A stretch of 64,000 nucleotides of DNA from Nemertoderma westbladi (taxonomy: Eukaryota > Animalia > Xenacoelomorpha): positions 14,424 through 78,423 of the forward strand of contig JAUCBJ010005260.1 in assembly GCA_032718475.1 (NCBI GenBank), read 5' to 3'. Below, piece after piece: positions 1-64,000 of this stretch. The notes below the pieces were generated by a model. That model did no database searches. It was not told where the DNA came from and saw only the letters and a program-made list of their open reading frames with translations. A program made the translations under genes and the position numbers. Positions within the stretch are counted from its first letter, which is position 1. Each line of letters opens with the position of its first letter.

Positions 1-53
1 GCAGCTCCAGTAGTGAGGATACTGTAGAGCTGACACCCGAGCGCGGAGCGGAG

Positions 54-2669
54 ATGACGGATGCGGTTTATACGGATCCCCTTCTCATCCTTCCTGCAGC
101 CGTACTCAGCGGGTTATTGATCGCGGTGGAAGAACACCAGATCGATTGGGCGAGGAGTCAACGATCCACTAGAGATAGTTATGCGGGGTACACGAGGGAA
201 GAATTGAAGTCTATTGTCGAGTCGCAATGGAACTTCCCCGGACCCGGACTCCCGTTTGATTTATCAGAAGCTACCTGGGAAGACATACACCGGATGGGAG
301 TAGCCAAGGAAACTATCGATCCAGCTGTATGGAAGAGGTCCGCAGCCGGATACGCACAGGGATTCTTCAGCTCTATGGAGCGAGTAGAAAGACAACTATT
401 TAAACAACCTCAAGGACCTCAAGAGCAGGAACAGCTGCTTTATCAAGTTAGAGAAAGAGTTCTGCGAATTAGGCTAATCTTATCCGCCTTTGAGGAGGCT
501 TCTAAAAGAAGACAAGACACGTTGTTGCAAGTTGCCGTAAAGACTTGGCTTCAAAGGGTGAGACGCCAGGTTCAAGGAGCAGCTCAGTGGAAAGTTCAGT
601 TGGAGGAGCGCTCAACACAAGGAGAATCGACAGACGCTACTTTCTCCCAAGTGGAAGGTGAAGCGACGGCAGAGAAACCGCATAAGAAGGATGCCATTGA
701 TATCTATCTGTCAGACTATCAGCGTTTTGTGGGAGATGAAGAGTTGAGGAGAAGGCTAGAGGGACTTAGCCCTAATAGCGAAGGAGCCAAACTTGTGTTA
801 GATGCGATTGATGTGGATAGGTTAGCGGCGAACCAAGCTAAATTCGATGAACAACTCCGCATCGCTAGAGAAAAGGAAGAACAAGTAAGGAAAAAGCGTA
901 TAGAAGACAGAAAGATAGCAGCAGTGGCAGAGGCAGAAAGAAAAGCGGCAGCGGCAGAGGCAAAAGCGGCAGCGGCAGCGGCAAAAGCGGCAGCAGTGGC
1001 GGAAGCAGAACGAAAAGTGGCGGAAGCAGAACGAAAAGCGGCAGCGGCAGAGGCAAAAGCGGCAGCAGCAGAGGCAAAAGCGGCAGCAGTGGCGGAAGTA
1101 GAACGAAAAGCGGCTGAAGAGATCATCCAACTGGAGTTGGAAAATCTTCAAGAGAAGCAAGACGACTTCAGTAAACAGTTAGCAGCTAGTAATATGCAGA
1201 TGATGAGTCGATCTACTCCCAAAAGACAAGGGTATACCTCATCTGAGGAAGGTGATACCACCGACACTGAAGGCGGAAGAAATCGATCTCGCCTAAGCAG
1301 ACGTAAAAGAACATTCCACCGGCAGAAATTGCCTGATTTGCCTCCAGCTGTTAGAAGGCAACTAAATAACACCAAAGTAGGTAGTACAGAACCCACAGAC
1401 CAAATGATTACAATAGAAAGACTCCCTACTATAGTAGATGAGCCTGAAATAAGTAGGCCTGTTTTTGAAATCACCCCTTCGGTAATGGATACGCCTGTGC
1501 TCCCTGAAGCTACCTATAAATTCCCTCTGCATAGCACTAAGCTACCTGTGCCCCGTAGAACTGCCCAGGAGACAGTTCAGGTCCTGGACCCCGAGCGAAA
1601 TATTCCAATTTTGTCGCCCGTTGTCCCTCGTCGGCCCGCTACGACGTTGGCGGATCCCGTTTCGGCGGTTGATTGGGTAGACGAGAGACGGCGGGGGATG
1701 GATATTCTCCTCGGAGAGATGAAGGAGAATCGGAGACTCTCCTCCCAACAGGTCCGAGAGTTGGAAGGGACTGTCCAACATTTAAAGGGAACAGTGAGGG
1801 AAAGTAAGTTAGAGTTGCAAGAAGTGCAGCAAAATATCGCGCTAGAGCGCGATAAATTAGTAAATTTACAAAAGGGTATACCACCACCCCCTGTAACAAT
1901 GTGTCAACCCGTTAGGTCTGAAGTATCTCATGCGCAAGGTGTGGAGCCTACACGCATTTATACTGCTAGCGAAGTAGAGACTCCTATAGTGAACACTATT
2001 AAGGGTAATTATAGACCTGTTGATAATGATATTCCCTATAGAACTGATCATAATCCGAGAAATTTATATACCGATAACTCGATATTAAATAGCACGATGG
2101 CCCAAGAAAGTTTTACGCGTCAAATGGCTAGAACCGAAGCCCGGCAAGCGGTAAAGGTTGGAGAGATCGTCAAGTTCAATGGAGATGAGATGAAATGGTT
2201 ACCTTTTAATGAATATTACAAAGATAACATACAGAACTCTGTACTATCTAATGGAGAAAAACTTAGATACCTCATCGAGTGCTTGGAAGGATCTCCCAAG
2301 TTAATGGCGTTAAAGTTTATTGGACATCCAGACGGATTAAGACAAGTTTGGGATACACTAAACATCAGGTATGGTAATAGGAATAATATCGCTGGGTACT
2401 TGTATGCCAAGTTAGTAGCGCCCCGAAAGTTTATTAGTAGCGGAATTATCGAGTTTTCCGATGAGATCCAGGAGATCTGCAGACAATTAGACTGGCTAGG
2501 TAAGTCTCATGAGTATCAGAACACTATGGTTATTAGAGCAGTGGCTTCTACTTTACCGAAAGGTGGAGTAGGTACACGCTGGGATAAGAAAGTACTATAT
2601 ATGATGGAACAACAACGACGAGACCCTACCATGGCTGATCTCATGTCATTCTTGGATGGTGGTTATTAG
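54..2669 (+). CDS. gag: Gag of host Bel/Pao element (coiled-coil N-terminus, DUF1759-like domain); frameshifted by a 133-bp tandem duplication
   Basis: ORF track 871 aa; motif KFNGDEMKWLPF...EKLRYLIECLEG...L..RYG. The ORF ends within the duplicated segment. Confidence 0.85.
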   Translation: MTDAVYTDPLLILPAAVLSGLLIAVEEHQIDWARSQRSTRDSYAGYTREELKSIVESQWNFPGPGLPFDLSEATWEDIHRMGVAKETIDPAVWKRSAAGYAQGFFSSMERVERQLFKQPQGPQEQEQLLYQVRERVLRIRLILSAFEEASKRRQDTLLQVAVKTWLQRVRRQVQGAAQWKVQLEERSTQGESTDATFSQVEGEATAEKPHKKDAIDIYLSDYQRFVGDEELRRRLEGLSPNSEGAKLVLDAIDVDRLAANQAKFDEQLRIAREKEEQVRKKRIEDRKIAAVAEAERKAAAAEAKAAAAAAKAAAVAEAERKVAEAERKAAAAEAKAAAAEAKAAAVAEVERKAAEEIIQLELENLQEKQDDFSKQLAASNMQMMSRSTPKRQGYTSSEEGDTTDTEGGRNRSRLSRRKRTFHRQKLPDLPPAVRRQLNNTKVGSTEPTDQMITIERLPTIVDEPEISRPVFEITPSVMDTPVLPEATYKFPLHSTKLPVPRRTAQETVQVLDPERNIPILSPVVPRRPATTLADPVSAVDWVDERRRGMDILLGEMKENRRLSSQQVRELEGTVQHLKGTVRESKLELQEVQQNIALERDKLVNLQKGIPPPPVTMCQPVRSEVSHAQGVEPTRIYTASEVETPIVNTIKGNYRPVDNDIPYRTDHNPRNLYTDNSILNSTMAQESFTRQMARTEARQAVKVGEIVKFNGDEMKWLPFNEYYKDNIQNSVLSNGEKLRYLIECLEGSPKLMALKFIGHPDGLRQVWDTLNIRYGNRNNIAGYLYAKLVAPRKFISSGIIEFSDEIQEICRQLDWLGKSHEYQNTMVIRAVASTLPKGGVGTRWDKKVLYMMEQQRRDPTMADLMSFLDGGY
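918..1115 (+). repeat. Coding minisatellite encoding AEAERKAAAAEAK repeats
   Basis: Repeated GCGGCAGCGGCAGAGGCAAAA / GTGGCGGAAGCAGAACGAAAA units. Confidence 0.9.
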
Positions 2670-2792
2670 AGCAGTGGCTTCTACTTTACCGAAAGGTGGA
2701 GTAGGTACACGCTGGGATAAGAAAGTACTATATATGATGGAACAACAACGACGAGACCCTACCATGGCTGATCTCATGTCATTCCTAGATGG
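2527..2792 (+). repeat. 133-bp tandem duplication in gag
   Basis: TGGTTATTAGAGCAGTGG... starts at both 2527 and 2660. Confidence 0.95.
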
Positions 2793-3991
2793 AGAAGTGA
2801 AATTGCAACTCCTCAAGCAGTCTCGAGAGAAGACACCGGAAAACAAGGTAAGTGAAAAACCAGTCTCTAGGAGAAAGGTAACACCAGTGTGTTATACAGA
2901 CGACGGCGAAAGCCAGACTTCTCAAGGAGAAGATAGCGGGAAGGACACTAATAGATCTTATTATGTCAATAAAATGCCTAAAGATCAGGTAAGTAAATTC
3001 AAGTCTCGAACAAATGACAGGAGGGAACAGGTAAGAAAAACTCCTCCCACGTCTCCCAAGAGAATTCAGGTGAGAAAACCCGAAGAAAAGGCAAGTGTAC
3101 ACAATGTGACTCAAAACAAGGTAAGTAACATCAAACCAAAATGTGCGCTGTGCGACGGGACCCACTATTTGAATAGGTGTGATGAATTTCTAAAGAAATC
3201 ATTAACGGAGAGACGCGAAGTCATGTGGGATAAGCGGTTATGTTATAATTGCCTCAGACAAGGACACCAACGGCGAACCTGTTTCTCTGACATAAGGTGT
3301 GCAAAGTGTGGTGCGAAACATCATATCTTGTTGCACGCTGAATTCGATCGAAATAGTCCGAATCAGGTAAGTGATTCCGAGCTACATGTCCAATTCAGTG
3401 ATGTGAACGACACTGATCAATCTGAGATGGAAGGATTCTATACAGACGAGTTCTCTGACGAAAACGAATCCTGTTACATGATAAATACCGCAGTGTATCG
3501 AGCACTCACATATGAAAGAGATACAGAGAACGACTTTACTCTAACTACTTCTGAACGACAACCACCTTGGAAAGAGACATCCTCCAATGTAGGGATCCGA
3601 GAGTTTCCTGTGGTGCAGGTAAGGGTTCACGGACCTAAGAGGAGTTATGTAGTGAACGCCCTCCTGGACTCCGGCAGCACAGGAACATTCATCGATAAAG
3701 AGTTAGCCGAAGATATATTTGCTGGACAACCCAAGTTCCAAACTAAGCTCAATATGTCGGGCATTATGCAAGTTTGGAAATCTACAATAACAGCTGATTA
3801 TTATGTCGGAGCGTTGTCCACCCCCCAGGACGAATTAGGAGAACACAGCATAAGGTCAGTGAAAATGGTGGCTATAAAGAACTTCGCTACTACTCAAGCA
3901 GACCTTTATGATTGGGACGAGGATGAGAGCATCCAGCATCTTAACATACCTCGATTCCAGACTGATTATCCTGGAGTGCAAATACTCATCG
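2656..3991 (+). CDS. Gag C-terminus (3 zinc knuckles) and Pao aspartic protease of host element, cut by nested insertion
   Basis: CALCDGTHYLNRC, CYNCLRQGHQRRTC, CAKCGAKHHILLH, ALLDSGS. Confidence 0.9.
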
Positions 3992-4118
3992 TATAGAATT
4001 ATATTCCCTAAATGCCGTGGATTTTCAAAATTTTTATTTTATTCGAATTAACTTTGTAAAGATTGCTTTGAGTTCTCATTAGTATTGGTTCTATCTATTG
4101 TGTATCTATCGGTCAAGT

Positions 4119-4205
4119 GGTTCAGTAGCTCAGTTGGTAGAGCGTTGGAAATTATATGTGTAGTAGGTATCGAGTTCGAATCCTAGTAAGTGCGAATTAT
4201 TTTTT
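4119..4205 (+). ncRNA. tRNA-derived Pol III-type unit in LTR U3 (not a canonical tRNA)
   Basis: A box TAGCTCAGTTGG(TAGAGCG) at 4126, B box GAGTTCGAATCC at 4172 and a T6 run at 4200-4205. Acceptor and anticodon stems do not pair properly. Confidence 0.6.
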
Positions 4206-4402
4206 GTGCAGAATTTCAACTCATTTAAATTAACCGCTACAAATTAATTGCATTTGTCTGTACCAATAAGGCTGTAGTTATTTGATTGTAACCAATGTCG
4301 TGCAAGTTATATATTAGCTGGACCAATAAGCTATCTTTAAAACCTTGTTAGAACCCATAGAACAATCGAGAATTTTCTCGATTGATTGCAGCACAAATTT
4401 AG

Positions 4403-4410
4403 TATATAAA
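4403..4410 (+). promoter_or_regulatory. LTR TATA box
   Basis: TATATAAA preceded by repeated ACCAAT motifs and followed about 20 nt later by Inr-like TCATTAGTT. Confidence 0.6.
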
Positions 4411-5914
4411 GGTGCGATTCGTTCATTAGTTATCAATCTCTCAATCTTGTATTTCAATCTATACTTCTCAGATTTATTCTGTCGTGCTTAGTTTATTCTC
4501 AGATTACATTGTATTATAATTGTATCTTCTGTAATAAAGTCAGAATATTCTCTCAGTTTTTCTGTTTTACTATGAATTCACTACGGTGAACAAACTCGGG
4601 GACAGGATGGCCAGCTAGAGATCGGGCCGCAGCAATGAACGGGAACATCACGGGAATGTAGACGAGAGACAACCCGCAATACCATCTAGTGTTATTCGCC
4701 CATCGCCTGAAAGGTTAGACAGCGTTCGATCCTTGCTACCTAAGTATAAGACCAAAAGATCAAAAGGTAGACGCAGTGACACGCTGTAAGCCCAAAATTA
4801 CATCATAGGGACTGTACTGTCTTGATTCAGGAAAAAACCGCAGTAGACCTTCATATTCCTACGGGGGGAGGGAAAGCGCAGGCAGATACTAGTACGCAGA
4901 TAGGACGTAGGCACACCGGTACAAGGCATACACATTGGTTAGGGTGCAGCAAACTGTACGCTTAACTCTTGCTAAGTACAGGTGTGTGTGCGACTATTTG
5001 CCGTACAACGGTGTCCAGTGCATTAGAACTTGTAGGCTAGGGGGGTTGCTGTGTTTTCACCTGAATTGGGATTGTACCGTTCAGGCGGTAGGGCAGTTTA
5101 CGCTAGGCGCAAAATAAATTGAGGCTATCAGGGATATACTAACATCTACCGTGTCCCCGCCAACGCCCTAATAGGAAGTTACCCGGACTACCTGGGTGAC
5201 TAAAATTCTAGATAGGAGCCAGGATAGCTATTAGTACCCGTACGCCTACAGTAGTAAACTAACACATCTCTTCTTAGTATCAGGGACCTGGTACCTAAAA
5301 TTGCCGAATTCTGGGCGTAGTATTAACCTTATGCCTGAATTTGAGTCCTGGAAATACGCAAGAGGGGAAGGAACCTTACCATTCGTGAGTATTGGACCTA
5401 CAAGTTACAAATTAGAATATTCGTAAAATGCACACCGTACCCAGTAATTATATATGTGAAGGAGCAAAACTGCTTTTGACCGTTCAGAATTAACACACGC
5501 GCGTTAGAAATTATTTACACCTCAAAATATATAAAATTAACTTAGTCCGTACTGTGCTTTGCCCGCTAGTTAGACATCTCCAAATCTGCTCTGTACCTAG
5601 CTAGCGTCCTTTCGCCCAACCATATAAATCACACCGCGGCAAAGTATACGAGCCTCTTAGTCCGTCAGTGAGTCAGCCTGATTTTAGGATTCGCTGCGCG
5701 GGATTTTGTTTTATCGAAGTTTGTCCGCTCGTAGACTGTTTTCTGCCTCACCGGTTAAAAGAGATAGATACTGCAATATATTCGCTTACTTAGGGTTTAC
5801 TGTTTTGGTGAGAAGGTCGGATTTATGATTTGATTTACAAACTTTACAGTAGGATATTGCAGGTATTGTTACCGTCTCTTCCGATAGTAGGAATAGGCGT
5901 ATCTCTCCAATTTA

Positions 5915-5925
5915 GTAGGAATATG
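5915..5925 (+). promoter_or_regulatory. Non-tRNA primer-binding site, complementary to LTR 4852-4862
   Basis: GTAGGAATATG abuts the LTR end; its reverse complement CATATTCCTAC lies at 4852-4862. Confidence 0.7.
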
Positions 5926-6516
5926 TTTTACTGAACTACGGTTTGGTAGGACTAAAGTTATTTGAAAATTTTGTATTTTGAGGTAAAAAATTTATATTTG
6001 ATTAGCTAAGTGCTAATTTTTTGAAATAAAATTTGATTTGAACCGCGTGTAAAATATTTTGGAATTGAATACCGGTGTTTAAAAAGGGTTTAAATACCAT
6101 ATTGTACCGGTACAAAATTTCGTAAAGTAAAACCTAACTCTTTTGTTTTTCAGGATTCAGAACTCATTTCTAGACTGTAACGGGAGCAAGACCGTGTTTA
6201 GCAAGTTTGGGAGATAGATAACCCAACAACTTTGGTTGGGAAAATCGCGTTTCGTCCGCAACGTTAAAAACGGAAAGGTTCACGTTCGGTTTGTATCTGG
6301 GAATCTGTTTTTCTGGAGAATTATTGGAGTGGGTGAGTTCGAAAAGTTGCATAAATAAGTTAGGCATTACCGTATTAGTTAAAATTATTGTGGGTTCCAC
6401 TGTCTCAAGTATTTATGCATTCCGTATGATTTCTTTGTTCATTGCTGAATTAGTCCGTATTATTGTATTTAATTTACCTTTTGATAACGCATATCGTTAT
6501 CCGATTTATTTGTTAT

Positions 6517-6639
6517 AAAATTGGCCGCTAGGCTAATTTTATTATATACTTATTCCGTGACATTTATTTGCTGTAAAATTGGCCGTTTAGGCTAATTTTA
6601 TCCATCTGCTATAAAATCGGCCGGTAGGCTAATTTTATA
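6517..6639 (+). repeat. Three hairpin repeats in the leader (AAAATTGGCC-loop-GGCTAATTTT)
   Basis: Copies at about 6517, 6575 and 6613. Confidence 0.85.
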
Positions 6640-6721
6640 AGACTGTAATTAGTACCGTTTTATACAAATACGGTAAACTCGATACTTTGACACTCACTTC
6701 ACTTGACTTACAACTACCGAA

Positions 6722-9700
6722 ATGAGTGACAAACAAGACTATACGAAGAATACACAAACCGACTATGACTCATGTGACGCGGATAAGTCAGCAGCGGAAG
6801 AACAACAGGGGAAGACTCGCGAGCCTACCGAACCTACACCGTGTGCGTCACCAGTACATCCAACGGGAGTACCGGATGCCGTAGTACGAGGCGACGGCAG
6901 GACCGAGGACTTTCTAACTGTTCCGCAACCTAGATACAGGGAAACGGAAATGGTAAGTTCAGCAGGAAGCACAGAGAGCGTGGTTAGAAGCGTCGGAGGT
7001 TACATGGCGCATATAACCAGGAGTATTGGAGAAGACCAACGCATATTAGACGGGTTGACCGCTCCGATGTCTCGATTCGAGTTCTACACCCTCCAGGTTA
7101 GAGTACAGAGTAAAGTATATAAGTCCGTAGATAATCTAGTTGGCCTACAAGATCTAGCTAGACAGAGACAGGACATGGATACTCAACTTAGAATCCTCGA
7201 GAAACTAATGATCACTAGAGAGAAACTGATTCAGTTTAAGTCGACGATTAGACAGATACAACAGGAACAAGCGGACCAGTTGTTAGGTGAGTCAGTTTCG
7301 GACGAATTATTACAGCCCGAGGAAGAACAGGAACTGTACCGACTGGATGGACAATTGAAACACCTGACGGACCACTTACGCATGTGCGGCGAAGACGTCG
7401 GCGATTTAGAAACCGTGCCGGAATACACGAGGGAAACTCCATTCGCACAAATCGAATCGGCACCGGGAATACTAAATCAATCGCTGGTAAGTATTCGTAG
7501 CGAAATCTGCGAGGGAAGTATGGTCACGTCAGAAGTTGCTCGACAACAGCAACAGTTCTACAGACAGCAACACGAGATGGAAGAACAAGCTCAACTTCTA
7601 ATGATACAAACAGCAGTAGAGGAAGAGAAAATACGTGTTGCGAATGTAGCGAGAATCTCTCATCTGCAGGAACAAGCCGAACTCGAAGCGGCCGAAATGG
7701 AAAGGTTAGAGTTGGACATTGCCCAACAAGCGGCAGCGGCCGAGTTAGCGCAACGAACGGCAACAGCCGAGTTAGAGCGACAAACGGCAGCGGCAGCCGC
7801 AGCGGCAGAGTTAGAGCGACAGACGGCAGCGGCCGAGTTAGAGCGACAAACGGCTGCGGCAGAGTTAGAGCGACAAACGGCTGCGGCAGAGTTAGAGCGA
7901 CAAAGATTAGTTTCGGAAGCCAGAGTCGAGATGAAGACACGGCAAATAAAAGCCCAACAAGCGATACGACAAGCAGAGTTCGAGGCGCAACAACAACAAA
8001 CGGAACAACGAGAAAAGGAAGTTAAACTTCGTTTCGAACTTGAGAAAAGGGCGAGAGAATTAGCCGAAACTAAGGAAAATCTGGATCTTCTAGCCCGCGA
8101 TCGATCGATGAGATCTCGTGACGGACATGATTTGGACCAGTTAGAGGTAAGACATCGCCAAATTCAGGAACGGAAGAAGGAAGGAAGCATAGGAGCACCC
8201 GGACGGGAACGACAATTAGTAAAGGACGTGTGTCAACGATTCCCACAGGTAACTCATATGTTTGCACCGGTTACGACTAAGGAACCTGTTTCGATTGCGG
8301 GTAGTAGTGATATTTCTCCTATCCATGGTGCGACGGAACACAGGTTTGTTATTCCGAACGAGTTTATACCGCCAAGAGCAACGTCGTCGCCCATTCCGAA
8401 AGTCAAGGTAAGTAACCCACCGATTACAGATCGTAGTAGTTTATTAGTCAGACCTGCACTACTGACGACAAAACAGGTGAGTCCACCTTTGACACCTAAA
8501 CCCGTTACGCACTACGATTACCCAATGACATTTCGGCCTACAAGGCCTTTGGATTCAAACGCGGTCGTCCGACCACCATTCAATCAGTTTACGTCGCAAT
8601 CTACGACTTCGAGGAAGACTTGTGAGCCTACCGAACAATGGAGAACAGTGGATACGCGACCGGTTCAGTTTACGTCGCAATCTACGACTTCGAGGAAGAC
8701 TTGTGAGCCTACCGAACAACGAAGAACAGTGGACGATGTTCCGAAACGAGCCGTTAGAATTCGAACGACGCAACGGACGCGAGCACGTCGACCACCATAT
8801 CCAGATGATAGTAGTACTTCGAGCGAATCGGATTACCCGAAACGCGAGGTATTTAGAACAGGGGCGGCCGATGAATATAAACGCGAGCGTTCAGACAACT
8901 CCTTTGCAGACAATCCTCCACAGAATACACCAACACAGAAGGCGTTACAACCAACGGACGCAATTAGTACACAACAGTTCGCCGACATTCTGCGACCAGT
9001 TGTCAACAAGTTGGCTCAGATTGAGGAGCGTCTGGAGGAAGTTCAAACCGATAGTTCGAGGAACACCGAATTCGAACACAATAGACACCCGAAGGCACCA
9101 CAAAGACCGGTACCTTCAAACCCCACATCGTATCAGGGAAAAGCGCCTAGAAGGGAGAACATCAACCAGGTTACCAACCAAGGACGCGAAACTCTGAACG
9201 TTGCAGAGGAGATAGCGAAATTCGCAGCCAGACAGGGATTGCCGGTACAACAACCACCGAAGTTTTCCGGTAGCTCAAAACACTGGCATACCTTCGTAGA
9301 CTATATCGAATCCCAGATCGCCGTGTGCGCCTTTACATCACGGGAGAAGTTCAATTACCTGCTCCAAACGTTGTCAGGAGAACCTAAACGTTTGGCGGAG
9401 ACTTTCGTTGGTGTACCGGACGCTTTCGAACTAGCGTACGATCGTTTGACTTCGATATACGGAGGTACAGTGAGTATGGCCAGGTCAGTAATAGAGGAAC
9501 TCTGTAAGGGAGGGGCTATCACTAAACCCGTCGACTTACTAAAACTGGCTGACGAGATTAAGAACGCTATCACTACCTTAAGATCAATTGGACAACTTGA
9601 TTACGGGAATACCCCTACAGTTCTATTAAAGATAATAGGACGACTCCACCATCGACTTCGTCGGGGGTGGAGGAAGGTCGAATACCAGCGAGAGGAGCGA

Positions 9701-12700
9701 GGAGGATTCCTAAAATTAGAAGATGTGTACCTTTTAATATCCAGGGAGGCGGTAGTAGAAACTCGATCTAACTATACCGACCAGCACATCGTGGCAGAAG
9801 GAATCACACTGCCATCCTCCAGCCGACAAAAACCCCAGACAACATCCACAAAGACGGCCACTTATGCCACACCGACGGAATCACGACAATTCTCAGACGG
9901 GAATAGAGTATCTGCGCCCATTGGAACGAAACAGACGAGACAGCAACTCAGCGCCGACTTCAACGGCTGCCAATACTGCGAACATTTAGGTAAGCGGTAT
10001 ATTGGTCACAAGTTACGAGGTTGTCGACAATTTCGCGAGTTGAACTCAGAAGAACGACGGCTGCAGATACGGCCACTGGACTCTTGTTGGCGGTGTACGC
10101 GACACGGACACGTCCGTAAGGATTGCCCAAATACCGACACTTGTCCATCCTGTGGACGCAACCACGACGGTCTGCTCCACACAGACAGCCACACGCCGAC
10201 GAAACGCTTCGCCAGGGAACACCCGGAAGCAGCAGCGAGATGTGATGCGGCTTACCGAAAACGAGAATCGAAAACGACTCCGACTTTCGTGACCCATATA
10301 GAGGATTGCTTTTCAGAACAATCCGGATCGTCGGACGAAGAATCAGAAGACGACGAATATTCAAATGGAGACGAACAACCGTCAATCGCGCTTCTAACCA
10401 CTGACCAACTGAAGGGATTCAGTGTAATCCCGATTAAGATCACTGGCACGAAGGGGAGTAAGAGGATCTACGCGATTCTAGATTCAGCCTCATCTCACAG
10501 TTACGTGGATGAAAAGATAGCTGACGTCGTAACGGATCTAAGACAAGGTAAACACATCAGTTATACAGTAAGTAGTATGCACGGCCAGCGTGCAATACCA
10601 GTGACACGAGTTAAGTTGGACTTAGACTCTCTTCTTCCAAAATCGCAACACAGCGAGAGGGAGAGGTCTTTGTTGCCCTTTAGAGATCTAACCTTTGCTG
10701 CCACGAAGGACTTTAGTAACCTACTAGGTCCAGTGCCGGAACAATCTCTGGAGGACCGTAAGTATTTCAGACACCTTGGTGTACCCGAATGTCCTGTCAA
10801 TTATAGATCGGTAGCAATGCTGATCGGGACGGACCAATTCAACCTACATCAGGTGTGGGAAACCAGACCATCGGCAGTTGTAGCGGGAAACGCATACGCC
10901 TGCAGAACGCCGATAGGGTGGTATACTCGAGCGCCTGTGCGCACACTAGACGTAAGTGACGAGGAAGACGATGTACAGAGTACATGTAGTTTATTAACTA
11001 CAAATTCAATTCATTCCTTTTCACACGACGTGAACCATACTACACTACAGTCGACAAAACATGACAGACGTGTAACTAGTATGATAAGTCACAAGGAGCA
11101 GCTAACCCACCAGGTGAGTTTAGAACTTGGGGAGAAGACGAATCAGCTAGAGATTCCATCGACGACAGATGATAGGCTTGCGAGTCTACCTACCCCAATA
11201 ACCTCAACAGTGCCCGTCGACATCGACGATGACGCGTTGAAAATTCATCAGTTGGAACAAGCCGCCTTGGACAAAGAATTAACGGAGAAGACTATCAGGT
11301 GGTTAGAACAAGATACAGCTGAACCTGGTAGCTACGAACCTTGTATGTCGGAACAGGAGAAACAATCTCTGAAGATCATGGAAGAGACTATCCGACAGAC
11401 GGAGGACGGACATTACGAGGTGGGGATGTTATGGCGTAGCCAAAGTCCTAAACTTATAAATAACTACCCACTGGCTTTGAGACGTCTACACTCAATACGA
11501 CAACGTCTATTAAAGGACGAGAAAGCCCATCTGCAGTACAACACTCAGATGGAGACGTATTTGACTGAAGGATACGCTATCCGAATGACTAACCCGGAGC
11601 GAGTGACCGACCAGACATACTACCTGCCACATCACTATGTGAGACATCCCGACAAACCAGATAAGGTACGCGTAGTCAATGACTGTGCGGCTCTGTTTGA
11701 GGGAATGTCCCTCAATAGTGAGTTGATGGATGGACCGAACATGAATAATTATCTTATGGGGGTGATTATGCGCTTCCGTCAGCGTCAAGTAGCCTTTACT
11801 TGCGACGTTGAAGCGATGTTTCACCAAGTAAAAGCGTTAGAGCGAGACAGAGACAGTTTGCGGTTTCTCTGGTATCCGGAAGGGGACTTAAGTCTACCAC
11901 CAGCGACTTACCAAATGCAAGTTCGCGTTTTCGGTGCCAGAGACAGCCCAAATTGTACGATGTACGCCTTGAAGCAAGCCGCTAGAGATCAGAAACATCT
12001 GTATGACCCAGAGATAATTAGAATTGTAGAACGTGACTTTTACGTTGACGACGGATTACAGAGTTGCGACACAGTAGAACGTGCTACAACAGTAGCACAT
12101 CAATTACGGGACTGCTTGGCGGGCGGAGGTTTTAACCTCACCAAATTCGCCTCAAACAGTGCCGAATTAGTTGACTCATTCGGAACTACTGAGCGTGGAG
12201 GTGGTGACATAGACCTAGAGTTCGAACCACTACCGACGACTAAGGTGTTGGGGCTCTTTTGGGACCCAAACACAGACAACTTTCGAGTGAAGGTGAGACT
12301 GGACAGTCAAGGAGACACACTGACCAAGAGATCATGCTTGTCAAAGTTGAGCCGATTGTTCGATCCGTTAGGATTCATCAGTCCAGTAATACTGCAAGCT
12401 CGCATTTATATGCGCAGTATATGGAAGGATGGACTAACGTGGGACGAGCCGATCTCATCAGACCAAGTGGACTTATGGAAGACCTGGGAGGCGGAATTGT
12501 CTTCGCTAGAGGATTATTTCATACCCAGGGTTTACTTTCCATTACAGAGTACATTTCCTGACAACTTGGAACTACACTGTTTTTCTGACGCCAGTGACAA
12601 CGGTTTTGGTGTGGCAGCGTATTTGCGCAGACAAGTAGAATCGGACGAGTTCGATGTTTCGCTCATTACTTCTAAGGCTAAGACCATGCCCACTAAGTAT

Positions 12701-15433
12701 ATGACGACACCACGAGCCGAGCTACAAGCCGCGACCCTGTCAACCACCATCGTGAACCTCATACAGACAGAACTACAGTCGAGTTTACAGATATTTTATT
12801 GGACTGACGCGACGTTGGTTTTATTTTACATAAACAACGACACACTCGAATTCAAGACATTCGTAGCTAACCGTCGCGCAGAGATTCTAGACCGTTCGAT
12901 AAAAGAGGATTGGCGACATTGTCCAGGACCACAAAACCCAGCTGATATTGCGTCGCGAGGAATGATGCCTGAGGAATTCTGTAAACCGGAGAACAAAGAG
13001 TTTTGGCAACACGGACCCCAGTTCTTGCAGAAATCGACACAAGATTGGCCTCCGTTATACGACAACAAATCCAACACCATTCCTAAGGACGCCGAAATCA
13101 AGAAACCAAAAAAGGGGAAGACAAAGAAAAAGACGACGGCGGCAAAACTCAAGAAAAAACCGAAGGCGAAATGGAAAGATATAACTTCAAAGGTCAAGAG
13201 AGGAAGACTTGCGAGCCTTTCTACACCAGACATATCGCCAGACGGTCAACCAGACATATCGCCAGACGGTCAACCAGACACGTTACTAGACAGTCAACCA
13301 GACATTTTGCCAGACATATCACAAAATGTTCCACCAGACGCTAGTAACACACTGACAAACAGTAAAGCCGCAGTTTCTCTATTGGAGCGGCCTTCTATTG
13401 ACAAACAACTAGATACGTTACCAGACGTATCGCCAGACACATTACTAGACAGTCGACTAGACACTAGTAATGTATTGACTAACGATAAAGCCGCAGTTTC
13501 CCTATTGGAGCAGCCTTGTATTGACAAACTACCGATTTTGACACACTTGAGCAACCATAAGCACGGTGAAACCTCATGTATTACAGATGTGGGTAGTACC
13601 TACGCTAATGTAAATACAGGTGTTACTTTGCGCTCAAGAGACATACCGAACTTACAACCTACGGTGAGACCTGGGATTAATGTCGGCAGGAAAATAAGTT
13701 TACCGAAACCTGCTGACCCCATAGAGTTCAAACCACCATTAACGATCGACTTACAAAGTACCGACAATCAAGGTAAGAGGACAAAGGGGGACAAATTACT
13801 TGTAGACCCGGACGGATCAACAGTCAACAAGGGAATACCTACCGGCGGACCCGTGGGCCCTTCTAGTAATTTAAAACCTTCCAAATTCTCCATTGACTTA
13901 CCTGATGACGTCACAAATACTTACGTCGACCGAATTGTAAACTTAACAGACTCTTGGTCAAACGCTTGCCGAAAATTAGCGTGGATTGTACGTTTCGTAC
14001 AATACGTTAAAGGCAAACGTGACTTTACACGTCGACTTACATTGGCTGAGATTGACAGGTGTGAGATTCAATTAATTCGCCATTATCAACTGCGATATTT
14101 CGCGCGCGAATTCACATCTATAAATCAAGGTCAACCAATCAAGTCGTCACCAATACTGAGTTGGAGTCCGATTATTTATAATGGCTTAATTTGTCACAAA
14201 TCTCGGCTTCAAAACATTGACTTTAACACAAACTTTAGGTACCCAATAATAATACCGCAACATCACGAACTACAACGTGCAATGATACTGGACGCACATT
14301 TACATCTGAAACACGCTGGAAGACACCACTGTCTTTCCTACTTACGTACTAGATTTGTATTAATTAGACCCAGTAAAGCATTAAGTTCAGTGACACGTAC
14401 GTGTATTATTTGTAAAAAGGTACATTCTAGAATAGGTACCCAAGAAATGAGTGAACTACCACAAGCACGACTTCAAGCATTCAGACCACCTTTTACAGAG
14501 ACTGGAATTGATTGCTTTGGTCCCATACATACGAAACGTGGACGTATACTAGTAAAACGCTGGGGACTGATTTTCACATGTATGTCCAGTAGGGCAGTCC
14601 ACATTGAACGTGTGATGGATCTTTCCACCAACGCGTTTATACTAGCACTGCGGCGATTTATCGCTAGACGCGGACTAGTAAAATGCTTGTACTCAGACCA
14701 AGGGACAAACTTTGTTGGTGCTCGGAATGAGATTGCTAGAGCCTTTAAGAAATTAGATCATGATCAAATCTCGAACGAACTGCAACCTCACAAGATTGTT
14801 TGGAAGTTTAATCCTCCAGATAGTCCTTGGAGAGGCGGAGTCTGGGAGAGATTGATTAGATCTATCAAGACAGCCATGGCAAAGGTCATTCCAGTAAACC
14901 ACATACTAACAGACGACCAACTGACAACATTGTTTGTTGAAATCGAGGCAATACTAAATACTAGACCAATAGTATTAGTACCCGATAACAAACAATCTCA
15001 GTTTGCTTTGACACCGGCACACCTGCTTATGCAGGCACCGACCACATTGACGCCGATTTCCATTCCAATGGAAAGCGATAGTTACGGTAGAAAAGCTTGG
15101 AAAATCACGCAACTACTGGCTAACAAATTCTGGGAAATATGGCAAAACCATTATTTGCCCTCTATTTCTGCCAGAACAACTTGGTATAATAACACCCGCG
15201 CATTAAAGCCGGGAGATCACGTGCTGTTGGCAGAAGTGAATCTAAAAAGACGCTTCTGGATAACAGGTGTAATTTTAGCCACACATCCATCTATGGATGG
15301 AGTGACAAGGACTGTGACGGTACGGACAATTGACGGTCGTACAGTAGACAGACCGACTCAACGTCTCGTACTTCTTGAAGAGACTCGTAACGAGTCTGGA
15401 GACTACAAATCTCCACCTAATACTAGTAAATAA
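6722..15433 (+). CDS. gag-pol: Bel/Pao Gag-Pol polyprotein (Gag, zinc knuckles, protease, RT, RNase H, integrase), 2903 aa
   Basis: AILDSAS; YYLPHH..K.DKVRVVND; CDVEAMFHQV; FGARDSP; FYVDD; LHCFSDAS; NPADIASRG; GIDCFGP, YSDQGTNF, PW.GG.WERLI. Confidence 0.97.
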   Translation: MSDKQDYTKNTQTDYDSCDADKSAAEEQQGKTREPTEPTPCASPVHPTGVPDAVVRGDGRTEDFLTVPQPRYRETEMVSSAGSTESVVRSVGGYMAHITRSIGEDQRILDGLTAPMSRFEFYTLQVRVQSKVYKSVDNLVGLQDLARQRQDMDTQLRILEKLMITREKLIQFKSTIRQIQQEQADQLLGESVSDELLQPEEEQELYRLDGQLKHLTDHLRMCGEDVGDLETVPEYTRETPFAQIESAPGILNQSLVSIRSEICEGSMVTSEVARQQQQFYRQQHEMEEQAQLLMIQTAVEEEKIRVANVARISHLQEQAELEAAEMERLELDIAQQAAAAELAQRTATAELERQTAAAAAAAELERQTAAAELERQTAAAELERQTAAAELERQRLVSEARVEMKTRQIKAQQAIRQAEFEAQQQQTEQREKEVKLRFELEKRARELAETKENLDLLARDRSMRSRDGHDLDQLEVRHRQIQERKKEGSIGAPGRERQLVKDVCQRFPQVTHMFAPVTTKEPVSIAGSSDISPIHGATEHRFVIPNEFIPPRATSSPIPKVKVSNPPITDRSSLLVRPALLTTKQVSPPLTPKPVTHYDYPMTFRPTRPLDSNAVVRPPFNQFTSQSTTSRKTCEPTEQWRTVDTRPVQFTSQSTTSRKTCEPTEQRRTVDDVPKRAVRIRTTQRTRARRPPYPDDSSTSSESDYPKREVFRTGAADEYKRERSDNSFADNPPQNTPTQKALQPTDAISTQQFADILRPVVNKLAQIEERLEEVQTDSSRNTEFEHNRHPKAPQRPVPSNPTSYQGKAPRRENINQVTNQGRETLNVAEEIAKFAARQGLPVQQPPKFSGSSKHWHTFVDYIESQIAVCAFTSREKFNYLLQTLSGEPKRLAETFVGVPDAFELAYDRLTSIYGGTVSMARSVIEELCKGGAITKPVDLLKLADEIKNAITTLRSIGQLDYGNTPTVLLKIIGRLHHRLRRGWRKVEYQREERGGFLKLEDVYLLISREAVVETRSNYTDQHIVAEGITLPSSSRQKPQTTSTKTATYATPTESRQFSDGNRVSAPIGTKQTRQQLSADFNGCQYCEHLGKRYIGHKLRGCRQFRELNSEERRLQIRPLDSCWRCTRHGHVRKDCPNTDTCPSCGRNHDGLLHTDSHTPTKRFAREHPEAAARCDAAYRKRESKTTPTFVTHIEDCFSEQSGSSDEESEDDEYSNGDEQPSIALLTTDQLKGFSVIPIKITGTKGSKRIYAILDSASSHSYVDEKIADVVTDLRQGKHISYTVSSMHGQRAIPVTRVKLDLDSLLPKSQHSERERSLLPFRDLTFAATKDFSNLLGPVPEQSLEDRKYFRHLGVPECPVNYRSVAMLIGTDQFNLHQVWETRPSAVVAGNAYACRTPIGWYTRAPVRTLDVSDEEDDVQSTCSLLTTNSIHSFSHDVNHTTLQSTKHDRRVTSMISHKEQLTHQVSLELGEKTNQLEIPSTTDDRLASLPTPITSTVPVDIDDDALKIHQLEQAALDKELTEKTIRWLEQDTAEPGSYEPCMSEQEKQSLKIMEETIRQTEDGHYEVGMLWRSQSPKLINNYPLALRRLHSIRQRLLKDEKAHLQYNTQMETYLTEGYAIRMTNPERVTDQTYYLPHHYVRHPDKPDKVRVVNDCAALFEGMSLNSELMDGPNMNNYLMGVIMRFRQRQVAFTCDVEAMFHQVKALERDRDSLRFLWYPEGDLSLPPATYQMQVRVFGARDSPNCTMYALKQAARDQKHLYDPEIIRIVERDFYVDDGLQSCDTVERATTVAHQLRDCLAGGGFNLTKFASNSAELVDSFGTTERGGGDIDLEFEPLPTTKVLGLFWDPNTDNFRVKVRLDSQGDTLTKRSCLSKLSRLFDPLGFISPVILQARIYMRSIWKDGLTWDEPISSDQVDLWKTWEAELSSLEDYFIPRVYFPLQSTFPDNLELHCFSDASDNGFGVAAYLRRQVESDEFDVSLITSKAKTMPTKYMTTPRAELQAATLSTTIVNLIQTELQSSLQIFYWTDATLVLFYINNDTLEFKTFVANRRAEILDRSIKEDWRHCPGPQNPADIASRGMMPEEFCKPENKEFWQHGPQFLQKSTQDWPPLYDNKSNTIPKDAEIKKPKKGKTKKKTTAAKLKKKPKAKWKDITSKVKRGRLASLSTPDISPDGQPDISPDGQPDTLLDSQPDILPDISQNVPPDASNTLTNSKAAVSLLERPSIDKQLDTLPDVSPDTLLDSRLDTSNVLTNDKAAVSLLEQPCIDKLPILTHLSNHKHGETSCITDVGSTYANVNTGVTLRSRDIPNLQPTVRPGINVGRKISLPKPADPIEFKPPLTIDLQSTDNQGKRTKGDKLLVDPDGSTVNKGIPTGGPVGPSSNLKPSKFSIDLPDDVTNTYVDRIVNLTDSWSNACRKLAWIVRFVQYVKGKRDFTRRLTLAEIDRCEIQLIRHYQLRYFAREFTSINQGQPIKSSPILSWSPIIYNGLICHKSRLQNIDFNTNFRYPIIIPQHHELQRAMILDAHLHLKHAGRHHCLSYLRTRFVLIRPSKALSSVTRTCIICKKVHSRIGTQEMSELPQARLQAFRPPFTETGIDCFGPIHTKRGRILVKRWGLIFTCMSSRAVHIERVMDLSTNAFILALRRFIARRGLVKCLYSDQGTNFVGARNEIARAFKKLDHDQISNELQPHKIVWKFNPPDSPWRGGVWERLIRSIKTAMAKVIPVNHILTDDQLTTLFVEIEAILNTRPIVLVPDNKQSQFALTPAHLLMQAPTTLTPISIPMESDSYGRKAWKITQLLANKFWEIWQNHYLPSISARTTWYNNTRALKPGDHVLLAEVNLKRRFWITGVILATHPSMDGVTRTVTVRTIDGRTVDRPTQRLVLLEETRNESGDYKSPPNTSK

Positions 15434-16089
15434 TTAGGAGTTTACAAATAGATTCCACGTACCTGTACACCGTAGTAAGGACAGCGGTAGAATTCCATTG
15501 TCTTTATATGTGAACATTGAGGGTAGTACCCTTATGTGTCACATAGGAGCGGGATTTGTAGGTATAAGAAATGGAATTCTACTTGGAACTCACAATATTG
15601 AGACATTTTCGAAATTTTAGACAATCCATTTGGATTTGAAAAATTTTTAAAATTTTCTCCAGTGAATAGATTCCAGGGTACAGTCGGGTGGAACTTAAAA
15701 TTAGAGAAACAAGAGAGGAAGACTTGCGAGCCTTTCTTAAAATTTTAATTAAATTTTACACGGTCTTGTTTCAATAAGTTACGTCAAAATAGACTCCCCT
15801 ATATTTATTACTAATTCTTGACTGCTTATTTTCTGATAATAGTTTGGGATCAAAAAGTGAGTATTTTAGACTCACGGCCAGTTTAGCCCAAATTCGTTTT
15901 TATTTCGGCAAAAATTTTAGATAAGAAGCAGCGTGTCATTAAAGAAACCCTAGATCTTAGGCTATGGGTAGGAGGTTAGAGCGTTGTCGAGCCCAAAGGG
16001 CAGACGAAACTCTCACGTCTCCTCACAACTAACTACAAACTCTGTTGTATTCCCTCTAGTAGTAATGATTATGTAACTACACCCTAATT

Positions 16090-16425
16090 ATGGAGAAAGG
16101 GATACAAGGAGAGCCGAGATGGGGATATGATATCCAAGAGGAGGCAGCAGCGCCATTCGAAAGATTTGGAGCCAAGGATTACACTATATTTGGTATAAAG
16201 GAATTATCAGAAAGTACAGCGAAGCTCGCAAAGACAGCAATGCCTTTACTCGAGCAGGATTTAGCATATTTCGAGACGTGTATCTTCGCTGTGCGGGATC
16301 TCTTATCGAAAGACCATCTATGTTTACATTGTTACCCTATGAAGGAGAACGTATCGTGGAGATTATGGATGAATCACGGCAGACGCGCGCGCCTATCGGT
16401 CACCTTGGTGATGAATTCGAAGTAA
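16090..16425 (+). CDS. Small overlapping ORF upstream of accessory gene (111 aa, unknown)
   Basis: ORF track; lies just downstream of a splice-acceptor-like signal (CTAAC...pyrimidines...AG, 16029-16059). Confidence 0.3.
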   Translation: MEKGIQGEPRWGYDIQEEAAAPFERFGAKDYTIFGIKELSESTAKLAKTAMPLLEQDLAYFETCIFAVRDLLSKDHLCLHCYPMKENVSWRLWMNHGRRARLSVTLVMNSK

Positions 16426-17792
16426 CTACTACGATCGCCGACGATCCTTTAGAGGAACTTCTTGAGATAGAAAGGAACCTCCCGAAGAAATCTCAGACGG
16501 AGATTCGACAACTTGAAGCAACAGATGCTATAGTTTGTATACAACCTTCAGAAACCTACCAACCCATAGACCCAGATGATTACGATTATAGTATGGGAGG
16601 AAGCGCTCGACCGATTGGAGATCTTATATACGAACGAGTGTGGTACCCTGCCAATACGATGTGTAATAAATGTGGCGTCGCTGGACATCATATGGCAAAG
16701 TGCAGTGGAAAGCACATTACTACGACTCAGCTAATCTGTGGATGGTGTGGGGATCAAGGGTCTCATACCTTTTATACTTGCTGGAGATTTATGGCTCAAT
16801 GTACTTACTGCAATATAAAGGGACATCGAGCATCTGAATGCCAACTAAGGGACATACCTTATGAACACGAATCTGTAAAACTCGTGAGGAAGTTATTTGA
16901 TGAGTGGGAAGATTTAGCCGACGAACATGTATCGGCACAAAGAAGACGGTTTCCGATGAGAGCGCATCTCGGATTTTGGGCGGTAAATCCTCAAACGATG
17001 ATGTCGGAAGGATACATCTCCGCTATGCCTCAGTACGACGAACTTATCGAGGTTGTCGATATTTTGCCCCACGACAGCGGATTCCGAGTGGTGCGCGAGT
17101 ATCTGTTACAGATTCACCCGGATAACAAAAACATGTGGAATTTTCAGAAAGTCGTAAATCGTATCACGTATGGTGAATTTGATCGTTTCCGAACCGAAAA
17201 GCGGAATAAAGGAGCTTGGTTAACCGTCGCATGGGCGTACCGAGCCGCGTTTTACCATAAACGTATACGAGCGAGCGTATTCGAGGAAGAAGAGGTCCTA
17301 GAGGCGACGAATATATCAGCCACTCCGGTTGCGCCGTCTGCACGTCACCCTCGGGAGGACGGGCAGGGTAGGATCATACGGGTCCAGAAGGTGGGCCAAC
17401 AATTGAAGAAAATTATTAATGTAGAAGAACGCAAGGGAGTTGAGCCGACTATTCGAGTTACTCGGGATACGGTATCACTTCCAAGAGAACCGGTAGGAGG
17501 ATCGGGACATACACCAGCTGATCAACAGGGGGCGCAAGCTACTCTTGGGTCTGCGTCGTCCGCTTCTCACGCGTTCCCAGACGTTCTACCAACTGTAGCG
17601 ACGACTGATCGGTCACGAGGAATTGGTCGAGGTTTTGGGATGCCAAATAGACGAATTTGCGAGGAAATAGTTGCACCGTCTCTCAACGTCCCAAGTAAAC
17701 CAGTGACTCGCCCCATTAGTCCCATATCGCGAGCAAAGTCACCTGTGCGCAGTTTTCGAGGACGCGGCAGGGCTCGATCTACTAAGCGATAA
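16278..17792 (+). CDS. Accessory protein with triple CCHC zinc knuckle and basic C-tail (start uncertain; frame open from 16131)
   Basis: CNKCGVAGHHMAKC, CGWCGDQGSHTFYTC, CTYCNIKGHRASEC; alignable by eye to 25437-27326. Confidence 0.85.
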   Translation: MYLRCAGSLIERPSMFTLLPYEGERIVEIMDESRQTRAPIGHLGDEFEVTTTIADDPLEELLEIERNLPKKSQTEIRQLEATDAIVCIQPSETYQPIDPDDYDYSMGGSARPIGDLIYERVWYPANTMCNKCGVAGHHMAKCSGKHITTTQLICGWCGDQGSHTFYTCWRFMAQCTYCNIKGHRASECQLRDIPYEHESVKLVRKLFDEWEDLADEHVSAQRRRFPMRAHLGFWAVNPQTMMSEGYISAMPQYDELIEVVDILPHDSGFRVVREYLLQIHPDNKNMWNFQKVVNRITYGEFDRFRTEKRNKGAWLTVAWAYRAAFYHKRIRASVFEEEEVLEATNISATPVAPSARHPREDGQGRIIRVQKVGQQLKKIINVEERKGVEPTIRVTRDTVSLPREPVGGSGHTPADQQGAQATLGSASSASHAFPDVLPTVATTDRSRGIGRGFGMPNRRICEEIVAPSLNVPSKPVTRPISPISRAKSPVRSFRGRGRARSTKR

Positions 17793-17849
17793 AAGGGAGG
17801 GCAAGGGTGGACGGAAGACTCGTGGGCCTTTCTTATGATTTGTGATTTA

Positions 17850-18400
17850 TTTTGAATTATATGTTTTATATTTAGAAAATTTAGTAAACTTATATTTTAT
17901 ATTTGTGCTTATTTCGAACTTATGCAATTTGTATTGTTCCGAATTTATGAAATTTAGAAATAAGAACTCATATTTAGTAAACTTATATTTAGTAAGAATT
18001 TATATTTTATATTTACGTGATTATTTCGAACTTATGCAATTTATATTATTCTGAACTTATGCAATTTATATTATTCCAAACTTATGCAATTTGTATTGTT
18101 CCGAATATTATGCAATTTATATCTTATAAGCAGTATTTGTATTTACAGTAAAAGAGAAAGTTTTATAGACAGAAAATTTGTGCTCAGAAAGACTCATATT
18201 TGTAATTATTCCAAACTTATGCAATCTACATTTAGGTACGAAAGTATTTGTAATTACTTGAATTTATGCAATATTTGGGATGCAATAGTAGATGGAAGAC
18301 TCGCGAGCCTTTCTTATTGTTTTCATTTATTTGTATTTGTAATTGTTTGAATTTATGCAATATCTGAGATGCAATAGATTTATATTGGTGAATTTAATTT
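17850..18400 (+). repeat. Degenerate ~24-bp AT-rich tandem repeats in 3' UTR
   Basis: Recurrent CGAACTTATGCAATTT(A/G)TATT units. Confidence 0.85.
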
Positions 18401-18610
18401 AGATTTATATTGTACTTACTTAGTAAAGCCTTAAATACGTAAAGTTTGAATTTGTAATTATTTTTGTATCGAATCATTACGTAGAAAGGAAGTATTGTTT
18501 GAAATTTAATTGTAAATATGTAAGTACGCCCTAAGTATTCTATAGTTTGATTGATTATTGGTGAAAACCGTATATTTTAAGCACGATAATATCCTGTTTT
18601 CATGGAGCGG

Positions 18611-20533
18611 TATAGAATTATATTCCCTAAATGCCGTGGATTTTCAAAATTTTTATTTTATTCGAATTAACTTTGTAAAGATTGCTTTGAGTTCTCATTA
18701 GTATTGGTTCTATCTATTGTGTATCTATCGGTCAAGTGGTTCAGTAGCTCAGTTGGTAGAGCGTTGGAAATTATATGTGTAGTAGGTATCGAGTTCGAAT
18801 CCTAGTAAGTGCGAATTATTTTTTGTGCAGAATTTCAACTCATTTAAATTAACCGCTACAAATTAATTGCATTTGTCTGTACCAATAAGGCTGTAGTTAT
18901 TTGATTGTAACCAATGTCGTGCAAGTTATATATTAGCTGGACCAATAAGCTATCTTTAAAACCTTGTTAGAACCCATAGAACAATCGAGAATTTTCTCGA
19001 TTGATTGCAGCACAAATTTAGTATATAAAGGTGCGATTCGTTCATTAGTTATCAATCTCTCAATCTTGTATTTCAATCTATACTTCTCAGATTTATTCTG
19101 TCGTGCTTAGTTTATTCTCAGATTACATTGTATTATAATTGTATCTTCTGTAATAAAGTCAGAATATTCTCTCAGCTTTTCTGTTTTACTATGAATTCAC
19201 TACGGTGAACAAACTCGGGGACAGGATGGCCAGCTAGAGATCGGGCCGCAGCAATGAACGGGAACATCACGGGAATGTAGACGAGAGACAACCCGCAATA
19301 CCATCTAGTGTTATTCGCCCATCGCCTGAAAGGTTAGACAGCGTTCGATCCTTGCTACCTAAGTATAAGACCAAAAGATCAAAAGGTAGACGCAGTGACA
19401 CGCTGTAAGCCCAAAATTACATCATAGGGACTGTACTGTCTTGATTCAGGAAAAAACCGCAGTAGACCTTCATATTCCTACGGGGGGAGGGAAAGCGCAG
19501 GCAGATACTAGTACGCAGATAGGACGTAGGCACACCGGTACAAGGCATACACATTGGTTAGGGTGCAGCAAACTGTACGCTTAACTCTTGCTAAGTACAG
19601 GTGTGTGTGCGACTATTTGCCGTACAACGGTGTCCAGTGCATTAGAACTTGTAGGCTAGGGGGGTTGCTGTGTTTTCACCTGAATTGGGATTGTACCGTT
19701 CAGGCGGTAGGGCAGTTTACGCTAGGCGCAAAATAAATTGAGGCTATCAGGGATATACTAACATCTACCGTGTCCCCGCCAACGCCCTAATAGGAAGTTA
19801 CCCGGACTACCTGGGTGACTAAAATTCTAGATAGGAGCCAGGATAGCTATTAGTACCCGTACGCCTACAGTAGTAAACTAACACATCTCTTCTTAGTATC
19901 AGGGACCTGGTACCTAAAATTGCCGAATTCTGGGCGTAGTATTAACCTTATGCCTGAATTTGAGTCCTGGAAATACGCAAGAGGGGAAGGAACCTTACCA
20001 TTCGTGAGTATTGGACCTACAAGTTACAAATTAGAATATTCGTAAAATGCACACCGTACCCAGTAATTATATATGTGAAGGAGCAAAACTGCTTTTGACC
20101 GTTCAGAATTAACACACGCGCGTTAGAAATTATTTACACCTCAAAATATATAAAATTAACTTAGTCCGTACTGTGCTTTGCCCGCTAGTTAGACATCTCC
20201 AAATCTGCTCTGTACCTAGCTAGCGTCCTTTCGCCCAACCATATAAATCACACCGCGGCAAAGTATACGAGCCTCTTAGTCCGTCAGTGAGTCAGCCTGA
20301 TTTTAGGATTCGCTGCGCGGGATTTTGTTTTATCGAAGTTTGTCCGCTCGTAGACTGTTTTCTGCCTCACCGGTTAAAAGAGATAGATACTGCAATATAT
20401 TCGCTTACTTAGGGTTTACTGTTTTGGTGAGAAGGTCGGATTTATGATTTGATTTACAAACTTTACAGTAGGATATTGCAGGTATTGTTACCGTCTCTTC
20501 CGATAGTAGGAATAGGCGTATCTCTCCAATTTA
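18611..20533 (+). repeat. 3' LTR of nested Bel/Pao element
   Basis: Direct repeat of 3992-5914 (one T/C difference seen, 4557 vs 19176); preceded by GGAGCGG. Confidence 0.97.
18738..18824 (+). ncRNA. tRNA-derived Pol III-type unit in 3' LTR
   Basis: Copy of 4119-4205. Confidence 0.6.
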
Positions 20534-20537
20534 CATC

Positions 20538-21425
20538 GGCCAAAACGCGCATGAGGCGCTGGAGACATTAGAGAAACGACCTACTCAACCGCAACCACTT
20601 CAGACCTATGCGGTAAGAACTAGAGTAGGTTGGTACCTTACTGGACCTTCCCGTAGAACGCTCAGGGAAAGACTGCTTCAAGATCGCGTCTGCCAGGTGA
20701 GTGAATGGGAAGATGATACTAGTGAGGGAGACGACCCAACTGAGGGAACACCACACTCCTCAGATAATGACAATCTTAGCTCCAATGTAGATCAATGGAG
20801 ATATTGCCCCAAGAAGTTTAATCCAACGGACATCGCTTCCAGAGGAGCAACTCCTCAAGAACTGACAGATACTATAGACCGGTTAGGTGAACCCGACTTC
20901 CTGAGTAAGGAGAATGAATGGCCTCCCCATCTTACTCCGACTGAGATTAGACCAGCCAAGGGAGCGGAGAAAGTCGAACCTGAAACCCGGACGGGTGGAT
21001 CGGAGTTATTTGAACCCGGGATAGATCTGTCGGTATTACATGTTGCCAGGGACGACGCCGTGGATCTGAGCCTCCCCTCCGCGAGTGGATCCTTCATGAA
21101 GATCAGAGAGAGCGATTGGAGCTCTGGAACATCAGACGTCTCGCAGGGACTCTCACCTCTCCTGCAGAGAGCGACGGACCACTATAGCTCCTGGAATCGG
21201 CTTTGTGACGCCGTCATATACTTTGAGCGATGTTTCTATCGTCACTATTCCAGGACGAAGAGGAAACCTGGAATTGTATTCAGGATGCAGCGACTCAATC
21301 ACCCAGTCGGTCGTTTGTGTTTATCGGAAGGGAATGGAGGACTCTCAGGAAACTATGGAAGGCAAGAAACTCTTCCCACGACCACTTCCCTAATCCAACC
21401 GACATCTAGGGACTCCCCAACTTAA
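20538..21425 (+). CDS. Continuation of host polyprotein: protease end fused to RNase H tail remnant; RT and integrase absent
   Basis: In frame with 2656-3991 once the insertion is removed. Contains AVRTRVGWYLTG, WRYCPKKFNPTDIASRG and YSSWNRL, then a stop. Confidence 0.85.
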   Translation, partial: GQNAHEALETLEKRPTQPQPLQTYAVRTRVGWYLTGPSRRTLRERLLQDRVCQVSEWEDDTSEGDDPTEGTPHSSDNDNLSSNVDQWRYCPKKFNPTDIASRGATPQELTDTIDRLGEPDFLSKENEWPPHLTPTEIRPAKGAEKVEPETRTGGSELFEPGIDLSVLHVARDDAVDLSLPSASGSFMKIRESDWSSGTSDVSQGLSPLLQRATDHYSSWNRLCDAVIYFERCFYRHYSRTKRKPGIVFRMQRLNHPVGRLCLSEGNGGLSGNYGRQETLPTTTSLIQPTSRDSPT

Positions 21426-21971
21426 TATCGTTCGGAGTGGGCGTGTGACTCTATTATTTTATATTATTTTATTATTTTTATATTTATGTATGTATTACTA
21501 TGTAATTTTATTATAATCGTTTTATTTAATTTAGTAGAATATTATTTAGCGATTATTTTGTAGAATAGTGCAATATATTCGTGTTTATTACGTACATACT
21601 TACTTATATTATATTTAGTGCGACGGCGAAGAAATAATTATTTTTCTCTTTCCTTACTGTCCGTATTATATTATAAATACGTAACTACAGTAAGATGAAA
21701 TGTCCGTACTTATTAAAGTACAATAAAGCCACTACTATATTTAAGTATTATTGGTAGGCAGAGTATTAGGAATGCAAAGTTCAGATCCTCGTGTCTCGGC
21801 TAAACCAAGCTCTGGGTAGACCTTGGAAACGACTTGCCTCTTCACACTGACATTGCTTCGTGCGATATTGCTCTCATACCGTATATTAAATAATACATAT
21901 AGTAGCGTGATGTCCCTTTAACAGTAGCGTATAACGCAAAATAAATCTGTTAAACCCTTTGACCATCTGTA

Positions 21972-22260
21972 ATTCTAGTCGATTAAGATATCGCGGCACC
22001 CACCGATATACTTGAAAGACAAATTCTAGAATCAGTGGTTAACGTCCCCAGACAAGTTCTGGAATAAATCGGTGCCCATCTCAAATATTAATTAGTTAAT
22101 ATTTACAAATCAAATAAGTCAAAATCTGTAAAATTCAGATCCTTCAACGATTCTAGTCAATTAAGATATCGTAGCATTTACCGATATTCTTAAAGAGACA
22201 ATTTTCTTAGAATTAAGGATCTTGTGTTCCTAGACATGTTCTAGAATCAAAATATGCCCA
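21972..22260 (+). repeat. Diverged ~180-bp tandem duplication, each copy a hairpin
   Basis: TTCTAGTC.ATTAAGATATCG...CGATAT.CTT...TAGAAT at about 21972 and 22151. Confidence 0.75.
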
Positions 22261-23072
22261 TTTAATTATCAAATAATAAAATTTCAGGGAATAAATTTAA
22301 ATTCATGTCTTTTAATGAATTTAATAAATTGCCATTTTACGCAATTTATAAAGTTCCCAAAATTCCATTAATTAATAGATCAAGGGAGCGGAGATTTATA
22401 TTATTATGCGTGTGCGTGTACGAAAGTCTCCCAAACATAGTTAATAGCCGATAAAATTCTTAAAGTCATGTATAAAACAGAACATTGACTATTAAAGAAT
22501 ACTATTAAATAACATCCCAGATCTGTATGCATTGGAATCACCCTAATTCTACCGCTAGCTTTGCATAATGTCACCATAGCAACAACCACGCTAGAATTAG
22601 AATTGAGTTAACGAACAATAGAAAGCTTGTCCCATAGAATAGCATAGGGAATAAATAGCGCACTGCTAGTATCCAAGGATACATAATAATACAGTGACAT
22701 TCTGGAAGGCATTGACTAACGGACAAATGGCCCGAATGTGCGTAGTTGTGACCAGTTGTGTGGTATTTGTGAGTTTATAGGTGAATGTTACTGCTAAAGT
22801 GTGTTTACAGTAGCTAGTCGCAATCGTAAAATAACCTAACTCTCCAAGGAATACCTGAAGTACATCTAAGCCTTTGGGACGGACAGTGGAGTGACTTGTG
22901 TCGGTTATCGTTGTAGTTGTACGGCTACGTCGTTGGCGAAAGTACAGCTACAGCGGTACATCGGCGCTGAAAATCTCTTACTGTCCGGGGGCAAGGGAGA
23001 AATAGGCAGCGACGCCCGCTCGCCTAACGATATATAAACTCATTATAATATTGGTGAACTTGTATAGCAGAT

Positions 23073-25379
23073 ATGACTGAATTAATAGAAGATGATCTTG
23101 GTATCAGGGAGAGATATACTCTACCTTTACAAGCGTTTGTCGATAGCTTGATACGCGGCGACGCTGATCCAACTATTACGGAGGACGATGGTCGTTATAT
23201 CGAACCGCCAATGTCCCAGGAGCAACTTACGCGTGAATTGGATTATAGAAAGTTCACTGCTCGCTACATGCATCGTAATGGTACGTATATGGACTTCTTG
23301 ACCACTGGTCATCCTATTGATTTACACGACACCGACGATGTAGACACCGAAAGGGAAATGGTTTTGTTTAAATATCATGCCCAGCGGAGTCGAAACGATA
23401 AATCGAGAATAGAACACGAGAACTCTATTCGAAACAAACTCGAAATAGAAGACGTTGAAGAACCTGATAAACGTAACGGTTTCAACGATTATCTAGAATT
23501 CTTACGAGAGACCTATCTCAATGTTGCCAGTCAACAAAACCTCGAAACTCGATATCCCCAAGGTATACATCCAGATCCTATAATGGAACTCAAACGGCTC
23601 TATTTTACGATGATGTATCTTACCGCCGATCGACCGCTACCTGTCGTTCCAGATAGCTTCGAACAGATGGAGGAATATTGTAAAACTGGAGAGCGATCAC
23701 CCGCGTTTCCCCTTCAAGACGTGCGTCTTTGGTATTACTGTGACGAATGCCCTAGACCTAACCAGCAAATCGAAAGGCATAAACATCCTCGGAGACGTTG
23801 CGCTAAACACAGTTTTACGCGATATACTTATGGGAGTTTCGAGCGTAACCTTTTCGACGTATCACCTACGGTCGCGCGCCTTAAGCGATCATTGAATAAA
23901 CCCATGATCAGAGTTCCGGAATACTCGGTCAGACCTCCCCATTCACCAGTGATACCTCAAACTCTAGATCCTAATAGTATTATGGATCCTCCCGAACTGT
24001 ACTCACTGTTCAAAGACCTAGTGTTACCTGAACAGTTGATTGGTGGCACTCCGGTAGTGGGTTCGTTGGATATTCGCCAACCTTACCTCGCTGGACTAGG
24101 ACGCGGTCATTTAATATCACCGTTTAATCCCTACAACCGTCCTGGCCTTCCTCCGATCCAACCTGTTACAGAAGTTGAAGAGAGCGTGATACGAAATGCA
24201 TTGGACGCTATTCGGCAGAAAATCGGAAAAGGAACTTACGATTGCTTGGAGAAACGTAAATTGCAACAACAAGTCCAAGCGGTGAAAGAACTAGCTTTAC
24301 CCCAGTTCGATAGAGAAATACAAAATCTAGAGGAAGACATCGAACGTGGACGAACCTACTCTTTACAGGAATTCCTGGACGAGCGCTTGCAGCAACAAGC
24401 GGAGGAAAATCAGCTCAAGGAGAGACATATAGAGCTGACGGAGAGGGAAGAAGCAGCTTTAGCCCAACCAGAAGCTCAAATTCTCGTGACGGACCTCTAT
24501 TCCAAAACGATTCTCCACCCCTCGATGGTTCCTCATTTTAAAGACAAGCTCTTTGCTACGGTACAGCCTCAACCGGTTAATACCGATCTCAGATCTCACG
24601 AGCTCGTTGCTGACGCTCCTATGCTACAACGTCCACCCGTAGAGGCTGCCCGTGTCGATGGCGTACTTGTTGAGCTTCCGGACAATAGAGCGGATCTTGT
24701 CCGTCGCATGGTGCACGATGTTAACATACGCGCTAGACCTTTGCCGGACTCATTTTATGGAATTAAAGATCATCCTTATTACGTTAATTTAAAGCAATAT
24801 TACATGGTGAAACCAGAAGATCCTACGCATAGTCTGAAGTTTCTACCATTGATCAATCCTCTCGACCTTGTCGAACTCGAACAACTACAAAAACACCTAG
24901 ATCAGCTAGTTAAACTAAACTCATTTAGAAAACCGTATAATATTTCTAGAATAGAGAAAGAAATATCACCTCCGTATAATCTTGATGGCTTTATTAAAAC
25001 TCGATTAGTGCACTGGAATCTCGACGTGTTATTCGAGGAAGAAAGAATAAAACGATATGGCGATGTGGAAACCTATACTACACAATGCTTAAAGTATAGA
25101 GATTTACCCAATGCTAACGAGTGCGCTACTTTGTGGCATCCAGTGGGAATGACTCTCGAAAACGCCACTAAAGAATGGAACGAGACTCTTAACGTTATCG
25201 AGATGTATGGCGTTGTTACTTACGACAACGAAGGTAGCGTTCCGGTGGGAGAATTAGGAACTACGCGAATGATACATATACGAGGACTCGCTGGTTCTAC
25301 CCACGTATTCACACGAGCGTGTTCTGACGTGATTGATTATTCTTTTGAAACTCTTACGGAGATACAAAAGAAACTTTGA
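23073..25379 (+). CDS. Accessory protein, N-terminal part (768 aa; coiled coil; start of DEDDy-like exonuclease)
   Basis: Long ORF; ends in a single TGA that is in frame with 25437-27326; contains GVVTYDNEG. Confidence 0.8.
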   Translation: MTELIEDDLGIRERYTLPLQAFVDSLIRGDADPTITEDDGRYIEPPMSQEQLTRELDYRKFTARYMHRNGTYMDFLTTGHPIDLHDTDDVDTEREMVLFKYHAQRSRNDKSRIEHENSIRNKLEIEDVEEPDKRNGFNDYLEFLRETYLNVASQQNLETRYPQGIHPDPIMELKRLYFTMMYLTADRPLPVVPDSFEQMEEYCKTGERSPAFPLQDVRLWYYCDECPRPNQQIERHKHPRRRCAKHSFTRYTYGSFERNLFDVSPTVARLKRSLNKPMIRVPEYSVRPPHSPVIPQTLDPNSIMDPPELYSLFKDLVLPEQLIGGTPVVGSLDIRQPYLAGLGRGHLISPFNPYNRPGLPPIQPVTEVEESVIRNALDAIRQKIGKGTYDCLEKRKLQQQVQAVKELALPQFDREIQNLEEDIERGRTYSLQEFLDERLQQQAEENQLKERHIELTEREEAALAQPEAQILVTDLYSKTILHPSMVPHFKDKLFATVQPQPVNTDLRSHELVADAPMLQRPPVEAARVDGVLVELPDNRADLVRRMVHDVNIRARPLPDSFYGIKDHPYYVNLKQYYMVKPEDPTHSLKFLPLINPLDLVELEQLQKHLDQLVKLNSFRKPYNISRIEKEISPPYNLDGFIKTRLVHWNLDVLFEEERIKRYGDVETYTTQCLKYRDLPNANECATLWHPVGMTLENATKEWNETLNVIEMYGVVTYDNEGSVPVGELGTTRMIHIRGLAGSTHVFTRACSDVIDYSFETLTEIQKKL

Positions 25380-27326
25380 CATGGACAATTCGAACTCGCG
25401 CAGCGTTACGTCACCGACACCGAACGCAAACCGGCCATGGGTATCGATGGATCAATGTTACCCCAACCTGTACTCGCAATGTTGTTTAACGAAAGAATTC
25501 TAAAAATCGGCTCAGCTGTTTATGGAGATCTCCAAAACGACTTCCGGAATATGGAGAACATTCCATACCCTTTCGTTGATACTCAGCTGATTGCTCCTTG
25601 GGCCGAAGGCCGAGGTTTCTTTCGCACTATGTATGCCAATACACCCAGCAGCATTACTAAAGTACAACGGACATCCATCGGACATCTTGCCTTTCAAGAA
25701 TATGGTTGGAATTTCAAAGTTGGAAATCCTATAAATTACCAGCAAGTATATGGAGATCATTACTCCCGTTTATATTTTGACGGACCATTAACTGCGCCTG
25801 GTGCCGTATATAGCTTTATGAGTGTTCCACTTCGCCCTTCCTTAGCTATATACACGATCTTTGAAAACGCAGCACTTGCCGGTTGGCTAGCCGATGTGTG
25901 CAGTCGTACCATACGCGCTCACCCGTTAATACTTGGAACTAAACTCGCCAAGTTAGACGAACACAATAAGTTCATACGTTTCGAATGTTTCCGGCGCTTT
26001 CTGACTCCGTTCCTTAACATCGACAGTCAGTTCAAAGATCGCGCGCTGACCAAGCTCAGTCTTAGAGACTCAGCTGCGGAGAAACTGAGTAGCGCTGGAT
26101 TTGCCGTGTTTCAAGACGTTTGTATACAGAACTCACATTCATCTGTTATACAAAGACCCCGAATACCTACAGGTTATTCTGTCGTGGAAATACAGACAGT
26201 GGGTCCACTTACGGAAACCGACGCACCAACTTCGTCTATGCAGCTGGAGGATGAACCAGTATGCTTGGAATCCGAAGCGATTCAACCTACGGCTTCTCGG
26301 AGCAGTGACAATGATTATGTCATAGAGTGGTATCAAGGTCCACAGCGTCTCACAGCGTACGATTATCGACACGCCAACCACGTTTACCGAAAACGTTGTC
26401 GATTATGCGCATCGAGAGACCACTTCACTCCTCTCGACTCGAGCGTACCTTGTTCCTATTTCCTCGAACAACCGATGATGGAAATATATTGTGCTTATTG
26501 CCGGCTTAATAACTCTCATATATTTGCCGTCTGCCCACAGTTTATGACTCAATGTCACTACTGCCAACTTAAAGGACACGAAAGTTACAATTGTCCCTTT
26601 AATCGCGATTTAGAGAGCGTAGACGAGATGATCACCCTGCGATACATCCGAGCTTGGGAAGCGAACGCAGATTTACATTGCGAATCCAGACATCGCTATT
26701 ACCCTGGACGAGCTTACGAGGGAGTTTACGCGTTCCATCCTTATCTATTCGCGTCGATTGAACAGAAAACACGCGTACCAAGTTACGAGTTAATGAAGCG
26801 TGTTGGTGAGTGTATTTCCACCAAGTTTGTCAGGAAATACCTGAGAAACGTTAATCCTAATGATATAACCACATATCACCTGATCAATTATATCCGTCAG
26901 GACCCTGAGTATGGCGACATTTTCGTGAACTCGCATCCTGAACTCCAGGAAGTATCTCGGCGCCCATATGAATACCGAACCCGAGAACGCGAGCTGGAGA
27001 GAACCATTAAACCGAGAAAGTTCCTCACCACTCACGGTCCACCCACCGCTAGTGTCCAGACGACCCGTCAAGGACCCGTAGGAGCTGCTGTCCTGAGACG
27101 CGCTCTAAAGGCCGTTAGACCTCACTCCACTGAGGTTGATATTAATCAACCAGGTACCTCGACCGGCGGGTATACCGATCGTAACCCTGCACCTTCTGAT
27201 GCAATTATATTGCACCCTTCGCCTAGGAGCTACAGCCCACCTCGTAAAGTGGCTCGCCCCAAAGAGAAAAGGACTCTTGCTAGCCTCCAGAAACTGCGTA
27301 AACGCCGTCCGCGCAAGAAAGACTAA
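25380..27326 (+). CDS. Accessory protein, C-terminal part (rest of exonuclease-like domain, triple zinc knuckle, basic tail)
   Basis: LFNERILKIGSAVYGD, FVDTQ, PLTAPGAVYS; CAYCRLNNSHIFAVC..CHYCQLKGHESYNC; LRKRRPRKK. Confidence 0.8.
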   Translation, partial: HGQFELAQRYVTDTERKPAMGIDGSMLPQPVLAMLFNERILKIGSAVYGDLQNDFRNMENIPYPFVDTQLIAPWAEGRGFFRTMYANTPSSITKVQRTSIGHLAFQEYGWNFKVGNPINYQQVYGDHYSRLYFDGPLTAPGAVYSFMSVPLRPSLAIYTIFENAALAGWLADVCSRTIRAHPLILGTKLAKLDEHNKFIRFECFRRFLTPFLNIDSQFKDRALTKLSLRDSAAEKLSSAGFAVFQDVCIQNSHSSVIQRPRIPTGYSVVEIQTVGPLTETDAPTSSMQLEDEPVCLESEAIQPTASRSSDNDYVIEWYQGPQRLTAYDYRHANHVYRKRCRLCASRDHFTPLDSSVPCSYFLEQPMMEIYCAYCRLNNSHIFAVCPQFMTQCHYCQLKGHESYNCPFNRDLESVDEMITLRYIRAWEANADLHCESRHRYYPGRAYEGVYAFHPYLFASIEQKTRVPSYELMKRVGECISTKFVRKYLRNVNPNDITTYHLINYIRQDPEYGDIFVNSHPELQEVSRRPYEYRTRERELERTIKPRKFLTTHGPPTASVQTTRQGPVGAAVLRRALKAVRPHSTEVDINQPGTSTGGYTDRNPAPSDAIILHPSPRSYSPPRKVARPKEKRTLASLQKLRKRRPRKKD

Positions 27327-27404
27327 CTGTTTAGAGTATTTTTATATTTTAGAAACTGTGATTTTGTATATTTTATAGACTTAAATCCCATTTTCTGGGA
27401 GCGG

Positions 27405-28629
27405 TGTAAAAGCTTTTGTGGGATAACTGATTCGTTTGCCTTGTTGGCCAGTTCCCCCCCAGTCGCTAAGAATACTCTCAAAGTGATCTACAGCTAAAAA
27501 TAGTGCAAGTTACCAGCTTATTGGCTGATTTGCTGTACGCAGGCATCTGGGCTCTGTTTAATCGGCCAACAAGCCTAGGGAGGTTGCGTCATAGCCTTGT
27601 TTTGTATCTCCCAATAGAATTTGAGTTATCCTTGATGTTGACCTATCACAGAGTACTGAACTGAAAATTTCCTATCTCACTGCTCTTTCTCTGTGTTGAA
27701 CGGGAGCTTCGTGGAATAAGGGAGTTGGTATCCTCGTATAGAGCAGTAGTCACGAGTTTTTCAAAGCCACGAAAGAACGGCTTTTTAGTGTTTTGTGCTT
27801 TCTGCTTTTTAGCTCAACACTAGTAGGTTTAATCATAAGGACATATATCCTTTAACTGACCAAACGCACCTGATTACTGACTGATTGTCTTAACTCAAAA
27901 CAAACTGGCACGATTGATCTGTCAATACTGTGTACTGCTATTTGTTGTCGGTTATTCATTATATTTGTTGATGAATTATTATATTGGAATAACGAGAAAT
28001 AACCCCGACACCCAATATTCTTGATATACCGAAGGTAAGAGAGAAAGGTTACCAATAACGATTGTGACTTATGTTAAAGTGGTTTGAAGTGAATCTAATG
28101 TTATTTGATAGACCCTACATGAGTCAGTCTGTGTTCCTTTTATATGTGACTAAAATCAGTAAAGATTGGCAGATTAGTGTGCAGTATTGTGCAGCATTGT
28201 GTGCGAGTGAGTCTGTTAAAGAAGCATTCCTAAAGAATGCGCCATATATGTGAATTATAATTAAGCCATATCGTTGTGAGTAGTTTAAGTCATAACTCTG
28301 TTTATGTAGATAAAGTGCCACGTCCTAAAGGAACTGTTAATATTCCCGAAGGTAAATAATATTGTCAGAGATTATATAATACTGTCAGTCGAATAATACA
28401 TTAGGCTTACATAGCAATAAAATTAAACCGTCGAACCCAATCTCCCGGGAATATCCAGCGGGTGAATGGTCGCGCACGGATTGGTTTCGACTAGTGTAGT
28501 GAATCAAATACTTGTCATAGGCTAAAAAGCGATTTAATATCTAGAAGACATCTTAATTTGGCGGGTTAAACTGCCAAAGGTCTGAAAGCGCGAACACCCC
28601 GACCCACCTGGGAAGTTGGTTTAGCTACA
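27405..28629 (+). repeat. Probable 3' LTR of host element
   Basis: Begins TGTA directly after GGGAGCGG and ends TACA. The partner LTR is not in the window, so the right boundary is unverified. Confidence 0.6.
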
Positions 28630-28739
28630 ACAACAACTACAACCAGGCCAAGCATTGAAACAACAGCGGTTGACCACACCACAAAAAGCAGTTCAGTGGT
28701 TGCTATTCCGCTATTTTGGATGGTTTTGGTGTTGGTTTC

Positions 28740-29690
28740 ATTAAGTGTAATTTAGATAGAAAAATATTTATTGCACAATGTGGAAAGTTTTAATCTACTT
28801 CAATATAATGTAATAGTTTGCGAAGTGACTATTTCTGAAATGATCTGTACCTCATAAAACTTTCCAAACATGAAAGTTAATTTAATAATGCTAGACAGGA
28901 GCAGAGGCATCTGTGTTACTGCAACTTGAATGTTTCGACCCTTCATTAAACTCGTTGGTGAAATACGTACTGTACAATACATAACATTAAATACAATACA
29001 ATACATAACAATACATACAATTAATACAATACAATACATAAAATGACTGAGAATAGTGAAAAATTTCTACATTTTCCCAAATGAAATAATTACATTGGAG
29101 AAAGTAGAACTTTGTCCTCTTATTTTTCCATCTACCTTTCAACCTTTGGAAATATAATAGGATTTTTATTGAACCAAAGTATATCAGTAACAAAATACAG
29201 AAATTCACCAAAGCAACAGAGTTCACGCAAAAACCAGTATTAAAAAGAACTGTCAGACATAGGCCAGAATGTCTAGGTAGCAGTAAATACCCCGTTACTG
29301 GGCAACCATGCAATACAATGATGCTTTTATTAGGCAGTTGGGCTGTTTATGTCATGATACCAGTACAGGTATCAGCATTTGATAATACGATTGAGGTCTC
29401 CACTATAGCATGGTGGACTGGACGCCTCGAAGCAGAGCGGTTCCCACGAAGGCACATTAGGGAAAATTTCAACAGTGAGAAATTTAACTGCCTCCGTGTC
29501 CATGAAACGCAATTGGAATAGCGCATCCCGCGCTTGTCAGCTATTTTTAATGATAAACGTTTTACAAACTGCTGGGTTATTGGCACTATTCCCCTGAAGG
29601 CCAAGAAGATGATGAGTGTAAAAATGGATAGCTCTACTTCTCGGACACGCACCTCATACTTCAACTACTTCTTTCGTTCATGGTATGTTA
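28740..29690 (-). mobile_element. 3' fragment of a CRE-like (restriction-like endonuclease) non-LTR retrotransposon
   Basis: KYEVRVREVE..FT....F.KRL..KIADK...YS...W.R..LNFSLL....CLRGNR resembles the C-terminus of CRE-type RLE elements. A (TACAA)n-like microsatellite lies at 28970-29040. Confidence 0.6.
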
Positions 29691-30147
29691 GAATAAATTG
29701 ATTTGATAAAAAAGATCTACTTTCAATCTCAATTTTCATATATTGTGACTTCTTCCTGTCACTTAATAAACCATGCAATAATGAAGCAAAATGTCCGGTC
29801 TGATACACCAAGTGGGAATGGCGCTAGTGTACCTTCAACGAAGGCCGCTCTAGTATATCTGTTTATTTCCCCTTTCTCCATTCGATGTATTGATTTGCTC
29901 TATATTTCGCTTAGTCTAATACGGTATTTGATCATCTATTATATTTAACTAGTATACAGTACCGGGAGGGTGTGGCAACACAGTATAACAAGCAAATGTC
30001 TGACTAATTAATTATGTAAGGACTCAAGTCTGGTGACTGTGTTTCTCTTTAGAGGAAACGTATTGTGACAAGTCTCACATGTATTTGATGCAATTGTCCA
30101 GATTATCACTAATGCTCAGCTATAGTGACCTACCTGGTTGTGGCGCT

Positions 30148-33100
30148 TGTAAAACTTCCTTGATTCCGTAATATCGGTGATATATCAAGCAAATAACAAT
30201 AACAAATTGAGTTTATCAGTAGAATATCAAATATAACGATAAATAACTTTAATTCAATTATTAACACTTTTACTTTAGACCTTAGGCCTGTAATAATCAC
30301 CAGTCATTTAAACCTGACCAGAGATCAATGCCTCTGCATGGGCAATGTGACTTCTTCTGTCCAACAATAACAAAAGAAGAGTGAGTAAACCATAGAACTA
30401 ATCGTACTTATATATCAGCTTATCAGTAAGGAGCATAGCCAATAAGGCAATAATACAAGTTGGATATGCAGATAATGGCACTAGATGGCGTCAAACCTTT
30501 GATAATGCTTAAATCGATTGAAAGATAACCGATATTATAACGCAACCAACTTTATCAATAAGAATGGTGTAAAAAATAAAAATGGTCAACTCCGTTTTAG
30601 AGGCTCTCTTTAAGATTTGATACTCAGAAGATTCCGGGTTCCTGATCACAGCAGCGTTGTTTGAGGCCAAGAGGCCCAGCTTTTGGTGTAGCTCCTCCAA
30701 AACCTTGGTGGCTTGCACAGATTCACCCTGCAACTCCTGCAAATGTCGTCGCTGCATAATCCGTGATTGCTTGTTGTTGGTGGCTTCGTCATGCAGTTGC
30801 TTTAAATGCTGCTGTATTTGTTGCCACTGCTGTAGCTGCTTTTCTAATGCACGCTGATTTTGTTCGCTCACTATCTCTCATTGTTTATTTAATCGATTTA
30901 ATTCAAAATCAATATTATTTAATTGTTTCATTTTATTATTTACTGCCTCCTGCTTGGCTTGCAGATTTAATAAAGATTCATTCAATCTCTCCCTATAAAG
31001 GGAATCCTCATTCGCCCGGGCGACTTTGTCTATCACCCTGGTGGGCCTGCTATCCCTCACCGACTCAACCAAGCTGATGGACACAACCAGCCTGGAGGCA
31101 GCATAATGTCCTTCACGGGAGTCAATGATTTGGGACAGGCTTGGACCCAGGGTATGAGTGTTCAATGGGTGGGCATAGGCTGTGCTGGACATTCTATCGG
31201 CCAGTATTGGGATTGGTCACGCCTGTTTAGGGCGTACTGTAAGCGTAACTATTCTATATACTATAGAAGTTTTAGGATGTAAACAATCTGCCTGATTACT
31301 TTCTACAGTAGTTGTCGAAATACCAATGGGTGTTGGTTTGGGTCACCATAGCCACAGATGTTACATTCGGCTTAGAGGGATTTATTAATATACGGGGAAC
31401 AATATTTGAAGCCGTAAGAGCGGTGTTTATTGTTCTGAAAACATCACTATCAGAGTCAGTTCTAAGATCTTTAGTGTTTTTAACGGGATTAGCATGATGT
31501 TGAGGCGGCAGTTCTGGTAGACGATGACGTTCAGCCCGTTCCAAATGTCTTCCGCTTCTAGAGGTTCGAGATTTAACCGACGATTTATCGAACTCATCGG
31601 AGGATGTATAGCAACTAACTTCCTTGGTCTACCCTTGGGTACTTGGTCTACCCTACTTCCTTGGGCTACGGTTCTCTTCCAACTGGGAATCTGACTGTTG
31701 TTTTTCCAGCGATTTCATCTCCTCCACTATATTATCTTGCTGCTTTTAATCTGCATTCTCTTTTGCTGAGCCTGAAACTGGATTTCACATTCCTCTGCTT
31801 CCAGGTTCTGTTCAAGTTGATGTTCCTCCGCTTCCAGTTTATGATTATGTTCCTCCGCTTCCGCTTCCTGTTTGCATTTTTGTTCCTCTGCTTCTGCTTC
31901 CCATTTGCGTTTTTGTTTCTCTGCTTCCAGTTTGTGTTTGTGTTCCTCAGCTTCATGTTCGCGTTGCAAGCGTCCGTCCTCTCCCTGGTCTTGTAATTGT
32001 TTCAATTTATTTTTATTTTTCTCTAGATCCCGATCCATCAATAATCTCCAGTGATGTTCCATCTCCCGTTAGATATCGATATCCTTTAGGAGCCTTATAG
32101 TCTTGGGGCTGGATGGAGGGTGGCCACGAAGTCTTCTTATTAGTTCTTCTTCACCTACTTGTTTTATATTAACAATATAGTTATATACAATAGTTATTGG
32201 TTTTATATAACCTCCGAGGTGTTTACAGATTGCGTTTTCTTGTACCTTTTGAGTCTCGGGTTCAGTCTGTGTGTACCCTTCGACATCTCGGGTATCGATT
32301 AGGGATGGATGGACGGAATCCAGAACCTCAGGGTGAGGGGGTTTGCCTTAGAAGGAGTGGCAGGCGCGTGCCTATTGAGCTAATTTTATTATGTTGTTGT
32401 TAGCTGCAGTTTCTATTACTGCGGCTCCATTCCTGATGGCAGACTGATGGAAAGGCTGATAGAATTTTCCTGATGCGGATTATTCTCTCATTTATGTCGT
32501 AAAAGAGAGACGGAAGATGATCCCCTCAGGGTCTTCCCCACCTTACTAAGGTCGGTGGGATCGGCCTGTACCTTTAATGCTCTCAATTCATCAGGGGTGG
32601 CAGAATGCAAGGGGAAAAACTTATCCAAAGATGAATTAGTTGTAGTATCGCAATACTGATTGTTGCATTTCTGGGACTGACATGGACAGTATTTGGACCT
32701 TAGTCCCTTTCTCAGAGGCCCAGTATTGGTCAATGACCTTTAGCAGGCTGATTAATAAACCTGGGGAAGGGGCCATGAGTGGGTCCATTCCCGGTGGCAG
32801 GCTTAAACCTGTGGCTGTATCGACTTCCGTCCGGTTTAAGTCGGAGGTCGCAGCCACTTGCGGTCGGTCAGATTGTAATTCGAGGCCAGTAGTGGGTTGG
32901 TTTGTTCTGGTGACTGTGGGTGGTTGATTTAATTTTGACGGCATAATGGGGTTTCCTGCTTGATTCGAACTGGAATATTCGGGCTCGGGTAATTCTCTAG
33001 TCGGAGATTTGTCTGGGTCGGAATGAGCTGGTATCGCAGTCACGTCAAGGTTAGAGGTGCAATCGCTGTGGGAATTGTCTGAGGCGCTCTTGTTGATATT

Positions 33101-33382
33101 TGAACGATAAGACATTTAGTTAGATTTAATTTTGGAGAAATTTATTTTATATTAACCCTTTAAATAATTAGGCCTCCTTATGTTATGTTTATTATTGTTG
33201 TTTATTATAACAATATTAAGATGTTAGAAATAATTATTACGATGTCCAAATAAATAGCACGGAATTAAATTAAATTGATTCGGTCTACAATTTAATTACC
33301 AGTAAGCGATTAGTAAAAAGCCGGTAATTTATTTGTAAGAATATTCCATGATAAATATTCAAATTCACCACTTCACCACTTG
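30148..33382 (-). mobile_element. Decayed non-autonomous LTR element (gag-like coiled-coil remnants)
   Basis: Putative 3' LTR 30148-30601 (TGTAAAAC/GTTTTAGA ends) with a PPT-like tract. Broken ORFs at 32636-33115, 31727-32062 and 30509-31544. TGGTGA.. PBS-like sequence near 33370. Confidence 0.4.
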
Positions 33383-33594
33383 GAGGATACTATTCCGCTC
33401 TTATCACTACATGCAATACTACTTACCAATAGAGTAATGAATTACCTCTTATTGGGTTCTATGTAAGCTGTACAATGTTTTCCTATGGAGGGTAATACAG
33501 CCTACCTGATTGCAGCAGCCAACTGAGTGGGGGTAATAAGCCTAAGCTGTAGTCAATGGTTACACAGAGGTAGGACAAGACATGTGACACAATA

Positions 33595-36060
33595 TTGCTT
33601 GCAGAGACGACAAATAATTCCTCTCAAGAAATATATTGGTTTTGTAATATTACGCTGTCAGAGGTCCAAGTTGTAAATAATGGATCTGAGGGTGAATACT
33701 ACTGGTATTTGCAACGAGAGCTGACTCGGCAAAAAAGCACCCCCGAACCCCCCACTATGGATTACATTAGTAATGCGGAGGTCCGGCCACTAGAGGCCAG
33801 TGGAATTACCGGACACAATCGGCCTCACAGGCGTCAGTTATCTCCTGACCGGCTGCTTGTCTCACCCCCTACTGGAGAGAGAGAAGCCAACAATTCTTTG
33901 AGTCCCTTTCCTGATGACCTTTCTGGCCCAAACCCCAGGTCACCAGGGAGGCCAGATTGTGAGGGGGAGAGGGATTCTGGAGTTTGGGGCTACTCTCATG
34001 TTCCACCCCGACCAACAAAGCCATTGGTGAATCTGAGGCAAGTCACTAGACTAGCCTCAGTAAACACCCTAACACTCGGGTCCCCAATGCGACAAGGTGA
34101 GCTGACTACCTTGGCAGATAAGCTTTCACTTAGCGCAGTGGGTGTTCAAGAGCACACTGGATGCAGACTGGACAGACTGATGAGGTTCTGATTAAGGACA
34201 TGGGGGGCGGTTGGCGACTCGTCATCGCGTCAGCAGATGATAGTGGCAATGGTGGTATTGGTCTAATTGATGAATCCAACTGCACATGCAGCATTGGACA
34301 AAATAGACCAAATCTCTAACTGCATCATCCGTTGCCACTTCTCATGTTCTAGAAGACTGGCTAAGAAGTTTCCTAAGGTTGTTCTGATTGTGTGCTACTC
34401 TCCAACTAGTGTTGCCCCTGTAGAGGAGGTGGAAAATTTCTACCACAATCTACAAGCAGCTACTGATGAAGTGGATCAGCATGCATTCTTAACATTCCTG
34501 GGAAACTTTAATTCAAGTCTGCATCAATCACCTACATCGCCCTGGGTCTATAGCAATAGTGTCAACCGAAATTCCGTCCATCTTCAGGATTTTATCTCTG
34601 GAAATTGATTGTTTTCGGCTGGAACCCAGTTCAAGAAGCAAACTGGAAAGCTATGGACTCATAGTGGACCCAGTGGTCACAAGTCCCAGATAGACCATAT
34701 TCTGTTTCGTAGGAAGTACAGGAGCTCTATACAAGACTGTAATGAATTTACACTTCGACCCTTCTCCAGTGATCACCGCCTTATTGTGGCCAAGGTAAGA
34801 CTTAGTCTGCGTGCTAGCAGAACAACGAAATCTGCCTTGCCGCAGCATGACTGGTCCTCTCTGTTGCAACAGCCAAGTGTGAAATCCAGCTTCACACTAC
34901 AGCTGAGCAACAGGTATGAGGTTCTTGCCTCTGAGGTGGCAGATCACTGTGAGGGCTATACTGCCTTCACAGAAGCAGTTAAGTCAGCAGCTGCAGAAAC
35001 AGTTCCTGTATACCCTCGAAACAGGAAAAGGACCCCCTGGACTGACAACAAAATCCAGAAGTGCCGAAATGACCTATATAAGGCGCAGAAAGAGTCCCAA
35101 CTCAAACAGACTACAGCGGCCAAGAATGCAGTTAAGGCTGCATCTAGGTCCCTGAACAGGCAGTACTCTGTTAATCTACAGGAGCTAATAAACCAACAGG
35201 TTGATGCCATCAATGATGCTGACGACAGCAGGCAATCATCCCAGGCATGGAAATCGATCAACTTGCTTACTGGGCGGAAAAGCCAACCAACCACCAAGGT
35301 TAAGGCTGAATCACCAGCCGATCGCCTCAATGGTTGGAAGGCCCACTTTGAAAAGCTCCTCAATAATGACAGAGTATTGCCTGATAACTTTATAGAAGTA
35401 AAAGTGTCTGAGTCTGTACTCCCAGATATTCCCATTGGCGATATCTCCTTTGCAGAAGTGAAGGCTGCTGCAAAGAGCATTAAGACCAATCGTGCCAGTG
35501 GAGTAAATGGTGTTCCCCCTGAGGTCTTTAAAATACCTGAGTGTTTAAAGCTCATCTATCCCATCATAGTAGACATGTACCGTACAACAAGAGTCCCACA
35601 AGAAATGAAAACAAATAAGTTGGTGCCAGTTCCCAAGAAGGGCAACCTAACACTCTATGGTTCTTTTCGGGAAATCTCATTGATCTCGATTTCTGCAAAG
35701 CTATACAATAGAATTCTATTAAATCGCATCAGGGATCCCATTGAGAGACTGCTCCGTGGAAATCAGAATGGGTTCCGTAAAGGTCGTGGGACCATGGAGC
35801 CCATTTTGGCACTTAGAAGGATAATTGAAGAGTTATCAAAAAAGAAAGACAGGCATCTGGCTGTTATCTTTGTTGACTTCTTCAAGGCCTTTGATTCAGT
35901 CTCTCGCTCACGTATGTTCAGCATACTTTCATTATATGGGATTCCTGATGAAATTATTGCAGCAATCAGATCAGTATACGATGGAGTACTGTCAGAATCA
36001 CTGGCTCCTCAGCTCATTAGAACATGCTGCTTCTAGTGTTGGTCTTTTTATTAACTCCAG
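33595..36060 (+). mobile_element. RTE-like LINE, 5' part (APE endonuclease and RT), pseudogenised
   Basis: ASVNTLTL, GVQE, CYSPT, LGNFN, IDHILF, SDH; QNGFRKGRGT, FVDFFKAFDSV. Has frameshifts and a ~240-bp deletion at 35984 relative to copy 49188-50781. Confidence 0.92.
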
Positions 36061-36616
36061 CGCCAGAGTGGAAGTGTATCTGAGGCGGTATAAAACGATA
36101 TATATATAGTTCTGTTACATAGGCTTACTATATACTGATATATATGATTCAAGCAAGGGCATATCAGTTCACAACACAACGATAAGAATATATAGATATA
36201 TATGTATATATATAACACAAAGCAGGTAAAGTGTACCGGTACGTCAGTATATAGGTAGGGCAATGTATTGGCGGACGCCCGGCCAGGTAGGTAGGCTGGG
36301 TAGGCAGGTAATGAATACGTAGCGATACCGGTTGGTAGATACTGGCTAGATACTGGTACTACACGGCCAGGTAGATAGGCCGGGTTGCCGGGGAGACTGT
36401 CAGCGCGAGGTACGGTATCTGTACCTGACAGCCCGACGAGTACCGGCACTACTGTACTGCTGGAAGTGCAGACAGGCAGATAGCTGGACAGAATGGAGTC
36501 GGATACAGAGTCCTTTATCTCTAAGCCAGAATGAATAAGCATCCCGACTACTGACCGGTTCATCCTTCACCCCATATATCCACAGGCCATGCTAGACACC
36601 CATAGGGGGTCTGTCG
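36061..36616 (-). repeat. Gypsy 3' LTR
   Basis: Direct repeat of 63308-63863; about 13 substitutions and 2 indels counted by eye. Confidence 0.93.
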
Positions 36617-36638
36617 CAATCTCTTTCTTTCCCTTTAT

Positions 36639-36851
36639 AGTCTGTAAATGTATCACCATACGCATTCTACGAAATGGATATTATATCTATTATATCAATC
36701 TTTCAGTTTTCAAGGTGAGATACAATATATAACAAACAAAACGACAGTCTGTAAATGTATCACCATACGCATTCTACAAAATGGATATTATATCTATTAT
36801 ATCAATCTTTCAGTTTCCAAGGTGAGACACAATAATATAAAAAACAAACGT
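36639..36851. repeat. ~106-bp tandem duplication in Gypsy 3' UTR
   Basis: AGTCTGTAAATGTATCACCATACGCATTCTAC occurs twice. Confidence 0.9.
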
Positions 36852-36958
36852 TGACTATACGGCCGGCTTCATGCAGAGAGTTATATACTTCGCGTGTTAG
36901 TTTAGAAAGATACAAAAGGGCCTTCAGGTACACAATTAACCGCTGGTGCATTAGTGTC

Positions 36959-39484
36959 CTAGTAGCCATAATAATCCGGTGGTTTACGCTGTCGCTGGGG
37001 TCGAGTCACAGCCTCTGGTGTATTTGGCAGATCTGCCTGTTTACTTGGGCTGATTAACAGAGGATCACCATAATTACGAATGGGCACTGTGGGTTCTGGT
37101 ACTGGCTCATCAACATGGGTCATGTTCTGGGTTGGTGACTTGGAAGGTGGAACCTCTACAGTGATGCCTGGACTGAGTTCAACCTCATCATCGGATGAAT
37201 GTGTAGCATGGTTATAGGCATGCTCGTGTGGGACACGATGTGGGACAAGGACGCACTCCGTAAGTGGCACGCGGTAGGCTTGTGCCCATAATTGAGAACC
37301 AGTAAACTTTCGCACACTAAGCCAATCAATGTCTGCGGTAGACACGATATAACATGGGCGAGTATGTAGGTTAGGAGGGTCTCTGTACAAATATACAAGG
37401 TCACCAACAGAAATTGGTGGAGATTGATTTGGTTTCTTAGGACGAGGCACCTTAGATTGTGCACTGGACAAGTGGTTTGCCAAGCGTGACTGGTGTTGAT
37501 TGGCGATTAACTGGCTGTCGACAATCGGAAGTTGCTCACCAGTGTATTGGTCTCATTGATGGAACATTTCACGTGCAGATATGCCAGGAGACCTGATACG
37601 GGCATTTAAACGGGATACAGCTAGGGCGATAGACACGGCTGAATAGGGTCCACCGGATGGGTGGAGCTTTACAAGTTCTTCTTCTAACTCACGGATGGCA
37701 TGCTCAGCCACTGGGTTTTTATTGATGTTTTTCGGTCTCCCTAATTCAATGCGTAAATTATGGGATGTGAGTACATTTTCGTTTACATGGGCTCTAAATC
37801 CTGGTGCTGGATCAGTCCGAATAATCGTATGTGGGGCAGCTAAAGGACATAACCCGACACATAAAGCAAGGAGAGCATTGCGTATTGTAGTGTGACGTTC
37901 GTCGGGTATAATAGATGCTGTCGTATAGGATGAAATAGTTTCTTGTACAATTAGTATCAATTGGCGGTGACGCTTGATAATGTCAGCAGCGAGAGAGATG
38001 CCTATGACAGCAGGAGGATCCTCAGATGTCTGTGGCAAAATACGAGGTGGGGCCGATTGAAGGGCAGTTCATTGGGTACAGCCAGTGGTAGTTGCCTCTA
38101 TGGCACGGTCCATGTCAAGGGCGTGGAAATAACGCATTACTGACAGTCGGAGTTGTGACTTAGATGGGTGTCCTAACTCAAGGTGCAAAGACATGATTAG
38201 GCCGGCTAAAGCATGACGTGGGACAATAATGAGTTCCCGGGGGGCAGAGAAGTCAATGGAGCGGCGAACAACAAGTAAGCCATCAGAAGCAATAGTTGCA
38301 CAACCCAAATAGCGCTTAATATCGTGGATTGTCGTCTCTTTCTTGGATGGACGGGTTCCCTGTGACAGGTGCGCCTTTGTACGGCGGAGGTTGGTGCACT
38401 CCTGTTGCATGAGCAACCATGTAGAACGAGTTGTATATAATGGTCGTGGATTCTGTTTCTCGGTTGGGGTATCAGTCGACATTATTGCACGTACAACAGG
38501 TTCATTAGACAAATCAACAACAAAGTTGCAAATCTGGCAGCAACAGTCAGTGCAAGTAGGCGCATTTCGGCTCTGGAAATCGGCAGGTAAGTTGCGGGAA
38601 CCTGTAATATGGACAACGGTGAGATGGTGCTGACTGAGGGTAGACAAGAATGTCGTGAGACGAGGGCTAGCAGAGTAGGCTCCACGAACCAACTTGGCAT
38701 ATGCCTCCACACACGGCTTACTATCCGTTACCACATGTGATAATGTTAAAGACTGGGTCAGGTAAGGTGCAAAGTGGTGAACAGAGGATGCAATGACGAG
38801 TGCCTCTAACTCACATGGAAGCCAGATATGCTGGTGGACTCATAGTTTGGCTGAATAAAACCCACCCAGAAGAAGACGCGAGCCACGGCGAGCATATAAT
38901 ACTGCTCCAAGACCGTCAGTGCTAGATGCTGCGTCGGTCACGATAAAGATTTCGTCACTGGGATGAGGGATGGTGATGGTGCGGCAATTTTTCAATGATG
39001 CCTGGGCACATCGAAAGGCTGCAGACGTGGATTCAGTCCATGCCACAGGGTCAAGTGGTTGGCCATAAACGAGTTCGTCAAGTGGAACGATGAGTGCAGA
39101 ACATCGAGGGAGTACCTTGGAAAGAACCTTATATGAGCCTATGAAGGATCGTAATGAGCGGATGTTGTCAGGTGCTTCACATGTCGCAAGGGTTGAAACT
39201 ATGTGAGGGGATGCAGAGAGTGCTCCTTGGGTCCAACACCAACCAAGTATGGTTGTAGAGTTGGGACAAATGACGGTTTTATGAGGTGCTAGACGGAGGT
39301 TACATCGATCCAGGGCAGCGAGCATGGCAGCGAAGTTTACTGCTAATTCAGCAACTGACTCTCCCCCACAGTAGATGTCATCTGCGATTTTGGTAATGAC
39401 CCCTTCCTTCAAGAGATCACTAAAAACTCGGCACTTCTAATGCGGTCTCAGACCCCGGCATGCCCATGGCACATCGGTTGTATA
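36959..39484 (-). pseudogene. pol: Gypsy pol 3' part (RT C-terminus, RNase H, integrase) with stops and frameshifts
   Basis: AMGMPGSETAL, IADDIYCGG, IVTDAAS, VTDSKP, HLELGHP, IRTDPAPGF, NKNPVAE. Confidence 0.9.
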
Positions 39485-39873
39485 AGTAGTATAAGAAGCT
39501 ATGACACTGCGCCATGGTCACCCGTAGCCCATCATTACCATCCATTTCTACTCCTTCCTCCAATCAGAAGCCACCATTTCAACCATTAGCTGTGGTCATT
39601 ATTATTTCAACCAATCAGATGTCAGCATTTCATCCGTAATCATGGTAACTTCTCAAGTTCCCGCTTATTCCGCTAGAGGCGTTATTAGCCACCCATCGCT
39701 ACTCCTTCCTCCAATCACCAACCTTTATTTTACAGGTGTTCGGGTGTCTACACTTAGCATCAGGTAACTTCTACTATTTTTCAAATCGCTATTTTTCACC
39801 AACCATTGCATAATCATCTTCACATAGCCTAACCTCACGATGCAAGGCTAGCCCCCAACCTATCGCTACTCCT
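39485..39873 (+). repeat. Polinton left TIR
   Basis: Reverse complement of about 60315-60706. Confidence 0.93.
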
Positions 39874-40561
39874 TCCTCCAATCACCAACCTTTATTTTAC
39901 AGGTGATCGGGTGTCTACACTTAGCATCAGGTAACTTCTACTATTTTTCAAATCGCAATTTTTCACCAACCTTTATTTTACAGACGCTAGAGGTGTCTAC
40001 AGGTAACTTCTACTATTTTTCACCAGTAACTAAATTTAATTTTGCAATTTTTCAGATAACAAAATATTCAACAGGGTTCGAACTCGGGACCATTATAACT
40101 CCCCACATTTCTCCACTCACTCTCCCATCCAACCACAAGAGAAAAAGGCGATAAATATCCGAGTTATACCATACCCAATTCATCAACACTGGTAGCTGAT
40201 GTTTATAAATAGCTTCTAGTTCCTTATCATAATTACTATAGCATAGAATACATTAATTCGACTATTAATAATAATCGATTTCTTTTATCGATGTGACTGC
40301 TCGGACAACTAAGTTGAATAAGTTAGAATGACAGGGCTAGCATTGATCACGTTGCATCTGTTACATGTTACTGCTATTTCACTCTCTAACTCACGCTAAT
40401 GTAATAAATTTAGCTGTACACGTTGCATCTGTTACACGAAGCTACTATATTCCTCACTGTAAGTCACTATGTTGTATTAAAGCAACCATATAAACAGAAG
40501 TTTTATATTTTAATAATCATTTATTTAGTTTTTATTTTTCAAAATAGTTGTCATTCTAATT

Positions 40562-41605
40562 ATGGATTTATTTAAAAAAACTTCAAGCAATACTTGGAAA
40601 TTTACATGTAATAAATATACCTGTAGTATTGTTTATGGCAAGTACTTTATATTACACTCAAGCGATAGCAATGTAACAACGTGCTTCTCTTACCTGGATA
40701 CACTCTATCTTCTAGACGTCTTAGAAATATTAATCAACCGACAAAAGGAATCACCAGTTTCAAGAGGTAATATTTATCCTAATATAGAATTTACAAGAGG
40801 AAAGTTAAATATTTCCACCTGTGTTATTACTGAAAACGTATATATTCAGAAGCAAGGCAAATGTCAAATTCTAAACAAATCACTCATTAATTTATTGCTT
40901 CAGAGTAAGACAGAAATATTAGAATTGTTATCACCACCACTCGAAATAATAAATCAGTGTTCTGTTGTTAATTTAACCAACCCATCTTTTGTTGGTTTTG
41001 TAAGCAAATATAAAGGAACGACTTATATGGGACTATGGGAGATTTCAGCTAGATATTCTGATGCTATTGGTCTTAGGTATTATAATGGGTTTAACTTAAC
41101 AGCATCGGAAGTAAATTCATTGTGGTATGAATGGAATTATGAAATTAGTAACGAAGGTGTCTTTTCAGAGCTAGATACGGGCGATAAAGCTTTATCTGAC
41201 CTACTTAAAGTAAAAATAAATGTACAAGAAAAAAAAGTAATTATTACAAACAAGGAAAACAAATATTTACAGTTACATTACGATAAAGACATACCACATA
41301 TAGAGTTTCTCTACGATATGATGTTAAAGGTTTCATCAACTGATATAGCAGACGGTTTCGCGATTCTATATCAACCAACTTGGAAGTTTAAGGTTAATAA
41401 GTCATTTCCAGAAGTAGTTTCATCCACATTTAATCCAAAGACATACATCGAAGAGACATCGAGTGATAGAAAGCGCAGATCTACATCTCAAACATCTTCC
41501 ATTCCCAACAATGATTCTATACCTACAAAGAAAATAAAAGTTACAAAAGCAAGTGAAGAGGTAGCAGATTACAATAAGGAACATATAAAAACAGTATCAG
41601 ATTGA
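40562..41605 (+). CDS. Polinton ORF (347 aa) with PC4-like segment
   Basis: VSKYKGTTYMGLWE...GFNLTASEVNSL resembles the PC4 V..F.G..YI.IRE...GI.L...E...L pattern; tentative. Confidence 0.5.
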   Translation: MDLFKKTSSNTWKFTCNKYTCSIVYGKYFILHSSDSNVTTCFSYLDTLYLLDVLEILINRQKESPVSRGNIYPNIEFTRGKLNISTCVITENVYIQKQGKCQILNKSLINLLLQSKTEILELLSPPLEIINQCSVVNLTNPSFVGFVSKYKGTTYMGLWEISARYSDAIGLRYYNGFNLTASEVNSLWYEWNYEISNEGVFSELDTGDKALSDLLKVKINVQEKKVIITNKENKYLQLHYDKDIPHIEFLYDMMLKVSSTDIADGFAILYQPTWKFKVNKSFPEVVSSTFNPKTYIEETSSDRKRRSTSQTSSIPNNDSIPTKKIKVTKASEEVADYNKEHIKTVSD

Positions 41606-42145
41606 TTTATTATTAACTAGAGACTTTTCTTTTTCAGTTTCACATTGACTTGTAAAGGTAACTTTTTATCACAAAGCGTGATTATTATAAAGTATTTACA
41701 TGTAAAGGTGACTTTATTGAGTAAATATTGGTGATAGTTTATATTTAGGTATAAAACATTCGTATGTAAATGCGTGAGTTTACACCACCTTAATAAAACA
41801 TTAGCATGTAAAACCTACTTTATCAATGAAAATTAAAAACGCATTATGCACATCTTGACAGACTTGATTTTATTATAAAGAATTCAGTTGTAAAAGCAAC
41901 TTTATTTATGATATTAGTTCCCAATGTAACTGTTATTTATGATTGGTTGGTATAAATAGAAACTTGAAATATACATATAAAGAGCTCAACTGATTCAATC
42001 GAGCTCATTCTGAAAATATTAAATTAATTAAAGTTTAGATATTATATTTTATTTGTGTTGAGTAGCTTATGAATTTTTTTTGATTAAATATATATATATA
42101 ACAATATTCATATTAATTTTAAATTGTTTTTAGGATAATAAAGAG

Positions 42146-45100
42146 ATGGATAAACAATTGAAATGTCCATTTTGTCCTCTTCAAATTTCTAAACATAACT
42201 ATTTATCTCATCTAAAGTCGCATTTCCATGGTTATTCTTGTTTTAAGTGTCACGTTTTTACACCTAAAGAAGAAATTTGTAAACGACATGAATCAACTAC
42301 GGGATGCAAAGAAATGAAGTTTTGCGTGTATGAAAAAACTTGCCCTACTTGTAATAAAGAGTATTTATATGAGAATTATTTACGTCACGACTGTCACCAA
42401 CATTATTATCATGTTAGACCACCACGATGGAACCAAAACAATACTGTCGCATCTAGAAAAAGACTGAAATCTGGTCAAGGTCCATCAATTTTTAGCATCG
42501 AACGAGCCGCACACAATAACCGTTTAGAAATCTATGTTTACAATCTTCCGAATGATGAAGATTTTCCTGATATTCATGCGTCGATACTAAAAATTCTGCC
42601 ACACATTAAAAACTTATTATTAGGAAAACTTAGCGAAATGAATGTACTTAGACCCTGGCTAGGTGTTAATATACTCATGTATCGATCACATTTTTCAGAG
42701 GGAGACCAAGAAGAAACTTTCTATTTTAGTTCTTCAGGTGGTGCAGTTAATACCGTAGATTCACATGAAAGTTTTGACACATGGTTTGAGTATGTACTAG
42801 AAAAATTAATGCAAAAAATAGCCATATTTAACACTCGTGGCTCAGGATGGCGTGTTAAATCTTTATTAAGAGTGGAAATTAAAGTAGCTGAATCTAAGTG
42901 TAGGTCAGTGGAATATAAAGGTCACGGTTATATGGAGTTACCTAAGGCTCTATCAGTTAAAAAATGTGTTATAAATATACAAACGGCTGATAATGACTGT
43001 TTCAAATGGGCTATTATAGCCACAAAATTTAGTAGCAAAGTGAAAGATCACAAAAACCGTACTTCATCGTACAAAAATTATATGAATCATTTTATTTTTG
43101 ACAACGGGAACAAAGATTATCCAACAGAATGGCTGCTTGCAATTAAACTTTTTGAAAAACAGAATTCAGCATATATAATTAATTTATTACTCTACGACAA
43201 CAATCGAGTATCTATATTAAGACAGGCACCATTTAGTAAAATCACTCCAGATAAAGAGTTATTGAATATATTACTTGTAAAAAATAAGAATAAATCAAAA
43301 CAATCACATTATGTTTGCATAACTAACTTAAATCATTTGTTGAATACAAGAGGTAAGCATATTGGATGTAGGAAATATTGTGAACGGTGTTTGTCGCATT
43401 TCTACAGCAAGGATGTTCTAGAACGTCACCGTCTTGCTTGTTATCGAGGAAAAAGTCAAGTTGAGAAGCTACCATCTGAAAAAAGAACTCACATTAGCTT
43501 TAGAAATTTAGACAGAACATTACCAGCATTGTTTGTAATATATTTTGACATAGAATCTATTTTGGAGCCATCCAGCAACAGTAAATTTATTCAGAATCAT
43601 ATTCCATGCGCTGTAAGTTATTTAATTGTCCCTAGTACCGAATTAATCAATCCACCAAAATTTTATTTGAAGACCTTTACAAAAACAATCGACAACAACT
43701 GTATTCAAGACTTTTTAGACTCTGTATATAATGACATCACCCAATTATATAAGTGGTCAGAAGACCACACACACGAAATAATGATACTTAATGATGTAGA
43801 TAAGTTAAGTTTTTGGAAAGCTAAAACTTGCTTTTATTGCAATGTTTTATTTAAGGATAAATCTGAGAAAAACAAACATCACTCACATATTACTGGTAAC
43901 TATATAGCGGCCGCTTGTAACGCATGTAACCGCTCTTTATCGTTGAAACGACACATGTATATACTCGCTGCACACAACTGCAATCACTATGATTTGCATT
44001 TTCTTTTACAAGTTGGTTTTACCAACAATAAATATTCCGATTGGGATATAAAAGTGATCCCTAAAAATTCTGAAAGGTATATTTCACTAAGCATGCATAT
44101 ACCGGTGAAAGACTCAAAAACAAAGATTGAGCTACGTGTCTTAGACACATATCAATTTTTATCCTTTTCCCTAAGTACTTTAGTTGATTGTTCAACAAAG
44201 GATATAGACAGCGAGGATATAACATCAGTTCTACCAATTACTGAACAGCAAATGAAATATTTTTATCCGAATTTAAATAATGCAACAATTAAACGAAAAG
44301 GTATATTTCCCTACGAGTATCTGACAGATTTAAATAAATTCAATGATTCGAAATTACCATCAATAGACAAATTTTATAGTAAATTAACACAAAATACCTG
44401 TACTCCCGAGGAATATAGTTTTGCCAACGCATCATGGAGTCAGTTTGAGTGTACAAATCTCAAGGATTATCTTTTAGCATACTTAAAACTCGATGTTTGT
44501 CTCCTCGCTGATATATTTGAGAACTTTAGGAGAGTATGTAGACAAAACTACGAATTAGAAGTAGTTTATTATTGCAGTATCGCAGCTTTCACTTATGATT
44601 GCGCTCTGAAATACAATAAATGTAAGTTAGCATTAATAAAAGATTACCAAACATATAGAGATTTTGAAGCATCTATTAGAGGAGGGGTTTCATTCTGTCG
44701 AAAGCATTACATAGAATCAAATATACCAGATAGTGATAATTATGATCCAAGCAAGGAAGAGTGTCATATTTTCAATATAGATTTTAATTCCTTGTATTCG
44801 GGTAATTTAAGTAAAAAGCTACCTGTTTCAGGTTTTGAACAAGTCAACGTTACATATTTAGAGAATGCCGCTCCAGAAGAACTAATAAACTATTTAACAA
44901 ATCTTGATACTGAAGGGGATATTGGGTTTTTCTTAATTTGCGATTTGAAATATCCCAAAGATATTCATGATCGTACATTAGAACTACCCTTAGCCCCAGA
45001 ACATTTAAGTATAAATGAGACAATGCTTTCACCATATATGAGGGAACAATATAATCATGTATGTAAACAAAGAGGTACTAATAGCAAGTATAAGATGTGT

Positions 45101-46161
45101 GCTCCAAAACTTATGCTGACACAATTCGATAAAGAATTCTATCATGTAAATTTGAAACTATTAAAATTTTATATAAAACAAGGTTTAATTGTTACTAAAC
45201 TACATAAATTGTATTCTTTCCATCAAGACTTTGTATTTAAACCCTATATAGATTTTAATATTAATCAAAGGCGAGTAGCAAAAAGTTACATTGAAACAGC
45301 TGTTGCAAAGCTTCTAAATAATTCATTATTTGGAAAAACAATAGAGAAGATAAGAGATCGATGTAACTTTCGTATCGCTAATAGCAATGAGAAATGTGAT
45401 TTATTGGTAAAACGTATAAATCACGAAAATTTCATGATTTATAACGATTCCTTATCGGGTCACTTATTAGTAAAAGACTCTGTAACTCTCGATAAGCCGG
45501 TCTATATAGGTAGTACTGTGTTGGACTTGGCTAAATTGGATATGTATGAGTTGACTATAATAAATTACTACCTATTGAGAAAGAATTAAACTGTCGTATT
45601 GAAATTGTAGCATCAGATACGGACTCTTTAATAGGTTGTTACTATAATACATCGCAGAATAATTTTTTAAAAGCATTAATTAAAAATAATATTCTAGATA
45701 CATCCAATTACCCCAAGGATCACCCTCTCTACAGCGATAAAAATAAATCCAGGCTCTATTACTGTAAAGACGAGTTGTGCTCGAGAGAGATTAAACAAGC
45801 AGTATTTTTAAGACCAAAATTATATTCAATTTTGGAATGGAATGAATCAAATATACGACGGGCGAAAGGAATAACAAGAGCTGTCGTGGATAAAAATATT
45901 TGCCACGAAGATTATTTAAGAGCATATAACTCAAACGAGGAAATTTCCAAGGAAACGCATCAATTTCAGAGCCAATTACACAAAATGTACACTGTAGCAC
46001 GAGATAAGTTTGCTCTCAGTGCATTTGACGATAAACTTTATTGGGTTAATAAAAATCATTCACTTCCCTGGGGTCACTATCAAACAAAGGTTGAAAAACC
46101 GATAAAGAAAAACAATATACCTATTTATCGGGAACCAAACAATGAACTATCAGATAGTTAA
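42146..46161 (+). pseudogene. polB: Protein-primed DNA polymerase B, frameshifted near 45550
   Basis: GSGW, YFDIES, AHNCNHYD, LDTYQF, KGIFPYEY, DFNSLY, KLLNNSLFGK; then SDTDS and LRPKLY in the second frame. Confidence 0.95.
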
Positions 46162-48312
46162 TAAGAATGTAAGTTGCCAGCAAGTGTCAGCGATTAAGGG
46201 GGGGGGGGGTACACCCCCCTATGGACCTTTTTTGCAAATGGCTATAATTTCTGCTTGTGTGTAATTTTGTATATTTTATACCTTTCGGGGGATCAACATA
46301 TGGCCAAAGATTGGGTTCAAAATAAAATTTTCAAATTTGCGTCGCCCTCTAGCGGCCACCAGCGAAATTGTTAATTTCACTAAAAACACTACTAGTCTCA
46401 CAATTTTGGGCGAAAATTTTCGAAACTTGGTTTTTCTGAATCAGCATCCTCGGCTCCACAAAACTTATCGGTTACATTTTTTATTTAGGTCTTAAATATT
46501 TTTTAAATATTATTAACTAATATTAATTATTACTTAATAGATATTAACTAATTTCAAGAAATTAATATGGCACAATTCAAAATTCTAACCGATAACTTTT
46601 GATCAAAACCCGAAAAGAAATCAAACAAAAAAAAAATTTCGAAAATTAGTTAAGAAATGGCTGAGTAGTAGTATTTTGAATGTGAAAAATACAATTCCGA
46701 GATAAACGCATTTAAAGTTTAAGAACAATATATTTCAAATGTTCCCGCTATTTTCAGTACTGGTATCTCCTTTTCTTTTCCCATTGGTTATCCCCTATCC
46801 ATATTTTGTGATTTCTCAATGGATTTCATGAAATTTGGTTCAAAAAAACCCCTACCCACTTTTAACAACCTGTTAAAATAATTTTAGAGTGCTTGCCAAA
46901 AAACACTTCGCGCAGCACGTGAACAAATTACATTTTGGCGTATTGATTTGATCGCATACTATTTCGTCATTTAATAATAAATAGTCATGGAATAATGAGA
47001 TAACCTTAAGAAACATTCAAAATTATATAAAAATTTCCACATAATTTTATAATAAGCCTTTACACAGAACATTAAGCTTTGCGCAGCACGTGAAACCTTC
47101 GCGCAGCACGTGAGACATTTGCGCAGCAGGTGAAGGTTTCACGTAGCACTTAAATTCTTCTTAAAGCACGTTAATTAATCGAGCACCTCGGAAAGCTTTT
47201 TGATCAGAATGAGAAGCCTTCACGCGGCACATGAAAAGTTCATGCTGCACATGAAGACTTCGCGCAGCACGTGAATTATTCTCAGAGCCTGCGGAATTAA
47301 AAAAAAATAAGTTTATGGTTGTTTCCCAGAAAAAATATTACTAGCTATTGTTATATGATGGTTCACATTTGTTATTACTAGTAGACAACTAGTCCATTAG
47401 ACAACTGTTCAATATGTAATACAAAACTCACAAATATCTATTAAATATATATTAATTAAAATTTGACGGACATGTTGACAGACAGACAGACATACAAACA
47501 GACAGACAAACTGAGAGACAGACTGAGATACAGACATAGTGATTAGATAATTCCAAATATTAAAACAGACATCGACATTAAGAAAAATCGTAACAGTAAA
47601 CATTTCAGATTGCTTATTTTATGCCCTTTTTAATATTTCGATGGATAGACAGACAGACATACAGACGGAAAACCAGCCATTACTCGAGAAGTAAAAGAGA
47701 TCTCGCTAAGCCGTTTCCAGATTTGAAATCCGCATTAAATTCTACTCTAGATGAAATAAAAAAACAAAAAATGAAAATTTTGACCTGAGGGGGGGTGTAC
47801 CCCCCCCCCTTAATTTTAAAGAATTAAAAAATCAATTATCTGGTAAACACATACTCAAACCAAATCAGTTTATATATAAGATATTTGGTGCCACATTATT
47901 AATATTTAAAAATGGTCGTATTACATTATTAGGCAGTAAGTACAATTTCCAAAAAGTAAAAAAGCATATATTTGATAAAACTAGTATTAATTTGATTTTA
48001 AAATCTGTTAATTTATGTACTTATATTTTTAGTATTAAGTCTGTAGTCTACAGGTTATTGATAAACAATACCGGGTTTTATGTTGTCTTTGATAATGTGC
48101 AACTTCAAGTTATATATGAACCTGAAATTTTTAATAATTGCAAAATAAGAATAAATAATACCGTAGTCATTTGCTGCTTTCATACCGGTAAATGTACTTT
48201 AATGTGTTCACCTAGCAAATTTCACATTTATTACCCTATATTTAGTAAACTTGTTAATTATTTATTAATGTTTGGTGTTGTGACTTTAGGTGTAGAATAT
48301 ATTGGTGATTAG
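46142..48312 (+). pseudogene. TBP-like gene (184 aa reconstructed: 46142-46197 + 47814-48312), split by DNA transposon
   Basis: Removing the TTAA insertion restores one frame containing ATLLIFKNGRITLLGSK and YEPEIF...VVICCFHTGKCTL. Confidence 0.75.
46198..47809. mobile_element. Non-autonomous TIR DNA transposon, Kolobok-like
   Basis: TTAA TSD (46194-46197, 47810-47813) and TIR GGGGGGGGGGTACACCCCCC. Purine (RR) termini fit Kolobok better than piggyBac. Internal TTCGCGCAGCACGTGAA repeats; no transposase. Confidence 0.85.
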
Positions 48313-49187
48313 AAGGTGAAAATTAAACATTATTATTTTTCATTCGATCTATCGGTAGTTAGGGAAAACTAACCTCGTTTGAATAAGTATGACTCTCACG
48401 GGCTGACTGCGTGCCTAGCTGCGTGGCTGACTGCATGACCGACCGCGAGGCTAACTGCGTGCCGCGAGGCTGGCTGCGAGGCTGGCAGCGATGCTGCTCG
48501 CAAGGGTGGCTGGGCGGCTGCGAGGTGGACCACATCCCAGCAACATGGCTGACTGCGCACACATCCGATTGTAACTGGCTCACGATATTGTATACAATGG
48601 TTTAGTTTGTTACTGCGGGTACTGTTACATTAATACTGTAGTAGCGGTACTGCGGTACAATGCTAATTAAAGGAAATCAGCATGCTGTATCTGACTATAC
48701 TGTTACAACAACAACAGTGACAGTACTGCAGTACTGTATTGTTTGGGTAGGGGATCTAATCCCTATATGTGAGAGCCACGCATACCTTCTAGGTTATGAC
48801 AGCAGTATGCTAATCAAGGTTCGGGTAGACAGCAGTATCCTTATAGGTGAAAAAAAACAAATGCTATTGCATCAGATTACTGCTGTACTGATAAAGTGGA
48901 TGACAGTTGTGGATAGGAGCTGCGTGGTTGACAGCATCTCCGCAGTGTGGCTGACTGCGTACACATCTGATTGTAACTGGCTCACGATATTGTATACATT
49001 GGCTTAGTTTGTTACTGCAGGTACTGTTACATTAATACTGTAGTACTGGTACTGCAGTACAATGCTAATCAAAGGAAATCAGTATGCTGTATCTGACTAT
49101 GCTGTTACAACAACAACGACAGTACTGCAGTACTGTATTGTTTGGGTAGGTGATCTAATCCCTGTATGTGAGACCCCTGCGTGTAAT

Positions 49188-50781
49188 AAATTGGCGATAT
49201 CTCCTTTGCAGAAGTGAAGGCTGCTGCAAAGAGCATTAAGACCAATCGTGCCAGTGGAGTAGATGGTGTTCCCCCTGAGGTCTTTAAAATACCTGAGTGT
49301 TTAAAGCTCATCTATCCCATCATAGTAGACATGTACCGTACAACAAAAGTCCCACAAGAAATGAAAACAAATAAGTTGGTGCCAGTTCCCAAGAAGGGCA
49401 ACCTAACACTCTATGGTTCTTTTCGGGGAATCTCATTGATCTCGATTGCTGCAAAACTATACAATAGAATTCTATTAAATCGCATCAGGGATCCCATTGA
49501 GAGACTGCTACGTGGAAATCAGAATGGGTTCCGTAAAGGTCGTGGGACCATGGAGCCCATTTTGGCACTTAGAAGGATAATTGAAGAGTTATCAAAAAAG
49601 AAAGACAGGCATCTGGCTGTTATCTTTGTTGACTTCTTCAAGGCCTTTGATTCAGTCTCTCGCTCACGTATGTTCAGCATACTTTCATTATATGGGATTC
49701 CTGATGAAATTATTGCAGCAATCAGATCAGTATACGATGGTTCGACAACATTTGTGTCTACTGTTGACGGTGACACAGAACCATTTGAAGTGTTATGGGG
49801 CGTCCTCCAAGGAGACACACTTGCACCATTCTTGTTCATTATTGTGGTTGACTATGTTCTACGCATGTCCTTAGATCATCATAATGATGATGGGGTGATG
49901 ATAACTCCACCTACTGGCTCCAGAAGTCGAGGAAATCCTGCCAAGTACCTAACTGATCTAGACTTTGCTGATGACTTAGGAGTACTCTCAGAATCATTAG
50001 AGGGAGCCCAGCTGCTCCTCAGCTCATTAGAACATGCTGCTTCTAGTGTTGGTCTTTTTATTAACTCCAGAAAGACCAAAATTCTGACAGTTAACTTTGA
50101 AAGTCCTCAGCAAGTCTCTGATCGGATGAGCATAAGCTCAAAGGATGGTATGCTTGAGCATGTGGACGACTTCTGTTACCTGGGATCATGGATCCGAAAG
50201 TCAGGTGAGGACCTTCGAATACGTAAGGGAAAGGCATGGGCAGCCTTGAATAGGCTTTCCAGGATTTGGAAGTCACCTAGAATTAATCGGAAACTTAAGG
50301 TCCGATTATTTAGAGCAGCAGTAGTTCCAGTACTCCTCTACGGGAGTCCATGCTGGGCTCTAACTGCTGAGGACACCAAATCTCTGGATGGCACATTCAC
50401 AAGAATGCTACGCCGGGTACATTGTGTCAAGTACAATGCACACATCTCCAACCAGACACTATATAACATTGGAGGTGTCTCATTGATTCCCCCAAGCTTG
50501 ACACTAGAACAAAATCGCCTCCGCTTTGCAGGACATTGCTTTCGCCGTGAGGACCAGCCAGTGCATAATCTTGTACTTTGGCAGCCTCATGGAGTGAATA
50601 AGCATGGTGGACAGCCCATGACTTTCTTGAGACGCATCTTAAAGGACACTGGCCTTAAAGATGCGGATGATCTAGCAAATGTCATGGGTGATAGGGAGTT
50701 GTGGCGGTGCAATTTTGTTGACAAGCCGGCACAGCATTCTTAAAAATGCAGCTGCAATGCAGCATGCCGATCCTAGTAGTA
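49188..50781 (+). mobile_element. 5'-truncated RTE-like LINE (same family as 33595-36060)
   Basis: TSD GCGTGTAAT (49179-49187, 50782-50790), very short 3' UTR and (TAG)3 tail. Confidence 0.93.
49214..50743 (+). CDS. LINE reverse transcriptase (5'-truncated, open)
   Basis: FVDFFKAFDS, GVLQGDTLAPFLF, DFADD, FCYLGS, RLRFAGH. Confidence 0.93.
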   Translation: MKAAAKSIKTNRASGVDGVPPEVFKIPECLKLIYPIIVDMYRTTKVPQEMKTNKLVPVPKKGNLTLYGSFRGISLISIAAKLYNRILLNRIRDPIERLLRGNQNGFRKGRGTMEPILALRRIIEELSKKKDRHLAVIFVDFFKAFDSVSRSRMFSILSLYGIPDEIIAAIRSVYDGSTTFVSTVDGDTEPFEVLWGVLQGDTLAPFLFIIVVDYVLRMSLDHHNDDGVMITPPTGSRSRGNPAKYLTDLDFADDLGVLSESLEGAQLLLSSLEHAASSVGLFINSRKTKILTVNFESPQQVSDRMSISSKDGMLEHVDDFCYLGSWIRKSGEDLRIRKGKAWAALNRLSRIWKSPRINRKLKVRLFRAAVVPVLLYGSPCWALTAEDTKSLDGTFTRMLRRVHCVKYNAHISNQTLYNIGGVSLIPPSLTLEQNRLRFAGHCFRREDQPVHNLVLWQPHGVNKHGGQPMTFLRRILKDTGLKDADDLANVMGDRELWRCNFVDKPAQHS

Positions 50782-51283
50782 GCGTGTAATCCGGATCATG
50801 ACAGCAGTATGCTATTGCTTCAGATTACTGCTGTACTGATACCAGTAGACTGTGACTACAGTGTTGGAAGAGTAAAACACTACCGGTACTGATAAAGCGG
50901 ATGACAGTTGTGGTTAGGCCTATAATAAATTATTGAATTTATCAGTACCGGTACCAACAGGTTAACACTACATCCTATACAGTTTATGTTGCATTTCTGA
51001 CTAATATTACTAGTCAACTACTGTATGTGTTATTAGTTTGCGATGTATAGGATGTTTCACAATACCAGTACATCTATATTAGAATGATATTGAGAATACT
51101 TACTGTACATGTTACGTCTACGTCATATTGTTAAATGTGTATGGTTAACCTAGCGCAATTGACTCTTTTTTAGAGAACTTGTTGTAAAAAAATTATATTT
51201 TATTATATTTTTATATTAACATCAAGATCATCACCAAAATAAAATTATATTATATCCCATTACATTACAAGCTTACAGTAAAC

Positions 51284-51853
51284 CTACAGTACATCTTCCA
51301 CCGCAGTTATTTCTTTCTGTTTATCATCATCATCAATCGCAGTTAAACGCTTTCTCACGAAAAATCGTTTCAATTCAAACCCACCGACCTGTTTTGCAGA
51401 GCAATACCGCAGACAGTTATCCTTTGTGTTTAAGTGGAACGCACATTTATTTTCTAGTGCAATAAATTGATCGTGGAAGCGACAGGGGGTTAAATAATTG
51501 TAATATTGCTGATTATATATCCACAATTTCTCCATCAAATTTGGTGCGAGAACATCAAGTTGGGAAACTAATATTGCCCATTTCATCAACCCAAATATAT
51601 GTATATTTTTTTTATATTTTAAATGTCTCTTCATGTATTTTTTAAAGTCATCTTGCGAAATGTCACCGTAATCCCAAGGTAAATGCGAATTCATGTCTCG
51701 TAAATTGTTTACGTGGGCTACATCTAAAGCTGACGTCTTTACATTAGTTTTGGTGTAATTAGAATCGAATATAGCAAATTCTTTAAATACTACCGGATAC
51801 TCTTTATTGTCTATCTTATAATATTGAAAATCAACAAAAATAATATTATCCAT
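51284..51853 (-). CDS. Polinton ORF, DEDD-like exonuclease fold (tentative)
   Basis: IIFVDFQ....VVFKEFA, H.LPWDYG, C.FH......C pattern typical of a recurrent Polinton ORF. Confidence 0.55.
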   Translation of the reverse strand: MDNIIFVDFQYYKIDNKEYPVVFKEFAIFDSNYTKTNVKTSALDVAHVNNLRDMNSHLPWDYGDISQDDFKKYMKRHLKYKKNIHIFGLMKWAILVSQLDVLAPNLMEKLWIYNQQYYNYLTPCRFHDQFIALENKCAFHLNTKDNCLRYCSAKQVGGFELKRFFVRKRLTAIDDDDKQKEITAVEDVL

Positions 51854-51884
51854 TTTATCTGATAAACAAAAGTTAAATGATTAA

Positions 51885-52340
51885 TTACAACGCTTGTTGG
51901 TTTATTTTATAATAATTAACAAGCCATTTATATAATATTATTTCATTTATTTCCAAATTATTTGTAAACGCACTCATTGGATAGTTTGTTTGAATTCGAT
52001 TTACCAAGTAATAAAGACAGTATAGACCGCATGTGGTCCTCCTTGGGTCTTGAAATTGTTTGCGAGTAGTACGCCATCTTGCGGAATTTTTCTCAAGCCA
52101 TTTTTCGATGCATCTGTTTGGATATTTTGATCCGAATGAATCAAATAATTCAGCCTCATTATCTCGTATATATATTGCGATCCAATGAATCCTGGGTAGA
52201 TGCTCTTTATCGGTATTTACTATTAACCCATAATCTCTCCGCTTATTATTATTATCTAATTTAGGTAATTTATTAGCTGGAAACGCTCCCAAATAGTGAC
52301 CACCCACTGGAAACATATCAAGGTCCTCTGTAGATAACAT
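51885..52340 (-). CDS. Adenain-like cysteine protease
   Basis: IVNTD....HWIA, FDSFG, Q.....CGLYC. Confidence 0.92.
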   Translation of the reverse strand: MLSTEDLDMFPVGGHYLGAFPANKLPKLDNNNKRRDYGLIVNTDKEHLPRIHWIAIYIRDNEAELFDSFGSKYPNRCIEKWLEKNSARWRTTRKQFQDPRRTTCGLYCLYYLVNRIQTNYPMSAFTNNLEINEIILYKWLVNYYKINQQAL

Positions 52341-52342
52341 AC

Positions 52343-53602
52343 TTAATCGATATGTATTTCTTTCCTGCTATTTAAACTTAATGATTGATCATAAATATTA
52401 AAAACGATTACATTTATGGTTTCAACCAACGGTTCGGCAAATCTTAATTTTAATTGGCCGTTAGTATATATCGACGGTTGCGGATCTCTAACATAGCCGT
52501 CGGCGGTTAGGTCCCAGGATAGGAGGGGGCAATTACCTAAGTAGGTTTCATGGTCTATATTATTACCTCCATAACCGTTAATATATGTATTAATGTTCTT
52601 CATTAATTGAGTATACTCAAAAATATATGTTCCATCTGTAAAATTAGGCTCGTATATTACACCACCTACTGGAAGACCGTCTACAATCAGTTCCGCGCGT
52701 CTAAGGTTGAAATGTTCAAATTTCAAGGGATTGCTAATTAATTCTCCCGAATAAGCGTTATTTGTTATGAAGCCGATAATAACTAATTTGGGTTTTTTAC
52801 CATCAAATATGTTTGTTTGGGTGTAATTTGTGGTTTGAGCGGGAATAGTAAATGTTGTAACCTCCTTTTTTTGGAATTGATATTCAATATCGTAACTCTC
52901 TAAACCTTTTAGGTGACTGCTTTCTATTACCGGATTAACCTACATTCTAGGGATTAGGATCTTTACTTCATCTAATTCTAGTCGAAGATTTGTCACTGCG
53001 TTTGCGTTTGGAATGATTTTAAAAATAAACGAATTTGATACTTTTCTAAAATGCATTCTTAAATCATACCCGGGTTGTATTATTTTAGTTTCAGTATCAA
53101 AATCAATCGTCAATCCACTTACAAATTGCATTTGTTTACTAAAGGCATCGTCAATAGGATGCGCACCGGGATCAATTTCATTTCCGTGTTCAGATAAAGG
53201 CTGATGAAAGCCACCCGCACCCAGTAGCCCATTTTTATCCTCGTAAGTTGTAAATAATAAATTGGATAAGTACGACTTGTAGAAATAATGGTTATTGCTA
53301 TTTTCAACCTGCTTCTCATTAAGGTCTATTTTAATATCACTCCACATAGTCCCAGAAGGGTAATTCAACATATATATATGAGAGTTTTCAAGTCGTCTAT
53401 CCCACCGTACAGTACATTTTGTAATTAATAACGCATCTTGCAGTTTCGTATAGAATTCATTGGATCTCGGTACAAGGAACGTGACTTACCTAGACTCACT
53501 TCTGAGATTAGATACAGGGTAAATTGTTTCATAATGCTTTGCTTTAAATTCAGTCTGTATTGGCTGTGTAGAAAATAAATCTAATTCCTTAATAATTGAC
53601 AT
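52343..53602 (-). pseudogene. Major capsid protein (double jelly-roll), frameshifted
   Basis: Starts MSIIKELDLFSTQPIQT; NNHYFYKSYL; C-terminal NP.KFEHFNL...WDLT...LKLRFAEPL. Confidence 0.85.
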
Positions 53603-53604
53603 TA

Positions 53605-54164
53605 TTAAAAAATACTTTTTTCGCAGTGTTTCAGTTTGCCTTTTATTTTTCTCTTTTTACTACGTCGATGATGTATGTTCATAGACATTGGTCTAGCGGG
53701 TCGCTTTAAATCTCTATAAACTTTTTCTACAACTGACCTTGTTGACGGTTTCATTTTATTTAATGCTTTATTAATAACCGTATTAGCCTGCTGATATAAG
53801 ACCCGCTTACCTTTTGGTATTACGTGTTGTCTCATAAATTTTGTGGTAAATGTAAAGCTTTTTGTAAAACTTTTTTAGCTAATGGCTTACCAAATTTTTT
53901 CAATGTCGATAAAGCGTCTGTAAATATACCTTCTCCGTGTTGATTTGCCCGCATACCTCTACGATAACGCTGAAAACGACGTTGTTTTAAGTTTGGACCA
54001 AATGCACCAATTTGTTGACCGTAAGGGTCAATATATGAACCACCTCGAAAAACAGGAACTTGCGTCGAGCCTCTCGTACTTCTACCACCTTTAAAAACAG
54101 CAAGATTAGAGTCTGCACCACCATATTGAGGTTTACTGTATCTTTGAAATAAATCAGAATCCAT
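53605..54164 (-). CDS. Basic core / membrane-lytic-like protein(s), probably one frameshifted gene
   Basis: QYGG and QHGEG|IF..LKKFGKPLAK (protease site plus amphipathic helix); Arg/Lys-rich tail. Confidence 0.6.
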
Positions 54165-54165
54165 T

Positions 54166-55020
54166 TTAATTTATTCGTTTAAAGTGTAATGTAATAGATG
54201 TTGTCCCGTATTCAAAATTCAAATCTTTTCCTTCTTTGTCTGTTATTTCAATATGAATGTATGTTATCTTATATGATTTTTTTACAGGGATATAATGAAT
54301 TGTATCCTTGACAAATTCTTTATTTATTACGCTACCATATTTCACGTCATCAGGTATCGCAACACGACGAAGTAAAGCTAAACCAAAGTCATTAATATAT
54401 TGATTTTCAATTATATTAGTAGTCACGTACATGTTCGATTTAGGTTCTGGAATAGAATTGGGTGGTTGAGGGCATAAAAATACCATCTGGTAAGCTTTTT
54501 CTCCATTTCCGATAACCTTTATTAAATAACCCTTTATGTTATTTTTCGTCTTCAAAATAATTTTAAAATTTGGATTTAAATTCGCACCGAGATTATTTTC
54601 AGTAATTCCAAAATAATAGGCTAATTGTTGACCTATAAATAACTCTCGTACAGTTTTCCCTAAAATAAATTGCAACCTATTTTGCTGAGTATTTTCAACT
54701 ATTTGTAATTTATCTTTCAACGCCCCCGTGTTAAAATAATCTATAATGTCATTGATACTGTAGAACAAGCCGGATGGAAGTTTATCCTCAAAATTTTTTT
54801 TCCCTTTTTTTAATAAAATAACATTCTCTACATTGTTATACATGGACGGCAACGTAGCTAAGTAAAATATACTTTTTATACCTACCACCCAGTTTTTGTT
54901 TGGATTTATAGGTAAGGCTCCATGAAAATTGATCTGATAATTACTAGCGCTATTGCGGGGAAAATCAATTGGACAGGAGTTACTCGGTAGTCTAACGTAG
55001 AATTCATCCATCATCCCCAC
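54166..55020 (-). CDS. Minor capsid (penton) paralog 1
   Basis: FYVRLPSNS..FP.N.ASNY; YVTTNIIE.Q......LLR; G.T.ITLHFK. Confidence 0.85.
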   Translation of the reverse strand: MGMMDEFYVRLPSNSCPIDFPRNSASNYQINFHGALPINPNKNWVVGIKSIFYLATLPSMYNNVENVILLKKGKKNFEDKLPSGLFYSINDIIDYFNTGALKDKLQIVENTQQNRLQFILGKTVRELFIGQQLAYYFGITENNLGANLNPNFKIILKTKNNIKGYLIKVIGNGEKAYQMVFLCPQPPNSIPEPKSNMYVTTNIIENQYINDFGLALLRRVAIPDDVKYGSVINKEFVKDTIHYIPVKKSYKITYIHIEITDKEGKDLNFEYGTTSITLHFKRIN

Positions 55021-55876
55021 CCCGTATTAACTTAAATGTTATAACTGTGCGACCTCCGCTAAAATTAATTAATTCACCTTGCCCGTCACGTAAAGTAATT
55101 AATATTGTTTTTAGTTTTTTATTCAATAATGGGTAATAGCAAATGCTCTCGTATTCGTGATTAATATATTTTAGATTTAATTGCGTTAAAGGGCAGGTTC
55201 TTAAGAGCGGAGCTAAAGCGTCGCCAACAAATGAGCTCTTAATAATATCTGTATATATGAAGATAGTGTCTTTATTACGAGTTATATTCGTGGGAGCTGG
55301 AAAATCTAAAATGCCAATTTCCGAAATTTTTGGTCCGCTATAATTTAAAATTAATATCGGCTGTTCTATATTGCTTAATTCATCTACTGTAGTGGTACTG
55401 TATATATCCCAATTCGGAATACCTGGATGATTCTGATCCAATAACGGTTTTAAGCCTAGAATTTGTATTAAATCACCACGTAGACTTAATTGTATTTTTT
55501 TCAACTTTTTAGGAAATTTAAATTTAATTCTAGAATTATTTGTATTAAAAATGAATTCGAAATCTCTATATTTCGCTTCAGAATTAAACAGTTTATTTAT
55601 ATCATCAATAATCACTTGAATAGAGCTATGCATACCAGGAAATAAACTATATAATTTGGCATCTTTTGCATCTACCCCGATTGACAGCGAGATTTGAGTT
55701 TGCAGCGTAATATTACTGTATGTTGCTTGGTATTGTAGCTCGGCAAGCCCAATTTTAGCGTTTGGACCAATATATAATTCTTCGGCTAAATCAACAGTAA
55801 ACTCGCTAGGATTATTATTGGGATAAGTGTTTAATGAGCTATCTGAAAGTAGAGTGATATATGTATCTGTGGCCAT
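55004..55876 (-). CDS. Minor capsid (penton) paralog 2
   Basis: YITLLSDSS..YPNN.PSEF; IYTDII...VGD..APLLR; LRDGQGELINF..G. Confidence 0.85.
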   Translation of the reverse strand: MATDTYITLLSDSSLNTYPNNNPSEFTVDLAEELYIGPNAKIGLAELQYQATYSNITLQTQISLSIGVDAKDAKLYSLFPGMHSSIQVIIDDINKLFNSEAKYRDFEFIFNTNNSRIKFKFPKKLKKIQLSLRGDLIQILGLKPLLDQNHPGIPNWDIYSTTTVDELSNIEQPILILNYSGPKISEIGILDFPAPTNITRNKDTIFIYTDIIKSSFVGDALAPLLRTCPLTQLNLKYINHEYESICYYPLLNKKLKTILITLRDGQGELINFSGGRTVITFKLIRGGDDG

Positions 55877-56117
55877 TATTATTATTATTTAAGCTCTCTC
55901 TACTTGACTCCTTTGTACATACAGTATAATGTTAAATTATAGACATCTGTGACCACGTTCATTGTCGCATCTTCTACAGTATATGCGAGGGATCAATATT
56001 TTACTGGCTTTATTTAAAGCGGATGAACTATAGATATAGTAATATCATTCGAGTTAATATTGATTAATTACGGACATATGTGACCAAAATGAATTAATAT
56101 ACAGTATAAACCTAAGC

Positions 56118-57206
56118 TTATTGAATATGCTGTACCCACGACTGTTTCTTGGATCCGATGAATCGGACTAAATATTCTTTCTTCCCATTGCGTACACGTT
56201 CTTTAAGTTTGCCAATATTTTTATCAATCGGGAGATAAATATTACTATTCGGGTGGATCTTTTGGAGTTCGTATGAATAAAATGAGCCATTTATTATAGC
56301 TCCAGCGCTGTCCTTAATATCGAACATTACCGCTGGTACTCTATCCAACCTGACACGATGAATAATAAATAATTCACGTGTCCATTGTTCTCGATAGCCT
56401 TTAGCAAAAGCAGTACGAGCGATAGATAATCGTACTGTATCTCCAACTTTAAATTTTATTTTCTTGTGATTAATCTGTCTATATTTCCCATATAATCTAT
56501 TCATTAATTCAGTTTCATTAAATTTATTAACTTCAATAGGTGTCATTTGTATTGTCCTATGATATGACCTATTATAAGCATAAATGAGCTTTGGTAAAAT
56601 TTTAATCCAAACATTATTTCCCCGTTGCGTGAAAATTTTGAACATCTTTGTTTTTAATGTTCTATTGAATCTCTCGACAATAGCCGCCTTATTCACAGAA
56701 TACATTACGTAATACTGTATACCTAACGTATCTAAATATTTTCTTACAGATTTATTTAGAAACTCAGAACCTTGATCAGTCGCGATTCTGTTTGGTTTTC
56801 CTTTCTGGAATATTTTTTGCAATATACTAATAATTTCAATACCCTTTTTTGTTTTCATACCATAGGCAAAAGCAAGCCTGCTAAAGGCATCAATACATGT
56901 TAATATATAGTTATAATTATTATTTTGCGATTTATATTGCTGCATATCCACCAGATCTATCATATATATATCTTTTAAACCTCCCGTAAATATTTTAGAT
57001 GTTGGATAATGATGTCTACGTGGAGCGTGAAGGGTGTATGTCTTTTGCCCGCTCAACCATTTCTGGGCTTGTGCTGGTTTGATGTTTGCAGCTTTTGCTA
57101 ATTTTGCAACACTTGCAAAACCCGCGGGGGATGATGGATCTAAATAAATTCTTAACAGTTTTTTGTCTAAGCTTCGGCTTAAAATCGGTTTCATCTTGCG
57201 TGGCAT
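56118..57206 (-). CDS. int: Polinton retroviral-like integrase
   Basis: IDLVDM, CIDAFSR, TDQGSEF, KAAIVERFNRTLK, FKVGD.VR, chromo-like EYLVRF.G. Confidence 0.96.
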   Translation of the reverse strand: MPRKMKPILSRSLDKKLLRIYLDPSSPAGFASVAKLAKAANIKPAQAQKWLSGQKTYTLHAPRRHHYPTSKIFTGGLKDIYMIDLVDMQQYKSQNNNYNYILTCIDAFSRLAFAYGMKTKKGIEIISILQKIFQKGKPNRIATDQGSEFLNKSVRKYLDTLGIQYYVMYSVNKAAIVERFNRTLKTKMFKIFTQRGNNVWIKILPKLIYAYNRSYHRTIQMTPIEVNKFNETELMNRLYGKYRQINHKKIKFKVGDTVRLSIARTAFAKGYREQWTRELFIIHRVRLDRVPAVMFDIKDSAGAIINGSFYSYELQKIHPNSNIYLPIDKNIGKLKERVRNGKKEYLVRFIGSKKQSWVQHIQ

Positions 57207-57430
57207 CTTTTCGACAACCGCAAGTAATATGTATATTCAAATCTCTTATAAAGGGCATCACCGTAAGAACAACTGAAATTTTTTAATTATTTTCTTTGAA
57301 GTTGATGTTTTAAAGGGTTTTCTTTTTGTAGTATTTACTCTAGGTATATCTTGTGGTTTTAAATCAGTAGCTAACGGTTTACTCGATACTAAATATAATT
57401 TTCTAAATGTTACTCCTGTTTTAACCATTA

Positions 57431-57814
57431 TTACCGTCCGCGGTTAATTTTTTTCGCAATAGCTGCTCCAGCGGCGGCGGCACCGGCACTCGCGGCGAGT
57501 TTCGCACCAATGCCGAGTAAGGGTATTAGAAACGGTAGTATACCTCCAGATTGATTGCTTAACTTTTTTCTGTAACTTGATATATTTTTTGTTTTACGGT
57601 TGAGTGATTTCAATACCTTCTTATAGCGGCGAATATTTCTAAATGAATGAGGGGTTAATTGTACGTTACCTTTTAGAACATTTAATGCAGTATTTACAAT
57701 GAGCCGTATTAATTCGTTACTCGCGGTATGGTTAATAAAATAAGTTCTTTGTTGAGGGGTAGCGCTGCGTAGAAATTCCAGTTCGTTACGATATTTCTGC
57801 ACAAGTCTATTCAT
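57431..57814 (-). CDS. Basic core-like protein with QSGG|ILPFLIPLL site
   Basis: N.LKGNV.L and Q.GG.LP.L pattern typical of this Polinton ORF. Confidence 0.75.
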   Translation of the reverse strand: MNRLVQKYRNELEFLRSATPQQRTYFINHTASNELIRLIVNTALNVLKGNVQLTPHSFRNIRRYKKVLKSLNRKTKNISSYRKKLSNQSGGILPFLIPLLGIGAKLAASAGAAAAGAAIAKKINRGR

Positions 57815-57851
57815 TGTTGCAACATTATTGAAAATTGTTACAAAATATTAA

Positions 57852-58532
57852 TTATTTATTATTATTATTATTATTATTTTCGCTACGTTTATAGTCAATG
57901 TAATTTTTAATGTAACAATTATGATTACGAAATATATCCGATCTAAATCTTAAATGTTCGGGTGTTTCCTGTCGTAAATCAATTAAGAAATGCGAAAATG
58001 GTTCAATTGTCGCATCTTGATAGGAATCAACTAAAAATTTGGTCTGCCCTGGTAACATCTGCTTCGCGAAATTTAAAACCGATAAACTGTCTCGCGGATT
58101 TTTCATTAATACTAAAGTATGGCTATTAATTGATCTTGTGCGGTTATGCTTCCCACCGTAAAACATGTTTTGCGTTATAAAACAAATAAATATATTGGAA
58201 TGATGAGCTACCTTAGTAAACAATACAGTTAAAGCTGTACTGGACTCAGTTTCTGTTAATAAATCATCTATAATTAATAAATCTCGACTATTCACTAAAC
58301 TATCTATATTTTCGGGCAAACCTTTGTAAAGGTGAGTAATACCCGGAATAGTTGGGGGATTGCTCCCGTAACAATACAATACTCGCAAGGGGGCTTCGTT
58401 GAAACAACCATTCTTGTGTTTAATTAAATTACTGACAAACGTTGACTTTCCAGAACCAGATGGCCCAGAAATTATCATACTCGTTCCCATTTGAAAGTTT
58501 AAATTATATGGACCTGAATTAAAGTCAGCCAT
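57852..58532 (-). CDS. A32/FtsK-like DNA packaging ATPase
   Basis: Walker A GPSGSGKS, Walker B LLIIDD, FT...HH, ITQN, KNPRD. Confidence 0.95.
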   Translation of the reverse strand: MADFNSGPYNLNFQMGTSMIISGPSGSGKSTFVSNLIKHKNGCFNEAPLRVLYCYGSNPPTIPGITHLYKGLPENIDSLVNSRDLLIIDDLLTETESSTALTVLFTKVAHHSNIFICFITQNMFYGGKHNRTRSINSHTLVLMKNPRDSLSVLNFAKQMLPGQTKFLVDSYQDATIEPFSHFLIDLRQETPEHLRFRSDIFRNHNCYIKNYIDYKRSENNNNNNNK

Positions 58533-58748
58533 TTATTATTATTATTAAGATATATCAACAATACAATATAATATAATATAAATATCAATATCAATAAACC
58601 ATCACCATTACTATGTATATAACAATAATTGAGGCAACTACAATATTAGAGTACTGTATATTTAATTAACATATGACACAACTACAGTATGTGACGCTCG
58701 CTGCAACAAAAGGTGCTATTTCCAATTATAGTATAGACTGATGTAATT

Positions 58749-59201
58749 TCAAGCATGGTGAGCATCTTTATACGCGAAATAATGATAGGTAACATCGGCG
58801 GTTTGGAAATCACTTCCCGAGAATTTCGCACTAATGATTTTTTTATGTTCGCTGCTAAAAAAATAAGGAATATAGTAGCAACACCGTCGTACTACATTTC
58901 TATAAAAAATATTCTCCAATATTGTAAATAAATCTCCTGGATCATTACTTTCCGCAGAAATATAAGTTATATTGCGAAGCTCTTTCCAATAATAGGGTTG
59001 GTATCTTGCCAACTTTATATTAAACTTAGATATGGGTGCGCGACAAATAGGACAAATTTTAGAACAATAATTATTCATTTCGGAATATTGTACAATACAT
59101 TGTACGCAAGTTGCATGTTTATTTTCACATTTATAATAATCTCGATGTTGTTGCAATAACTTAGAATAGCAAACTGGACATTTTTCATTTAAAATATCCA
59201 T
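58749..59201 (-). CDS. RING-finger protein
   Basis: CPVC-x12-C-x3-H-x2-C-x2-C...CPICR. Confidence 0.75.
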   Translation of the reverse strand: MDILNEKCPVCYSKLLQQHRDYYKCENKHATCVQCIVQYSEMNNYCSKICPICRAPISKFNIKLARYQPYYWKELRNITYISAESNDPGDLFTILENIFYRNVVRRCCYYIPYFFSSEHKKIISAKFSGSDFQTADVTYHYFAYKDAHHA

Positions 59202-59364
59202 TTTTCCAAATTTTAAAGTAAATTGAAAATAATTACCTCAATACACAACAACAACAAACAAATCTGTTATACTGTATATACAATTACTACTACAATTTTC
59301 GATTATTTAAAAACATTAAAATTTTATAAATAATCATAAAATATTTATAATATAGAGGGAAAAG

Positions 59365-59808
59365 TCAAGAATCAATGATATTATCAACATATTCAACATT
59401 ATCTGTTGATTCTTCAGTTTCGACAAAGGATTCTTTTGAAATCATTACAATAAAGAAAGACATAATTTCGTAGGGATTATGGCGATTTAGCCGTATTTCA
59501 AACTTTTCACCAGCTTCGTTGTATTGTGTAATAACAATTAATCCCTCTATTATGGATAATAGTAAGATGTTGATTAATTTTCCCTCATGCTCAACTTTCA
59601 GGTTGTAATCTAAGAGATGAATACTATTATCAGAAGCATCAATATCAATTGAGGTTAAAACTTTCCTGGCTTTTTCAGAAAACTCAATTTTATATTTATC
59701 ATCTCCCTGACGGTAAATTGTATAATCAATAACAATATAGGCTTCACCATCTTCTGCAAAAAATGAATGCCTTACTATTGGCATAACCATATCGGAATCA
59801 GAAGACAT
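59365..59808 (-). CDS. Polinton hypothetical acidic protein (147 aa)
   Basis: ATG-initiated ORF co-oriented with the block; TATATAA about 100 bp upstream. Confidence 0.6.
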   Translation of the reverse strand: MSSDSDMVMPIVRHSFFAEDGEAYIVIDYTIYRQGDDKYKIEFSEKARKVLTSIDIDASDNSIHLLDYNLKVEHEGKLINILLLSIIEGLIVITQYNEAGEKFEIRLNRHNPYEIMSFFIVMISKESFVETEESTDNVEYVDNIIDS

Positions 59809-60314
59809 TATTTAATTTATTTTATTGTAAATCAAACAAACAAAGTAAAAACTTTTAAACTAAAACCATTACAAATGATTAATTGTGATTAAAGCAAGAG
59901 ATTATATATAAGATATTTTCAAAAATAATACAGGTCTTAAACTGAGAAATAGCCTAAATTCGGATTATTGATTGGTTGATTAGCCGGTAGGGAACTACTG
60001 TATAAACAAAAATTATTGCGTAATAATAATAATCACTAATGCTCGTATACGCGTAGCTGGAACGTGGTGGAATTTCATGTATCATACTGGGTGGTTGATT
60101 TGGTGACAGCAGTCGTGGAGTTGGCAATCAATATAATATAATATATATGTGATGCGTGTAGATGGCCACGTCGTCACCATATACAGTATACAGTGGTGGT
60201 GGTAACGTGGCAGTGGTGGTAACGTGGCGAAAAGGTGAATAACCGTAGGGTTAGGTAAACATCGCTGTTGATTGGTTGGTTTGTGGGTGGTTGGGTGGGT
60301 AACAGCTGTGGATT

Positions 60315-60706
60315 GAGTAGCGATGGGTTGGGGGGGCTAGCCTTGCATCGTGAGGTTAGGCTATGTGAAGATGAATATGCAATGGTTGGTGAAAAATAGT
60401 AGCGATTTGAAAAATAGTAGAAGTTACCTGATGCTAAGTGTAGACACCCGAACACCTGTAAAATAAAGGTTGGTGATTGGAGGAAGGAGTAGCGATGGGT
60501 GGCTAATAACGCCTCTAGCGGAATAAGCGGGAACTTGAGAAGTTACCATGATTACGGATGAAATGCTGACATCTGATTGGTTGAAATAATAACGACCACA
60601 GCTAATGGTTGAAATGGTGGCTTCTGATTGGAGGAAGGAGTAGAAATTGATGGTAATGATGGGCTACGGGTGACCATGGCGCAGTGTCATAGCTTCTTAT
60701 ACTACT
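60315..60706 (-). repeat. Polinton right TIR
   Basis: Inverse of 39485-39873. Confidence 0.93.
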
Positions 60707-62162
60707 TGTATACCCGTACTCCTCGGAAAGGAGTAACAACTCCACAATATCGCATTGATTCACGTTTTAAGGGAATTTGATAAAAGGCGCTGACTAAGTC
60801 AGTTTTTACAATGTATTTGTATCTGCCTACAGCTCGAAGGGTTGAATTCACGTCTGGTAGAAGGGAAGGTTGTGGCTTCGCATAACGTGCGATCTCATTG
60901 AATGCGGTTACTAAACGTGTACCTCCACTAGGCTTGGTGACAAGAAATGACGGGCTGAGGTATTCAACTTGGATGCCAGCTCTTTCAGGGGTGGAGAAGA
61001 CACCAAGGTTTTCTAATTCGTCGAAGCGGTCCTGTAATTCTACAAGTCTATTCCTTCCATACTGTGGGATGCGGCCCTTCTGTTGGGGGGGTAGGGTGGG
61101 GCCCATGTTAACCACAGCCTCAAAAGGTCCAACTGCTCCATTGTAGCCAGGGTACTGGGCATCGAAAACTGAAGCATAACGTATGATAATGGCCATCAAA
61201 TCATCCCGCTGTGGCTGGGTTAAGAGATGGTCAGGGTCAAGTTTAATGGCGCCAATATTTGGCTGTTTAGCTGAGGTTACTGAACGTATGATGGGTGTAT
61301 GTGGTATTACAGGGGAATACTCAGAATCAGGTAGGACTCCAACAGGGGTAGCAGTGCACACATGAGAGTGTCGTTTGATTGACACTGGTATAGTTGTGGT
61401 ATTCATAATACTAACATATCCATCACAAGGCTGGGACAAAATGGGTGAAAACCACTGTTGTTTTAGTATATTATGATCACCTATTGGGATGTGTGGTGCT
61501 AACAACAGAGAATCCTCATCAATGACAGCTGGTGGTAGAGCTAATTGCAGGCTATTGCCAGGCCATACTACAACAGATCGTGCAGAGGCACGGAGGAGGG
61601 GTGCATCATGGTGGCGAGCATGTCTTACATTATGAGGATGAGTCCCATACGACGTACTCGACCCATCTCTGAAAGTAATCTGGTTGTTGGCTGCACGGAT
61701 TCCAACGTCATTTGTACTGAGGAAAGGCATTCCACCAATTATCGGTGACCCCAGGTTGGGGATAACCAGTCCCTGGAAGTCAAACTTTAGTTTGCCACGG
61801 TTTAGACAGAAGCGGGTTTCCCCAGACACAAGCAGAGTGGATTGACCATCGGCAAGGGCTGGAACCTGGCGTTTACTAGGTGTTATAGTAAGACCTAGCT
61901 CATGGGCAAATGACTCACGTATCAAGTCACTCTCTGCACCACAATCAAGTAAGAGCTGTAAGGGGCGTGGTCCATACATAACATCTAGATATGGTGACCG
62001 AATAACAGCAACTCGGTTAACATTAGGGGTAGGTACAGTGCCTATGGGATCACCTGATTGATCGATTTCTTCCTCGGAGTATTCATCATAGTCGTATAGA
62101 TCAACGCACCTGGTTCTGCACAAAATACTGTCGATCCTGTTCAGGTAAGTACCGACAAGCAC
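60707..62162 (-). pseudogene. pol: Gypsy pol 5' part (protease, RT N-terminus)
   Basis: LLLDCGAE, YLSPSFLV.K..GG.RLV, KTDLVSAFYQIPL; cut at GVRVY by the Polinton. Confidence 0.9.
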
Positions 62163-63056
62163 TCAAATAGTGATCAGTGGTTGGCCGGTTGGCCTGCTGA
62201 CATAAAGGGCATACCTTGCTTGGTCGTGGCAATTGAGTTCGGGATCGGGGTGGATCTCGACGGGATATACTTGAAGATGTGCGTGACAAGTTGTATCGTG
62301 GTTTATTGGAAACATTGGTACGGAAGGTGCGGACATCGGCAGATGCTCGAAGTTCATCGAGCAGGGAAGGCAGTGCTTGGCTAATCTCCTGCTTAATCGT
62401 GGCAAGAGTACGTGAGCGGAGCTCAGTACCGTACCTTTGCTTTACAAGTTGGGGGAGGTCTTCATGGATTAGTCGAAGCCACGTAATGACTATGAAGTTC
62501 TCCAAAGAAGGGGAAACTTCCTCATCAGAAGTAGGGGTTTCGTTGAAGTGTGTTATGCCTCCATCACGAGTGAGCAGGTTGTCGTCGACAAAGGCGACAA
62601 TGCGCTGATAGAGGTCTTCTGGACGTTCTTCATGCTGTAATTGAATTGAATTAAAATCGAGAAAATGAGCCCCAGATGACTCGAATCCGAAATGTAAACG
62701 TAATGCTTGCCAGATAGCTGGTAGTGAGGTAGATGCTCGTACAATAGAGTTACGCGAAATGATCGGAGCATAATTTGCAATTTGACCGAGTAATAGTTCA
62801 AGGGCTGTGACTTTCTGAAGTGCTGTGCGTCGTCGTGAGCAGCTGGCACAGTGTGGTCATCATCAACCAGGCCTCGGGTGGGGTGTTGAGCTGAAGCTTT
62901 AGTCCACCTGGACCCCTCTGCAGTAAAACGTGCAAACTCGGGATCTAATGACAAACTGTACACTAGTGTTTGTCGCCACGCTTCAAAAGAGCTGATTGAT
63001 TCAGTCTTTGTGAGTGGATTTAACCGTGGCGTTTTGAGTGTGTGATGTACAGCCAT
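62101..63056 (-). pseudogene. gag: Gypsy gag, frameshifted
   Basis: [45 protein letters not shown]...HYLS.C. Confidence 0.85.
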
Positions 63057-63307
63057 CAGAATATAAAATGTAGAATATTTGAACTTCAGAAATACACAGA
63101 TAATCAAAGGCAGTAAGTACAGAAGTAATGCGTACCGGAAGTTTGATCAACGTATAGTGGTCTATTTCAGTATTTCAGTGCACAGTACCGATCCGGTACC
63201 CGCGTTCACGATACCGATAGGCCTATTACCGTAGGCAGGTAGGGTACCGTACGAGTAAAGTAGTTTACCGTTGTGATTGGGATTCGTTTCCGAGGCCGCT
63301 GCCACCA

Positions 63308-63863
63308 CGCCAGAGTGGAAGTGTATCTGAGGCGGTATAAAACGATATAGATATAGTTCTGTTACATAGGCTTACTATATACTGATATATATGATTCAAG
63401 CAAGGGCATATCAGTTCACAACACAACGATAAGAATATATAGATATATATGTATATATATAACACAAAGCAGGTAAAGTGTACCGGTACGTCAGTATATA
63501 GGTAGGGCAATGTATTGGCGGACGCCCGGCCAGGTAGGTAGGCCGGGTAGGCGGGTAATGGATACGTAGCGATACCGGTTGGTAGATACCGGCTTAGATA
63601 CTGGTACTACACGGCCAGGTAGATAGGCCGGGTTGCCGGGGAGACGTCAGCGCGAGGTATGGTATCTGTACCTGACAGCCCGACGAGTACCGGCACTGCT
63701 GTACTGCGGGAAGTGCAGACAGGCAGATAGCTGGACAGAATGGAGTCGGATACAGAGTCCTTTATCTCTAAGCCAGAATGAATAGGCATCCCGCCTGCCG
63801 ACCGGTTCATCCTTCACCCCATATATCCACAGGCCATGCTAGACACCCATAGGGGGTCTGGCG
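63308..63863 (-). repeat. Gypsy 5' LTR
   Basis: Direct repeat of 36061-36616; adjacent to the PBS. Confidence 0.93.
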
Positions 63864-64000
63864 CAGAAAGACCAAAATTTTGACAGTTAACTTTGAAAGT
63901 CCTCAGCAAGTCTCTGATCGGATGAGCATAATCTCAAAAGATGGTATGCTTGAGCATGTGGACGACTTCTGTTACCTGGGATCATGGATCTGGAAGTCAG
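63864..64000 (+). mobile_element. Resumption of RTE-like LINE interrupted at 36060
   Basis: CAGAAAGACCAAAAT...GTCAG matches 50067-50204 of the second copy. Confidence 0.93.

Follow-up and report, generated by a model that had tools for sequence, protein, structure and literature searches.

A young Bel/Pao retrotransposon of Nemertoderma westbladi very probably supplies its own primer for reverse transcription in some form, be it an internal primer released by a cut or a strictly 5'-terminal or trans-acting one. As judged from the sequence, minus-strand DNA synthesis is probably self-primed by the element's own RNA at 4852-4862, used as an internal primer and freed by a cut. Coordinates refer to the window, the whole stretch of 64,000 nt that was analysed (contig JAUCBJ010005260.1, positions 14,424 to 78,423). 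The two sequences on which this reading centers are:

5915..5925, + strand: putative primer-binding site, starting at the first base after the LTR, with no TGG
4852..4862, + strand: predicted self-primer, the exact complement of 5915-5925, with its predicted 3' end at C4862

The element that contains them is intact and very young, its LTR pair showing one mismatch (at 4557) in 1923 bp. Its main features are:

3987..3991, no strand: left target-site duplication, 5 bp, with the identical 5 bp at 20534-20538
3992..5914, + strand: 5' LTR of 1923 bp, delimited by repeat comparison, beginning and ending with TA
6722..15433, + strand: Gag-Pol, a single open frame of 2903 aa, identified by Pfam domains and motifs
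16131..17792, + strand: extra open frame of 553 codons from stop to stop, with three CCHC knuckles
18601..18610, + strand: polypurine tract
18611..20533, + strand: 3' LTR, with the second primer copy at 19471-19481
20534..20538, no strand: right target-site duplication

Gag-Pol is arranged as DUF1759, zinc knuckles, protease, RT (YVDD), RNase H (Peptidase_A17), integrase (HHCC, D-D-E) and DUF5641. Pfam hits in the 2903-aa frame are PF03564 (DUF1759), PF05380 (Peptidase_A17), PF17921 (Integrase_H2C2) and PF18701 (DUF5641), the same domain set that is carried by its best protein homologs, and a motif check found the protease, RT, RNase H and integrase motifs all intact and in Bel/Pao order. The domain set and its order, the two LTRs, the polypurine tract and the target-site duplication are all those of a Bel/Pao element; the Pfam search returned no chromodomain match in Gag-Pol, and the polyprotein is of the Bel/Pao rather than the Ty3/Gypsy type. 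The empty insertion site is present in contigs of sequencing run X1, possibly an RNA run (loose end at 3991). These contigs showed no joint in the LTR or leader, and of the 40 differences listed out of 179 none lies within 4852-4862 or 5915-5925, a result that carries no weight as evidence on the primer. This is a young and apparently competent Bel/Pao retrotransposon.

Several further features of the element were recorded. The extra three-knuckle frame (16131-17792) has no Pfam match and no homolog in the protein database search, and a similar frame (26064-26882, 26% identity) occurs in the older element into which this one is inserted. A motif of ~17-21 nt is found in seven copies across coding and non-coding parts (6810, 8611, 8692, 13202, 15717, 17813 and 18294). 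The leader has a likely intron at 5983-6153 (donor-like sequence at 5983, strong acceptor at 6153, branch-like motif) and another strong donor at 6333. A tRNA-like stretch in U3 (4112-4205, and its 3' LTR copy) has A-box- and B-box-like motifs followed by a T run; ARAGORN and Rfam make no call there, its fold has a z-score of -1.5, and it has no complementarity to the primer site.

The insertion lies within an older, damaged Bel/Pao element (1-3991 and 20534 to about 28500) that is missing most of its RT and integrase and has long extra frames at 23058-27326. The 3' LTR of this interrupted element begins with TG at 27405, directly behind a purine tract of similar kind; no end was found for it, it has no detectable DNA similarity to the LTR of the young element, and the primer site of the older element falls outside the window. 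Other retroelement remnants (34609-36036, 49190-50743, 56118-57236 and 60702-62162) amount to two RT frames, one integrase frame and one protease frame, and open frames at 40529-45589 have no Pfam match. Neither ARAGORN nor Rfam found tRNA or other RNA genes in the window.

All seven paired segments listed in the first-pass annotation lie at the coordinates that it gave, and the pairing does stop at the LTR boundary as it had claimed, with G4863 facing A5914. Its statement that there is no tRNA primer-binding site also holds: the sole TGG in 5900-6000 is at 5944, 30 nt beyond the LTR end, and the 18-nt host-tRNA site of the ICTV description of Bel/Pao elements is absent from the element. Within the window the 11-mer at 5915-5925 occurs once, and its complement occurs only at 4852-4862 and 19471-19481. 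For a chance control, LTR complements of at least 11 nt were counted at internal positions of the element (7 of 12,586) and the 11-mer was sought in Markov LTRs (present in 12 of 20,000); the chance of such a match is ~0.06% per position, and at most ~0.3% if six start offsets are allowed. Under the published definition of self-priming sites, i.e. an LTR complement of at least 10 nt starting 0-5 nt after the 5' LTR, the element scores 11 of 11 at offset 0. Two other candidates were dropped: the TGG at 5944 as primer site, which would move the LTR end 30 nt outward, and a splice-junction primer in this element, for which the best junction match is 7 nt vs 11 contiguous.

The neighborhood of the LTR end also holds traces of older sites:

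5849..5897, + strand: two degenerate primer-site copies inside the LTR end (at 5849 and 5887)

The degenerate copy at 5849 follows an ACA, the trinucleotide with which LTRs of relatives end. Because of these copies, and of the ACA before the one at 5849, the sequence suggests that the LTR end moved outward as the primer site was duplicated, which would account for the unusual TA end. The hexamer with which the primer site begins is found four times within 100 bp (5849-5956; at 5849, 5887, 5915 and 5946), the copy at the LTR boundary (5915) being the only one with a full match to the primer. A TA end with a clean 5-bp duplication also occurs in one relative (L021) and is not unique to this element.

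We searched for relatives in several collections. Protein collections held no close alignable relative, the best single-domain RT-RNase H matches being 43-44% identical and coming, where named, from marine invertebrates and fish; none was found among viral contigs, and no PDB entry matched RT-RNase H at E 0.001. Scanning metagenomes yielded 79 loci with 37-44% identity, 41 with a flanking direct repeat and 38 without one. Fifteen of the 41 were used in a fixed-rule test and 10 in a blind scan, and 16 were left out (contig-end overlaps, truncated or duplicate copies). In the 15 test relatives, whose RTs are ~40-46% identical, the 5' LTR end is readable from the repeat, with the caveats that the LTR end of L075 is the contig end and that L063 is 2 nt short at the end of its 3' copy; L017 and L052 were each trimmed by one base that matched by chance. 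A small number of assembly series supplied many of the relatives, which limits their independence. In a quick, unrooted tree built with no named reference elements, the tested loci spread widely and the window's element occupies a long branch whose position is uncertain; relative to the named Bel/Pao clades (Sinbad, Sailor, Dan, Suzu, Tas, BEL, Pao, Flow), its placement is likewise that of a long branch in a quick tree without references.

The fixed rule was a perfect complement of at least 10 nt, either contiguous or across a GT-AG junction in the element's own LTR. By this rule 13 of the 15 relatives match their own LTR with a perfect complement of 10-15 nt, to a site starting 0-4 nt after the LTR; 10 of them need a predicted GT-AG junction within the LTR to form it, and in three it is contiguous, as in the window's element. 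The remaining two reach only 7 and 8 under the rule; a hand-picked junction gives them 12 and 13 pairs, with a G-U in one of these fits and a weaker donor in the other. None of the 15 has a TGG in the first 8 nt after the LTR. Among random internal pseudo-sites, 5 of 960 reached 10 nt, and among swapped site/LTR pairs 11 of 240 did, nine of them among four related loci with one common site. Comparing site and LTR segment in related elements was a check that the first-pass annotation itself had proposed, and among these distant relatives 13 of 15 carry their own complement in differing letters. Its central reading, an element-encoded primer with no tRNA site as an analogue of Tf1, is thereby supported at the level of sequence (13/15 relatives vs 5/960 controls).

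When 10 more loci were scanned blind, the LTR end already known was recovered for all four sister copies, and five of six new families showed an ACA end followed by a junction match of 10-11 nt; singly these matches are weak, shuffled sequences reaching at least 10 in 1-6 of 20 runs per locus. Over the first ten pairs of the 16 elements (the 15 test relatives and the window's element), 159 of 160 are Watson-Crick and one is G-U, with 2-5 pair types per position. These pair counts are biased in favor of pairing, since the segments were chosen for it, and the unbiased figure is the match rate vs the controls. The site takes a dozen different sequences across the 16 elements, each pairing with its own LTR and not with those of others, a pattern that speaks against priming by a host RNA; the scarcity of G-U fits a primer that is copied into the site. 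Primers end in AC in 13 of the 16, including that of the window's element. The loop is much longer here (1052 nt) than in relatives (62-240 nt).

Primers present only across a predicted GT-AG LTR intron of ~67-430 nt were seen in L002, L007, L013, L017, L020, L021, L022, L024, L036, L040, L050, L052, L056, L057, L060, L063 and L075, and 4-7 nt of these intron-spanning primers come from the second exon. For such an intron to be inherited, the 3' LTR copy would have to stay unspliced.

The first-pass annotation extended the 11-bp duplex by helices on both sides:

4835..4847, + strand: outward helix arms, pairing with 5927-5933 and 5939-5944; marginal
4863..4869, + strand: inward helix arm, pairing with 5902-5908, with two G-U pairs (p about 0.02)
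5925..5952, + strand: predicted 12-bp hairpin right after the primer site

The pairing is present (two G-U pairs in the inward helix, one in the first outward helix), but it is marginal and is not a feature common to relatives. With the core duplex held fixed and the flanks shuffled, the outward extension was matched by 5.7% of 2000 and 3.0% of 200 shuffles and the inward one by 1.95% of 2000 and 1.5% of 200; in relatives the inward extension is significant in 0 of 15 and the outward in 4 of 15. Adding the flanking helices takes the two-strand duplex energy from -13.7 to -43.0 kcal/mol, and the local 12-bp hairpin (5925-5952) competes with the outward arms. In whole-leader folds, the probability of the duplex is 0.92 when the RNA 5' end is at 4852, 0.29 at 4831 and at most 0.03 at 4800, 4775 or 4435; for these last starts the duplex costs 2-9 kcal/mol where this was computed, the inward helix seldom forms, and splicing from a predicted donor at 4786 does not rescue the duplex. 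As modelled, folding speaks against the internal-primer version, although fold predictions over 1 kb are unreliable and take no account of chaperoning by Gag.

Candidate promoters and poly(A) signals bear on where the primer would lie within the RNA:

4403..4441, + strand: distal promoter candidate from a motif scan, with TATA at 4403-4410, an initiator-like motif with A4435, and CCAAT boxes upstream
4745..4791, + strand: proximal promoter candidate from a motif scan, TATA-like at 4745-4750, with the initiator-like A4775 exactly 30 nt on
4533..4538, + strand: AATAAA that precedes the primer and is followed by a U-rich tract; 3' LTR copy at 19152
5113..5118, + strand: candidate poly(A) signal, an AATAAA that follows the primer; 3' copy at 19732
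5775..5780, + strand: variant hexamer AATATA, candidate poly(A) signal, ~140 nt before the LTR end and followed by a GU-rich tract

A GTAAG-type predicted splice donor (4786) follows the proximal candidate, and this layout of a TATA, a short first exon and a GTAAG donor is common to the proximal candidate and relative L024. The distance from TATA to primer end is 118 nt for the proximal candidate (4745/4775) vs 460 nt for the distal one, and 43-221 nt in the six of 15 relatives with a TATA match. The transcription start ~430 nt upstream of the primer that the first-pass annotation assumed thus stands as one candidate, but 4745/4775 is a better fit to the range in relatives.

Twelve relatives have a poly(A) hexamer of the form A(A/T)TAAA, and in every one it follows the primer, at 49-149 nt from the LTR end, with none upstream; R therefore outlasts the cut, the layout needed for cut-and-transfer. 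The AATATA at 5775 lies within that range of distances. Among the 16 elements only the window's has an upstream hexamer (4533); L040 of the blind-scan set has one too. If the AATAAA at 4533 were used, the strong-stop DNA would be without homology for transfer and self-priming in cis would fail. Four further AATAAA in the internal region need read-through anyway, so the hexamer alone is not decisive. The cut after C4862 that had been deduced from the pairing works only if the RNA 3' end lies beyond the 3' copy of 4862, a condition that the first-pass annotation had missed.

The preferred model can be set out as follows. Transcription would start upstream of the primer, most plausibly at A4775, and the genomic RNA would end downstream of the 3' primer copy (at the equivalents of 5113 or 5775), so that R continues past 4862. 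The segment 4852-4862 would anneal to 5915-5925 across the 1052-nt loop, probably aided by the Gag zinc knuckles. A cut would follow after C4862, made, if Tf1 is a guide, by the RNase H of the element's own RT. RT would then copy 5914 to 4863 and jump to the 3' R. Plus-strand synthesis would copy the primer, and the site, rewritten each cycle, would stay perfectly Watson-Crick. The long loop, the upstream AATAAA (4533) and the folding results are points against this model.

Other readings of the match would share the pairing and differ in what primes. The RNA may start at 4852/4853, so that the primer is its first 10-11 nt in strict Tf1 fashion, or the primer may act in trans from a second LTR-derived RNA; we consider this unlikely. 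A start at 4852 is the only one for which the duplex is the favored fold (0.92), in L024 the primer is 43 nt from the TATA box, i.e. at the RNA 5' end, and 4851-4857 fits the pyrimidine-rich initiator consensus. A strict Tf1-type start is disfavored by the motif scan, which found no TATA-like box 24-38 nt upstream of 4852, and by the relatives, since the primer end is 135-221 nt from TATA in five of the six with a TATA, making an internal primer the commoner arrangement. It is decidedly improbable that the pairing is a structural switch (in packaging, dimerisation or translation control) and that priming at the site is left to a fragment of host RNA, for instance a tRNA half. The hairpins competing around the site could act as a switch, and tRNA-half primers are described for some Ty1/copia lineages in the accessible text of PMC6317226; a host primer would, however, hold the site to one sequence, and it takes a dozen forms in the 16 elements, with a match to the respective LTR in each. 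If the helix served structure alone, G-U pairs should be accepted as well, but all except one of the 160 pairs are Watson-Crick.

We regard it as very improbable indeed that the match is left over from an old inverted copy or arose by chance, with priming by some other route. The complement of 4835-4862 does align, with gaps, to 5915-5944, like a decayed longer copy, and the upstream AATAAA and long loop are unlike the layout of relatives. Against this, the element is intact and has just transposed (one difference in 1923 bp), the match has a chance of ~0.06% per position and begins exactly at the boundary set by the last priming, and no alternative primer site is present at that boundary. Returning to self-priming by an internal primer, we lean towards a wider picture: a broad branch of animal Bel/Pao elements may do without tRNA primers and use an internal primer cut from their own R, mostly built by splicing an LTR intron (only the spliced 5' copy primes), with the window's element as an intron-independent form that has a kilobase loop and an LTR end moved outward with duplication of the site.

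If this is true, self-priming arose in a third superfamily and is common there, and the absence of an annotatable primer site from such Bel/Pao elements is explained. It might also mean escape from silencing by tRNA fragments aimed at the primer site, and the internal primer, or the spliced primer of relatives, would represent a novel means of restricting copying to the right RNA. For the nematode element Cer7, a self-encoded tRNA-like primer has reportedly been found. The family description has Bel/Pao elements primed by host tRNA, and self-priming has been demonstrated in Ty3/Gypsy alone (Tf1), with a prediction for a single Copia lineage. No report of Bel/Pao self-priming was found in the open-access literature, the scope of the search, with subscription papers and supplements outside it; in their accessible parts, the Bel/Pao surveys PMC554778, PMC3118150 and PMC6238403 hold no discussion of primer sites that we could find, and PMC3601003, PMC8220671, PMC6934838, PMC3286476, PMC5443660 and PMC13524379 no Bel/Pao self-priming.

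The closest known systems are Tf1 and its kin, as far as described in the accessible parts of the papers cited here. In Tf1 the primer is the first 11 nt of the RNA, released by an RNase H cut between bases 11 and 12 (PMC7175516, PMC5341516, PMC4600332), and about half of the cDNA keeps a DNA copy of the site (PMC11042837). Tf1 and Tf2 (Schizosaccharomyces pombe), Tj1 (S. japonicus), the Tf1/sushi group and Tcn1 resemble the window's element in having an 11-nt LTR segment complementary to the primer site and no tRNA. Despite likely working in a Tf1-like way, the element is not a member of the Tf1/sushi group: it is Bel/Pao rather than Ty3/Gypsy, its primer probably lies inside the RNA and not in the first 11 nt, and it has a ~1 kb loop, while most relatives here differ from the Tf1 group in that their primer exists only across a predicted splice junction. 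Self-priming has also been predicted, from a complement of at least 10 nt located 0-5 nt after the 5' LTR, for Tcn1 and for the TAR lineage of Ty1/copia (PMC6317226, accessible text); the TAR elements (Houba, Osr-1) show the same kind of complement as the window's element, but they are plant Copia elements, and there too self-priming is a prediction only. Belpaoviridae, as profiled in the accessible part of the ICTV description (PMC8742986), have an 18-nt site that binds host tRNA-Arg or tRNA-Gly, LTR lengths of 0.2-1.2 kb and genome sizes of 4.2-10 kb. The window's element shares with them the single Gag-Pol frame, the Bel/Pao domains, the LTRs, the polypurine tract and the 5-bp target-site duplication, and departs from that profile in its lack of a tRNA site, its 1.9-kb TA-ended LTRs, its length of 16.5 kb and its extra zinc-knuckle frame.

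Follow-up and report, generated by a model that had tools for sequence, protein, structure and literature searches.

A DEDDy exonuclease-like and zinc-knuckle accessory gene in a BEL/Pao retroelement of Nemertoderma westbladi

The window (64,000 nucleotides of contig JAUCBJ010005260.1) contains a multicopy BEL/Pao LTR element carrying an accessory gene, whose product combines a DEDDy-type 3′–5′ exonuclease domain with three zinc knuckles (Table 1). We give a little better than an even chance to the reading in which the two parts act jointly as an RNA 3′–5′ trimming enzyme that serves the element. The gene extends the exonuclease-third-gene arrangement described in rotifer retrotransposons. The original prediction, of a DEDDy (WRN/EXD-like) domain joined to zinc knuckles, agrees with the comparisons below, although its novelty was overstated, as DEDDy third genes are already described for bdelloid rotifer LTR retrotransposons (PMC5408684).

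Table 1. Features of the window, with positions counted from its first letter
Feature	Position	Strand	Details
Outer BEL/Pao gag and protease	3..3996	+	Frames 3–2669 and 2605–3996; DUF1759 E 5e-12, Asp_protease_2 E 0.0013
Nested complete BEL/Pao element	3992..20533	+	LTRs of 1,923 nt with 1 mismatch; TSD CATCG; 2,908-codon gag-pol
Accessory ORF of nested element	16131..17792	+	Homologous to residues 998–1270 (knuckle half) of the window protein; 27% identity, E 5e-19
Remaining outer polyprotein	20534..21425	+	End of protease region, RNase H tail, pre-integrase helix, stop
Accessory gene, upstream frame	23073..25379	+	768 codons and TGA; ~690 residues of no recognised family, then start of exonuclease including Exo I
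DEDDy-type 3′–5′ exonuclease domain	25140..25907	+	Approximately residues 690–945; profile matches, fold via homolog P0003
Exo I (D718, E720)	25224..25232	+	Aligned with P0003 D62/E64 pairwise and with the family DxE under E-INS-i
In-frame TGA	25377..25379	+	Between Exo I and Exo II, in a ~40-residue stretch
Accessory gene, downstream frame	25380..27326	+	648 codons: Exo II, Exo III, linker, three zinc knuckles, conserved post-knuckle motif, basic tail
Exo II, KIGSAVYGDL (D819)	25503..25532	+	G and D invariant in 52/52 alignment rows
Proposed Exo III, PLRPSLAIYTIFE (Y927, E931)	25827..25865	+	Residues 919–931; register inferred
Three Cys/His zinc knuckles	26397..26594	+	11 Cys/His invariant in 3/3 sequences
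Basic C-terminal tail	27249..27323	+	12/25 residues K/R; homologs 8/25 and 9/25
Polypurine-tract-like GGGAGCGG	27397..27404	+	Followed by TG

Exonuclease domain, proposed catalytic residues and zinc knuckles

The accessory frame runs for 1,417 codons, from an ATG at 23073 to a TAA ending at 27326, and contains one internal stop where 74.6 are predicted from its composition (P ~4e-32); the other two forward frames across the same interval contain 71 and 94 stops. As originally described, two open reading frames (23058–25379 and 25380–27326) lie in register, and one TGA (local sequence CTT TGA CAT) is all that separates them.

Profile comparison confirms the prediction of a WRN/EXD2/RNase D-like DEDDy domain at residues ~690–945. 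Using hhalign, a profile of the window protein and its homolog P0003 matched 79 WRN-like sequences with a probability of 96%, against 0.2% for the reversed profile and at most 4.7% for 60 shuffles. When 80 targets were searched with an HMM built from 78 bacterial WRN-like exonucleases, the window domain reached E 0.0013, whereas no unrelated decoy did better than 0.66. In both comparisons the significant match spans Exo II and onward, not Exo I or Exo III. By direct sequence search the domain has no Pfam and no PDB match; it stays short of the PF01612 cut-off (P0003 against PF01612, E 0.2), and the window protein folded alone by AlphaFold from its single sequence has a pLDDT of 31.

P0003 is the sole match to the window protein among 1.84 billion representatives (E 2.4e-5). 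It is an intact natural homolog of the same layout (exonuclease, three knuckles, basic tail) and aligns pairwise at E 7e-13 over the exonuclease and at E 2e-5 over the knuckles. Word-indexed homolog searches, each over a limited length range, found no relatives beyond P0003, and scans of viral contigs found none; a metagenome contig scan gave one locus, the fungal L001, whose protein scores 89.7% against the window and P0003 profile and is the closest profile relative found in contigs. Atlas features of P0003 residues 25–260 point to PF01612 clusters at 0.94. The P0003 model matches EXD2, RNase D, TbRND, Nibbler, EXD1, Egalitarian and WRN with TM-scores of 0.36–0.53, a fold that is partly circular because the alignment was seeded with WRN-like sequences and in which residues 140–199 have a pLDDT below 50. 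For P0003, an RNase H-like DEDD fold is indicated by this seeded model and by the Atlas features; for the window protein such a fold is predicted through its homolog. Neither the profile searches nor the structure comparison contradict the original prediction. No HRDC domain follows the exonuclease in Pfam searches at E up to 10, which a very divergent HRDC could escape; the protein thus does not show the domain that marks the Rrp6/RNase D-with-HRDC class. The partner domains of WRN, EXD2, Nibbler/MUT-7, EXD1 and Egalitarian were likewise not detected in the window protein.

All five motifs quoted in the original prediction are present, in the same order, across the TGA; the assignment of Exo III has been revised. 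It had been placed at PLTAPGAVYSFMS (residues 905–917), ~15 residues too early, and its final Asp was taken to be lost. P0003 gives a clearer W-x-x-P-L-x-x-x-Q-x-x-Y-x-x-x-acid match further on, at PLRPSLAIYTIFE, and the alternative QQVYGD register was set aside in favour of this match too. The core of the proposed Exo III is YTIFE (927–931), with a Glu where DEDD enzymes carry Asp. Its register is supported by the pairwise match of the window protein to P0003; under E-INS-i, P0003 YIYCE (Y229, E233) aligns to the family YAATD, and an unguided helix begins at the proposed Exo III in the P0003 model. It is the best C-terminal gapless register, but its score is low, and default MAFFT gives different registers for both Exo I and Exo III. 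DTE (783–785) was discarded as an alternative Exo I since, judging from the alignments, strands 2 and 3 would not fit between it and Exo II. The window protein and P0003, ~25–30% identical, have all of D, E, D, Y and E in common. The last acid is therefore most likely retained as Glu, giving the four acidic positions D-E-D-E (D718, E720, D819, E931) and, as all four are kept in the better register, the enzyme may be active. With Glu in place of Asp as the metal-A ligand, catalysis may be weakened or lost altogether.

The knuckles lie ~160 residues after the exonuclease domain. A knuckle profile searched against PDB sequences found Air2 as the best match (E 4.7e-4) and a weak match to TbRND (E 0.054), which is also among the matches of the P0003 fold search. 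The basic tail is a possible nuclear localisation or RNA-binding signal. Residues 1–679 have no PDB sequence match, and the upstream frame has no Pfam match. The best 19-residue hydropathy window reaches only 1.19, in line with the original view that the protein has no transmembrane segment; an env-like function is ruled out by the absence of a membrane span.

Carrier element, selection among copies and the in-frame stop

In the outer BEL/Pao element the accessory gene follows gag, protease and what is left of pol and precedes the polypurine tract; it thus occupies the env position, as had been predicted. The outer gag and protease are homologous to the gag-pol of the nested element, and a 133-nt tandem duplication (repeat D11) in gag shifts the frame. 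RT, integrase and most of RNase H are missing from the outer element, as judged by Pfam and by comparison with the nested element. BEL/Pao (Belpaoviridae) pol is defined by RT, RNase H and integrase (PMC8742986), and the outer element is a non-autonomous BEL derivative. The original prediction made no mention of the missing domains. The outer 3′ LTR probably begins at 27405, with the TG after the polypurine-tract-like motif; the same motif lies ahead of the 3′ LTR of the nested element, and the outer 5′ LTR falls outside the window. No RNA genes were found by ARAGORN or Rfam.

The nested element, which its near-identical LTRs suggest is very young, has Pfam matches to Peptidase_A17, Integrase_H2C2 and DUF5641. 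There is no exonuclease match in its interval 15434–18610, and an Atlas search with its knuckle region gave only leads below 0.9. It is unlikely to be the helper of the outer element, with a gag-protease identity of 23–27% and LTRs that share no DNA similarity.

None of the sequencing runs listed as carrying the element is an RNA run, which has no bearing on expression. Among copies represented in the sequencing runs, 25 of the 34 in-frame differences listed fall at third codon positions (P 2e-6), and all 12 listed indels lie outside the frame; the differences listed are 40 of 778, chosen by the tool. This third-position bias supports purifying selection on the accessory gene among copies, as opposed to neutral evolution. 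At least five joints (five of the 15 listed, out of 27) skip 2.2–2.9 kb including the exonuclease domain. Since such deletion derivatives exist and the young nested element keeps only the knuckle half, the exonuclease domain is dispensable in cis.

The gene copy in the window is probably decayed and its TGA a nonsense mutation, a judgement that draws on the frame-shifting gag duplication, the nested insertion and the window-private differences, four of seven of which (among the differences listed) are at first or second codon positions. It is more doubtful that the TGA is common to many copies and is bypassed in the host by read-through or splicing, which would, irrespective of protein function, control how much short N-terminal product is made relative to the complete nuclease-knuckle protein. 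A TGA followed by C is a leaky stop context, splice-like dinucleotides flank this one on both sides, and the ~40-residue stretch around it is absent from P0003 and from the WRN-like family. The TGA is also missing from the 40 differences listed, though several window-private ones appear there, a weak hint that the stop is not private. Its location, however, is within the exonuclease domain and not at a domain boundary; folding of the RNA 3′ of the TGA is less stable than that of shuffles (z +1.7 to +2.0), and this comparison found no read-through-stimulating structure downstream. The candidate splice acceptor lacks a pyrimidine tract, the candidate spliced stretch is skipped by none of the joints listed (15 of 27 shown), and the gag duplication and nested insertion are further lesions of this copy, which argue against bypass.

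Proposed role in RNA trimming and its alternatives

As an RNA-trimming enzyme, the protein would be expressed from a subgenomic transcript, as with env or ORF3. By analogy with TbRND (Trypanosoma brucei RNase D; PDB 7c42), the knuckles would hold single-stranded RNA so that its 3′ end enters a two-metal site comprising D718, E720, D819 and E931 with Y927, whilst the basic tail would direct the protein to the nucleus or onto RNA. Action in trans is suggested by the young and deleted relatives, which transpose without the exonuclease domain. The most likely substrate, which we propose tentatively, would be host silencing RNA directed against the element, or the precursors of that RNA. A fuller scenario is decidedly speculative: a non-autonomous BEL/Pao family without RT and integrase would keep a 4.3-kb gene whose product, an active nuclease resembling TbRND/Rrp6-Air2, degrades piRNAs or siRNAs of the host in trans, a silencing suppressor encoded by an animal retrotransposon, paying autonomous helpers with protection and possibly tuned by a recoded stop.

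The Glu at the fourth acidic position raises the alternative of a catalytically dead RNA-binding adaptor, like Egalitarian, EXD1 or Maelstrom, which would attach to RNA of the element or to silencing factors of the host, and so position or protect the transcript or serve as a decoy. The fold search picked up EXD1 and Egalitarian, the latter also in complex with I-factor RNA, and the survival of the knuckle half alone in the young nested element suggests that RNA binding is useful without the nuclease. Dead domains usually do not keep catalytic residues, however, and retention of the four acids and the Tyr between such divergent proteins makes this alternative unlikely; the Glu variant of rotifer ORF3 (DEED) was, moreover, judged possibly active (PMC5408684). 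An active enzyme might otherwise work in the replication cycle, trimming the primer tRNA, the end of the genomic RNA or the 3′ ends of pre-integration cDNA, or proofreading for RT. WRN and EXD2 act on DNA. The knuckles resemble nucleocapsid fingers, the closest contig relative, L001, is a fungal DNA-transposon-type WRN-like exonuclease, and the DEDDy domains present in Dada DNA transposons have been proposed to process 3′ ends after cleavage (PMC3706591). Yet a complete relative without the domain has transposed recently, its LTRs differing at 1 of 1,923 positions, and the gene is separate from gag-pol in a carrier that has neither RT nor integrase; we regard a replication role as improbable to a similar degree. 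Recent capture of a host gene that is carried along neutrally is very improbable. The rotifer env and GDSL third genes do show near-neutral variation within the genome (PMC5408684), but here the third-position bias, the lack of listed indels inside the frame and the recurrence of the knuckle half, likewise positioned, in another and distantly related BEL family all argue otherwise, as does the failure of the homolog searches described above to find a close host-type homolog.

Known systems and significance

The window gene resembles ORF3 of the rotifer elements Juno, Vesta and Athena/Terminon, in which a DEDDy exonuclease downstream of pol replaces env (PMC5408684, PMC6431247). As ORF3 is described in the first of these accounts, both have no membrane or coiled-coil env features and one acidic position changed to Glu, in the window gene by the proposed Exo III register, although the variants differ, DEED in the rotifer proteins (PMC5408684) versus a probable D-E-D-E here. 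The window gene is distinguished by its BEL/Pao carrier, its length of 1,417 codons, three knuckles, a long N-terminus without a recognised family, a basic tail and purifying selection, as judged from the published description of rotifer ORF3.

WRN exonuclease, EXD2, Nibbler/MUT-7, EXD1 and Egalitarian (PF01612) appear to have the same fold class as the window domain, and share with it the Exo I and Exo II motifs. They differ from it in sequence (~15–20% identity), in insertions after strand 3 and before Exo III, and in having YxxxD in place of the proposed YxxxE; we claim orthology with none of them. For the nematode Cer elements, one paper reportedly mentions an RNase D-like domain.

TbRND shares with the window protein the order of DEDD exonuclease, linker and tandem CCHC knuckles, and its knuckles bind RNA (PMC7797062). 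It is, however, a cellular, mitochondrial protein that has four knuckles, a linker of 28 residues and an Asp as its fourth acid (PMC7797062), compared with three knuckles ~160 residues after the domain here; the likeness is an architectural analogy. The DEDDy domains of Dada (PMC3706591) and the fungal L001 exonuclease (DUF6729-linked) are also transposon-borne and WRN-like, but they belong to DNA transposons, with the domain inside or beside the transposase, a canonical DEDD set and no knuckles.

The role of exonuclease third genes has been a standing question since the rotifer description (PMC5408684). To this the window gene contributes its BEL/Pao carrier, a combination of nuclease and knuckles whose cellular analogue, TbRND, has a solved structure, evidence of purifying selection, natural relatives without the exonuclease domain and, in P0003, an intact homolog that can be assayed. 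If host small RNAs are indeed the target, the gene would represent a rare transposon-encoded counter-defence in animals; if it instead encodes a dead adaptor or a replication helper, it would still be a new type of accessory gene for the clade.

The accessory gene and the elements around it

The accessory gene is real and under selection, and its product joins zinc knuckles to an exonuclease of DEDDy-variant type. Counted from the ATG at 23073 it comprises 1,417 codons with a single in-frame stop, against 74.6 predicted from base composition; the other two plus frames contain 71 and 94. The original prediction, two ORFs in one frame parted by a single TGA, is borne out; all of its quoted motifs are present in the stated order and, as it also held, no membrane span is evident by hydropathy (best window 1.19). 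Residues 1-679 gave no match in Pfam or PDB sequence searches. This region includes a Cys/His cluster (CDECP...HKH...C..H), which may be a further zinc-binding motif, and a coiled-coil-like stretch predicted near residues 395-465.

Two nested BEL/Pao elements occur within the window, and the gene is assigned to the outer one, whose gag (DUF1759, E 5e-12) and protease are separated from the rest of its frame by a complete inner element (target duplication CATCG). Past the insertion the outer frame picks up again in the last part of the protease region, continues into an RNase H tail followed by a pre-integrase helix, and ends at a stop at 21425. Neither RT nor integrase was found in the outer polyprotein, and the outer element is a non-autonomous BEL/Pao element. 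Downstream of the stop lie the accessory gene, a GGGAGCGG tract and a TG at 27405; the same tract also precedes the inner 3′ LTR. The gag and protease, together with the GGGAGCGG tract and TG, agree with the predicted setting, an LTR element with the gene in the position usual for env. Because the outer 5′ LTR is beyond the window, the gene is ascribed to the outer element by its position and by analogy with the inner one. The outer polyprotein is missing RT and integrase as well as most of RNase H, yet the approximately 300 codons that remain after its protease are open across both gaps; either the deletions happened recently, or a design with Gag and protease only is being maintained. Besides its in-frame stop, this copy is damaged by a duplication of 133 nt in gag and by the nested insertion.

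The inner element has LTRs of 1,923 nt that differ at one position, and a gag-pol of 2,908 codons. An ORF in the same position as the accessory gene matches residues 998-1270 at 27% identity (E 5e-19) and carries the knuckles; the exonuclease domain was not found in the inner accessory region. This ORF has no in-frame ATG upstream of the conserved region, and an ATG-led overlapping frame begins at 16091; access to the ORF may depend on splicing or a frameshift, or the ORF may have been truncated. The inner LTRs compare with an ICTV range of 0.2-1.2 kb, their termini are TA, not TG...CA, and no TGG-type primer-binding site was found after the 5′ LTR. They also contain a stretch resembling a tRNA, in which A-box and B-box-like motifs occur and on which ARAGORN and Rfam made no call. 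Elsewhere in the window, a Polinton/Maverick-like region matches an adenoviral-type protease, rve integrase and ATPase, is interrupted by RT fragments, and is flanked by an inverted repeat pair.

Positions of features within the window
Feature	Position	Strand	Remark
Outer polyprotein	3-3996; 20534-21425		gag and protease in first part
Inner BEL/Pao element	3992-20533		
Inner LTRs	3992-5914; 18611-20533		
tRNA-like stretch	about 4110-4195; 18729-18814		
Inner accessory ORF	16131-17792		16091-17792 with overlapping frame
Accessory gene, two frames	23058-25379; 25380-27326	+	same frame, single TGA between
Cys/His cluster	23739-23810		
Inverted repeat pair	39475-39871; 60315-60716		400 nt, 97% complementary, 20.6 kb apart
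Polinton/Maverick-like region	about 42134-59237		
TBP-like match	47755-48312		E 3.7e-8; inside Polinton-like region

Exonuclease domain, active site and knuckles

The exonuclease region of the accessory protein has no match in Pfam or PDB sequence searches. A search run exhaustively over 1.84 billion representatives returned a sole match, P0003, an intact natural homolog of 648 residues (E 2.4e-5), which aligns pairwise with the accessory protein in the exonuclease region (E 7e-13) as well as over the knuckles (E 2e-5). P0003 matches PF01612 weakly (E 0.2), and its nearest neighbours by Atlas features are clusters of PF01612 (0.94; 34% of members carry the family) and, at 0.94-0.95, clusters without a name that are mostly fungal. 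A metagenome scan confirmed one locus among 365 candidates, encoding a fungal protein linked to DUF6729; this protein clearly belongs to PF01612 (E 3.7e-8), with WRN and EXD2 nearest in the PDB. The fungal locus (L001, 6533-9813) is transposon-like and encodes DUF6729 and, after it, a WRN-like DEDDy exonuclease of canonical type. Pfam showed no HRDC domain in the accessory protein or P0003.

The predicted DEDDy domain is supported by two profile comparisons. An HMM of 78 bacterial WRN-like exonucleases (those of 120 loci that yielded a motif-bearing ORF of at least 150 residues) matched the domain at E 0.0013 in a set of 80 targets; no unrelated ORF of the window did better than 0.66. Profile-profile comparison of the window protein and P0003 with the 78 bacterial sequences and the fungal protein gave a probability of 96.0%, over Exo II and about 90 columns downstream, as against 0.2% for the reversed query and at most 4.7% for 60 column shuffles. 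Folded alone, the accessory protein reached pLDDT 31; residues 24-258 of P0003, modelled from a 56-row alignment in which 54 family rows were cut past the Exo II region, had a pLDDT of 67 and a pTM of 0.62. Foldseek returned 57 matches to this model at E <=0.001, a partly circular result, since the alignment was family-seeded, and one that concerns the homolog, not the window protein. The 39 matches listed (TM-scores 0.36-0.53) include EXD2, RNase D, TbRND, Nibbler, Egalitarian, Rrp6, EXD1, WRN, NrnC and similar proteins, one being titled just 'nuclease'.

Pairwise alignment with P0003 places Exo I at D718/E720 and Exo II at D819, which is invariant in 52/52 rows. The position first proposed for Exo III looks misplaced: WTKPLCHDQLYYIYCE of P0003, which fits the family W..L..Q..YAATD, pairs instead with PLRPSLAIYTIFE of the window protein. 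E-INS-i sets YIYCE of P0003 opposite the family YAATD, a register that is also P0003's best in the C-terminal part in a gapless scan, with a low score, and in the P0003 model an unguided long helix begins directly past PL (model residues 201-228, pLDDT 55-63). The Exo I and Exo III registers are provisional because default MAFFT places both elsewhere. In the PLRPSLAIYTIFE register the final Asp would be replaced, as predicted, and the acid kept as Glu; judged from sequence, the active site of both the accessory protein and P0003 would be D-E-D-E with the Tyr retained.

The predicted zinc knuckles are present, three Cys/His knuckles and a downstream motif being kept in all three sequences (Cys or His in 11 of the 26 invariant columns). 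Air2 is the top match of their profile (E 4.7e-4), ahead of Gag nucleocapsids, LIN-28 and TbRND (E 0.054). All three proteins have basic C-terminal tails (K/R 12/25, 8/25 and 9/25).

Copies, selection and the stop codon

The stretch is wholly or partly present in 6 of the 11 sequencing runs listed, from four studies, none of the six being recorded as RNA. Four runs compared over 22500-28200 yielded 29,311, 8,258, 441 and 145 contigs at identities from 99% to <90%; the family therefore has many diverged copies. Neutral evolution among these, which the original prediction had set against itself, was not seen: 25 of 34 in-frame substitutions are at third codon positions (P 2e-6; 40 listed of 778). 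The proportion is 22/27 for shared polymorphisms among the listed in-frame rows, versus 3/7 for rows in which nearly all contigs differ from the window (Fisher P 0.06), and all 12 listed indels (of 50) lie outside the frame. Selection on the exonuclease domain itself is thinly sampled, since only four of the 34 listed rows, three of them third-position, fall there; five of 15 listed joints skip 2.2-2.9 kb, this domain included.

The stop separates Exo I from Exo II and lies within some 40 residues that have no counterpart in the homologs. Its absence from the 40 listed substitutions (of 778) hints weakly that other copies may share it. It is probably a decay mutation, confined to this copy or to a small subfamily. 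Bypass of the stop in vivo is considerably less likely: shuffled sequences fold at least as well as the RNA downstream of it, and a candidate splice acceptor nearby is weak.

Proposed role and known relatives

The closest solved architecture, exonuclease plus CCHC knuckles, is that of TbRND, whose knuckles hold the RNA upstream while its DEDD site, using two metals, shortens the 3′ end (PMC7797062). The accessory protein would act likewise, its knuckles binding RNA upstream and a two-metal DEDD-type site trimming the 3′ end. The exonuclease domain is probably not needed in cis, because a very recently transposed relative and deleted copies lack it, and such dispensability fits a trans-acting helper better than a core replication step. 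The protein would thus help the element in trans, with host silencing as its most plausible target. In an arenavirus, a DEDD exonuclease has a role in evading immunity (PMC7968707).

We lean slightly towards an active RNA exonuclease serving the element, the larger share of that leaning going to counter-silencing, itself a tentative proposal. A dead RNA adaptor seems rather improbable, and so, to the same degree, does DNA or primer processing. A neutral passenger is very improbable beside the third-position excess among the copies.

Such domains have been described in other elements. In the accessible parts of the sources, bdelloid Juno and Vesta have DEDDy ORF3s with DEED replacing DEDD and no function shown (PMC5408684), a variant distinct from the D-E-D-E of the accessory protein; Terminons likewise bear DEDDy ORFs (PMC6431247), Dada DNA transposons contain DEDDy domains (PMC3706591), a review lists the DnaQ-like domain as a known LTR accessory domain (PMC6338049), and PMC3985635 adds family classification and nothing further. 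The ICTV BEL/Pao profile mentions env as the sole accessory gene (PMC8742986), and the word 'exonuclease' is absent from the main text of PMC3118150, PMC2774666, PMC9094657 and PMC3315495. No report of a BEL/Pao exonuclease-knuckle gene was found in the literature searched, which lay mostly outside subscription journals. An RNase D-like domain was reportedly described from nematode Cer elements in 2000, in which case the BEL carrier would not be new either.
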